From Eledone cirrhosa (taxonomy: Eukaryota), in NCBI GenBank assembly GCA_964016885.1, contig OZ024743.1:61256001-61320000 (forward strand): DNA of 64,000 nt, in the 5' to 3' direction. The notes under the pieces are model-generated. The model searched no databases and was not told the origin of the DNA. It saw nothing but the letters and a program-made list of their open reading frames with translations. Below are positions 1 through 64,000 of this stretch, one piece after another. A program made the translations under genes and the position numbers. Each line of letters begins with the position of its first letter. Positions within the stretch are counted from its first letter, which is position 1.

Positions 1-190
1 ACTGTATGGACTGTACCTGTAATTGAAAGGGTCTGCCATGACACACTGTGTCACGCTGAATCTCCCTGAGAACTAGGTTAAGGGTACAAGTTTCTATGCA
101 ATGCTCACTCACATGTTAATTGTATAAGCAGGCTGTTCCGTTGATCGAACAACGGGAATATCCCCCCTCGTAACGGACAGAAGCGCAACA
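1..190 (+). mobile_element. 3' part of a SINE (second, CORE-like SINE family)
   Basis: Shares motifs (cacgctgaatctccctgagaa...gggtaca...caggctgttccgttgatc) with the longer tRNA-headed copy at 23944-24240. Confidence 0.6.
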
Positions 191-493
191 CACATAATTG
201 TTGTGGTAATGTTTATTGTTGTTGTTGTTATAGTCCACCCCGTTTCCAGCCATGACCTTCCCATTTTTTTTTTCAGTTATAGTTTCCCTAGATTATATTA
301 GTCAATGACTTTTCTTTTTAAAGCAGCAATATATGATATGATGTAGATTTGTCTGCTATTTCTTGCAAGGGGAGTGACCGCATAAAGCTTCGGCGTTGGT
401 AATTCACTCAGTTGTAGGGCCTCCGTCGATTTTTACGAGGAGTGTTCAAGTTGTTCGACCAACGGATCAGCTAGCTTGGAAAATTAACGAATG

Positions 494-625
494 GCAAGGG
501 CCGTTCTGAGTTCAAATCCCGCCGAGGTTAACTTTGCCTTTCATCCTTACGGGGTCGATAAAATAAAGTACCAGTAATGTACTCGGTAATTGCTGGCCTT
601 GTGCCAAAAGTAGAAATAATTATAT
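494..625 (+). mobile_element. tRNA-derived SINE (Meta-domain-like family), 5'-truncated
   Basis: B box GAGTTCAAATCC, core gaggttaactttgcctttcatccttacggggtcgataaaataaagtaccag, tail ggccttgtgccaaaagtagaaa; about 20 copies in the window. Confidence 0.9.
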
Positions 626-779
626 ATATATATAAGTTATTCCGGGTTGTCACTCTAAATATAAATTATAGCTTTAAAGGATTAGCTTTTAAAGAATTTC
701 CTTCTCTTTCAACCAACGACCTCCACCCTCTCCTACCACCAGAAAAGATATAAATACCACCATTTTTACTTGGACAGTT

Positions 780-830
780 AGCTTCCTGGTGATTTCTCAC
801 GAATGAAACAGTTCTAGTCCTGTAGAAGCT
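780..830 (+). ncRNA. Type I hammerhead ribozyme motif, degenerate (family D)
   Basis: agcttc-CTGGTGA-tttctcacgaat-GAAA-cag ttctagtc ctg-TA-gaagct. 6-bp stem I and a stem III; the core has CUGGUGA instead of CUGAUGA. Confidence 0.7.
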
Positions 831-1199
831 CTTCTATACTAAAACTATATATATAATATATATATATGTATATATATATATATGTGTGGGTGTGTATGTA
901 TATATATATATATGTGTGTGTGTGTGAGTGTGGTGTGTGAGTGTGGTGTGTGTTTGTGTGAGCGTGCGTAAACTATTTAATATTACGTGTGTATCTCCTC
1001 GGCACAACCTTAAATATTTACATACATCCGTATGTTTGTACATCTACATTTTGTCTTGTGTTTGCTTTTTAATGAAATAACATTTGTTGCCCGACAAATT
1101 GTTTCACGGAGTTTTGTGACATTACCTAGATGACAATTCAGCAATTAACGTTCTTTGTGTAGAAAATGTCACGTCGATAAGTATCTCATCATTATATAG

Positions 1200-1475
1200 T
1201 TACGGGGTCGATAAAATAAAGTACCAGTAATGCACTGGGTAATTGCTGGCCTTGTGCCTAAAGTAGAAACAATTATATATTTAAAAGCGGTGGATTGGCA
1301 GTATCGGTAGAGCGTCAGATACCATGTTTGCAGCACAGAGTTATGGCCCTTTATGTTCTGAGTTCAAATCTCGCCGAGGTTAACTTTGCCTTTCATCCTT
1401 ACGGGGTCGATAAAATAAAGCACCAGTAATGCACTGGGGTAATTGCTGGCCTTGTGCCAAAAGTAGAAACATTTA
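1200..1475 (+). mobile_element. SINE tandem (3' half plus a full copy)
   Basis: A box TGGCAGTATCGG, B box GAGTTCAAATC, same core and tail as the other copies. Confidence 0.9.
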
Positions 1476-1891
1476 TGTAATTTTAAAAACAGTGGCAAAG
1501 TGTTTTATTCATATATACTGTATAATATAAATGACAATGCAGAAACGAATATGAAAGAGAATGAAAAGCAAAAAGAAAGCATTGAAAGAGGTGAGGAGTG
1601 ACAGACTCTACACCCCTGTTTGAGCAGTTAGCCAAGATATTGCCGCGGAGAATGGCAAGAGACACCCTATCTCAGAGAAGGAAGGAAGCTGGGATGGAAT
1701 AAATAATGGGAAAGAGAATTAAATAGCAAGTGATAGAGAGCGAGGGCGGTTCTTATGTCAACAGCAGGGCATTTCAGGAAAAGAAAGATAATGAGAAAAG
1801 GGGCAGATATATTGAGAATTATATTGAAATAAAGAGAATGAGCTAGTAATAAATGAAAGCGAATGAGGGAAAGGAACGGAGGCAAACACAC

Positions 1892-3223
1892 ATGTTGTTC
1901 AAGGATTAATGCTGGTTTTCATATTTTTGTTTGTTCAACATTTTTACATATCTCACGTAAGGTATGTAAAATTGTGTACCTTTTCAAAAGTTATTCAATG
2001 TTATCTCTGCTATCTAATTCATTGTTAATATAAATGATATTTTAAAATTTTCCGACCTTTGAAGTCAAGATGTCAAAAGAGGATTTTCGCCAGATTTATT
2101 TCTATGAGTTTAAACTCAGCCGCACTACAACACAGACGGTTAGAAACATCAATGAAGTTTGGTGCCAAGAACGTGTTAACAAATGCACAATAGAATGTTG
2201 GTTTCAAAATTATGTCTTGGGAAATTAAATCTTGAAGATAAGAAATGTCGCTGGCATTATTCTGCTACGGGAAATACTGAATTTAATGCATTGATGGAAG
2301 GAAATGGTCGCACAACTGTTTAAGAGCTTGCAGGAAAAATAGGTGAAAACATTGGAACAATTTCTGAACATTTGACTCGAAGTAGAAAGTCGAAGAATCT
2401 TGTAAAATGGGTGCCACACGAATTGAATGAAAACAAGGAAATTGCTGTTATGAAGTCTTCTCTTTGCAACAAATACGACCCTTTTCTTGATCGCAATGAA
2501 ACGTACATTCTATACAACAACCGACAATGTTCTGTACGGTGGTTGGCTCGTGATGAGGTTCCTAAACACATCCCATAGCCGAGGTTGCACCAAAAGGTTA
2601 TGGTGACTGTTTGGAGGTCGGCAGCCCGGTTAATCCATTACAGTTTCTGAATTCTGGCGAAACAATCACAGGAGAAAATCATCAGACGAGCTTTGATCCA
2701 ATCATCTTGTACAACAACGCTCGACCACACATCGCACAACCAATGCTCCAGAAGAATGAATCGGACTACAAAACTCGGTCTCATCTAGAATACTCACTCG
2801 ATCCTTCATCAAAAGATCACCACATTTTCAAACATTTCAACAATTTCTTGCATGGCTATATTTTCAACGATTAAACAACCTCAAAATTGCTTTCAAATAA
2901 TTGTTTCTACTTTTAGCACAAGGCCAACAATTATCCAGTACATTACTGGTACTTTATTTTATCGAACCTGTAAGGATGAAAGGCAAAGTTAACCTCGGCG
3001 GGATTTGAACTCAGACTGTAAAGGGACGTAACTATGCTAGGGACGTAACTTGCTTTCAAATAATGCTTTTCCATCAAGACTTTAGAATTTTATGTTATAT
3101 CTTGTTGGCAAAAATGTGTAAAATCTAATAGTTTTTAGTTTCTGCCAACAAAATTTAATATGGTGCAAGATTTGTCGCTTTAATGTTTATGTTTAAAAAT
3201 CTGCATTAATTTTTTAGCAACAT
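1892..3223 (+). mobile_element. Mariner (Hsmar1/cecropia-like) DNA transposon, degenerate
   Basis: Imperfect ~28-bp TIRs (atgttgttcaaggattaatgctggtttt / aaaatctgcattaattttttagcaacat). Broken transposase from ATG 2070 (MSKEDFRQIYFYEFKL) with WVPHEL, NARPH and YSLDPSSKDHHIF (YSPDLAP-like). Confidence 0.9.
2898..3049 (-). mobile_element. SINE inserted into the mariner, with 15-bp TSD
   Basis: Reverse-complement SINE flanked by ttgctttcaaataat at 2887-2901 and 3050-3064. Confidence 0.9.
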
Positions 3224-3945
3224 TTTACATGCTATATATTTTCTAGTAGACTCGTACCGTAAGTAATGACGGCAAATCGTTGAACATATTTCATTTTTCT
3301 AGTCCAGGATTGGTATGTATTATTTACTAGGATTACCGAATATATGAATATATCAATCATACAAACTGGGGAAAATGAGCTTTGATGACTTAATGGTTTA
3401 CATAACGGAAACCCTATAGATTATGTTGATTGTTGACATGTAGAAGGGATTAAAGATAGAAATGAAATTTTGATAATTTATTTCTCGGCTATAATTATAC
3501 AAATGTTCAGCATATATGTATAAAATCAGTTTTAATGTATGTGTAACTTTGGAGATATAACTATTTCCAAAGAGATATATAGGGTTAGAACCAAGGATCT
3601 TGTGATTGGAAAGCGAAATTCTTAATGCAGCAACATAACTGAAATAGGAAATTCATTGTGTGTGGACATGTGTGTTTAAATTGTAAAGAATTACAGTTGG
3701 AAATATATATAAATATACAAACACATATGGCGTATTATTATAGTGGTTAATAATAAATACAAAGATTTTTCTGTATTTTGAAAATGATATTTAACTGGAA
3801 CATTTTAAAATATTCATATCTACGTCCACATATTGAACAATATATCAAATTCTGAAAATCCTGAAAAGAGTGAAAGCATAGTTATTCTGCTTAAACTATT
3901 AATCTGTTCAAATAATGCATATTGCACACACACACACACGCACAC

Positions 3946-3992
<47 letters not shown>

Positions 3993-4491
3993 CATACACG
4001 TCATATGTGTGTGTTTATATATATCATTCTTCCCCTGTCTATCTATCTCTCCCCCTCTATCTTCAGCAGTCCAGTCTGTTTCTGTGTTCGGTTTCTTCCG
4101 CTTTTATTACTATTTCTTTTATTTCTCACCATTAGAGTGAATGACTTTCATTGGAATTGAGACAACATTAACTAGCTAATTATTTATATACCTCTCTCTG
4201 TATGTGTGTGGTGCGCATTTGTGTATGCAGGTGATATTGCCAATATAAATCTGTATGTTTTAAGTTATGTATGCACGCAAATATGTTTCTAATACTATAC
4301 GTGAGTATATGCAGCTATTACATGTTAAACTATTGAAATGACATACTAATATTTAGAGTTACATTAATAGACTGTATTTGTAACTCTCTAATTCACCGAG
4401 CTTGTTCTTGTTCTATGAAGATCAGCTTTACAAGATTTGTGCTGTGGCAGTTAGTAACATGCTAAAGTATCCCAATGATCATAGGTACAAG

Positions 4492-4890
4492 CCAGCAGGC
4501 CTCGACTGCGTAGACTGCAAGCGCTCCAACAGAATTACACACTTCCCATTCGAAAGAGGTCAATCCCGCATCTGAGACTTCAAATTCTGTGACAAGTTCT
4601 CCGCCACCAACTTAGTCCCTTCGGCCAGAAACCCCGGTACTGCAGACCGCAATACAGAGGACAGGAAGACAAGCAAATACCAGGGCGTGACCGGCCGCTT
4701 CCTCTTCGCACCGGCCGCCGTCGAGACCTCAGGTGTCCCCGGACATCGTACTGTCGGACTTCTCCGTAAAATCGTATAGTCAGCAGCCCGTCTAAGGAAG
4801 GAGCTCCGCGAGGTGGGGTGGCTGTTGCAGCTGGTGTTTCTGGACATTGTGTGCGGAAATGCCTTTGCAGTTTTGCCCGTGGGGCGCTGA
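4492..4890 (+). pseudogene. CRE-clade non-LTR retrotransposon 3' fragment (restriction-like endonuclease domain)
   Basis: Frame from 4492 reads PAGLDCVDCKRSNRITHFPFERGQSRI*DF..EDRKTSKY..FAPAAVETSGVPG..REVGWLLQ..IVCGNAFAVL*. This resembles the RPDG..PW..G..WD / KY / P.AVET.G / RGNA motifs of CRE-type REL domains; two in-frame stops. Confidence 0.7.
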
Positions 4891-5199
4891 CAAAACACCG
4901 CTCCATTCTAGGCATAGAGATCATCATCCTCTCCACTTCCCCACTCCCTTTCTTACGTGGCCTCACAGTCCCTCCTTTTCTTCTCATTTATGACATTTAT
5001 AGCCCTTTCTCCTACTTTCCTATACAGTAAGAACTGCCCTTCTTTACCTCTTCCCCTCTCTATTCGTTGATTGGTTTTGTTTCTTTCATATTTCAATCAA
5101 TATTTCTAATGTTATTTATACGACTGTAATTTATTGTCTGTAATTTTATTGTATAACATGGAATAGAAAAAGTTGTTTAGTTCCATTCTAAGAGTATAG

Positions 5200-6120
5200 T
5201 TAGGGTGGAATATTTGCAGTTTCCTCATTAAGTGTTCTCCTATTCACTAATTTCTATTACTGTGCATACCTTCTGTGTACCATTATGCCTGGTTGGCTTT
5301 GTCAATATTTTACAAGACTTTTGACTAGAACATTCCACCATTACTTTTTCATATTATATGCGAATATGCCATCCACATCGCTGTAACATTTTATATTTTC
5401 ATCTCCAGTACTAACCTTTCTACGGATTACATTATATAATATTTTGGCCACTATATCATGCTTTATAGGTAGATGGTACTCTGATGACATCTTCGTAGAT
5501 GCTTATGTTGTGAATGACATTCTCGATATTTATTCTACAGTCTGCATTCAATCTTGTTTGTGAAACACAACCCTATTTCTGAATTGCAAAAGCTTATCCA
5601 TCAAAGTGAGACCTCATATGCCCTTTGTTAGATCAAGACTATTTTAATTATTTATGTTACTTTCACACTGAAACTTTTTGACACCATTGCCATGCATGAC
5701 TTTCTGCTAATAAGCTTACAACATTTTACCCGCTTATTCTTCGTGGTAGAGATATGCAACATCCCCGTGTGTATGATTTTGGTAATCATTGAGGATAACT
5801 TCTCGAAAAGCCCTTATCAACACTCATGATGTTATCTGTCTCATGTAGACAGACTATGGACGGGCTTCTACGCTTAGTGGTTAGTAGATGTTGAAAAGAT
5901 ATGAAGCGACATTCAAAGGATGTTTGTATCGACGTTAAGCTTCTGCCTACCAGTTTATGTTTTTGGTAGCGGAAGTCTATGTCACTGTTGATGTGGAAAT
6001 TTCCAGAGCCGGTTATAATTTTTCGGATTTTAGCCTCAATGACTCCGATCTCATCAAGCCTCCAGTCAAATAGTCCTAATGTTGGTATTAATACGAGTAA
6101 CGCAGTTACGTTGTGGGTCA
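5200..6120 (-). pseudogene. R4/Dong-clade LINE remnant, old
   Basis: Minus-strand peptide GNFHINSDIDFRYQKHKLVGRSL is a degenerate form of H.K.D.DRLY..R..GGRGL seen in the younger copies; an HD.VAK motif lies downstream. Confidence 0.65.
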
Positions 6121-6174
6121 CTCATTTATTGTACGAAGAGTTCCATAGACAATATTGGATATGTATGTATGTAT

Positions 6175-6810
6175 ATATGTCAGGTCACCAGTTGGTGCTA
6201 CTGGTATCATGTATCCCAGTACAACCTGTCTCATGGTCGGGTCTTTGGCGACTAAACTGGCAACCCCACCAATGTTTCTTGGTGAGGAGGGTGACTTTGG
6301 ACATCCTGCAAGACTAAAAACAAAACCTGTCAAAGGGCAAAGGAGCTCTTAAGAGTGAATGGCCATCCAAAATCACCGGGAGAGATGACCCCTTAGCCTT
6401 TGTCAAGGCAGAATTCTAGGAGAAGGAAAACTCTGATATAACACCTGCAACCCTTATGGTATCCAATGATGTTGACTTGTTCTTCTTTTTGGTAAATATC
6501 ATCTTGGTTAAGAGAGTGGGACTGGCTTTGTGCAGTGCCTTTGCTCACTATAAAAGCTTCACGGCACAGGCATTGCTTTATATCTGGAGATCTCTCTGCA
6601 CTTGTTGTTACATGGTGCCATGGGCCCAGCACTATGTGTCAGTAATTGTCACAAGTGTAGTGTTTGTACCAGAGTTTTCAAGTCGTTGGCTGGACTAAAA
6701 AGTCACTCGTTCAGCACATCGGTAGGGGTTCTCCTACATGGATATAAAGTAGTGGTCGTACTCGAAAATGAGTTGGCAGCCACCATGTACACATGCAATG
6801 TCGGTGTGGT
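6175..6810 (+). mobile_element. RTE-derived non-autonomous element (5' UTR fused to 3' end)
   Basis: Paralogous to 8175-8805. 3' part encodes CSVCTRVFKSLAGLKSH (RTE-type terminal zinc finger) and ends ctcgaaaatgagttggcagccaccatgta. Confidence 0.6.
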
Positions 6811-6852
6811 GGTATATCAGTCGATGCAATTTTGAGAGATACATATATATAT

Positions 6853-7140
6853 AATAATTGTTTCTACTTTTCTCACAAGGCCTGCAATTAACCAGTGTAT
6901 TACTGGTACTTTATTTTATCGACTCCGTAAGGATGAAAAGCAAAGTTAACCTCGGCGGGATTTGAACTCAGATTGGAAAGGGCCGTAACTCTATGCGTCA
7001 AAGCATGGCGTCCGACCCTCTACCGATATTGCCTAAATGGTTTCTGATTTAGGCACAAAACCAGCATTTTGGGGGGAAAGGGAAAGTCGATTAAATCGAC
7101 CTCAGTGCATTACCTGTACTTTCTTTTATCAACCGCGTAA
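6853..7140 (-). mobile_element. Two SINE copies in tandem
   Basis: Reverse complement of the SINE core and tail occurs twice. Confidence 0.85.
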
Positions 7141-7142
7141 AT

Positions 7143-7440
7143 GTTATTGTAATCCTGAATGAGTTTGACACCTCTTTCTGTAACATCATTCACAACAACT
7201 GTCTTCTCAATTTTTCAAGTCCACTTTTGTAAGTAGGATCATCCTAACATGTTGAAGGGTCTTTGACAAGGTAATTGATACTGATAGAAAATCTCGTGAA
7301 GATAGTTTTTGTACCAGGAGTTACAAAAGACGAAAACTCGATGTTTGTAAAGGGAGAAAAGTCAGTTGATTTTTTCTTCTTCCTCTCTTCACCATTGTCT
7401 GCTTCCAGCATAACTTGAACAATATTTGCCTTAACCACTC
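7143..7440 (-). pseudogene. DNA-transposase C-terminal fragment (hAT-related)
   Basis: Minus strand gives FVTPGTKTIFTRF..LVKDP and, after a frameshift, VVVNDVTERGVKLIQDYN (VVND.AERGVKL-type motif). Confidence 0.5.
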
Positions 7441-8075
7441 CTTGTTCTCCTTGCTCTCCTTTTATTCTTGCTCTCCTTGCTCTCCTTTTCTCGGTGCTCT
7501 CTTTGCTCTCCTTTTCTCGGTGCTCTCCTTGCTCGCCTTGTTCTCCTTTTCTTATTGCTCTCCTTACTTTCCTTTTATTCTTGCTCTCCTTTTCTCATTG
7601 CTCCCCTTGCCTCATGGCTCTCCTTGCTCTCCTTTTCTCATTGTCTGCTTCCAGCATAACTTGAACAATATTTGCCTTAACCACTCCTTGTTCTCTTCGC
7701 TCTCCTTTTATCCTTGCTCTCCTTTCATCCTTGCTCTCCTTTCATCCTTGCTCTCCTTTCATCATTGCTCTCCTTTCATCCTTGCTCTCCTTTTCTTATG
7801 CCTCTCCTTGCTTTCCCTTTATCCTTGCTCTCCTTTTCTCATTGCTCTCCTTGCCTCATTGCTCTCCTTTCTCTCCTTTTATCCTTGCTCTCCTTGCTCT
7901 CCTTGCTCTCCTTTTCTCCTTCCTCTCATTTTCTCATTGCTCTCCCTTTCTGCTTACTCTCCTTGCTCTCATTTTCTCCTTGCTCTCCTTTTCTCATTGC
8001 TCTAAATGCTCTCCTTTTCTCCTTGATCTCCTTTTCTCCTTGCTCTCCTTTTCTCTTTGCTCTCTCTTTCTCCTT
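7393..8075. repeat. Pyrimidine-rich minisatellite based on (CTCCTTGCT)n
   Basis: Repeated ccttgctct/ccttttct units; a ~57-bp unique segment is duplicated at 7393 and 7639. Confidence 0.9.
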
Positions 8076-8174
8076 ATATCTATGTACTTGTATATATACA
8101 AATACAATGAGAAAGGAGGAGCGAGGAGAAATATGAAAATGAGGATAATAAGGAGAGTATATATATACATATCA

Positions 8175-8805
8175 TACAACCTGTCGCATGGTCAGGTCGT
8201 CGGCGACTAAACCGGCAACCCCACCAAGTTTACTTGGTGAGGATGGTGATTTTGGACACTCTGCAGGACAAAAAACAAAAACTTGAGAAGGGCGGAAGAA
8301 CTCATAACAGTCAACGGCCATCCAAAAATGTGTAAATATGTATATACACATGTATATGTGTATGTATATGTATACATCTATATGCATGTGTATGTATATG
8401 CTCGGGGACTTAGAAATAGTCAGGCTGGATTCCCGATCGCGCGGTTAAATCACTGGGCATTCTTCTAGGGGAAGGCAACTCAGGAAACTGGGATAACTCC
8501 GACAGAAAACTCACGGCTCAGTAGTTACCAATGATGTTGATCTTTTATCTTTTTCGGGTTACTGTCGCTAAGAGAGTGGGATTGGCTCAGTGCACAGTCT
8601 TTCCTCACTTTAAAAATATCTTCATGCACAAGCATTGCACGATAGAATGAATTAATAATTATTAATAATGGTATTTCGTGCAATGGCCAAACTCGAAAAC
8701 GAGGGGGCAGCCATCATGTATGTATGTATGCATGTATGTATGTATGTATGTATGTATGTATGTATGTATGTATGTATGTATGTATGTATGTATGTATGTA
8801 TGTAT
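8175..8805 (+). mobile_element. RTE-derived non-autonomous element with (TATG)n tail
   Basis: Homologous to 6175-6810; ends ctcgaaaacgagggggcagccatc(atgt)n. Confidence 0.6.
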
Positions 8806-11298
8806 AGTCGCGTACATTGCGTCCGTCATCTACTACCGTCTGACCGTCGACCCTTGCCCCCGTTAGCGCCTCGCCATCTTGGAGTGACTCTTCTTCAAAT
8901 TCTTGTGGAAGGGTCAGGTTCCGCTGGTGAGGCGGTCCATCTGCTGCCAGCACCCTCTACGTGGAGGGCTGGGCATGCCGTGGCTAATGATGCGCAGGCA
9001 CGCGCTGAGGCTGCGACATCTCCAGATATTCTGCCTAAACGGTGAACAGGTGTGGTCACCGTTTGTCAGACAGGCCTTTCCGCAGCTCGTTTCTTTGACT
9101 GAGCTGCCGTCCTGGGTCAAGAAGAGACCGAGACTGGGTGACTGGCATCTGGAATGTTGTCAGGCACTCACTGCCCTCTACCAGGCGGGCAATGCGGTCA
9201 GTGGAACTTCCACTCTCGAGTTCTATAGATGATTAGTGGTGGGCAAGTGCGACGACGCACTAAGAGAGGCTCTGGGATTCAACGAAGTCGAACCAACCAG
9301 TCTGTACTGGAGGACTTTCGAGCCGGGGACGATGGAGAATTTCCAAAAATCCCTCGCTTGGCAGTGCTACCGGTGGGCACTGCCGGTTCGAGATAAACTC
9401 TACAGGTACTAGATGTGCGCAGAGCGACGAAACTGTTCTGCACGCACTCGTCCAGTGTCCGTGCATTACTGACTTGTGGAGTTATGTTTAACAGCTGTTG
9501 TCGCGTGTAGAACGGATCCGGCTATCGGCCGAGTCCATAGTGAAGATCGACCCGCCGCCTTCTTTTGGCCAGGATGGGCAGGCAATTTTCCTCTGTCTGG
9601 TGGCAGTAGCGAAAGAGGTTGTATTGTGGACGAGGTTGAAAGGAGGGAAGACAGACACTTTTCTCTTCGGCCATCCCTCATCAACTTTTTCAAGTTTCAC
9701 TTGGAAAGGAAGGTGAGGCTGGAGAGAGACGTGCTGCCCCCCAGTACATTTGCTGAAAGGTGGGTGAATGTGGCGAGAATGGCCCGTGTGAGTGGGCCTA
9801 CTCTGGTCATGCGGCTGTAGGTAGGTAAATTTGAGGAGGAGAGGGGGTGCCCTGTGAAGGGGAAAGAATAATATTTGGGCCTTTTGGCCCAAATATTTGA
9901 ACTCTTTTACATTTAAAAAAAAAATATTTAAAAAAAAACATAAAAACATGGCTGAGTCACGCTCCCCAGCGACATGTCTGAAGTCGTGCGACAACGTCGT
10001 AAAAGTTGAGAGGAGCGCTACGGCGAAATTAACAGAAATTGATACAACAAACACCACCACAAACAATGTGAACAAAGACAGCAATGATAACAACACTGAG
10101 AACTCTAATGTTGATAAGATGACAGTAACAGCGGCAACGAAAATACAACAATATCAACACCACTAACATGAAAACAAATAGCGACAACAACAACACCAAT
10201 AAGAACAACGACAACAACAACAGCACCCTCAATGACAAGGAGAAGAACATTTTCGCTGCGGCAGCAGCAAAAAAAGAGGCCATGCTTCAACATGGACCTC
10301 TCAAACAAAGATGAAAAGTTGGCCCAGGCTTGGAAGCTCATCATGCAGGAGCAAACCTGGGCCAACTTAACTGTCCCGGTAGAAGCTATTGAGGCAGTGG
10401 AGCGCAGAACGGTGCATTATAGATGCATCTCAGCACAAATAAAAGGGCAGCTTTAATTCCACAAGGAGATGTCGAAGTCGCGCTGAGGTGCATCAGAGAT
10501 GACACCGAATACATAGCGAGGGGCAGACAGTACGGCACCATTTCGGTGCTGTTCAAGTCAGAAGCCTTCTCAATGAAACACGCTATGACTCCTTGCAAAA
10601 CCAGCAAGGTCATAATGTACCCCTCCCACATGGGAAAAAGAACGGCCCGTCTCCGCATTCCCAGAATCCCACCAGGACTTGACATGTGGTGGCTTCTGGG
10701 ATGTGTGATTGTGGAGGGGACGGATACCGTCCCGATAGAAGTAACAAGAACGGCCAGAGAGGACTGGTCCGGGGTTGACCTGGATTTCCCATCGGCCGAG
10801 TCCATAGTGAAGATGGACGCGCCGCCTTCTTTTGGCCAGGAAGGCAGGCAATTTTCCTCTGTCTGGTGGCAGTAGCGAAAGAGGTTGTATGGTGGACGAG
10901 GTTGAAAAGACTGAAGACACTTTTCTCTTCGGCCAATCTCACATCAACTTTTTCAAATTTCACTTGGAAAGGAAGGTGGGGATGGAAAGAGAAATGCTGC
11001 CCCAGTACATTTGCTGAAAGGTGGGTGAATGTGGCGAAAATGGCCCATATGAGTGGGCCTGCTCTGATCATGCGCCTGTAAGCTGGAGAATTTGAAGAGG
11101 AGAGGGGTGCCATTCCCAGTTGCCCTCGAGGCATCGGGTGGTTCAGGATTGGTGTGGTACCTAAATCAAACGTATCAATTCCTATTTCTTACTCGATTTT
11201 TGTGTAAAACCCCACTGTCCCCGTCCATGGTATTGTCCCCTATATGTCCGCCGTTGTGGCCAATAAATGAAACCACAATTATTATTATCATTATTATT
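8806..11298 (+). mobile_element. Rearranged Tx1/L1-clade LINE dimer (ORF2 3' end / ORF1 5' part / ORF2 3' end plus tail)
   Basis: 8806-9853 matches 57850-58902, 9848-10784 matches 53340-54374, and 10791-11298 matches 58571-59147; ends in (ATT)n. Confidence 0.9.
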
Positions 11299-11725
11299 AG
11301 GGCGGAGGAATGGCAGTATCTGTAGAGCGTCGGACGCCATGCTTTGCAGCATAGCGTTACGGCCCTTTATGATCTGAGTTCAAATCCCCCCGGGGTTAAC
11401 TTTGCCTTTCATCCTTACGGTGTCGATAAAATAAAGTACCAGTCACGCACTGGAGTCGATTTAATCGACTTTCCCCTCCCCCAAAATTACTGGCCTTGTG
11501 CCTATACTAGAAATCATTATATATATAGGCGGTGGATTGGCAGTATCGGTAGAGGGTCGGACGCCATACTTTGCAGCATAGAGTTACGTCCCTTTATGAT
11601 CTGAGTTCAAATCCCGTCGAGGTTAACTTTGCCTTCATCCTTACGGTACGCCGTCGATAAAATAAAGTACCAGTATACACTGGGATAATTACTGGCCTTG
11701 TGCCAAAAGTAGACACAATTATAAT
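11299..11725 (+). mobile_element. Two SINEs in tandem directly after the LINE tail
   Basis: A and B boxes, core and tail occur twice. Confidence 0.9.
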
Positions 11726-11730
11726 ATATA

Positions 11731-11944
11731 CTAGCAGAAAACCACCCGAAGGGTGGTTTCTGCTAGCAAGTGAATCTTTAAATAAGTAATAACATATATT
11801 TAATGAACAGCCACGAAATTTAATAGATAAATTATGTAATATTCATTCATTATTTATTCAAAGTAATCCAACTTATTTTACTAAGGTGATAGAAAATTAT
11901 AAACCGTACGCAGTCCCGCACTTCTTACTTTATTATAGTTTAGA
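11731..11944 (-). mobile_element. Non-autonomous mini-Helitron
   Basis: Minus strand A|TCTAAACTATAATAAAG... with terminal hairpin gaaaccacc-cttcg-ggtggtttt, ending CTAG|T; no TSD. Confidence 0.75.
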
Positions 11945-12339
11945 TACACACACACACGTGTGTGTGTGTGTGTGTGTGCGTATTGAAAACAAAGCGATGT
12001 TTCACATTAAGTTATTTATAGGTAGGTAGGTAGGTAGGTATTAACGAAGGTAGTACATAGTTTAGTGATTCGGCTGTTCAGCCTATAGCTACGGAATATG
12101 TCCAAGTGGACTGTGTAAAATATATTGGTAGATTTGATCAATTGCCAATTAACTCCAGCAATTAATTAATTACTAATGTTGTTCGGTTTTAATTAGAGTT
12201 TTATAGATAGAAAGGGAAATCCCTAGTAGGACCAGTCAGTAGCTGAATCTGGTTCATGGACTTACGTCGTTTGCAGCGATGAATGTTCCAATTGTTTGAC
12301 AAACAGAACAGTTTGCTCGTGAAATTAACGCAGGTGAAG

Positions 12340-15300
12340 ATTACACAGTTACATTACGTTACACAGCTACATTACACAGCTATATTACGTTACCTAGTTG
12401 CATTACATTACACAGATACGTTACATTACATAGATACATTACACAGATACATTACACAGATACATTACATTACACAGATACATTGCATTACAGAGATACA
12501 TTACATTACATAGATACATTACAGAGATACATTACACAGCTATATTACGTTACCTAGTTGCATTACATTACACAGATACATTACATTACATAGATACATT
12601 ACACAGATACATTACACAGATACATTACATTACACAGATACATTGCATTACAGAGATACATTACATTACATAGATACATTACAGAGATACATTACAGTAG
12701 ATAGATACATTACAGAGATACATTACATTACAGAGATACATTACATTACAGAGATACGTTACACAGATACATTACAGAGATACATTACATTACATAGATA
12801 CATTACATTACAGAGATACATTACATTACAGAGATACGTTACATTACATAGATGCATTACAGAGATACATTACAGTAGATAGATACATTACAGAGATACA
12901 TTACATTACAGAGATACATTACATTACAGAGATACATTACACAGATACATTACAGAGATACATTACATTACATAGATACATTACATTACAGAGATACATT
13001 ACATTACAGAGATACGTTACATTACATAGATACATTACAGAGATACGTTACATTACATAGATACATTACAGAGATACGTTACATTACATAGATACATTAC
13101 AGAGATACGTTACATTACATAGATACATTACAGAGATACGTTACAGAGATACATTACATTACAGAGATACATTACAGAGATACGTTACATTACAGAGATA
13201 CGTTACATTACAGAGATACATTATATTACAGAGATACGTTACATTACAGAGATACGTTACATTACAGAGATACGTTACATTACATAGATACATTACATTA
13301 CAGAGATACATTACATTACAGAGATACATTACACAGTTACATTACATTACAGAGATACATTACAGTAGATAGATACATTACAGAGATACATTACATTACA
13401 GAGATACATTACATTACAGAGATACATTACACAGATACATTACATTACAGAGATACATTACATTACAGAGATACATTACAGTACATAGATACATTACACA
13501 GTTACATGACATTACAGAGATACATTACATTACAGAGATACGTTACATTACAGAGATACATTACATTACAGAGATACGTTACATTACAGAGATACGTTAC
13601 ATTACATAGATACATTACATTACAGAGATACATTACATTACATAGATACATTACACAGTTACATTACAGTACAGAGATACATTACAGTAGATAGATACAT
13701 TACAGAGATACATTACATTACAGAGATACATTACATTACAGAGATACATTACACAGATACATTACATTACAGAGATACATTACAGTACATAGATACATTA
13801 CACAGTTACATGACATTACAGAGATACATTACATTACAGAGATACATTACATTACAGAGATACGTTACATTACAGAGATACGTTACATTACAGAGATACA
13901 TTACATTACAGAGATACATTACATTACAGAGATACGTTACATTACAGAGATACATTACATTACATAGATACATTACATTACAGAGATACATTACATTACA
14001 GAGATACATTACACAGATACATTACATTACAGAGATACATTAAAGTACATAGATACATTACACAGTTACATGACATTACAGAGATACATTACATTACAGA
14101 GATACGTTACATTACAGAGATACATTACAGTACAGAGATACATTACAGAGATACATTACATTACAGAGATACATTACATTACATAGATATGTTTCTTTTA
14201 TTTGCCACTAGGGCATCAAAAGTGGGACAAGTACAATGGGGGGAGTTTACACAAAAAGGCGTCCTCAATAAGGAGGAGGCAATAACAAAATATAAAAATA
14301 AAATAAGATATAACAAAAAATAAAATTTTTAACAAAATCCTCAATAGAGAGGAGGCGCCTTGGGGGGTCGCACACACCCCCGAAAAAAGTGTGCAACCCT
14401 TCTCCTCAGGAGCACAGAGAAGGGGTGCTCCCTTGGTCTTTCATCTTCCTCACCTATAGTCTGATGTAGAGTGAAGGCCCATTCACACGGGCCATTCTCG
14501 CCACTTTCACCCATCTTTCATAGAAACGGCTGGGGTGCAGCACCTCTCTCTCCATCCTGATCCTTCTTCCGAAATGATATCGGAAGAAACGGACCAGTTG
14601 TTGGCCAGAGAGAAAGGTGCCTGACCTCAGTCCTTTCAGACGCGTCCACCATACAACCTCTTTCGCCATGGCTATTACGCACAGAAACACCGCCTCTGCT
14701 TCATCTTTGAAGGGGGGAGGCGGCTTGATCATTACAATAGACTCGGTGGTCAACCGGATCGGTCCCACCCTTGACAGCAGTTGTTCGACATAGCCCCACA
14801 GATCGGCTACGCCCGAGCAGTGTACCAATGCGTGTGCAACGGTTTCCTCGTCGCACACGCATCTGGGACAGATCTTTTTGGCGGGGTCCCTACCCGGGCG
14901 CCCGTGTCTGTAGAGCCTTTCTCGAACGGGTAAAGCCCCTCGGTAGCACTGCCAGGCCAGGGACTTCTGGAAGTTGTCCATAGGTCCCGGGCTGAATGTC
15001 CTACCGAACAGGCTGGCCAGTTCGTCCTCCTCCATGTCTAGGGCTTCTCCGAGGGCGTCGTCGCACCTGCTGCGTACCAGCCCTCTATAGAATGTTGCGG
15101 TGGAGTCTCCACTGATAACCGGATCCGCCTGCCAGAGGGCGGTGAGCGCCTGGGCACACTCAGTGTGCCAGACATTACATTACAGAGATACATTACATTA
15201 CATAGATACATTACATTACAGAGATACATTACATTACAGAGATACATTACAGAGATACATTACAGTACATAGATACATTACAGAGATACGTTACATTACA

Positions 15301-18300
15301 GAGATACATTACAGAGATACATTACATTACAGAGATACATTACGTTACATAGATACATTACATTACAGAGATACATTACAGAGATACATTACAGAACATA
15401 GATACATTACAGAGATACATTACATTACAGAGATACATTACAGAGATACATTACATTACAGAGATACATTACAGTACATAGATACATTACAGAGATACAT
15501 TACACAGTTACATTACATTACAGAGATACATTACATTACAGAGATACATTACATTACAGAGATACGTTACATTACAGAGATACGTTACATTACATAGATA
15601 CATTACAGAGATACATTACATTACAGAGATACGTTACAGAGATACATTACATTACAGAGATACGTTACATTACAGAGATACATTACATTACATAGATACA
15701 TTACACAGATACATTACATTACAGAGATACGTTACAAAGATACATTACATTACAGAGATACATTTCAGAGATACATTACATTACATAGATACATTACATT
15801 ACAGAGATACATTACAGAGATACATTACATCACATTACAGAGATACGTTACATTACAGAGATACATTACAGAGATACGTTACATTACAGAGATACGTTAC
15901 ATTACAGAGATACGTTACATTACAGAGATACATTACATTACAGAGATACATTACATTACATAGATACATTACACAGTTACATTACATTACAGAGATACAT
16001 TACATTACACAGTTACATTACATTACAGAGATACGTTACATTACAGAAATACATTACAGTACAGAGATACATTACATTACAGAGATACATTACATTACAG
16101 AGATACATTACATTACAGAGATACATTACATTACAGAGATACGTTACAGAGATACGTTACATTACAGAGATACGTTACAGAGATACGTTACATTACAGAG
16201 ATACGTTACAGAGATACATTACAGTACATAGATACATTACAGAGATACATTACCTTACAGAGATACATTACATTACAGAGATACGTTACATTACAGAGAT
16301 ACGTTACAGAGATACGTTACATTACAGAGATACGTTACAGAGATACATTACAGTACATAGATACATTACAGAGATACATTACATTACAGAGATACATTAC
16401 ATTACAGAGATACATTACATTACAGAGATACGTTACATTACATAGATACATTACATTACAGAGATACATTACATTACAGAGATACATTACATTACATAGA
16501 TACATTACATTACATAGATACATTACATTACAGAGATACATTACATTACATAGATACATTACATTACAGAGATACATTACATTACAGAGATACATTACAT
16601 TACACAGTTACATTACATTACAAAGATACGTTACATTACACAGTTACATTACATTACAGAGATACATTACATTACAGAGATACATTACATTACATAGATA
16701 CATTACACAGTTACATTACATTACAGAGATACGTTACATTACAGAGATACATTACACAGATACATTACATTACAGAGATACATTACAGTACATAGATACA
16801 TTACACAGTTACATGACATTACAGAGATACAGTACATTACAGAGATACGTTACATTACAGAGATACGTTACATTACAGAGATACATTACATTACAGAGAT
16901 ACATTACATTACAGAGATACGTCACATTACAGAGATACGTTACATTACAGAGATACATTACATTACAGAGATACTCTACATTACAGAGATACGTTACATT
17001 ACAGAGATACATTACATTACATAGATACATTACATTACAGAGATACATTACATTACAGAGATACATTACACAGTTACATTACATTACAGAGATACATTAC
17101 AGTAGATAGATACATTACAGAGATACATTACATTACAGAGATACATTACATTACAGAGATACATTACACAGATACATTACATTACAGAGATACATTACAT
17201 TACAGAGATACATTACAGTACATAGATACATTACATTACAGAGATACGTTACATTACATAGATACGTTACATTACAGAGATACGTTACATTACAGAGATA
17301 CATTACATTACAGAGATCCATTACATTACAGAGATACGTTACATTACAGAGATACGTTACATTACAGAGATACATTACATTACAGAGATACATTACATTA
17401 CAGAGATACGTTACATTACAGAGATACATTACATTACATAGATACATTACATTACAGAGATACATTACATTACAGAGATACATTACACAGATACATTACA
17501 TTACAGAGATACATTACAGTACATAGATACATTACACAGTTACATGACATTACAGAGATACATTACATTACAGAGATACATTACATTACAGAGATACGTT
17601 ACATTACAGAGATACATTACAGTACAGAGATACATTACAGAGATACATTACATTACAGAGATACATTACATTACATAGATACATTACATTACAGAGATAC
17701 ATTACATTACATAGATACATTACATTACAGAGATACATTACATTACAGAGATACATTACAGAGATACATTACAGTACATAGATACATTACAGAGATACAT
17801 TACATTACAGAGATACATTACAGAGATACATTACATTACAGAGATACATTACATTACATAGATACATTACATTACAGAGATACATTACAGAAATACATTA
17901 CAGTACATAGATACATTACAGAGATACATTACATTACAGAGATACATTACAGAGATACATTACATTACAGAGATACATTACAGTACATGGATACATTACA
18001 CAGTTACATTACATTACAGAGATACATTACATTACAGAGATACATTACATTACAGACATACGTTACATTACAGAGATACATTACATTACATAGATACATT
18101 ACAGAGATACATTACATTACAGAGATACGTTACAGAGATACATTACATTACAGAGATACGTTACATTACAGAGATACATTACATTACATAGATACATTAC
18201 ACAGATACATTACATTACAGAGATACGTTACAGAGATCCATTACGTTACAGAGATACATTTCAGAGATACATTTCATTACATAGATACATTACATTACAG

Positions 18301-21300
18301 AGATACATTACAGAGATACATTACATCACATTACAGAGATACGTTACATTACAGAGATACATTACAGAGATACGTTACATTACAGAGATACGTTACATTA
18401 CAGAGATACATTACATTACAGAGATACATTACATTACATAGATACATTACACAGTTACATTACATTACAGAGATACATTACATTACACAGTTACATTACA
18501 TTACAGAGATACATTACATGACAGAGATACATTACATTACAGAGATACATTACATTACAGAGATACGTTACATTACAGAGATACATTACATTACAGAGAT
18601 ACGTTACAGAGATACATTACAGTACATAGATACATTACAGAGATACATTACATTACAGAGATACATTACATTACATAGATACATTACATTACAGAGATAC
18701 ATTACATTACAGAGATACGTTACATTACAGAGATACGTTACAGAGATACGTTACATTACAGAGATTCGTTACAGAGACACATTACAGTACATAGATACAT
18801 TACAGAGATACATTACATTACAGAGATACATTACATTACACAGTTACATTACATTACAGAGATACATTACATTACAGAGATACATTACATTACAGAGATA
18901 CGTTACATTACATAGATACATTACATTACAGAGATACATTACATTACAGAGATACATTACATTACACAGTTACATTACATTACAGAGATACATTACATTA
19001 CACAGTTACATTACATTACAGAGATACATTACATTACAGAGATACATTACATTACATAGATACATTACACAGTTACATTACATTACAGAGATACGTTACA
19101 TTACAGAGATACATTACACAGATACATTACATTACAGAGATACATTACAGTACATAGATACGTTACACAGTTACATGACATTACAGAGATACAGTACATT
19201 ACAGAGATACGTTACATTACAGAGATACGTTACATTACAGAGATACATTACATTACAGAGATACATTACATTACAGAGATACGTTACATTACAGAGATAC
19301 GTTACATTACAGAGATACATTACATTACAGAGATACATTACATTACAGAGATACGTTACATTACAGAGATACATTACATTACATAGATACATTACATTAC
19401 AGAGATACATTACATTACAGAGATACATTACACAGATACATTACATTACAGAGATACATTACAGTACATAGATACATTACACAGTTACATGACATTACAG
19501 AGATACATTACATTACAGAGATACGTTACATTACAGAGATACATTACAGTACAGAGATACATTACATTACAGAGATACATTACAGAGATACATTACATTA
19601 CAGAGATACATTACATTACATAGATACATTACATTACAGAGATACATTACATTACATAGATACATTACATTACAGAGATACATTACATTACAGAGATACA
19701 TTACAGAGATACATTACAGTACATAGATACATTACAGAGATACCTTACATTACAGAGATACATTACAGAGATACATTACATTACAGAGATACATTACAGT
19801 ACATAGATACATTACACAGTTACATTACATTACAGAGATACATTACATTACAGAGATACATTACATTACAGAGATACGTTACATTACAGAGATACATTAC
19901 ATTACATAGATACATTACAGAGATACATTACATTACAGAGATACGTTACAGAGATACATTACATTACAGAGATACGTTACATTACAGAGATACATTACAT
20001 TACATAGATACATTACACCGATACATTACATTACAGAGATACGTTACAGAGATACATTACATTACAGAGATACATTTCAGAGATACGTTACATTACATAG
20101 ATACATTACATTACAGAGATACATTACAGAGATACATTACATCACATTACACATATACGTTACATTACAGAGATACATTACAGAGATACGTTACATTACA
20201 GAGATACGTTACATTACAGAGATACATTACATTACAGAGATACATTACATTACATAGATACATTACACAGTTACATTACATTACAGAGATACATTACATT
20301 ACACAGTTACATTACATTACAGAGATACGTTACATTACAGAAATACATTACAGTACATAGATATATTACAGAGATATATTACATTACAGAGATACATTAC
20401 AGAGATACATTACATTACAGAGATACATTACAGTACATAGATACATTACACAGTTACATTACATTACAGAGATACATTACATTACAGAGATACGTTACAT
20501 TACACAGATACATTACATTACATAGATACATTACAGAGATACATTACAATACAGAGATACGTTACAGAGATACATTACATTACAGAGATACGTTACATTA
20601 CAGAGATACATTACATTACATAGATACATTACACAGATACATTACATTACAGAGATACGTTACAGAGATACATTACATTACAGAGATACATTACAGAGAT
20701 ACATTACAGAGATACATTACAGAGATACATTACATTACATTACAGAGATACGTTACATTACAGAGATACATTACATTACAGAGATACGTTACATTACAGA
20801 GATACGTTACATTACAGAGATACATTACATTACAGAGATACATTACATTACAGAGATACATTACATTACAGAGATACATTACATTACATAGATACATTAC
20901 ACAGTTACATTACATTACAGAGATACATTACATTACACAGTTACATTACATTACAGAGATACGTTACATTACAGAAATACATTACAGTACATAGATACAT
21001 TACAGAGATACATTACATTACAGAGATACATTACATTACAGAGATACATTACATTACAGAGATACATTACATTACAGAGATACGTTACATTACAGAGATA
21101 CGTTACAGAGATACGTTACATTACAGAGATACGTTACAGAGATACATTACAGTACATAAATACATTACAGAGATACATTACATTACAGAGATACATTACA
21201 TTACAGAGATACATTACATTACAGAGATACGTTACATTACATAGATACATTACATTACAGAGATACATTACATTACACAGTTACATTACATTACAGAGAT

Positions 21301-21430
21301 ACATTACATTACAGAGATACATTACATTACATAGATACATTACACAGTTACATTACATTACAGAGATACGTTACATTACAGAGATACATTACATTACAGA
21401 GATACATTACACAGATACATTACATTATGT
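12340..21430. repeat. ~9-kb satellite of 13/18-bp units GATACATT(ACATT)ACAGA
   Basis: Continuous tandem array, interrupted only at 14190-15171. Confidence 0.98.
14190..15171 (-). mobile_element. 5'-truncated Tx1/L1-clade LINE inserted in the satellite
   Basis: ORF 14454-15035 (PMDNFQKSLAWQCYRGALPVR, CPRC..ETVAHALVHC) is paralogous to the other ORF2 C-termini; 3' end gccctagtggcaaataaaagaaac. Confidence 0.93.
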
Positions 21431-21629
21431 TACACTATGTTCGGGGTGATTTAGCGAGGTACAGTGTCTGACAAGAACGGCCCTTCGAATTTCAGGTACA
21501 ATTCCTTTTATATAACAGCTAAGTGGACTGGTGCAGCATAAAATAAAGTGACTTGCTCAAGGACACAACACAAATACCTGTAATCAAACTTACGATTATA
21601 AGCCGACAGCCGAACCACAAAGACGCAGC

Positions 21630-21630
<1 letters not shown>
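21430..21630 (-). mobile_element. CORE-like SINE fragment
   Basis: Minus strand gttgtgtccttgagcaagtcactttattt...ccagtccact. Confidence 0.6.
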
Positions 21631-22015
<385 letters not shown>

Positions 22016-22026
22016 ATATATATATG

Positions 22027-22059
<33 letters not shown>

Positions 22060-23529
22060 GTGTGTGTGTATGTATATCTATATATGTGTGTGTGCGTGCG
22101 TGCGCGTGTGTGTACATATACACACGTACATATTGGCAGCCAGATAGAGATGGGCATTTACATACACATCACCATGGTAACACTGAATGATAACAATAGA
22201 TTTTTAACTCGATTTCTTTCCGTCTTTCACTCTCTCTCTTCCTTTCTTTCTTTTTCAAGTACCTTTGGCACAACAAGTTAGTAAGTAATATTTTAAAGCA
22301 CATCATCCTGTATATAGGTAGATCTATATCGCCATTCCAGAGTGATATCCTCGTGCCTTTTTATCTACCTATACCGGTTGGAATTCAAAGCTGTGTTGGT
22401 CTATGTATGTACACACGTGATTCCAGCAACATCAGTATTTAATAGTATAGTCTGTGTTTAATAGCATACGTAGTTTATATTTTCAGCCTCCAGTCACGAA
22501 GTATTTGCCCAGGTCTGCAACACGTAGGCACCGATTGGCGTTCTTTGTTGCTATAGAAATTCCCATAAATATTCTGCAACTGTGAGCCATTTATTACGCT
22601 CATCGCGCTAACGGACAATGTATTTTCCCCACTTCTCTCTCTCTCTCTCTTTCTCTCGTTCTCTATCTATCTATCTATCTAGCTATCTCAATTTCCCCAT
22701 CACTCCCCTCTCTCTCTACCTCTACCTCTCTCTTTCTCTATCTCATTTTCCCCCTCACTCCCCCCCTCTCTCTCTCATTTTCTCCCTCATACCCCCTCTC
22801 TAATTTTCTCCCTCATTCCCCCTCTCTCTCTAATTTTCTCCCTCACCCCCCCTCTCTCTCTCTCGCTGTCAGATGAGGATTAAGATGATGATAATGATTA
22901 TTATCAATTCTCTTTTTCTTGTTGTTATTATTGTTAATATTATCATTATTATTTTTTCTTCACTAGGAACTGCTTCAATGTTACTGGATGACCTTTGCAG
23001 TATTATTGCATGAAGAAAAGAATAAGAACGAGAAGGTTATTTGGATAACGACGATGTAGAGAATTAAACTCGGTAAAGTTAAGTATATATGTCTATATAT
23101 ATATACGGCTATATATATATACGGCTATATATATATACGGCTATATATATATATATATTTCTCTCTCTCTCTATATATATACACACATGTATATATATAT
23201 ATATATGGCTATATAGTATATCCATATATATGTATGTATGTGTGTATGTATGTATGTATATGTGTGTGTATGTATGTATGTATGTATGTATGTATATACG
23301 TATGTATGTGTGTATGTATGTGTACATATACATTATGTGTGTATATATGCATGCATGTATGCATGCATATGGCTATGGCTAAAAACAGCTGGTTGAAGAA
23401 TGCAGAGTTTGATAGAACTTTCTCGTGAAGAATACCAGTTGGCTGCTTGGCTAATGGAAATAAACATATACAAGCATATATTGATGTACAAAATACGTGT
23501 GTATATACTGGGATGTGTGTTTGTGAGTG

Positions 23530-23636
<107 letters not shown>

Positions 23637-23943
23637 ATGTATGTATATACATATTGAATATGTATGAATAGAATATGTGTATGTGTATGCGTGAATAATC
23701 CTAATACGTACTACTTTAATCCAGAAGTTAAAGAAAGGCGAAATACTCATGGCCCGGGAATTCCTTCTCAAAATAATACTTGACACCTGAAATATCTAGG
23801 TACCGTCTGTATATATATATTACAAGATGTAACCTTCAGATACTGAGGATATACTTGATAATATATCATAGGATTTGAACAAGTCAGAGCAGGGTTGGGC
23901 TAAATGAAACAGATATAAATCAAATATAATAGAGTGAAATAAA

Positions 23944-24240
23944 GGGGACGTAGCTTAGCGTGTTATGTTGTTCGGTTAACGACCGCAATGTGATGAGTTT
24001 AATTCTCGGCTATGCGTTGTGTCCTTGAATAAATGCTGTATTTCAAAGCGAATTAATTGGCAGAATAATTCAAAATGCCAACCTTGTAACAAATTATGTT
24101 TCGCTGAATTTCCCTGAGAATTCTGTCAGGGATACACGTGTTTATGAAATGCCAAGCCAGTTGGACATTGATGTCACCAGCAGACTGCTCCTTCGGTCAA
24201 CAACTGAAACACTCGTCTTTGTAACAGACAGAGGTCTAAT
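23944..24240 (+). mobile_element. CORE-like tRNA-derived SINE, diverged
   Basis: tRNA-like head (gtagcttagcgtgtt...gagtttaattc), gttgtgtccttg core, and a body matching 1-190. Confidence 0.6.
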
Positions 24241-24282
24241 TGACACATTGTTGTTGTTGTTGTTATTATTAGTGATGTTGTT

Positions 24283-24507
24283 AGGGCGGTCGATTGGCAG
24301 AATCGGTAGAGCGTCGGACATCCTGCTTCGCAGATTAGAGTTACGGCCCTTGGCGTTCTGAGATCAAATCCCGCCGAGGTTAACTTTGCATTTCATCCTT
24401 ACGTGGTCGATAACATAAAGTACCAGTAATTTACTAGGGTTGATTGGATCGACTTTTCCCTCCCCTACAAATTTCTAGCCTTCTGCTTAAAGTAAAAACA
24501 ATTATTA
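24283..24507 (+). mobile_element. SINE (Meta-domain-like family)
   Basis: A and B boxes, core and tail. Confidence 0.85.
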
Positions 24508-24756
24508 GCGACGTTGTTGTAATTGCTGATCATGTTGCTGCTGATGCTGCTGATGCTACTGCTGCTGGTGATGCTGCTGTAGTAGTTATGTTTCCTTATG
24601 TCAGTCTTGATCCAGACGTGGGCAATCGGTTAAGCAACTCAGCTTTAGTACGATTTACAGATTCTCAACTCTGACTATTCCTCATTTATGTCGAGTTAAT
24701 GACTATGCTGCACATTCTGACGTGTAGTCTGGACATGTTGTATCCCCACCTCCACA

Positions 24757-24813
<57 letters not shown>

Positions 24814-24818
<5 letters not shown>

Positions 24819-25088
24819 ATAGATATCCCAGTAGGTACTAGGTACCCACGGAAATATATATGGTGTCTATAATAGTAAACATTTAAATCGTATTTTAATT
24901 TATTTAAAAGATTGTTTAATGTTTACTTGTTCCGCTCATATTTACAGTTCTATTATAGACACCATATATATTTCCGTGGGTACTTAGTACCTACTGGGAT
25001 ATCTATATCATTTATCTAATTCTCCTTAATGTAGAGAAAAAAATATGCTGTATCATGCTGCTATTTCTAGCAGCATGAAATATCAGCG
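24814..25088. repeat. 62-bp inverted repeat element related to the 486-bp HHR unit
   Basis: Arms at 24814-24875 and 24950-25011; motifs tactaggtaccc..gaaata, gctgctattt and cccgcttt are shared with the unit at 34189-34674. Confidence 0.7.
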
Positions 25089-25347
25089 AGTCTATTATTC
25101 CCGCTTTCTCTAACGGTCACCCATGGCGGACAGATCTAACACCCAACGGCATCAGAGCCACCATCTTGCAACTTTGGTCTGCTAAAGTCGCTATTGGAAG
25201 ATTATTAACCCATCATTGATTATCCAAAATGCTAATTGGTTCGTAACTTTTAATAACCGGTTCAACTGCTTTATGCACTTAATTGATAAGCTTATTCGCT
25301 TTCAAGCCACGTTTACCTGTATGTAACTTTTCATAGCAAATGAACAA

Positions 25348-25375
25348 ACCCGAGCAACGCCGGGCTAAACTGTTA

Positions 25376-25376
<1 letters not shown>
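25348..25376 (+). mobile_element. Helitron-type 3' terminus
   Basis: cccgagcaacgccggg hairpin followed by ...gTTAG|T, similar to the terminus at 39375-39401. Confidence 0.5.
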
Positions 25377-25456
<80 letters not shown>

Positions 25457-25488
25457 TATATATATATGTATGTATGTATGTATATATG

Positions 25489-25554
<66 letters not shown>

Positions 25555-25574
25555 TGTATGTATGTATGTATATG

Positions 25575-25609
<35 letters not shown>

Positions 25610-25625
25610 AGGTATATATATATAT

Positions 25626-25676
<51 letters not shown>

Positions 25677-25709
25677 GGTATATATATGTATATATTTATA
25701 TATATATGT

Positions 25710-25762
<53 letters not shown>

Positions 25763-25830
25763 GGTATATATATATATGTAGGTAGATATCTATCTCTCTC
25801 TATATATATATATATGTAGGTATTTATCTA

Positions 25831-25928
<98 letters not shown>
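25377..25928. repeat. (TA)n/(TATG)n microsatellite
   Basis: Direct observation. Confidence 0.99.
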
Positions 25929-25929
<1 letters not shown>

Positions 25930-25931
25930 GC

Positions 25932-26419
25932 ATATATAAGAAAGTAAGTCCAAAGAATCATTTGATAAAATATATACAGTATTTCTTCTCCTCTGGCGGG
26001 GATTATTTAAGAAAAATCTTTGTCCAATTGAGTTTGTTTCCTGATGATTTCGAAACTCGTGAATTTATCCATAATCGGATATTTCCAAAAAGCGAATGAA
26101 ACCTTATGGAGAAGAGACAAAATGTTGGTATGTTTATGTACATTTTTTCTTCTAACTTTGATTTTGTACCTAATTGTGTATGGTTGGCTATATGTCTAAT
26201 CAATTTCTACGGGCTATTAGAAATACTAGGTAAATCTTCTGTGGCTGTTGATCGAGGATAAAATAGCTATCATTTATTTATCTATTGTTTCTTCATAGGT
26301 ACATTTTAAACTTATAGCCACGTTTAATTGATTTTTTGTGTGGTTAATTATACTGATTGGGAGAAGAAATAATGTATATATTTTATCAAATGATTCTATG
26401 GACTTACTTTCTTATATAT
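25932..26419. repeat. Element bounded by 60-bp inverted repeats
   Basis: Arms at 25932-25991 and 26360-26419 with about 2 mismatches. Confidence 0.8.
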
Positions 26420-26537
26420 TTCTCTGATTGTTGATATTATTTAATTAATTAATTCGTCATTGAGCCACACCGTGAATAGTTGCCAAAAACACATATATAT
26501 ATCTATGGCTCTGTCTAGTTTGTGTATATGTAAATCT

Positions 26538-27416
<879 letters not shown>

Positions 27417-28019
27417 GTTTGTGTGTGTCTATGTGTGTGTTTGTGTGTATGAGTTTGTGTATGTGTATAATAAGCGGTGTAGTTTGCTTGAAGCATTGTG
27501 GAATATGAGATACAAATACGAGTAAGAAATAAGTTTGGATATTTGGGAGGCCGACAACGCGTGTTTGGTAAAAATGCCAAGGTAATAAGAAACAAGAATG
27601 GAAAGAACACAGTGAACTGAAATAAAAGAGTGTGGACGGTAGAAAGTTACCTTATCAATTTCTTATGATCTCAAATATTTTTTGATTTTCTATCTATTAT
27701 CAAGGGGCCTCCGCTAGGGGACCTCAGAGAGAAGCCCGAGAAATGTTGTGCGTAGATGGGGGGGGGGGGGGGCTGTTCGATTTATTTTGAATAAAAAAAC
27801 GTTAAAGTTTAATGTTGTTTGCGCATGTATGTAAGGAGAACGTGTGTAAGTATGTATATGATATATGCGTTTGTGTATGTGTAGTGAAGAAAAGATTTTT
27901 TTTGTCTGTTGACCATTCAAAGCCAATAACGAATTTGCTGCTAGCATTAGTTTTGTCAAACTAGGTTGGGGACTAGACTGGACAGCTGGGATGATGTCAC
28001 ATTTAGGTTGGACAAGTTA

Positions 28020-28340
28020 GATTAGCCATTGTTCTGTATTCCTTTCCATTCTATTATTAATAGTGGTCTTTAGTTTCTTAATCAAGAGGGCTTCTTGGTT
28101 TTTGACGTGCATACACTGCACTCTGTAGCCAAGATGGTGGTGATTATTTTACTGGCCCTGTTTCCGTATTTAAAAATGTGTTTGTGGAAGGAAGATGAGT
28201 TGGTGTTGATGTAGAAGTGGTCGAAATAAGTGACTCCAGTATTCCGTAAAAGCATCTCGACGGATCTGTGAGCTTCTTGGTCAAAGCCGACACCGCTGGC
28301 ACAGTATGATTAACACTGGTGCCCAAACTAATGTTGTTCT
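28020..28340 (-). pseudogene. Possible Penelope-like GIY-YIG endonuclease C-terminal remnant
   Basis: Minus strand gives ITTILATE and, frameshifted, QEALLIKKLKTTINNRME, resembling the PLE IL..E....EA..I..LKP.IN motif. Confidence 0.4.
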
Positions 28341-28484
28341 TCAGAAGAAATGTTAACCCAACAAAGAGATAGCAGTCGGTAACCCGAACGCCGCATCTTC
28401 CCATGTTCTTCGTCAGCCAACTCTGGAGCTGACATATTCGGTAAAACACTGAATCTTGATCATTTATAACAAGGAAGCGCGAAC

Positions 28485-28485
<1 letters not shown>

Positions 28486-28574
<89 letters not shown>
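28486..28574. repeat. (CA)n microsatellite
   Basis: Direct observation. Confidence 0.99.
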
Positions 28575-28576
<2 letters not shown>

Positions 28577-28867
28577 GACATACGCACATATACGTGTTGG
28601 TGGTAGCAAAAAGATGCAGCCACAGAAAACTTGCCAAACAATTGGTAGATGGGGCTGTTCAGGTGTGTCAAAAGTGTGATATTCCCTTAGTGCTGGTGAC
28701 ACAATAAAATTCACTCAGTAAACTATGTACAGTACGGGATCATATGTAAGCTAGATGATCTCTTATGACCTAGCTGAGAGGTCATAGGCTCCGGTTAAGC
28801 CCTGACATAATCTGTGACGCCCAGTTCAGTAAGTGGAATGATGTTGAAGAAAATGATGATGATAATT

Positions 28868-29048
28868 ATAATTGTTTCTACTTTTGGCACAAGGCCATCA
28901 ATTATACCAGTGCATTACTGGTACTTTATTTTATTGACTCCGTGAGGATGAAAGGCAAAGTTAACCTCGGCGGGATTTGAACTCATACCGTAAAGGGTCA
29001 TAACTCTATGCTGCAAAGAATGGTGTCTAACTCTCTACCGATACTGCG
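28868..29048 (-). mobile_element. SINE
   Basis: Reverse complement of the family consensus. Confidence 0.9.
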
Positions 29049-29190
29049 ATAATTAAATTATATTATATGAGGGTGGGTGTGAATGTGTGTGTGGGTGTGT
29101 GTCTTCAGGTAAATCTTTACAACAATAGCTATCATTTCTACTATCTCTTGTCCATAGAAACAATCAACAGTAAGCATGAGCGTGCTTGAC

Positions 29191-29205
29191 AGTAGTAGTA
29201 GTATC

Positions 29206-29288
<83 letters not shown>

Positions 29289-29366
29289 TAGTAGTAGTGG
29301 TTGTGGTGGTGGTGCTAGTAGTAGTGGTGCTAGTAGTAGTAGTGGTGGTGGTGGTCGAACTACTAC

Positions 29367-29409
<43 letters not shown>

Positions 29410-29429
29410 GTTGCTACTAGTAGTGGTGC

Positions 29430-29490
<61 letters not shown>

Positions 29491-29533
29491 GTTGCTAGTA
29501 GTAGTGGTGCTAGTAGTAGTAGTAGTAGTAGTA
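29191..29533. repeat. (TAG)n/(TGG)n trinucleotide microsatellite
   Basis: Direct observation. Confidence 0.99.
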
Positions 29534-29666
29534 AAGAGGATTGGTATTGTGGTGAAAATATTACAACAAATAAATCTTATGGTGTGACATAAATTTCCAA
29601 AGAACCACAAATAGAACTTTATTCATATGACAAGAAATGTCTGAGGACGAAACAACAACAGCAACA

Positions 29667-31172
29667 TAGAGGGTCAGACGCCATGCTTTCCAGCATAGTT
29701 ACGTCCCTTTACGTTCTGAGTTCAAATCCCACCGAGGTTAACTTTGCATTTCATCCTTACGGGGTCGATAAAATAAAGTACCAGTAATGCACTGGGTATT
29801 TGCTGGCCTTGTGCCTAAAGTAGAAACAATTATTATTATGGAGGTGGATTGGCAGTATCGGTAGAGCGTTGGACGCCATACTTTGACGCATGGAGTTACG
29901 GCCCTTGCCCTTCTGAGTTCAAATCCCGCCGAGGTTAACTTTGCCTTTCATCCTTACGGGGTCGATAAAATAAAGTACCAGTAATACACTGGGTAATTGC
30001 TGGCCTTGTGCCAAATGTAGAAACAATTATTACGGAGAAGAAGAACGAATGAAAGAATGAACAAAATAGAATAATGATTGTTTCTACTTTTGGCTGAAGG
30101 CCAGCAATTACACCAATGTATAACTGGTACTTTATTTTATCGTCCCCGTAACGATGAAAGGTACAGCTAAACACGGCGGGATTTGAGTTCAGAACGTAAA
30201 GGGACATAACTCTATGTTGCAAAGCATGGTGTCTGCCGCTCTACCCATACTGCCAATCCACAAAATAGAATAATAATGTTTTTTTTTTATATAGGCACAG
30301 GGCCTGCAATTTGGGAGGATGGGAAAGTCGATTAAATCGACCCCGGTGCGTGACTGGTACTTTATTTTACCGATCCCGTAAGGATGAAAGGCAAATTTAA
30401 CCATGGCGGGATTTGAACTCAGATCATAAAGAGTTGTAACTCTATGCTGCAAAGCATGGCGTCCAACGCTCTACCGATACTGCCAATCCACAAAATAGAA
30501 TAGTCATAATTGTTTATACTTTTGGCACAAAGCCAGCAATTATCCCAGTGTATTACTGGTACTTTATTTTATCGACCCCGTAAGGATGAAAGGCAAAGTT
30601 AACCTCGGCGAGATTTGAACTCAGATCATAAAGGGACCTAACTCTATGCTTCAAAGCATAGTGTCCGACTCTCTACCGATACTGCCAATCCACCGCCTTA
30701 ATAATTGTTTCTACCGATACTGCCAATCCACAAAATAGAATAGTCATAATTGTTTCTACTTTTGGCACAAAGCCAGCAATTATCCCAGTGTATTACTGGT
30801 ACTTTATTTTATCGACCCCGTAAGGATGAAAGGCAAAGTTAACCTCGGCGAGATTTGAACTCAGATCATAAAGGGACCTAACTCTATGCTTCAAAGCATA
30901 GTGTCCGACTCTCTACCGATACTGCCAATCCACCGCCTTAATAATTGTTTCTACCGATACTGCCAATCCACAAAATAGAATAGTCATAATTGTTTCTACT
31001 TTTGGCACAAGGCCAGCAATTACTCAGTACATTACTGGTACTTTATTTTATCGACCTCGTAAGGATGAAAGGCAAAGTTAACCTTGGCGGGATTTGAACT
31101 CAGATCGTAAAGGGACGTAACTATGCTGGAAAGCATTTCCAACCCTCTACCGATAGTGCCAATCCACCGCCT
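29667..31172. mobile_element. Cluster of seven SINEs (2 plus-strand, 5 minus-strand), including a 240-bp tandem amplification
   Basis: Seven cores; identical phase at 30481, 30721 and 30961. Confidence 0.92.
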
Positions 31173-33134
31173 TAATAATGAAATATACTCAGAAAAAGTT
31201 AAAATTAGCAATCAAATGATATATAGAGTTATTAATGAGGATTACATTACAATGACACAGCTAATATGTGACTGTTATCGTTAATGTATATCTCACACAC
31301 GAAGATCAATCTCTCTAAATCTCTACTAACAACTGTTACATCATCCACACTTTCATACACCTTATGATGGATATAGGAAATGGTCATCTTTTTTTATCAT
31401 CTTGAATGATTTTGTTCCCCTAGTAACGACCAGTATAGTTTACATGAAAACCATTAGCAGTATATGCACTGGAGAAATGTTTTACTGCATACATATATTG
31501 GTCATAAATACATGGGAAATGGGACATGCTGTCTTATGCCATATAGCAATCATGGTTACTAGAGGCAAGCTCTCAGTTATATGTGCCCTTAAAATATGCT
31601 TTCTTAGCCGCCTAATAAACCTCAGAACCGACTTCCTCAAGCTATATGGACAGTAACAACACACTGAGATGTAAACTCCCCTCAAGCTATAGGGACTTCT
31701 CCAGAACATGTAGACACCTTTTGGCCGGACCTCCCTCAAGCTATATGGGCAGTAACAACACCATAGGTTGGGAACTCCCTTCAAGACATAGGGACCCATC
31801 CAGGCTGAGCAGACACGATGATAGCCTAGAGATTGATTGTGACACAGCCTTTCAAATTTGGCCAACATCTTTATAACTTTGAGATTGGTTATAACACACA
31901 CATTTTATTTTATTTGAATCTTTATTTTCTTATTTTTCATTTATTTTCTAATTTCTTCATTTTATTGCCTTTTATTTCTTCATATACATGCCCCCCCCCC
32001 ACCACCGCCACCACGAGAAATGGTGGCAGGATGGATGCAGCCACACACAGATACTTCTAAAATCAGCAGCAGCAAGACCTAGGCTGACCGCAGCACCAAC
32101 ACCACTACCAAAATAAGGGTAGAGGTCAGATATACTTAACAATAGCAAAAACAAACACTACAGATAGCCTCATCCCAGAAATAATTTCTATAGACTCTCA
32201 CAACTGACCAATGGGAGGAGTTGATCTTACAAATCTTTCTAACTTTGAGATTGGTTATAACACACACACATTTTATTTGATTATCTTATTTTATTCTTTT
32301 ACCATCTTATTCCTTCTACCACTTTCTCATTTTTTTGTTTAATTATTTGCTTATATTATCTTATTTTCATTTTCTATTTTCTTCACTTTATTGCCTTTTA
32401 TTTCTTTATATGATTGCCCCCCCCCCCCCAACACCACCACCACCACCACGAGAAATGGTGACAGGATGGATGCAAAAATACACAGATACTTCTAAAATCA
32501 GCAGCAGCAAAACCTAGGCTGACCGCACCACTACCAAAATAAGGGTAGAAGCCAGATGTACTTAACAATAGCAAAAACAAACACTAAAGATACCCCCACC
32601 CCAGAAGCAATTTCTATAGACTGCTGACTGAGGAATGCTCTCACAACTGACCAATGGGAGGCGTGGATCTTACAAATCTTTCTAACTTTGAGATTGGTTA
32701 TAACACACACATATTTTATTTGATTATCTTATTTTATTCTCTGACCATATTATTCCTTCTACCATTTTATCATTTTTATCATTTTATCATTTTATCATTT
32801 TTATCATTTTATCATTTTTTTGAGCTGACTCCAACACCAACACCACTACCAACATAAGAGTAGAGGTCAGATGTACTTAACAATAACAAGAACATCCACT
32901 ACAGATTGCCTCGCCTCAGAACGAATTTCTATAGACTTTTGACTGAGGAATGTTCTCACAACTGACCAATGGGAGGAGAGGATGTCCTCAGACGCTGAAC
33001 TTCGTTTGTTTAAATTCATATGATTCCAGTTCCTCAGTGAAATAACAACCCAACCAGGAACTGGGCATATCAGAGTATTAACAAAGTTAAACACCTCAAC
33101 AACATGTGTACTCGTCTCTACCACACTAATTCGG

Positions 33135-33189
33135 ACTGCCTGAAGAGGTCACAGCCAAAGATGGCTGTCACCGAAATATATATAGCAGT
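33135..33189 (+). ncRNA. Type I hammerhead ribozyme (family A)
   Basis: actgc-CTGAAGA-ggtcacagcca aaga tggctgtcacc-GAAA-tatata-TA-gcagt. 5-bp stem I, long stem II, short palindromic stem III, AUA cleavage triplet; AATAAA immediately downstream. Confidence 0.9.
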
Positions 33190-34099
33190 AATAAACGAAG
33201 CCAAATTTTAAATATTTGACTTATTTATTTTAGTTTATTTTACATTACTCCGGAGTAACCAAACCAACCTGCGCACCTCGTCGAGTGCTCAAATCTGCAT
33301 ACTGAGGTGTTGGTATACAACCAACATATACTCAAAATTTATATATATATATCCAGGAAACAGTTTTCTATCTCCCTTTCTTCAACCACACGACTCAAAG
33401 CTTGAAACTCGATACAAATACTAAGTTTCACAAACCCTGATCATCACACATGGTGACAGCACAAATAACCCATCCAATCATTACGTATAATAGTTGCATT
33501 TATATGTAGAGGCCAAGTTACTGTTGTTACAATTGCATTTGTTGCTGTTGTAGTTGTTGCAATGAATATAATTGTAGTATTCTCGAGTTTTACTGTTTAG
33601 TCTGAGTAGGGATAGTGCCCATAATTGGTTTCAGGGTCTCCGAGACAGATGGAGAGATGAATGAAGGTATACTCATGTCGGAGACCTGGCCTGAATGCTT
33701 GCAACTGAGTGAACTCCTCTAAGGAGATCAAGTGTAAAAACAAAAACAAAAATAGGAGCTAGTTGTCAGATAGGATCTAGAAAATATTGTTTTCATTGCT
33801 GTTACTATCTACTGGCCGTAAGAGCAGTATTTAGACGTATAGTGTTAGTTATTGCTATTATAGTTGCAATTGTTGCAAATTCAACTGCTGCTGCTGAAAC
33901 AGCAGTAAAGGAATCGCAGAAAGACCTGTGACATGGGTGACGTCATTTTATTTCAGGAAATAACAATAAATTCCAATGGCCCAACCTAGAAACATCATAC
34001 CTTCAAGGAAAGCGAAGTTTTTTACTTTAATAAATAATAGTTAAATTATTCCCCCCCTCTCTCTCTCTCTTTATATGCATGTATATGTATATATGTATG

Positions 34100-34191
<92 letters not shown>

Positions 34192-34382
34192 TAGAAGTTA
34201 ATATGTCCAGGGATACTAGGTACCCCTAGAAATACATAGGTTGTCTATGATTCAAGGTTGTTCAATGGTGTTAATTTGATACACCAGAACTTTAATATTA
34301 AGATAAGCAGAACAAGTAAAATTCAATCAATTTTTCAAAATACATTTAAAAAATATAATATAAATATTTACCTCTTCTAGTG

Positions 34383-34464
34383 GCCCTTACTGATCAGTTT
34401 CGCTTTGTAAAACCTCATAAATCCGATGGATTTATGATGGAAAACCAAAGCTCATCAGAGAAGC
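34383..34464 (-). ncRNA. Type I hammerhead ribozyme (family B)
   Basis: Reverse complement of 34925-35006. Confidence 0.88.
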
Positions 34465-34924
34465 ATTTTCCCTTCCTAGGGCTAAACGTCCCAGGAACGA
34501 CAAAATATACAACCTCCTGCCAACTAATAAAGGTCTGAAAGGTCGTAAAATTGACCCGTATGTAAACTGGACCGAAGTAAAAGCGGGAAAATCAAAGACT
34601 TGCTGTCTACAATTACTACTAAAAAAATAGCAGCCAAGTAGAGCAACAGATTTGTTCTCAACGGACGGAGAAAAAGGTAGAAGTTAATATGTCCAGGTAT
34701 ACTAGGTACCCCTAGAAATACATAGGTTGTCTATGATTCAAGGTTGTTCAATGGTGTTAATTTAATACACCAGAACTTTAATATTAAGATAAGCAGAACA
34801 AGTAAAATTCAATCAATTTTTCAAAATACATTTAAAAATTTTACGACCTTTCAGACCTTTATTAGCTGGCAGGAGGTTGTATATTTTGTCGTTCCTGGGA
34901 CGTTTAGCCCTAGGAAGGGAAAAT

Positions 34925-35006
34925 GCTTCTCTGATGAGCTTTGGTTTTCCATCATAAATCCATCGGATTTATGAGGTTTTACAAAGCGAAACTGATCAGT
35001 AAGGGC
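34925..35006 (+). ncRNA. Type I hammerhead ribozyme (family B)
   Basis: gcttct-CTGATGA-gctttg..(tcataaatc/gatttatga)..caaagc-GAAA-ctgatcag-TA-agggc. GUA triplet and palindromic stem III. Confidence 0.88.
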
Positions 35007-35115
35007 CACTAGAAGAGGTAAATATTTATATTATATTTTTTAAATGTATTTTGAAAAATTGATTGAATTTTACTTGTTCTGCTTATCTTAATATATATAT
35101 ATATATATATATTTA

Positions 35116-36033
35116 TTACTTAAATATAAGTATGTACACGTACATACATATATGTATACAGACGTACAGTAGTATGTATATATATATACATACATGCACA
35201 CATATATATATGTACGTATGGATTCACCGAACATTTATTATAATGCTCGGTGTGTTTGTAAACAACCATCCCGTATTAAGCCGTAGTGTCCAGCAACCAT
35301 CGTTGCTCGTTTGTTCAACACTGACAAAGGAACGCTGTACTAGTTTCAAGCTTATTAGCTATCGTCAGCAACGTATACCTTCCTGCCAGATTGTTGAACG
35401 TATATACTTACCTTATGTATATTAACAGCTGAGAAGCGCAATTTGCATATCGAGTGGGTTAATCAGCCGGGTGCACCAAAAACGATAAACGGAAATAATG
35501 AAACGAAATTTCATTTCCCACTCTTAGTACGGCTGTTACTTAAATATAAGTATGTACACGTACATTCATATATGTATACAGACGTACAGTAGTATGTATA
35601 TATATATACATACATGCACACATATATATATGTACGTATGGATTCACCGAACATTTATTATAATGCTCGGTGTGTTTGTAAACAAACATCCCGTATTAAA
35701 CCGTAGTGTCCAGCAACCATCGTTGCTCGTTTGACGATAGCTAATAAGCTTGAAACTAGTACAGCGTTCCTTTGTCAGTGTTGAACAAACGAGCAACGAT
35801 GGTTGCTGGACACTACGGCTTAATACGGGATGTTTGTTTACAAACACACCGAGCATTATAATAAATGTTCGGTGAATCCATACGTACATATATATATGTG
35901 TGCATGTATGTATATATATATATACATACTACTGTACGTCTGTATACATATATGTATGTACGTGTAGATACTTATATTTAAGTAACAGCCGTACTAAGAG
36001 TGAGAAATGAAATTTCGTTTCATTTTTTCCGTT
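35116..36033 (-). mobile_element. 420-bp HHR repeat: 1.5 tandem units plus an inverted segment
   Basis: Unit starts at 35116 and 35536; 35732-36033 is inverted; flanked by (TA)n. Confidence 0.85.
35333..35373 (-). ncRNA. Minimal type I hammerhead ribozyme (family C)
   Basis: Minus strand cgttg-CTGACGA-tagct aata agctt-GAAA-ctag-TA-cagcg. Palindromic ACTAGT stem III; U-U at the base of stem II. Confidence 0.8.
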
Positions 36034-36058
36034 TATATATATATATATATATATATAT

Positions 36059-36251
36059 AACGAAGGAAATGTGGTAAGGAACCAGGTGGACCATAACGCA
36101 CCAAAGTACTCAATACTTAGAGTAGTAGAGTGGGTAATAGGAACTAGTAAGACCCCGACCGCTGAGCTCAAGCCGTTTCGACGGCTAATTCTGGGCCCAG
36201 AATTAGCCCCGTCGAAACGGCTTGAGCTCAGCCGTCGGGGTCTTACTGGTT

Positions 36252-36256
<5 letters not shown>
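36059..36256. mobile_element. Short element ending in a ~120-bp palindrome, copy 2
   Basis: Palindrome at 36137-36256 centred on gggccc; homologous to 21815-22015. Confidence 0.75.
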
Positions 36257-36330
<74 letters not shown>

Positions 36331-36766
36331 TTATCCAGCTATCCAGCTATCTGTCTATTGCTATCTCTCCTCCTCTCTCTCCTAGCCTCTCTAGCCGTCT
36401 CTCTGCCTTGTTGCATATCTCTTGTGTATCTTTTTTTCTCCCGAAATAACTATTTAGAAAAAACAATAGATATAAAACTATACAATTATTACAAGCATTT
36501 AAATATATGCCTGGTTTTACCTCAGTACACTCTCATTTTTTATTATTGAAAAACGAATTAAATATTATGGGACCAGGTTTCTTTTGTATGGTTTGGTTTC
36601 AGAGTTGTTTAAAAGATGTTTGACAGGTAAAAGATAAAATTGTAGAAAGAATAAAAAATGCAAAAGAACAAAAAATTAAACATTTACTACCAAGTGAATC
36701 CGTTCACTGTATATCTAGACACACCTTAAAGTAATAACAGAGGTGTATATGAAGACATATACGCTA

Positions 36767-39401
36767 TCTATATATATAAAAATGAATGTATGTTTCTTTG
36801 TTTGTCCAAAGATATAAACGGAGAAAGAGAAATCAACGTATATTCAAACAGAGAGTGAAAGAGCGAGTAGTCTGGCTGCTTTGAACCACTCCCTATAACG
36901 TATATTCAAACAGAGAGTGAAAGAGCGAGTAGTCTGGCTGCTTTGAACCACTCCCTATATTAGACTGTCTCTAAAGTTATAAACGGAGAAAGAGAAATCA
37001 ACGTATAGACAAAGAGAGAGTGAAAGAGCAACGTATAGACAAAGAGTGAGTGCTATAAACGGAGAAAGAGAAATCAACGTATAGACAAAGAGTGTGTGAA
37101 AGAGCGAGTGTGACATTTTTTTAATTAAAGATAATTTCAATAGAATTAGTATTCTTTCTTTAATTTAATATAATTTCAATAGAATTAGTAAATTCTCTCT
37201 TTAATTTAATATAATTTCAATAGAATTAGTATAGTGTCTGTTTCACATTACTTCCCTTCCACTCCCATTACAGGGAATTCTTTTTCAGCTAGCCCTTAAC
37301 TAAGTGCTGTAATTTGATATCTTCATTTCGTCTGTCCTTATTTTCCTGACCTGGACACATACGTGGACCGACATCATTCCAAGAATTGAGAACAGTAAAC
37401 GGTCAAGTATGTGCCACTTATCGTGAAGCTTGCCAAGAATTAAATCTTCTTGAAAATGATGGACATTGGGACACTTCACTCGCTGATGCATCGAATACTG
37501 CTCGACCAAAGCAAATACGCACATTATTCTCAATAATATTGACAACGTGCTTCCCATCAAATCCAAAAGATCTTTGGGAAAAATATAAAGACTACATGAG
37601 TGAAGACATCCTACATCGTTTGCGTGCAACAAATCAAAATATGAATATTCAATTCACACAAAATGTGTATAATGAAGCATTGGTTTCCATTGAGGTCATA
37701 TGTTTAGCAATCGCTAACAAAACATTGGTACAATTGGGAATGCCTGCGCCGAATCGATCTGTAAACGACATTTTCGATCGTGATTTGCAACGAGAAACAA
37801 ACTTTGATGTTGCCGAATTGGGTACATTTGTTCAAACGAATCTTCCCAAATTGCTACCAGAACAACGCATAGTATATGACCAAATGATGCAGGCAATTAT
37901 AAGTCAAAGCGGCGGATTGTATTTTATAGATGCGCCAGGTGGTACAGGCAAAACTTTTCTCATTTCACTTATTTTGGCAACTATACGATCAGAAAATAAT
38001 ATTGCACTGGCAATCACATCATCTGGAATTGCGGCAACTCTTTTAGATGGTCGCCGAACAGCACATTCAGCCCTGAAATTGCCATTGAATATGCAAATCG
38101 CTGAGACATCAACATGCAATATTACCAAACATTCTGGTATAGGTAAAGTACTCCAATCATGTAAAATCATTATATGGGACGAATGTACTATGGCGCACAA
38201 AAAATCATTGGAAGCGCTTAATAATACGCTAAAAGATTTGAAAGGAAATGAACACCTCTTCGGTGGCACACTCATTTTATTGTCTGGTGATTTTCGACAA
38301 ACTCTACCAGTTATACCGCGATCAACACCCGCTGATGAGCTTAATGCATGTCTCAAATCATCAGTTTTATGGCGACACGTACAGAAATTAACTTTAAAAA
38401 ACAATATGCGTGTACAACTACAAAATGACGCATCCGCTGAACGTTTCACAAAACAATTGCTGGATATTGGGAATGGGAAAATGGTAATCGATGATTCCAC
38501 AAAATGTATCACATTGCCAACAAACTTCTGTAGAATCACGGCAACCAGAGACGAACTGATTCACAAAGTGTTCCCAAATATTGCGCAGCATTACAAAAAT
38601 CATCAGTGGCTCAGTGTACGTGCTATATTAGCAGCCAAAAACACCGATGTCAATGCCATTAATTTCAGCATTCAAAACGAAATACCAGGCGAAGAGACAA
38701 CGAATAAGTCCATCGGTACTGTAATGAATCAAGACGAAATTATCAATTATCCAATATTCTTGAATTCACTTGATTTGCCAGGCATGCCACCGCACATTTT
38801 AACATTGAAAATTGGCGTGCCTATCATCCTTCTCCGAAACATCAATCCACCACAACTTTGCAACGGTACCAGACTTTCAGTGAAAAAGACGATGAACAAT
38901 ATCATCGAGGCTACAATTTTAAATGGAAAATTTAAAGAAGATGTTCTCTTGCCACGCATCCCAATAATTCCAACAGATACGCCATTCGATTTCAAACGTT
39001 TGCAGTTTCCGGTGCGACTCGCCTTTGCAATGACTATCAACAAAGCACAAGGACAATCGCTACAAGTGTGTGGACTAAATTTAGAAAATCCATGCTTCTC
39101 ACATGGAAAGCTGTATGTGGCTTGCTCACGCGTCGGTAAACCTTCTGATTTATTCGTGTACGCACCAGAAGGAAAAACAAAAAACATTGTGTATCCAAAA
39201 GCACTTCAGTAAAACAAATTAAATGTTCTTATAACGAATTTTCTTTAAATTCGTCAGTCATTCAGTCATTTAAAGATAAATGTTAAAATCTAAAAAATAG
39301 AAACTAAATTACAGAAGTTTTTAAATAACGATTAAAATGTTAATATTATTCTTTTCTAAATAAGCTTTTTAACACTGAGCGAAGCCGGGTAGCTCCGCTA
39401 G
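36767..39401 (+). mobile_element. Helitron, internally deleted (no Rep domain)
   Basis: A|TCTATATATATAAAAATG 5' end, internal minisatellites, 3' hairpin ctgagcgaagccggg and CTAG|T. Confidence 0.9.
37386..39212 (+). CDS. Helitron PIF1-family (SF1B) helicase, N-terminally truncated RepHel
   Basis: 608-codon open frame with DAPGGTGKT, IIWDEC, GDFRQTLPV, LCNGTRL, RLQFPVRLAFAMTINKAQGQ and LYVACSRV; the upstream in-frame sequence reads GPTSFQELRTVNG. Confidence 0.95.
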   Translation: MRTVNGQVCATYREACQELNLLENDGHWDTSLADASNTARPKQIRTLFSIILTTCFPSNPKDLWEKYKDYMSEDILHRLRATNQNMNIQFTQNVYNEALVSIEVICLAIANKTLVQLGMPAPNRSVNDIFDRDLQRETNFDVAELGTFVQTNLPKLLPEQRIVYDQMMQAIISQSGGLYFIDAPGGTGKTFLISLILATIRSENNIALAITSSGIAATLLDGRRTAHSALKLPLNMQIAETSTCNITKHSGIGKVLQSCKIIIWDECTMAHKKSLEALNNTLKDLKGNEHLFGGTLILLSGDFRQTLPVIPRSTPADELNACLKSSVLWRHVQKLTLKNNMRVQLQNDASAERFTKQLLDIGNGKMVIDDSTKCITLPTNFCRITATRDELIHKVFPNIAQHYKNHQWLSVRAILAAKNTDVNAINFSIQNEIPGEETTNKSIGTVMNQDEIINYPIFLNSLDLPGMPPHILTLKIGVPIILLRNINPPQLCNGTRLSVKKTMNNIIEATILNGKFKEDVLLPRIPIIPTDTPFDFKRLQFPVRLAFAMTINKAQGQSLQVCGLNLENPCFSHGKLYVACSRVGKPSDLFVYAPEGKTKNIVYPKALQ

Positions 39402-39479
39402 TGTTTAATAAATATACATAACTTTAGCTGCGACCTATTTATCATATGTTTATTATACATAAACGTATATTATATGAGT

Positions 39480-39863
39480 TGGATTGGCAGTATCGGAAGA
39501 GGGTCAGACAGCATGCTTTCCAGCATAGTTACGTCCCTTTACGATCTGAGTTTAAATCCTGCCGAGGTTGACTTTGCCTTTCATCCTTACGGGGTCGATA
39601 AAATAAAGTAGCAGTAATGCACTGGGTATTTGCTGGCCTTGTGCCTAAAGTAGAAACAATTATATGAGTGAAGAACGGTGGCTTGGCAGTATCGGTAGAG
39701 AGTCGGACACCATGCTTTGACGCATAGAGTTACGGCCCTTTCCAATCTGAGTTCAAATCCTGCCGAGGTTAACTTTGCCTTTCATCCTTACGGGGTCGAT
39801 AAAATAAAGTACCAGTAATACACTGGGTAATTTCTTGCCTTGTGCCAAAAGTAGAAACAATTA
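39480..39863 (+). mobile_element. Two tandem SINEs with a repeated flank ttatatgagt
   Basis: The flank recurs at about 39470, 39660 and 39861. Confidence 0.9.
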
Positions 39864-40031
39864 TATGAGTGAAGGTGCGTGGCTTACGGGTTAAGGTGAT
39901 CGGCTTACGATAAATTTACTTTAATGCAGAATAAGTAGAGCTGGTCTAAGACATTTGGATTTCTTCACATTTGAAGTTCTTTCACCCACAATTCAAATTT
40001 AACCGAAATTCATGCATTCTAAGATTACACC

Positions 40032-40269
40032 CAGTGACGTAGGCTGCCCTTCAGTTTGCCGATGCCACCCAAGATATTACATATTGCTCAATGACTCACT
40101 CTGAAATCTACATACATATATTTACTAGTATGTGAACAAACAATTATAATATTATGCTGTCGCATTAAAATAACGCTTATATGCTACAGCAGACCCCAAA
40201 ATGCTGCCCCCATATAAGTGTTACCGTGGCGCGCTGTCACCCCCTTGCTCCCCTCTAAATACACTACTG
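40032..40269. mobile_element. hAT-type MITE
   Basis: Ends cagtgacgta / tacactactg; perfect 8-bp TSD attacacc at 40024-40031 and 40270-40277. Confidence 0.85.
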
Positions 40270-40479
40270 ATTACACCAGTAATATACTGTTCCGGATCAG
40301 TTATGTGTATACTGGTTGGTGGATAGTGATCTTAGGATCGTGGTATTGTGTCATACACTCCCGACGGTGCAATCAATCTTTCAGCAAGACAACTTCTTTT
40401 TTCACGTTGCTCCAGTCCATTCAGCTAGAATATTCTTCGTTGGAAGAGATGGAAACCCAATACGCACCCATATATATAT

Positions 40480-42435
40480 ATTATAATTATTATTATAATT
40501 ATTATTACTATTTTTATTTTCTTTCATTATTGTTTCTGAGATTTTATCGACCCCGTAAGGATGAAAGGCGAGGTTAACTTTGCCTTTCATCCTTATGGGG
40601 TCGATAAAATAATGTACCAGTAATACACTGGGTAATTGCTGGCCTTGTGCCTAACGTAGAAACAATTATTGTTCCTGAGATATATGCCGAGTGTCTTCCT
40701 GACACCTAGGGCAAATAAATTCACAGTGTGCATTGGTAAGCCAGTTAATACAGCACATTGATTATAATTTTTTAAAAAACAAAAAAAAACAGTATACATA
40801 TATACACATGTGCATATGCTTATGTAAATACAAGGAGGGATATCAATCTTACAGAGATAGTGCTCTTCTCAATACGTGTGGAGAAAGGGTAAACCAGAAA
40901 TCATTCGCAAATATTGTTCTGTTCCTTTCTTGATCATTCCCAGTCCTCCCACAATTACTGGTATTGTAGCGGCCTTGAGGTGCCACATTTTCTCAATTTC
41001 AATAAGCAGATCTTTAGATTTTTGTAGCTTGTCAAATTCTTTTGCCGCAATATTGTGATCACATGGGATGCTCATATCTATCAATAAACAGACCTTGTTG
41101 TGTTAATCTTTTACAATGATGTCAGGTCTGTTTGCTTTTATGGTCCTGTCAGTATGTACAGGAAAGTCCCAGAGAATTATTACTTTTTCTCCTTCAGTTA
41201 CAGCCTCAGGGTGATGATTGTACCACTAATCTTCAGCTTTGATTTTGTAATGCTGACATATTACCCAGTGTAGATATTGGCTAACTCTGTCATGTCTATA
41301 TTTGTATTCTACTGGTGCTAAAACTTTACATCCAGAGACTAAGTGATCTACTGTTTCAACCTCAGCATTGCATAATCGGCACTTTGGGTTTATTCCGTTT
41401 CTCATCACATTGACCTGGTAATTACGAGTCAATAAGCTTTGATCTTGGACAGCTAAGATGAAGCCTTCACTCTCCGCCTTTAGCCCTGAACTACGTAGCC
41501 ACTGATGGGTGTTCTTTTGGTCAACATTAGCTTGTTTGCTACGGGCCACATATTTGCCATGCAGAGGTTTCTGCTCCCAATTTGATGCTAATTGTCCTTG
41601 CCCATTTGCTTTTGCCAGTGATTTTATGTGCCTAGCAACATCAGTTGCAACAGTTTCTTTAGTCTGTCCAGCCTGGGTATCAAGCATGAGATCAGTAGCA
41701 TATTTTTGGCTCTCCTTGAAGATAGAATGAAGCTTCTTACTTCTCTCATGCTTTTCTACAAGTTTCACCATACAGTCGTTAGTTGTTTCAAGGTATTTGG
41801 CCAGTCCAATGATGGTGGTCTTGTAAGCAAGTTCAAATTGGATCAGGCCACGGCCTCCTTGAGTTCTAGGAAGGTAAAGACGATCCACATCTGCTTATGG
41901 GTGATGCATCCTATTACAGGTCAGTAGCTTACGGACCTCAAGTTCCTTTATGATAGTTTCAGCATCCAATTCAATTGAGTCTGAGTTGACAAGCTTCCCC
42001 TTCTTGAAAGTCGCTTTTGCACACTTGTCAAGTCCAAACTCCATCCTGATGACATCGCTAACGTTTTTACTGTCTGCAAAAGGCCTTCCAGTTCGTCATT
42101 ATCTTTGCAATATAGCTTCAAATCATCAATATAAAATAGGTGGCTTATTTTTTTGTTGCCAATTAGTACCCTGTTCTATTAAGTTCGGATGTAAGGGGTA
42201 TTAAGCTATGCAGAAAAGGAAGGGTGAAAGTGAGTCACCCTGGAATATACCACAGTTGATGTTTATATTCCTAGAGCACAGTACCCCGGTGGAATTAGAC
42301 AATTGGAGATTTGTGTTCCATAATGACATATTGTGCTTCAGGAAGTTTGAGATCACAGGTGACATTTTGAAAATGTCCAGTGATTTCAGAATCCATGAGT
42401 GTGGAATGCTGTCAAAGGCTTTTTTATAATCGATC
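40480..42435 (-). mobile_element. R4/Dong-clade LINE, 3' part (RT C-terminus, CCHC, REL endonuclease, (TAA)n tail)
   Basis: IDYKKAFDS, GIFQGDSLSP, DRLYLPR..GGRGL, CRLC..ETVDHLVSGC..RHD, NRPDII, IDMSIP; frameshifted. Confidence 0.93.
40543..40670 (+). mobile_element. SINE with a fold-back 5' end and 17-bp TSD, inside the Dong 3' UTR
   Basis: TSD attattgtt(t/c)ctgagat at 40526-40542 and 40665-40681. Confidence 0.85.
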
Positions 42436-43769
42436 AGACACGATGATAGCCTAGAGATTGATTTTGACACAGCCTTTCAAATTTGGCCAACATCTTTATA
42501 ACTTTGAGATTGGTTATAACACACACATTTTATTTTATTTGAATCTTTATTTTCTTATTTTTCATTTATTTTCTAATTTCTTCATTTTATTGCCTTTTAT
42601 TTCTTCATATACATGCCCCACCCCCCACCACCACCGCCACCACGAGAAATGGTGGCAGGATGGATGCAGTCACACACAGATACTTCTAAAATCAGCAGCA
42701 GCAAGACCTAGGCTGACCGCAGCACCAACACCACTACCAAAATAAGGGTAGAGGTCAGATATACTTAACAATAGCAAAAACAAACACTACAGATAGCCTC
42801 ATCCCAGAAATAATTTCTATAGACTTTTGACTGAGGAATGCTCTCACAACTGACCAATGGGAGGAGTTGATCTTACAAATCTTTCTAACTTTGAGATTGG
42901 TTATAACACACACACATTTTATTTGATTATCTTATTTTATTCTTTTACCATCTTATTCCTTCTACCACTTTCTCATTTTTTTGTTTAATTATTTGCTTAT
43001 ATTATCTTATTTTCATTTTCTATTTTCTTCACTTTATTGCCTTTTATTTCTTTATATGATTGCCCCCCCCCCCATCACCACCACGAGAAATGGTGACAGG
43101 ATGGATGCAAAAATACACAGATACTTCTAAAATCAGCAGCAGCAAGACCTAGGCTGACCGCACCACTACCAAAATAAGGGTAGAGGCCAGATGTACTTAA
43201 CAATAGCAAAAACAAACACTAAAGATACCCCCACCCCAGAAGCAATTTCTATAGACTGCTGACTGAGGAATGCTCTCACAACTGACCAATGGGAGGCGTG
43301 GATCTTACAAATCTTTCTAACTTTGAGATTGGTTATAACACACACATATTTTATTTGATTATCTTATTTTATTCTCTGACCATATTATTCCTTCTACCAT
43401 TTTATCATTTTTATCATTTTATCATTTTATCATTTTTATCATTTTATCATTTTTTTGAGCTGACTCCAACACCAACACCACTACCAACATAAGAGTAGAG
43501 GTCAGATGTACTTAACAATAACAAGAACATCCACTACAGATTGCCTCGCCTCAGAACGAATTTCTATAGACTTTTGACTGAGGAATGTTCTCACAACTGA
43601 CCAATGGGAGGAGAGGATGTCCTCAGACGCTGAACTTCGTTTGTTTAAATTCATATGATTCCAGTTCCTCAGTGAAATAACAACCCAACCAGGAACTGGG
43701 CATATCAGAGTATTAACAAAGTTAAACACCTCAACAACATGTGTACTCGTCTCTACCACACTAATTCGA

Positions 43770-43824
43770 ACTGCCTGAAGAGGTCACAGCCAAAGATGGC
43801 TGTCACCGAAATATATATAGCAGT
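43770..43824 (+). ncRNA. Hammerhead ribozyme family A, copy 2
   Basis: Identical to 33135-33189. Confidence 0.9.
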
Positions 43825-44734
43825 AATAAACGAAGCCAAATTTTAAATATTTGACTTATTTATTTTAGTTTATTTTACATTACTCCGGAGTAACCAAACC
43901 AACCTGCGCACCTCGTCGAGTGCTCAAATCTGCATACTGAGGTGTTGGTATACAACCAACATATACTCAAAATTTATATATATATATCCAGGAAACAGTT
44001 TTCTATCTCCCTTTCTTCAACCACACGACTAAAAGCTTGAAACTCGATACAAATACTAAGTTTCACAAACCCTGATCATCACACATGGTGACAGCACAAA
44101 TAACCCATCCAATCATTACGTATAATAGTTGCATTTACATGTAGAGGCCAAGTTACTGTTGTTACAATTGCATTTGTTGCTGTTGTAGTTGTTGCAATGA
44201 ATATAATTGTAGTATTCTCGAGTTTTACTGTTTAGTCTGAGTAGGGATAGTGCCCATAATTGGTTTCAGGGTCTCCGAGACAGATGGAGAGATGAATGAA
44301 GGTATACTCATGTCGGAGACCTGGCCTGAATGCTTGCAACTGAGTGAACTCCTCTAAGGAGATCAAGTGTAAAAACAAAAACAAAAATAGGAGCTAGTTG
44401 TCAGATAGGATCTAGAAAATATTGTTTTCATTGCTGTTACTATCCACTGGCCGTAAGAGCAGTATTTAGACGTATAGTGTTAGTTATTGCTATTATAGTT
44501 GCAATTGTTGCAAATTCAACTGCTGCTGCTGAAACAGCAGTAAAGGAATCGCAGAAAGACCTGTGACATGGGTGACGTCATTTTATTTCAGGAAATAACA
44601 ATAAATTCCAATGGCCCAACATAGAAACTTCATACCTTCAAGAACAGGGAAGTTTTTTACTTTAATAAATAATAGTTAAATTATTCCCCCCCTCTCTCTC
44701 TCTCTTTATATGTATGTATATGTATATATGTATG

Positions 44735-44798
<64 letters not shown>

Positions 44799-44989
44799 TA
44801 GAAGTTAATATGTCCAGGGATACTAGGTACCCCTAGAAATACATAGGTTGTCTATGATTCAAGGTTGTTCAATGGTGTTAATTTGATACACCAGAACTTT
44901 AATATTAAGATAAGCAGAACAAGTAAAATTCAATCAATTTTTCAAAATACATTTAAAAAATATAATATAAATATTTACCTCTTCTAGTG

Positions 44990-45071
44990 GCCCTTACTGA
45001 TCAGTTTCGCTTTGTAAAACCTCATAAATCCGATGGATTTATGATGGAAAACCAAAGCTCATCAGAGAAGC
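44990..45071 (-). ncRNA. Hammerhead ribozyme family B
   Basis: Same sequence as 34383-34464. Confidence 0.88.
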
Positions 45072-45475
45072 ATTTTCCCTTCCTAGGGCTAAACGTCCCA
45101 GGAACGACAAAATATACAACCTCCTGCCAGCTAATAAAGGTCTGAAAGGTCGTAAAATTGACCCGTATGTAAACTGGACCGAAGTAAAAGCGGGAAAATC
45201 AAAGACTTGCTGTCTACAATTACTACTAAAAAAATAGCAGCCAAGTAGAGCAACAGATTTGTTCTCAACGGACGGAGAAAAAGGTAGAAGTTAATATGTC
45301 CAGGGATACTAGGTACCCCTAGAAATACATAGGTTGTCTATGATTCAAGGTTGTTCAATGGTGTTAATTTGATACACCAGAACTTTAATATTAAGATAAG
45401 CAGAACAAGTAAAATTCAATCAATTTTTCAAAATACATTTAAAAAATATAATATAAATATTTACCTCTTCTAGTG

Positions 45476-45557
45476 GCCCTTACTGATCAGTTTCGCTTTG
45501 TAAAACCTCATAAATCCGATGGATTTATGATGGAAAACCAAAGCTCATCAGAGAAGC
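45476..45557 (-). ncRNA. Hammerhead ribozyme family B
   Basis: Tandem copy 486 bp from the previous one. Confidence 0.88.
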
Positions 45558-46017
45558 ATTTTCCCTTCCTAGGACTAAACGTCCCAGGAACGACAAAATA
45601 TACAACCTCCTGCCAGCTAATAAAGGTCTGAAAGGTCGTAAAATTGACCCGTATGTAAATTGGACCGAAGTAAAAGCGGGAAAATCAAAGACTTGCTGTC
45701 TACAATTACTACTAAAAAAATAGCAGCCAAGTAGAGCAACAGATTTGTTCTCAACGGACGGAGAAAAAGGTAGAAGTTAATATGTCCAGGGATACTAGGT
45801 ACCCCTAGAAATACATAGGTTGTCTATGATTCAAGGTTGTTCAATGGTGTTAATTTGATACACCAGAACTTTAATATTAAGATAAGCAGAACAAGTAAAA
45901 TTCAATCAATTTTTCAAAATACATTTAAAAATTTTACGACCTTTCAGACCTTTATTAGCTGGCAGGAGGTTGTATATTTTGTCGTTCCTGGGACGTTTAG
46001 CCCTAGGAAGGGAAAAT

Positions 46018-46099
46018 GCTTCTCTGATGAGCTTTGGTTTTCCATCATAAATCCATCGGATTTATGAGGTTTTACAAATCGAAACTGATCAGTAAGGGC
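46018..46099 (+). ncRNA. Hammerhead ribozyme family B (stem II mismatch)
   Basis: Inverted copy; caaagc is changed to caaatc. Confidence 0.8.
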
Positions 46100-46423
46100 C
46101 ACTAGAAGAGGTAAATATTTATATTATATTTTTTAAATGTATTTTGAAAAATTGATTGAATTTTACTTGTTCTGCTTATCTTAATATATATATATATATA
46201 TATTTATTACTTAAATATAAGTATGTACACGTACATACATATATGTATACAGGCGTACAGTAGTATGTATATATATATACATACATGCACACATATATAT
46301 ATGTACGTATGGATTCACCGAACATTTATTATAATGCTCGGTGTGTTTGTAAACAACCATCCCGTATTAAGCCGTAGTGTCCAGCAACCATCGTTGCTCG
46401 TTTGTTCAACACTGACAAAGGAA

Positions 46424-46464
46424 CGCTGTACTAGTTTCAAGCTTATTAGCTATCGTCAGCAACG
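46424..46464 (-). ncRNA. Minimal hammerhead ribozyme family C, copy 2
   Basis: Identical to 35333-35373. Confidence 0.8.
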
Positions 46465-46820
46465 TATACCTTCCTGCCAGATTGTTGAACGTATATACTT
46501 ACCTTATGTATATTAACAGCTGAGAAGCGCAATTTGCATATCGAGTGGGTTAATCAGCCGGGTGCACCAAAAACGATAAACGGAAATAATGAAACGAAAT
46601 TTCATTTCCCACTCTTAGTACGGCTGTTACTTAAATATAAGTATGTACACGTACATACATATATGTATACAGACGTACAGTAGTATGTATATATATATAC
46701 ATACATGCACACATATATATATGTACGTATGGATTCACCGAACATTTATTATAATGCTCGGTGTGTTTGTAAACAAACATCCCGTATTAAACCGTAGTGT
46801 CCAGCAACCATCGTTGCTCG

Positions 46821-47384
46821 TTTTTATAATCGATCCATGCAGAACTGAGATTTCAGTGTTTATCATGACAGCTCTCAAGGATCATACGGTTAATCAAAAG
46901 TTGATATTTGCAACCATATGAACCTCGTCGGCACCCTTTTTGTTCAATGGGGAAAAGATTGTTCTCCTCCAAAAACACGTATGCTTTTCCCATGAGAATA
47001 GAGGTTAATAGTTTATAAGTGGTGGACAAGCAGGTTATGGGCCGATAGTTTTTTGGATCTTTGGTTTCGTTGTTCTTTCGTAGAAGGTAGGTAATGCCAC
47101 TTGCTATCCAATCAGGTGTATTTTTTTGATCTTTCATAATTCCATTAAACAGCTTGACCAATATATTGTCAGTGCACGGGAGTGAGGAAAGCCAGAAATT
47201 TGGCACTCTGTCTCTACCAGGAGATTTCCATTTACGAGATTTATTGAGTGCTGTCCTTAAGTCCGCTATAGAGATGTCTTCCCACGCCTGTTCTTCTAAA
47301 TTTGTGTTGGATTTTTCCAGGCGACTAATCCAATCTACATTAGCATTATGTCTTCTCATCACTCCAAATCTTACTCCAGAAGTT
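46821..47384 (-). mobile_element. R4/Dong-clade LINE, 5' continuation of the copy at 40480-42435
   Basis: WKSPGRDRVPNFWL, NYRPITCL, EQKGCRRGSYGCK, then LSSAWIDYK joining across the TSD. Confidence 0.92.
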
Positions 47385-47479
47385 TTCAACTTCTATGGGA
47401 TAGATAAAATAAAGTACCAGTAATGTACTGGTAATTGCTGGCCTTGTGCCAAAAGTAGAAACAATTATTATTATTATTA
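47385..47479 (+). mobile_element. 5'-truncated SINE
   Basis: Core 3' half, tail and (ATT)n. Confidence 0.85.
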
Positions 47480-50400
47480 CAGTTGCATTTATCTTGCTTT
47501 CTGTTCATACGAGTTATCACCAAGTCACAACCAGTGACCTCAAGAGACAACAAGGTCTGCCATTTTTCAAGAAAGAACATACATACACACACATGCATAT
47601 TTAGGTGTTTAGACTTGTGATGAATCTATATTGACAGAATCTTCCTTAGTATATGGGCAGTTTCCATTAGTGCTATCTTTTGTATTTCTCCTATACGCGG
47701 GTTTCCTGGGATTTGCGATAAGTAATCATTAGCCCCTATGGTATAATTCCTAGAGCGCCTACAACCACTGGTATTGTTTTAGTTCTCAATTTCTACATTT
47801 TTTCCAATTTCTATCTCCAGGTCCTTATACTTGCTCAATTTTTCAAATGTTTTTATAGATACATTCTTGTCTATTGGAACGGACATATCAATTAGCAGGC
47901 ATACCCTCTTTTTAAAGTCCTTCAGTATTATATCAGGTCTATTTGCATATATTTTTCGGTCTGTTTGGATGCTAATGTTCCACAAGATTGAGATGTGATC
48001 TATTTCAAGTATGGGAGGTGGTTGATGCTTCCACCAATTCTTTTGATGGGGCAGGTGAAAATGCTTACACATTATCCAATGTATGTATTGTGCAGCTCTG
48101 TCGTGCCTGTTTAGGTATTCGGTTGGAGCTATAGGACTGCACATTGAAATTATATGATCAATGGTCTCTGGTTGTTTTTTACATACACGGCATAATGGGT
48201 TGCATCCAACTTTTATTATGTTGGCTTGGTAATTTTTTGTTGGCAGACACTGATCTTGTGCTGATATAATAAGACCTTCAGTCTCCGATTTCAGTCCAGA
48301 GGATGCCAACCACTGATGGGTTAAAGTTTTGTCAACATCAGGATTGTTAGCTCTTTCTGGGTATTTTCCATACAGAGGCTTTGCTTGCCATTTCTTAGCC
48401 AGTTTCTGTAGCAGTTCTTTGCAGTTACTTTTACCTGCTTTGCTTTTTCTGTGTTTTTCATTTCAGCAGTAAATGGAAATTCTGAAATTTGTAGTCCATT
48501 GCTGTATCTTTGTGCATCTTTTGTAATGGAATATGATCTTTTGATGCTTTCGTGTTTCAAAACGAGTTTGATCATCCAATCATGTGATTCCCTTAGATAT
48601 GTAGATAATCCAATTGTTGCAGTTTTCAACGCAATATCTAACCGGATTAACCCACGTCCTCCTTCTTTCCTAGGGAGATATATTCTATCTGTATCTGCCT
48701 TAGGGTGATGCATTCTGTGCATGGTTAAGACTTTTCTCATTTTTGTATCGAGCCTACGGATCTCTGTGCTTGATCAGTTGATGACATTATAACTGTAGGT
48801 TACTACTGGTATGGCAAGCGTGTTTATGGCATCGATCCTATTCCTTGCATTCAATTCCGTTCTTAAGATTGCACTTACTCTGCGGTAACATTCCTTCCTT
48901 ATCCTTTCCTTCATTGTCGAGTGCTTGATTCCGTCTCCTTCACAAACACCTAGATATTTGTAAGTTTCCTCTTGATCAAGTTCTCTTATCACATTCCCCC
49001 GATCAAGATTAATGTCTGAACTTTTCAGCAACTTTCCTCTGGTGAACGTTGCTTTGGCGCATTTATCTAGTCCAAACTCCATTTTAAAGTCATCACTGAA
49101 CTGCTTCACAGTGGATAGCTTTACAGTGGATAATAGCCCTTGCAATTATTCATCATTTTTTGCAAATAGTTTCAGGTCATCCATGTAGAACAAGTGATTA
49201 ATGGTTTTGTCATAGACTTTATATCCATGTTTTGTTTCATTGAGCATTTTACTTAATGGTATAAGTGCGATGCAGAATAAAAGCGGTGATAAAGAGTCAC
49301 CCTAAAATATTCCACAATTAATATTAACTTCTCCAGCTTCCAGTGATCTTTTTTCACTATTCAAAAGGAGTGTCGTTTTCCATGTCTTCATACTGAATGA
49401 CAGGAACCTCCTGACAACGGGAGATATTTTGAAAATCTCTAAACATTTTTCAATCCAAATGTGTGGCAAACTATCGAATGCTTTTTTGTAATCTATCTCA
49501 GCAATTGATATATTTTTGTGTTTATTATGACAGTCTTCCAGTATCATTTTGTTAACCAAAAGCTGATCTTTACAGCTATATGAGCCTCGTTTACACCCTT
49601 TCTGCTCATTGGGAAATAGATCATTTGTTATCAGGTGATCTAAGGTATATTCAGTTAGGACTGATGTTAAAAGTTTATACATTGTGGTCAAGGAAGTTAT
49701 CGGTCTGTAATTTTTGGGATTGTTTGTCTCATCATTCTTCGGAAGTAGGAATTTAATGCCGTTAACTAGCCATGATGGTATCTTTTCTGGCTCCTTAACC
49801 ATTTCATTGTAAAGTTGGGCTAACAGATCATGTGACTCTGTGAAGGCATTTATCAAAAAATTTGGTATTTTGTCTTTTCCTGGGGATTTCCATTTGCTGA
49901 TTTTTCTAAGAGCCAAACGCAACTGTTCAACTGTTATATTTTTCCCATGTTTGTTCCTCAAGTTGAGCTGTATCTTTCATTTGTCTGTCTATCCATGGGG
50001 CATGTATATTATGAACTTTTTCTTCGGCCCAGATCTTTTCCCAGAATTCTTGGGTGGTATTGATTTGACAGTTATTGTTGACTTGCCAATTTTTCTGTAG
50101 AAGTTTCTTTGGTTGTTTTTTTAACATATTATTGTCCTTATAGAATCTAGATCGTTTTTCAAAGCGTCTTATATGAGCAGCTTTGGCCGACACCTTTTGC
50201 TTGATTATTTCTATCAGCATGTCTATGTCACTTGTTGATTTTATACTGTATTTTCTTTTCAATTTTCTAAGTTTAGTTTGTTTAACATGTTCACCTACTT
50301 AGTAGTTTGTTAAAATTTCTATGTCAGATCGGAGAAGGTTTATTTGGCGATTGATGTTCTCTTACCAAGTAGGTTTCTTGTGGGAATTCCTTTGTTTTTT

Positions 50401-51420
50401 CATTTTCACTCCACATAAGTCAGTGGTGACTTTAGCCGATGCATAATAGAGATGATTTAGATCAGTAATGTTTAGTTTGTTTGTGATGATAATGTTTTTG
50501 AGAATTTTGTTAGTCTTGTGTATTATCTTTTGGTTCTGTTTGGAGTTCTGGATCTTAGGGAGAGTGTCTCGTTCCCCAATGTCAGATTCTTTCATTTTCA
50601 TCCATTCGATCATAATTTCATTCTTATTCATTTCTTTATCATTTACGATCTCATTGTTTTCATGTTGAGTTTCATCTTGGGTATGCACTCCCTCCACTTT
50701 TTCGATCCTTTCTTTAATTTGTTCTGCTGTCAGTGATTCCGCTCCAACCCTGGGATTCGAAGTGTTACAATTTACCTCGGTTTCACTGACACATGTTTCA
50801 TTTTCCCTTCGCTGACTTTGTGCTAATTGCTTGATCTGATCAATTTCTATATCAGTTAGTAACTTTTTTTTAACAATATTTCTTCTATATTGGCTCGTTT
50901 GTTACTGTCAATATAGCCTCTGTTTTCGGGATGTTTCTTTTTCCAGTTGATATATGTCTGTTCTGTATTCGATCTATTTGATGGGTAGTACATGGCAGTG
51001 TAGAAAGCCTCAAGGACTTCTTTATTGTCTTCCCTTGACAATTTTTCTCTCTTTTTCTTTGGATTTCTTGGTAGTGAGCATGGAGGGCCAACAGTAGGAG
51101 TATTCCGGTTATAGGAAGTCTCCAGCTCTGAATTGATGAGAAGGTTTGAACCATTAGCTGATTTTTCGACCCCAGTCTTGTTCCTCTCTGAGGGACGCGG
51201 TCCTTTTTGACTCGGGTGACTGCCGATCCGGTATGAGATTTTATCATTTGACATTGGCTTTATTTTGTTGCGTTTTATCCTTAACCGCCAAGGTGTAATC
51301 ATTTCGTGTTACCACTCCTAGGACGAGTGTCAACCAAGAATAGAAGAGTCGTCTTCCCCTAGAGACACGGCTATTCCCCGCCGGCCGCCATCCCGGTATT
51401 TCTTTGTCACGGTGTTTTCT
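47464..51420 (-). mobile_element. Near full-length R4/Dong-clade LINE, frameshifted single ORF
   Basis: WKSPGKD, NYRPIT, DYKKAFDS, HLFYMDDLK, FGLDKCA, YKYLG, GGRGL, CRVC..H..C..RHD, NRPDII, ETAHILRKILS; (TAA)n tail. Confidence 0.95.
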
Positions 51421-51679
51421 TTTTTTTTTTTTTAAATTGTTATTATCATGAGCTGTTCCTTAATGTGAGCAGTGCGTGGTTTAAGAATGAAATTATTATT
51501 AATAATATAATATACTTTTTGTTGAAGTTGCCTGTTGTTGTTGTTGGCTATGTCGGTGGTGGTGCTGGGGCTTTTTCTATTGTTGGTGAGGAAGGGGGTA
51601 GCCAGCAGTGCCATAGTCGTTGACGTTTGACCGGGTCACTAAGTCAGTCTATTTATATCTTTTGCTAGCCTCTCCCTTG

Positions 51680-53228
51680 TCTAGTGATACCGCCATGGTC
51701 CGACAGCGTCGTGGGACGTTGGACGGACGGACCGGTTAAATTGCTCGGGGTCTGGTTCGGACCGGACCTCCAGATGGAGAAAAACTGGAACGATGTGACG
51801 AGCAAGGTGGCCTCCCTCACCCAGAAATGGGCCGAGAGGAAGCTGTCCCTGAAAGGCCGGGCGGAAGTGGCGAATGCGTACATCGCATCCGTCATCTGCT
51901 ACCGCCTCACCGTCGTCCCTTGCTCCGGCCCAACTCTCACCAAAACGGAGTGCCTCCTCTTCCGCTTTTTGTGGAAGGGACGCGCTCCCATGGTCAGACG
52001 ATCCATCTGCTGTCAGCACCCGTTGCATGGAGGACTGGGCATGCCATGGCTGATGATGCGCAAACATGCGTTGAGGCTGCGACATCTCTAGTGCTTCTTT
52101 GACGGTGAACAGCTGTGGTCACCGTTCGCCAGGCACGTTTTCCCACAGCTCGTCTCCTTGACGGAGCTGCAGTCCTGGGTCAGAAAAAGACCGAGGGATA
52201 GCGTTTGGAAACTGGAATGTCTCCAGGCGCTCACTGCCTTCTGCCAGCTGAGAACCAGTATCGGTGGAACATCCACCGTTCTATAGAGGACTAGTGGAGG
52301 GGAAGAGCGACAACGTTCTCGGAGAGATCCTGGGCGTCGACGAAGATCAGATGTTTGCTCTCTTCCGGAGAACTTTCAGCCCAGGGCCTATGGATAACTT
52401 CCAAAAATCCCTGGCCTGGCAGTGCTACCGGGGAGCGCTGCCGGTTCGAGATAAGCTCTACAGGCACGGAAGTGCCGTCAGCCGAGCCTGTCCGAGATGC
52501 GCGCAGAGCGACGAAACCGTCGTTCACGCACTCGTTCAGTGCCCGAGCATTGCTGACTTGTGGAGCTATGTCGAACATTTGCTGTCGCGTGTAGGACTGA
52601 TCCGGTTATCGACTAAGTCCATTGTGCAGATGGTCTCGCCGTCTTCCTTCGAGGAGGAAGGGCAGGCGGTTTTCATCTGCCTGGTGGCCATGGCGAAAGA
52701 GATTGTGTGGTGGACAAGGTTGAAAGGGTTAAAGACAGACACTTTCCTGTTCGGCGAATCCCTAATTAACTTTTTCAAGTTTCACTTGAAGAGGAAAATC
52801 AGGGTGGAGAGGCAAGTGCTGCCTTCTAGCAAGTTTGTTGAAAGGTGGGTGAATGTAGCGAGAATGGTCCGAGTAAACGGGACCGCTCTGAATATACGTC
52901 TGTAGTTTGAGAAATGGAAAAATTGAGAGAGGGCGCTTGCTCTGGTGGTCAGGGTGGCCGTGGTCTTTTGTGTGGTTTTCGCCACGAGTAACCCTCGGAG
53001 GCGCCCCCCCCCTATTGGGGAATTTTTCATTGTTTCAATTTTCATTTTTATTGTTTATATATATATATATGCTTCTATGTCTTTTTTATTTTCTTATATA
53101 AATAATAAAAATATTTACACGCACAGAACCCACATCGTACCGTCCTATACCGTCCTGTGCCGTTTGTAATGTTTTTCTTGATGTCAGCCCTTGTGGCCAA
53201 TAAAGAAATCATTATTATTATTATTATT
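51680..53228 (+). mobile_element. Tx1/L1-clade LINE, 5'-truncated (array member 1)
   Basis: VKLLGVWFG, LSLKGRAEV, GGLGMP, CPRC...H...C; stop at 52905; (ATT)n tail. Confidence 0.95.
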
Positions 53229-53435
53229 GGTCTAATCGGACGTATTTTGCTCGCTCCCAGTAAGTCACTTTATTTGCCTGTTAAAATTACTTATTGTTAA
53301 ATATTTCTTGATGTGTAAGGGATATAAGCCCTTAGACTTTGCCCTGTAACGGGGAAAGTATAATATTTGGGCCTTTTGGCCCAAATATTTGAACTTTTTT
53401 TACATTTTAAAAGAATTTACGGAGAAAAAAAAAAC

Positions 53436-55416
53436 ATGGCTGAGCCACGCCCCCAGCGATATGTCTGTTGTCGTGCGACAACGACGTGGAAGTTGAGAGG
53501 AGCGCTACAGCGAAATTAACACAAATTGATAACACAAACACCACCACAAACAATGTAAACAAAGACACCAATGATACCAATGAGAACTCTAATTTTGAAA
53601 AAAATGACTGTAATAGCGACAACGAAAATACAGATAACAAAAAAAAAATGACAAATGCAACAACAATATCAACACCACTAACATGAAAACAAATAGCGAC
53701 AACACCAACAACAACAATACCAACTGCACCGAGAACAACGGTGGCAACAAAGACAACAATGATAACAGCGACAGTGATAACAACAACACCAACAAGAACA
53801 ATGACAACGACTCAACACCCCCAACGAAAACAAGAACACTTTCGCTGCGGCAGCAGCAAAAAAAGAGGACATGCTTCAACATGGACCTCTCAAACAAAGA
53901 TGAAAAGTTGGCCCAGAGATGGAAGCTCATCAAGCAAGAGCAAACCTGGGCCAACTTAACTGTCCTAGTAGAGGCTATTGAGGTAGTGGAGCGCAGAACG
54001 GTGCATTATAGATGCATCTCATCACAAACCAAAAGGGCAGCTTTAATCCCACAAGCAGATGTCGAAGTCGCGCTGAGATGCATCAGGGGAGACACCGAAT
54101 ACATAAAGAGCGGCAGACAGTACGGCACCATTTCGGTGTTGTTCAAGTCAGAAGCCCTCGCTTTGAAACACGCTATGACTCCTTGCAAAACCAGCAAGGT
54201 CATAATGTACCCCTCCCACATGGGAAAAAGAACGGCCCGTCTCCGCATTCCCAGAATCCCACCAGGACTTGACATGTGGTGGCTTCTGGGATGTGTGATT
54301 GTGGAGGGGACGGATACCGTCCCTATATAAGTGACCAGAAGGGCCAGAGAGGACTGGTCCGGGGTTGACCTGGAGATCATTCTCCAGATCAGGCCCGAGA
54401 ATGTGAAGACAATCCCGGACCACATCCGCCTTCAGGATGGGACGGTCATTCACATTATGACCGAAGGCAAAAGGCCGCAGTGTTTTGTTTGTGGGGAAAC
54501 AACCCATTTGCGAGCCTTCTGCCCTCAACTGCTGAAAGAGGCAAGGAGTCGAAAGGCGCCACTGCTGCCAACGCCGGGGCGAGGACCACAATTAACACCA
54601 GCACCGGCAAAACCACCAACAACAACACCAATAGAAAGACCACCACCAACATTGACCACCCAGGGGTGAAACGAGGAAAGCTGTCAAATTCCCCCTCCCT
54701 CAAAAAATACACACACCAATAAAACCATAAACATACATACAGACACACTTACAGACACAGACTGTTCATCTACCAGTAGTGAAAATGAGGGGAAACCAAA
54801 ATCCCCCAAAATACAAAAAAGGAAACACAAAAAGAAAAGAAAAACTCAACAAAGCACAAAATCACCCACAATAAAATACGCAGACACCACCCACGCAAAC
54901 ATCTCTCCAATAACACCAACATCAACACCACCATCACCAGCACCAGAATCCCCCAAACGCAAACAACTTAAACAGACGCAAGAACAAATATACACACAAA
55001 CATCTGAAACCACAGACACCGCACTCACAACAAACACAGACACAACCGAAACAACACCACCAAAACCATCACCACCACAGCCACGCAAACAAATAAAATC
55101 ACACCAACAAAACATACAAAACTTCGTGCTCGTCAGAAGGGCCAACAAGGAACTGATGGCCCTCGTAGCACGAAGTGAAAATATACAAAAAGAGGGGGAA
55201 ATTTTTAAATCCAGCACATTTCGCGTGCCGGAAGATTTGGTTCTGGTGCGAATGTCGATTAATTTATTCAAGGAAATACGAGACAGCTTTCCTCGGGACG
55301 TGGGAACCCCGAACGTAAAACACACTTCAAGACTTTTAAAGGGGTTCCCAAAAGAAACCCCACCAACTATGGAGGTCGAACAACCCGACCTTTACAAGAG
55401 CCCGGAAGGTAAGTAA
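53436..55416 (+). pseudogene. LINE ORF1 (CCHC zinc knuckle), disrupted
   Basis: CFVCGETTHLRAFC; stops and frameshifts. Confidence 0.85.
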
Positions 55417-55447
55417 ACCTTCCTCTCTCTCTTTTTAACCTGCCAAC

Positions 55448-58400
55448 ATGGCCGTATTAAGAGTAGGATGTTTAAATGTTCGAGGCCTGGGATCGTCCTG
55501 GAAGCAGGATCACCTGCTCAACGACCTCAGGTCTATAGAAATGGATGTAATTGCCGTCAGCGAGACCAGGATTTCCGACACGCGCGCACTAGCCTCCATT
55601 TTCGACGACTATCAGATCTTTGCATCTGTTAGCCGGCCGGGAATGGGAGGCGGGGTGGCAGTGCTGTTTAGGAAAGGCCTGGATCTCGAGGTAAGGTCGA
55701 TCTTCCGGGACCCAGACGGGAAGTTGGTGGTCCTGGACGTGAACAATAACGAAGGTGGTGCCTTTAGACTGGTGGCCGTCTATGCTCCTACTGGGGCAGG
55801 ACGGCCGGACTTTAGCTGCCTGGAAGCCCTTCTGGGCACGTCTCGCCCTTTACTGTTAGCGGGGGACTGGAACGGCAGCTTAGACGTACGCTGGGACTGT
55901 GTGGGAGTATCCGATACGAGCGGGGGTGCAAAAGCCTCAAGAACCTGATCTGCCAGTTCCAACTGTCTGACTGGTACCGACTAGATTTCTCTAATGCGCC
56001 AGTGTGAACCTGGGCTAACCGCATAGGGTCATCTAGATCGTATATAGACAGGATATTCATTAGGAAAATAGACAGAAATAGTGTAAGTTGTCCACGTTTT
56101 GAAACGGTCGCCTATTCAGATCACAAGTTTGTGATCTGTATGGTCGACCTAGATAAGACACGTAGGTTAGGACCTGGTTACTGGAAGCTAAACATGTCAT
56201 TTCCGGTACGTAAGGCTTACAGGGACCAGGTCAACAATTTAGTTAAGAAAAAGTTGACAGGGGGAGTCGTCAACAATAGATGATGGGGGGGGGGGGGTCT
56301 CTCAAAAGAGAGATTAGAGTAATGTCGATAGAGTTTAGCAAAGAAGTAGCGTTAGAGAAAAATAGAAAGGAGGGGGAGTTGGTAGATACGTTAGACGAGG
56401 CTATTGTTAGTGGCATTGCAACTGACGTGCTAGCGGCGAGAATGGCATTAGACCATTTATTCAATGCGAAACACGAAGGTTGCATTGTCAGAGCTAAGGC
56501 GCGTGCTCTGAGAAACGAGGGAACCAAAGCTGTTCGATGGGCCCGCGTGGCAGAGGCGCAGCGTGGTAATAAAACCACGATTCGGTCTTTGACGGACCGA
56601 ATCGTGGTGTTGACGGACCGAGACGGACACGAGCTGAGCGATTCTAAGCGGATGTGTGAGGCCTTTTGCCAACATTTTTCTCGGTTGTTCGGGGGAAGTG
56701 GCGGGTCAGAGATGTGGCGGACTTCAGTCCCTACCTCGATGGCTTGCCGCAACTCTCGACGGATGACGCTGGGCGCTGCGAAAGGCCAATTACTTCAGCC
56801 GAGATTCAGGATGCCCTTGTCGGCTGCATGAGGCGCAAGTCACCCGGTTTGGATGGTCTGCCTTACGAGCTTTACGTAAATATGCCAGACTTGTTCTCCA
56901 ATCTCCTCGAAGCCCTCTACTGCAACTGGCAACAAAACGGGAGTATTCCCAGTTCTGTGAGCCGGGCGTAGTGACGCTGATAAGGAAAGACGAGAACAAG
57001 AGGGACACATTAGACAATTTCAGGCCCATAATTCTGCTCAACACAGAGTTTAAGATTTTGGCCAGGGTGTTAGCGAAGAGGTTGGCGCTTGTCGTCGGGG
57101 ATTTGGTTGGGGAGGCGCAAAGTTGCGCAATCCCATCCAGGTCCATACACGACAACCTCCACCTAATGCGATACATCATAGAGAGGGTAGGGGGTAAACC
57201 TGGCTTCGGTGGGGCTCTGATCAATTTAGATCAATCGAAAGCATTCGATAGGGTCGACCATCGGTACCTGGAGGCTGTCCTCAAGGCGGCTGGCTTCGGC
57301 CCGGTCTTCAGAAGCTGGATCGCTGCAATGCACAGCGGCACCTGCTCGATGGTCAAAATTAATGGCCACCGCTCGGAACAGTTTCAGGTCTCCCGATCGG
57401 TCCGTCAAAGGTGCCCTCTCTCCTCCCTTCTGTACGTATTGACTTTCGAGCCTTTACTGCGGAAGCTGGAGCTGTTGCAGGGCATCCTGCTCGAACCGGG
57501 ACACGGAAAGGCTGTGTCGGCTTATGCGGACGACATCACCGTGATGGTGTCGGACACCTCAGAAATCGAGGTGGTCGGCAACTTATTGGAGGAATATGAA
57601 AGGTTGACGGGAGCAAAACTTAACTCGGAAAAGTCGGTGGGCTTGCAACTCGGCACCTGGAGAGGCAAGTCCATGCCGTCCAACAGCGTCGTTAGGCGCT
57701 GGACGGACGGACGGGTAAGGTTGTTAGGGGTTTGGTTCGGGCCAGACCTCCAGGTGGATAAGAATTGGGACGAGGTGACGGGCAGGGTAGCCAGTCTCAC
57801 CCAGAAATGGGCTGGGATTTAGCTATCACTGAAAGGTCGGGCGGAGGTGGCGTCCGTCATCTACTACCGTCTGACCGTCATCCCTTGCCCCCGTTCGCGC
57901 CTCGCCATCTTGGAGCGGCTCCTCTTCAAATTCTTGTGGAGGGGTCAGGTTCCGCTGGTGAGGTGGTCCATCTGCTGCCAGCACCCTCTACGTGGAGGGC
58001 TGGGCATGCCGTGGCCAATGATGCGCAGGCACGCGCTGAGGCTGCGGCATCTCCAGATATTCTGCCTAAACGGTGAACAGGTGAGGTCGCCGTTTGTCAG
58101 ACGGGCCTTTCCGCTGCTCGTTCTTTGACTGAGTTGCAGTCCGGGGTCAAGAAGAGACCGAGACTGGGTGACTGGCATCTGGAATGTTGCCAGGCACTCA
58201 CTGCCCTCTACCAGGCGGGCAATACGGTCAGTGGAACTTCCACTCTTGAGTTCTATAGAGGATTAGTGGTGGACGACGCACTCGGAGAGGCTCTGGGAGT
58301 CGACGAAGTCGAACTAACCAGTCTGTACCGGAGGACTTTCGAGCCGGGGACGATGGATAATTTCCAAAAATCCCTCGCTTGGCAGTGCTACCGGGAGGAA

Positions 58401-58869
58401 CTGCCTGTTCGAGATAAGCTCTACAGGCACGGTAGTGCTGTCAGACGGACCTGCCCGAGATGCGCGCAGAGTGACGAAACCGTTCTGCACGCACTAGTCC
58501 AGTGTCCGTGCATTACTGACTTGTGGAGTTATGTTGAACAGTTGTTGTCGCGTGTAGAACGGATCCGGCTATCGGCCGAGTCCATAGTGAAGATAGACCC
58601 GCGGCCTTCTTTTGGCCAGGATGGGCAGGCAATTTTTCCTCTGTCTGGTGGCAGTAGTGAAAGAGGTTGTGTGGTGGACGAGTTTGAAAGGACTGAAGAC
58701 AGACACTTTTCTCTTCGGCCAATCCCTCATCAACTTTTTCAAGTTTCACTTGGAAAGGAAGGTGAGGGTGGAGAGAGCAATGCTGTCCCTCAGTACATTT
58801 GCTGAAAGGTGGGTGAATGTGGCGAGAATGGCCCGGGTGAGTGGGCCTACTCTCGTCATGCGGCTGTAG
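55448..58869 (+). pseudogene. LINE ORF2: APE endonuclease + reverse transcriptase + CCHC, disrupted
   Basis: LNVRGL, VSETR, GDWN, YIDRIF, SDHK; KSPGLDGL, NFRPII, LDQSKAFDRV, VRQRCPLS, AYADDI; CPRC..H...C. Confidence 0.95.
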
Positions 58870-59363
58870 GTAGCTAAATTTGAGGAGGAGAGGGGTGCCC
58901 TTCCAGGGTGCTCTCGAAGCGTCGGGTCGTTCAGGATTGGTGGGGTACCTGAACGAATCCTGGGTGGTCATCCCCCCTATTGGGGAATTTTTTCTTGTAA
59001 TTTTCTTGTTACTTTATTGTTACTTTGTTATTGTTATTCACATTGTTTACTCGATTTCTCTGTAAAACCCCACTGTCCCAGTCTTTTGTATTGTCCCCTA
59101 TATGTCGGCCCTTGTGGCCAATAAATGAAATCATTATTATTATTATTGGCGACCTACGTAGTAAATCGTATCATGGTGAGCTCCGCAAAGGTTTGTTATT
59201 TTCAGTTGTTTAAAATTACCATTTATGGAACATTTTTATTGTTAACTGTATATAAGTGCACATACATTGATTTCTGAAAAGGACACTCAAAGATATTGGG
59301 GCCTTGAGCCCAAAATTTAAACTTTTTATAATTATCAAACAAAAATTTTTCTTTGAAAAAATA

Positions 59364-61191
59364 ATGGATGACTCAGATTCACTCCTTCCTCACACACTAA
59401 CACCTCACACCGACACCACCATTGTAAATATTACTACGTTTGCCAACACTGGAAATGTTAGCAGTAGCAATATTTTAAATTTGTCTCAGGCAGACGTTCA
59501 TTTCCCGCCATTACCAATGACTGCAGGTGTTAAAGCCGCCACCACCATCACCACCGCGACAACTACCACCCCCACCCCACCACAGCGACAACAGAAACAA
59601 AAGAAAAAGATAAATTAACTCGTGATATCGAAATGAATTCAACCAAAATGAACTTTTCCACACCGAACACCACTGACGCCACCACCACCACAACTGAAAC
59701 TAAAATTAACAATAGCAAAAATAACGATAACAACAACAGCAACAATGAAATTAAGAAAACTACCCTGAGTTTTGCCAGAGTAGCAAAAACGTGCGAAGCG
59801 ATCCAGGTAACTCAGGAGGAATTAGAAGAAGCCAAAGGAATGGTAAAGAAAGATGGGTACAGGGTCAGACTCACCCCCCCTCCTAATAAAATGGAGCAAC
59901 GTCGCCTATGCACCGTGTCTTATCGGACAATAAACATAAAATCGCGCCGAGTGGAACGGGCATCCAAGTCCCAAATCCAAAAAGCTTTGGGACATGTGTG
60001 GGAAAAAAAACCCCACATCAGACGTGGGCAGAAGTATGGAACCGTGGACGTGTTCTTTGAAACACCACAGGAGGCCAGAGAACACTCCGTGGCCCCATTA
60101 AGAAGTGACGACTTACACTCGTCCCAAGCTATTGTGGCCAGAGACTTGTGAAGATCAGGGTGACCCACGTTCCACCGGCCATCGAAATTCCCTGGCTAAT
60201 GGCTGCCGTCCTCACCGGCATCGAGGCCAACACCAAAATAATAGAAATAGCAAAAGAAAAGCAGGAGAACTGGTCCGGATCTGGGATGGAGCTCCTGATC
60301 CAAGCGGACCATAAAAGCATTGAGGATATCCCAGAGGTAATAGACCTCACTGACGGCAGCCACCTCACCGTAATCGTCGAGGGTAGAAGACCTAGGTGTG
60401 TCGTTTGTGGTGAAGGAACCCACCTAAGGGCTTTCTGCCCTCAGGCTAAAAGGTTGAGGCCACCTCTCTTACTCATCCCAGTGACTCAACCATCAACACC
60501 ACCAGCAGAAATGGCAGCAACAACTGTAGCAGCAACAACAGAAGCAACTGTAACAGCAGCAACCCCAGCAACAGTAGCAAAACCAACACCACCACCACCC
60601 AACGCGCCAGAACTAGCACCAGCGCCTACACCATCCACCACGCCACAACCAAAACCAACGCCTGTGGAGGATTTTCCACTCCACGGCTTATCGCAACTGG
60701 AGGCAGATTGCGACGACGAGAAGTGGGAAACGGTATCAGGAAAAAAAAAAAGAAACCAAAAAAGAAAAAATTCTCTTCCTTCCCCCTCCAAAAACAAAAT
60801 ACAGAGGGAAACAAATAAATTAACAAACAAAAAAGTTAGGACAGATATGCCACCATCCACACCAGCATCACCAACCCCATCACCACAAACACCAACACCA
60901 TCACCATCATTAACCCCAACACCACAAAAGTCACCAAAAAGCGTAACAGAAACAAATCCACAACAAACGCAAACAAAACAAAACAACCAAAACGATACAC
61001 ACTACACAGCATTAAATTTGAACAACAACCAATTATTACACTACATGCAACACAACACCAGCATCACAGAAAAAGACTACACAACAACCCCAAAATTCAC
61101 ACCACCTCCACACATACAAATCACTCGCATCACACAGAAAACGTACACGACACTAAAACAAAAATTCCCCAAAGACATCGGAGACTTCTGA
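59364..61191 (+). pseudogene. LINE ORF1 (CCHC zinc knuckle), frameshifted
   Basis: RGQKYGTVDVFF and CVVCGEGTHLRAFC; homologous to ORF1 at 53436. Confidence 0.85.
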
Positions 61192-61327
61192 CAAACACTC
61201 TCCAGGAGGATTTATAAGGACATCCTTCCGGAGGAGGCCACAAGCAGTGAAAAGGATGGAAAAACCATCCTTCCTCTACGAGAAGTAAGGTAAGTGGTCT
61301 TTCCCATCTTTTCCACTCCATTTCAAC

Positions 61328-63766
61328 ATGACCTCTCTCAGAATAGGTAGCATAAATGCGCGTGGCTTGGGGTCGTCATGGAAGCAGAGCCACCTGCTCA
61401 ACGACTTCAGGTCACTAAACATAGATGTAGTGGCCATCAGCGAGACCAGAATCTCCGAAGCACGGGCCTTCGCACCGATCTCCGGCGGCTACGATGTGTA
61501 CGCATCTCCCAGCCGTCCAGGATCGGGGGAGGAGTTGCTGTGCTTTTTCGGAGCGGTTTGGATCTTGTCATACTGGCCATCTTCCTGGACCCAGAAGGTA
61601 AGTTGGTGGTGCTGGACGTGACCAGCGGAGACGGGCAAGCTTTCAGGTTAGTGGCCGTCTATGTCCCGACAGGAGCAGGGCGGCCTGATTTCTTCCGGCG
61701 TCTAGAGACCTTTCTTGGAACGTCCCGCTCTTTAGTGTTAGTTGGCGACTTGAACGGGATCTTAGATGCACGCTGGGATTGTGTGGGATTAGTGGATAGG
61801 GAAGGAGGGTGCAAGAGTCTCACCAACCTGCTCAGGCGTTTTGAACTGTCTGACAGGTACCGAATGGATTTCCCGAATGTACCAATGTGGACTTGGACAA
61901 ATCGCATAGGGTCATCCAGATCATATCTAGATAGAGTATTTTGTAGGGAAATAGATAGGTCTAGCATAGGCTGTCCACAATTCAAGATAGTCAGCTACAC
62001 GGACCACAAATTCGTGATCTGTGTGCTTGACTTAGATAGGCTTCATAGACGAGGACTCGGCTACTGGAAGCTAAACGCGTCCTTACCAGCGTGCAAGGCC
62101 TACAGAGACCGGATTAGCGAACTAGTTAAGCGGGCGTTGACGGGGTCCATCGTCAACAACAAGTGGTGGTTTGCTCTGAAAAGAGCAATTAGAATAGAGT
62201 CCATTAGGTTTAGTAAGGCTTTAGCAATAGAGAAAAATAGAGCAGAGGGAGAATTAGTTAGAAAATTAGACGAGGCGCTTAGCAAAGGCATCGCGACCGA
62301 CGTACTTGCGGCGAAATTGGCCCTTGAACAATTCTTCAATGCAAAGCACGAAGGCTGCGTTGTCAGAGCTAGGGTGCGTGCTCTCAGACACGAGGGGACG
62401 AAAGCCGTTCAATGGGCCCGGGTGGCGGAGGCGCCATAGTCACCGTAGTGGTGTCACCGTAGTGGTGTCGAACACCAAACACATCGAGGCGATCGGCACT
62501 ACACTAAGAGAATACGAAGCGGTGACAGGAGCAATGATCAACCAGGAAAAGTCAGTGGGTCTGCAGCTCGGCACCTGGAGAGGCAGGTCCATGCCGTCCA
62601 ACAGCGTCGTCGGGCGCTGGACGGACGGACCGGTTAAATTGCTAGGGGTCTGGTTCGGTCCAGACCTCCAGACGAACAAAAACTGGGACGAGGTGACGAG
62701 CAGAGTGGCTTCTCTCACCCAGAAATGGGCCGAGAGGAAGCTATCCCTGAAAGGTCGAGCGGAGGTGGCTAACGCGTACATCGCCTCCGTCATCTACTAC
62801 CGCCTGACCGTCGTACCTTGTCCTAAGCCCCGCCTGACTGCGCTGGAGCGTTTGCTCTTTCGCTTCTTGTGGAAGGGACGCGCTCCGATGGTCAGGCGGT
62901 CCATCTGCTGTCAACACCCGCTACGTGGAGGGCTACGACATCTCCACCTCTTCCTCGACGGTGATCAGGTGTGGTCGCCGTTTGCTAGACACGTTTTTCC
63001 CCAGCTCGTCTCCTTGACGGAGCTGCAGTCCTGGGTCAAGCGAAGACCGAGAGGGAGCGCTTGGAGACTGGAATGTCTTCAGGCGCTCACAGCCCTCGAC
63101 CAATCGGGCAATGTGATCGGTGGAAACTCCACCTTGGCGTTCTATAGGGGATTAGTGGAGGGTAAGAGCGACGACGTACTTGGAGAAACTCTAGGCGTCG
63201 ACGAAAATCAACTAGCCAATCTCTTCGGAAGGACTTTCGGGCCGGGGCCTATGGACAACTTCCAGAAATCCCTGGCCTCGCAGTGCTACCGGGGAGCTTT
63301 GCCAGTTCGGGATAAACTCTACAGGCATGGAGGTGCCGTCAGCCGAGCATGTCCGAGATGCGCACAGGGCGACGAAACCGTCCTGCACGCACTCGTCCAG
63401 TGTCCGTGCATTGCTGACTTGTGGGTTTATGTCAAACACCTGCTGTCACGTGTAGGACGGATCCAGCTATCAGCTGAGTCCATCGTGAGGATTGCCCCGC
63501 CCTCTACCTTTAGCTGGGAAGGGCAGGCAGTTTTTATCTGTCCGGTGGCCATAGCAAAAGAGATAGTATGGTGGACACGTTTGAAAGGGCTGAAGACGAG
63601 CACTTGCCTCTTCGGTGATGCCCTGATTAACTTTTTCAAATTTCATTTGAAAAGGAAAATCAGGGTAGAGAGGGAAGTGCTCTCTTCCCAGCATTTTGTT
63701 GAAAGATGGGTGAGAGAAGCAAGTATGGCCCGAATGAATGGGCCTTCTCTGAGTATGTGTCTGTAA
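61328..63766 (+). pseudogene. LINE ORF2, APE + C-terminus, RT deleted
   Basis: SINARGL, ISETR, GDLN, SYLDRVF, TDHK; no YADD. Confidence 0.92.
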
Positions 63767-64000
63767 ATTAAAGGTGGAAAACTGGGAGAGGGCACTTGCC
63801 CTGGTGGTCAGGGTCACTGTGGTCTTTTAATGGGCTTTCTCCACAAATGTCCCTCGGAAGTCTCCCCCCTATTGGGGAATTTTTCTTTGTTATTTTATTA
63901 CATCCTCTGTTTTTTTACACGCAGAAATGCCCATTTGTACCGTCCTGTATTGTCCTGTACTGTCCTTAATGTCTACTTTATCTAAACCCTTGTGGTTAAT

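Follow-up and report, generated by a model that had tools for sequence, protein, structure and literature searches.

A patch of DNA occurs twice within the 64-kb window (the whole stretch of DNA analysed here), and its second copy interrupts the reverse transcriptase (RT) gene of a non-LTR retrotransposon, where it is flanked by a target site duplication (TSD). On balance, we favour the view that this insert arose once, by copying of a nearby template into a staggered break, and belongs with the repair-mediated duplications: it works like the members of that class, albeit outside their published size and distance cut-offs. Counted for this reading are the number of copies (two), the nearby donor, the position of both ends within elements, the microhomology, the absence of a tail and the even drift of the copies. 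At its best reading, the insert is an ordinary repair scar, notable in size.

The insert and its target site

Copy 2 (42436-46823) matches the donor, copy 1 (31811..35732, plus strand), with 22 substitutions outside an extra repeat unit (24 against unit 2), a divergence of ~0.6%. The two patches lie 6.7 kb apart in an assembly of 2,996 Mb; that of copy 1 spans 3.9 kb and that of copy 2 spans 4.4 kb, giving an insert of 3.9-4.4 kb. The only three ATG frames in the insert (60-97 aa) are all of low complexity, in keeping with an earlier statement that it contains no credible ORF. The duplication, a 15-bp repeat splitting a LINE RT and five hammerhead motifs had likewise been reported in a preliminary description of this DNA, and all were found in place.

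The 15-mer is present exactly twice in the 64-kb window, as the left and right copies of the target duplication (42421..42435 and 46821..46835, both plus strand). The three T residues that open the right copy (46821-46823) are common to the donor, which reduces the TSD to 12 bp, and the C at 42435 is also found in the donor; the TSD length is thus 11-15 bp, the 15 bp given previously being the maximum, and 11-12 bp the value without the donor-shared bases. Microhomology to the donor amounts to 3 nt at the right end and 1 nt (3 of 4) at the left, and neither insert junction carries a poly(A/T) or tandem tail. L1-type priming was rejected because the tail is absent and the nick geometry would leave an A-ended primer; LINE target-primed transduction was also rejected, there being no poly(A) or tandem 3' tail beside the TSD.

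The interrupted retrotransposon lies on the minus strand, with the 3' side of the split RT at 40948..42435 and the 5' side at 46821..47394. The minus-strand frame reads ...SAWIDYK to the right of the insert and IDYKKAFDS to its left, and nine of nine further members of the host RT family can be aligned through this position, where the two flanks share a 15-bp overlap; together, these observations bear out the proposed split at AWIDYKKAFDS. In seven of the nine (the seven printed), the 15-mer site is present once, and it is from paralogous family copies only that the empty site is known. A 4400-base skip in read run X3 was considered as an allele of the locus and discarded, as it derives from other host-family copies (depth 535). 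The host RT gives a weak match to zf-RVT in Pfam and an R2 protein in the PDB at an E-value of 0.64, neither of which names the clade; presumably, the element is R4/Dong-like, a label taken from its motifs.

Composition of the duplicated patch

The patch comprises portions of three separate and abundant families (A, B and C), the ends of which adjoin (TA)n, together with a spacer. Its left portion (part A/D; 42436..43987, plus strand) is the 3' region of a Hydra-type Penelope-like element (PLE), with ~430-bp internal repeats and a terminal repeat. The right edge of part A is the common 3' end of the family, whereas the left edge lies ~205 bp inside the start of the donor PLE copy, which is itself 5'-truncated; 30 A-family matches, among the matches listed, cross this left break, and there is consequently no family terminus there. 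Although the fused elements had been thought non-autonomous, part A is the tail of a protein-coding PLE family. In the A-family copies L053 and L054, a YRDD motif is followed by YIGAT (an RT and then a C-terminal GIY-YIG domain), and L054 also has the RWK and DKT motifs. For the A-family protein, the Pfam GIY-YIG match (E 0.004) is under its cut-off and Pfam RT gives no match; the CxCX5C linker is degenerate in L053 and L054, both of which are broken copies. As portrayed in the available part of PMC8557442, PLEs of the Hydra clade share with family A the C-terminal GIY-YIG domain, RWK/DKT motifs, targeting of (TA)n, inverted partial arms and a hammerhead at the 3' end. What the window contains of the family is confined to its 3' non-coding part, both of the coding copies inspected are broken and the assignment was made by motifs.

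Adjacent to part A is spacer E (43988..44706, unstranded), host DNA for which only the two window copies were found to be full-length (best 40 of 149 candidates scored), and then the (TA)n-type microsatellite that took in element B (44707..44795). Retrozyme B consists of arm 1 (44796..45931, minus strand), with 2.34 units of 486 bp (1.34 in the donor) and its outer end at unit position 199, and an inverted arm 2 (45930..46187, plus strand), with its outer end at unit position 93. A second (TA)n tract (46188..46206; both tracts are unstranded and were read from the sequence) separates B from retrozyme C (420-bp unit), of which only arm 1 is present (46207..46823, minus strand), cut at the donor inversion junction; the second, inverted arm of the donor (35732..36036, plus strand), which runs to the family fixed end at 271-273, is absent from copy 2. 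Termini cluster at unit positions 271-273/214 for C and 93/196-199 for B, and the right break is at unit 26; both insert ends are inside elements, at no family terminus.

The elements are piled up because B and C land independently in (TA)n. Of the loci fetched, 7 of 27 for A, 16 of 45 for B and 13 of 81 for C have another of the four (TA)n families within the retrieved sequence, and three families co-occur at 3 of 153. As non-coding tandem units of low GC content with one type I hammerhead motif each, B (486 bp) and C (420 bp) resemble the animal non-LTR retrozymes, but they exceed the 170-400 nt given for invertebrate units in the available portions of PMC7229834 and 10.64898/2026.07.22.740005, and C has a U.U pair at its core.

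The five predicted hammerhead motifs are spread over both strands. Motif A (43771-43823, plus strand), predicted to be of type I with a palindromic stem III, and the three predicted motifs B, two in arm 1 (44991-45069 and 45477-45555, minus strand) and one in arm 2 (46020-46098, plus strand), come from a motif scan; stem II of the arm-2 motif was altered in copy 2, at 46079, and the predicted hammerhead-like motif C (46424-46464, minus strand), with its U.U pair beside the core, was read by eye. An Rfam search returned no hammerhead family (0 of 131 matches), nor did a second (0 of 5), and the Rfam microRNA matches were dismissed as TA-repeat noise. Family-wide, 44 B and 20 C motif copies are mostly intact, without covariation, and the C core flank is atypical. 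In the insert, the predicted ribozymes would be passengers.

Direction of copying

Copy 1 is the donor: the start of its PLE (31606..31810, plus strand) was not carried into copy 2, and therefore copying proceeded from copy 1 to copy 2. Polarization of the derived changes assigned five as private to copy 1 and six (plus two in the extra unit) to copy 2; of the 18 changes compared, that at 31839 was ambiguous and that at 32511 was without an outgroup, and changes in the spacer were left unpolarized. Both copies are thus shown to have drifted about equally since the duplication. The preliminary description had taken the reciprocal differences to imply a later deletion or a third source copy; they are ordinary later drift, so a third source is unneeded, and the third-source model was rejected on the symmetry of the private changes. 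Its extra 486-bp unit was confirmed, and reflects a change in the number of tandem units, with loss from copy 1 the more likely course, whereas the gap of ~16 bp in copy 1 measures 17 bp. Copy 1 also has a C-rich run that is longer by 11 bases.

Copy number in the assembly

Exactly one other copy of the insert was found in the assembly (best 36-40 candidates per search). Spacer E is full-length at two places (best 40 of 149 candidates scored), the remaining 38 scored candidates being short matches of 71-84% identity; the A|E junction and the B inversion junction each occur at two places (36 of 36 and the best 40 of 788 candidates scored, respectively), and the right and left insertion junctions at one place each (best 40 of 631 and best 40 of 1147). 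Moreover, spacer E is absent from 178 of 178 other fetched loci, two short old-repeat matches aside. Multiple copies with common ends and differing TSDs were not found in the genome searches (best 40 candidates each).

These counts weigh against the proposal that three ribozyme elements were fused into a single mobile cassette and that a third, source copy lies elsewhere, which we consider extremely improbable. One component of it is supported, namely, that distinct ribozyme-bearing elements were inserted into the RT gene in one event, along with the DNA between them; the composite did move once in one piece, with a TSD. The mobile higher-order cassette does not follow: the preliminary description had held that a genome-wide search yielding these two copies only would speak for a one-off local duplication, and only two were found (best 36-40 candidates scored), with ends inside elements, hammerheads on both strands and symmetric drift, and with spacer E missing from the other fetched loci bar the old-repeat matches. 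PLE-type units with several hammerheads do exist in the form of terminons, which likewise hold several such motifs in one long PLE-related unit; however, in the part of PMC6431247 available, terminons code for many proteins, occur as families and are attached to telomeres, whereas the patch lacks an ORF of its own and was found in two copies.

An assembly artefact, in which two haplotypes were placed in tandem, is very improbable. The region is repeat-rich, no junction-spanning record occurs among those listed, and in a run contig covering E, alleles of the two copies are mixed and one further base is new, but haplotype stacking does not leave a precise TSD where other family members confirm the empty site. 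Over E, contigs also reach depths of 13, 12 and 16, as opposed to 2-10 in nearby single-copy DNA (three runs, one sample), although this evidence is weak because such depths do not measure copy number. Tandem duplication of 31811-42435 and then a separate 6.7-kb deletion happening to leave 15 bp would produce an identical order of sequences, and the palindrome at 35485-36036 could promote such a deletion; this route too is quite improbable, since, of the 6.7 kb available, the independent deletion would have to end no more than ~15 bp from the duplication junction.

Probable templated repair at a staggered break

In the favoured reading, DNA synthesis templated on the patch 6.7 kb away would have repaired, once, a staggered break within the RT gene. 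Two offset nicks would give 3' overhangs, and the TATAA end makes a PLE endonuclease a plausible cutter. On the bottom strand, the A-rich end may then have paired with the T run at 35730-35732, at the top of the C fold-back, and been extended leftwards by ~4 kb; the other overhang would have captured the new strand at the 3-of-4-base match (31807-31810), and fill-in after strand capture would produce the target duplication.

Repair-mediated duplications, as set out in the accessible sections of PMC2671141, comprise a repeat interrupted by DNA that has one nearby other copy, with microhomology and no poly(A), and the insert is alike in each of these respects and in having a TSD. Duplications of 4-21 nt accompany 5 of 39 proximal events there, and because of this a TSD does not prove reverse transcription; the ~15-bp TSD, previously read as its mark, is no proof of it and warns that such a repeat around ribozyme sequences need not signify a new mobile unit. 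The same sections give proximal duplications of ≤619 bp within 5 kb, distant ones of ≤3,424 bp and microhomology of 2-9 nt. By comparison, the insert is ~4 kb, its donor is 6.7 kb away, its microhomology (3 nt and 1 nt) is at the low end of that range or under it, the genome is of the invertebrate type and the target end is PLE-cut in look. General support for templated insertion and overhang fill-in is provided by the available parts of PMC8421209 and PMC8355091, albeit for much shorter events. Counted against repair are the likeness of the target to PLE targets (11-12-bp TSD, TATAA end), the identity of the last 5 nt of the insert to the last 5 nt of the C fixed end, the end precisely at the inversion junction, which a DNA hairpin (fold) explains loosely, and the lack of junction-spanning reads among the records listed.

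A possible role for Penelope-like elements

A PLE role at the target is a live rival, if distinctly the less probable. In the form of a PLE-driven local capture, which we put forward only tentatively, a PLE protein would have nicked the TATA-ended target and primed on the fixed end of retrozyme C; a jump would have followed after ~5 nt, or arm 2 would later have been deleted between identical 5-mers; and, finally, plus-strand read-through RNA of copy 1 would have been copied for 3.9 kb and ended by 5' truncation. This amounts to a 5' transduction primed by a retrozyme. Several PLE properties count in its favour: reverse transcription is initiated at fixed internal sites, AT-rich DNA is cleaved on both strands by the protein and, in vitro, the ribozyme need not cleave (PMC11167929), and, from the available part of PMC3846280, host DNA is mobilized in trans by PLEs in unspliced form, with TSDs of 8-10 bp. 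The captures in Adineta vaga described in the latter are similar in that unspliced, partly non-coding DNA moved with PLE repeats and a short TSD; there, however, terminal repeats enclose the captured DNA, whereas the insert ends cut through elements, with no real family terminus kept, and the donor is adjacent. Unless tethered, an RNP that moves by diffusion has very little chance of landing <10 kb from its donor, and the scheme needs an unseen transcript from the left of 31811 as well as exact loss of arm 2.

Heavy RNA editing is, moreover, absent from the 250-bp perfect hairpins. Copy 2 has one A>G among 253 A residues in the hairpins, which excludes editing at 5% (p 3e-5), but is compatible with 1% (p 0.28), making the test weak; B and C family copies are likewise without an A>G strand excess, and the editing signature is therefore a weak discriminator.

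Alternatively, a PLE endonuclease may have made the cut, with priming at the retrozyme fixed end and, after a template jump, filling from the neighbouring locus (nascent RNA or DNA), a sequence of events that we regard as possible but doubtful. PLE-rich genomes would then own a route to multi-kilobase local duplications, marked by 11-12-bp TATA-ended TSDs. Were a PLE responsible, the locus would be the record of a Penelope insertion that failed or was diverted and, in doing so, duplicated 4 kb of adjacent sequence, and would offer a searchable signature for PLE-made structural variation and host DNA capture, a step by the PLE machinery that is unexplained in the cited PLE literature.

The insertions of family C provide the closest comparison with the target. 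The 5-mer in question is found at 35728 and, at the C family fixed end, at 36030, although it is short, occurs four times in the donor cassette and has three bases that also match the target. Three-segment C insertions (L100, L102 and L120) show that template jumps happen, and the AT-rich target and short TSD are as in family insertions, a post hoc comparison without a shuffle control. Of 80 C loci, three carry a TSD that is readable (11, 11 and 12 bp, two of them with TATA at the fixed end), 6-7-nt candidates and four TA-like ones (L120, L144, L168 and L173) having been set aside; the 11-12-bp reading and TATAA end of the insert agree with the readable insertions L035 and L095. In a test defined after the junction was seen, and with 12 of 50 rows removed by eye as internal unit continuations, an all-AT 6-mer with TATA followed 28 of the 38 true C ends, as it does at the insert, compared with 34 of 4058 host 6-mers.

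The insert and its target duplication

The insert (copy 2, 42436-46823), which joins the 3' region of a Penelope-like element (PLE; part A), spacer DNA (E) and two tandem retrozymes (B and C), is nearly identical to the donor (copy 1, 31811-35732), as the preliminary description had it, with 22 substitutions outside an extra B unit. Five substitutions lie within 28 bp (33986-34013 versus 44621-44648), and are probably one clustered mutation event. The reciprocal differences reported earlier hold for the extra 486-bp unit of copy 2, but the gap in copy 1 is 17 bp rather than about 16 bp; microsatellite lengths also differ.

The proposed 15-bp target-site duplication (TSD) is borne out: the 15-mer is present in the window at 42421 and 46821 only, and in all nine of the other host reverse transcriptase (RT) family copies the alignment continues through the site, inside AWIDYKKAFDS as claimed, with flanks overlapping by 15 bp, which marks this repeat as a genuine duplication of the target. 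At the right junction three T, and at the left junction one C, also occur in the donor, so the length of the duplication is readable as 11-15 bp. At 41936/41937, the host RT copy is without about 235 bp present in most other family copies. All five hammerhead motifs described previously were recovered, on both strands; Rfam detected none in the window sequence, and copies this young offer no covariation, so ribozyme activity is a prediction only.

Copy number and direction

Spacer E occurs in full length twice (best 40 of 149 candidates scored), as do the A|E junction (36/36 candidates scored) and the B inversion junction (best 40 of 788 candidates scored); genome searches placed the left and right insertion junctions at one place each (best 40 of 1147 and best 40 of 631 candidates scored, respectively). 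Over E, contig depth reaches about 2-3 times the level in single-copy DNA nearby (three runs, one sample), which weakly supports a real duplication; the matches listed included no junction-spanning record. The donor's C inversion junction was found again at four other loci, the closest being a separate (TA)n insertion with different ends, and it is thus a hotspot, giving no sign of further cassettes. This junction (unit 25 to 391; 35690-35780) adjoins 7-nt complementarity to the ribozyme's stem I, and an independent insertion (L049) has it with the arm ends swapped.

Part A and the 430-bp repeats to its left form one family, of which at least 30 matches listed span the insert's left end, starting at 31632 or earlier. 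The donor's PLE copy starts at about 31606, 205 bp outside the insert, identifying copy 1 as the source. The family fits the Hydra clade as set out in the available text of PMC8557442, and may already be named in its supplements. At L053 (minus strand, near 1650) and L054 (1830-2561) there are a second, oppositely oriented PLE fragment whose CxCX5C linker is intact and, beside an A copy, a relative of B that is 73% diverged.

With family copies as outgroup, five derived changes fall in copy 1 and six in copy 2, plus two private to the extra unit. Paralogous internal repeats have the bases of the 17-bp gap, which is therefore a later loss in copy 1; between the two B units within copy 2 the difference is 2/486, equal to the between-copy difference, and this comparison weakly favours loss of a unit from copy 1. 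Consequently, the third source copy suggested previously is not needed.

Origin of the insert

Neither end of the insert coincides with the terminus of an element, a tail is absent and microhomology is present at both junctions; moreover, in a genome of 2,996 Mb the donor lies 6.7 kb away and has the same orientation. These features are the signature of repair-mediated duplication in the available text of PMC2671141, where TSDs accompany 5/39 proximal events (sizes up to 619 bp); short duplications of this type arise by fill-in of 3' overhangs, according to the accessible portion of PMC8355091. The insert works like that class, but exceeds the limits on size and distance in the same text of PMC2671141. 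Fold prediction places its right end at the top of the C fold-back, and we lean towards a mechanism in which an A-rich end would invade the donor at this point, after which synthesis would run leftward until the new strand was captured at the microhomology on the left.

A PLE that primed at the end of C and jumped onto read-through RNA of copy 1 is a more doubtful origin. The target does look PLE-cut: the C copies with a readable TSD, three among 80, have 11, 11 and 12 bp, two of them with TATA at the fixed end (the preferred outer end at unit 271-273), and a TATA-bearing AT 6-mer follows 28/38 true C ends, as at the insert, against 0.8% of host 6-mers (a post hoc test). Additionally, the insert and the fixed end of C have their last five bases in common. 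Such priming, however, requires an unseen transcript, local tethering and the exact loss of arm 2, the inverted second arm of C seen on the donor side only. Heavy editing is also absent (1/253 A), a weak test given that the B and C families likewise have no A>G excess. A PLE-made cut filled from DNA falls within the repair-mediated reading. The insert resembles PLE capture of host DNA, minus the framing repeats in the available text of PMC3846280, and is not Terminon-like.

Retrozymes and shared targets

Parts A, B and C are further examples of known element types (PMC7761336, and the available portions of PMC7229834 and 10.64898/2026.07.22.740005). Genome searches gave 1999 first-look candidates for B and 2687 for C, both consisting of tandem non-coding units with frequent head-to-head arms. 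Each has two preferred outer ends (93 and 196-199 in B; 271-273 and about 214 in C), matching the pair of internal sites at which RT starts and the cutting of both strands that are reported for one PLE (PMC11167929). The spacing of the preferred ends, about 107 (A), 106 (B) and 51-59 nt (C), exceeds the published 30-40-bp tail.

On at least one side, (TA)n adjoins B at 39/40 loci and C at 28/40, and another of the four (TA)n families lies in the fetched stretch at 7/27 A, 16/45 B and 13/81 C loci. We therefore infer that shared (TA)n targeting accounts for the pile-up, with no need for the elements to have fused into a functional unit. The fourth family is a fold-back element embedded in (TA)n; it occurs to the right of the donor (36059-36252), at about 21807-22085 and, at many other loci, next to A, B or C. 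The same 944-bp B insertion is present three times (L138, L139 and L147) on a single contig, at distances of about 100 kb, in a larger segmental repeat.

Elsewhere in the window, a 620-residue open frame at 37350-39212 (+) encodes a PIF1 helicase (Pfam PF05970), multi-copy by contig depth and likely a Helitron piece, and about 9 kb of short-period minisatellite (12500-21450) gives rise to long spurious open frames.
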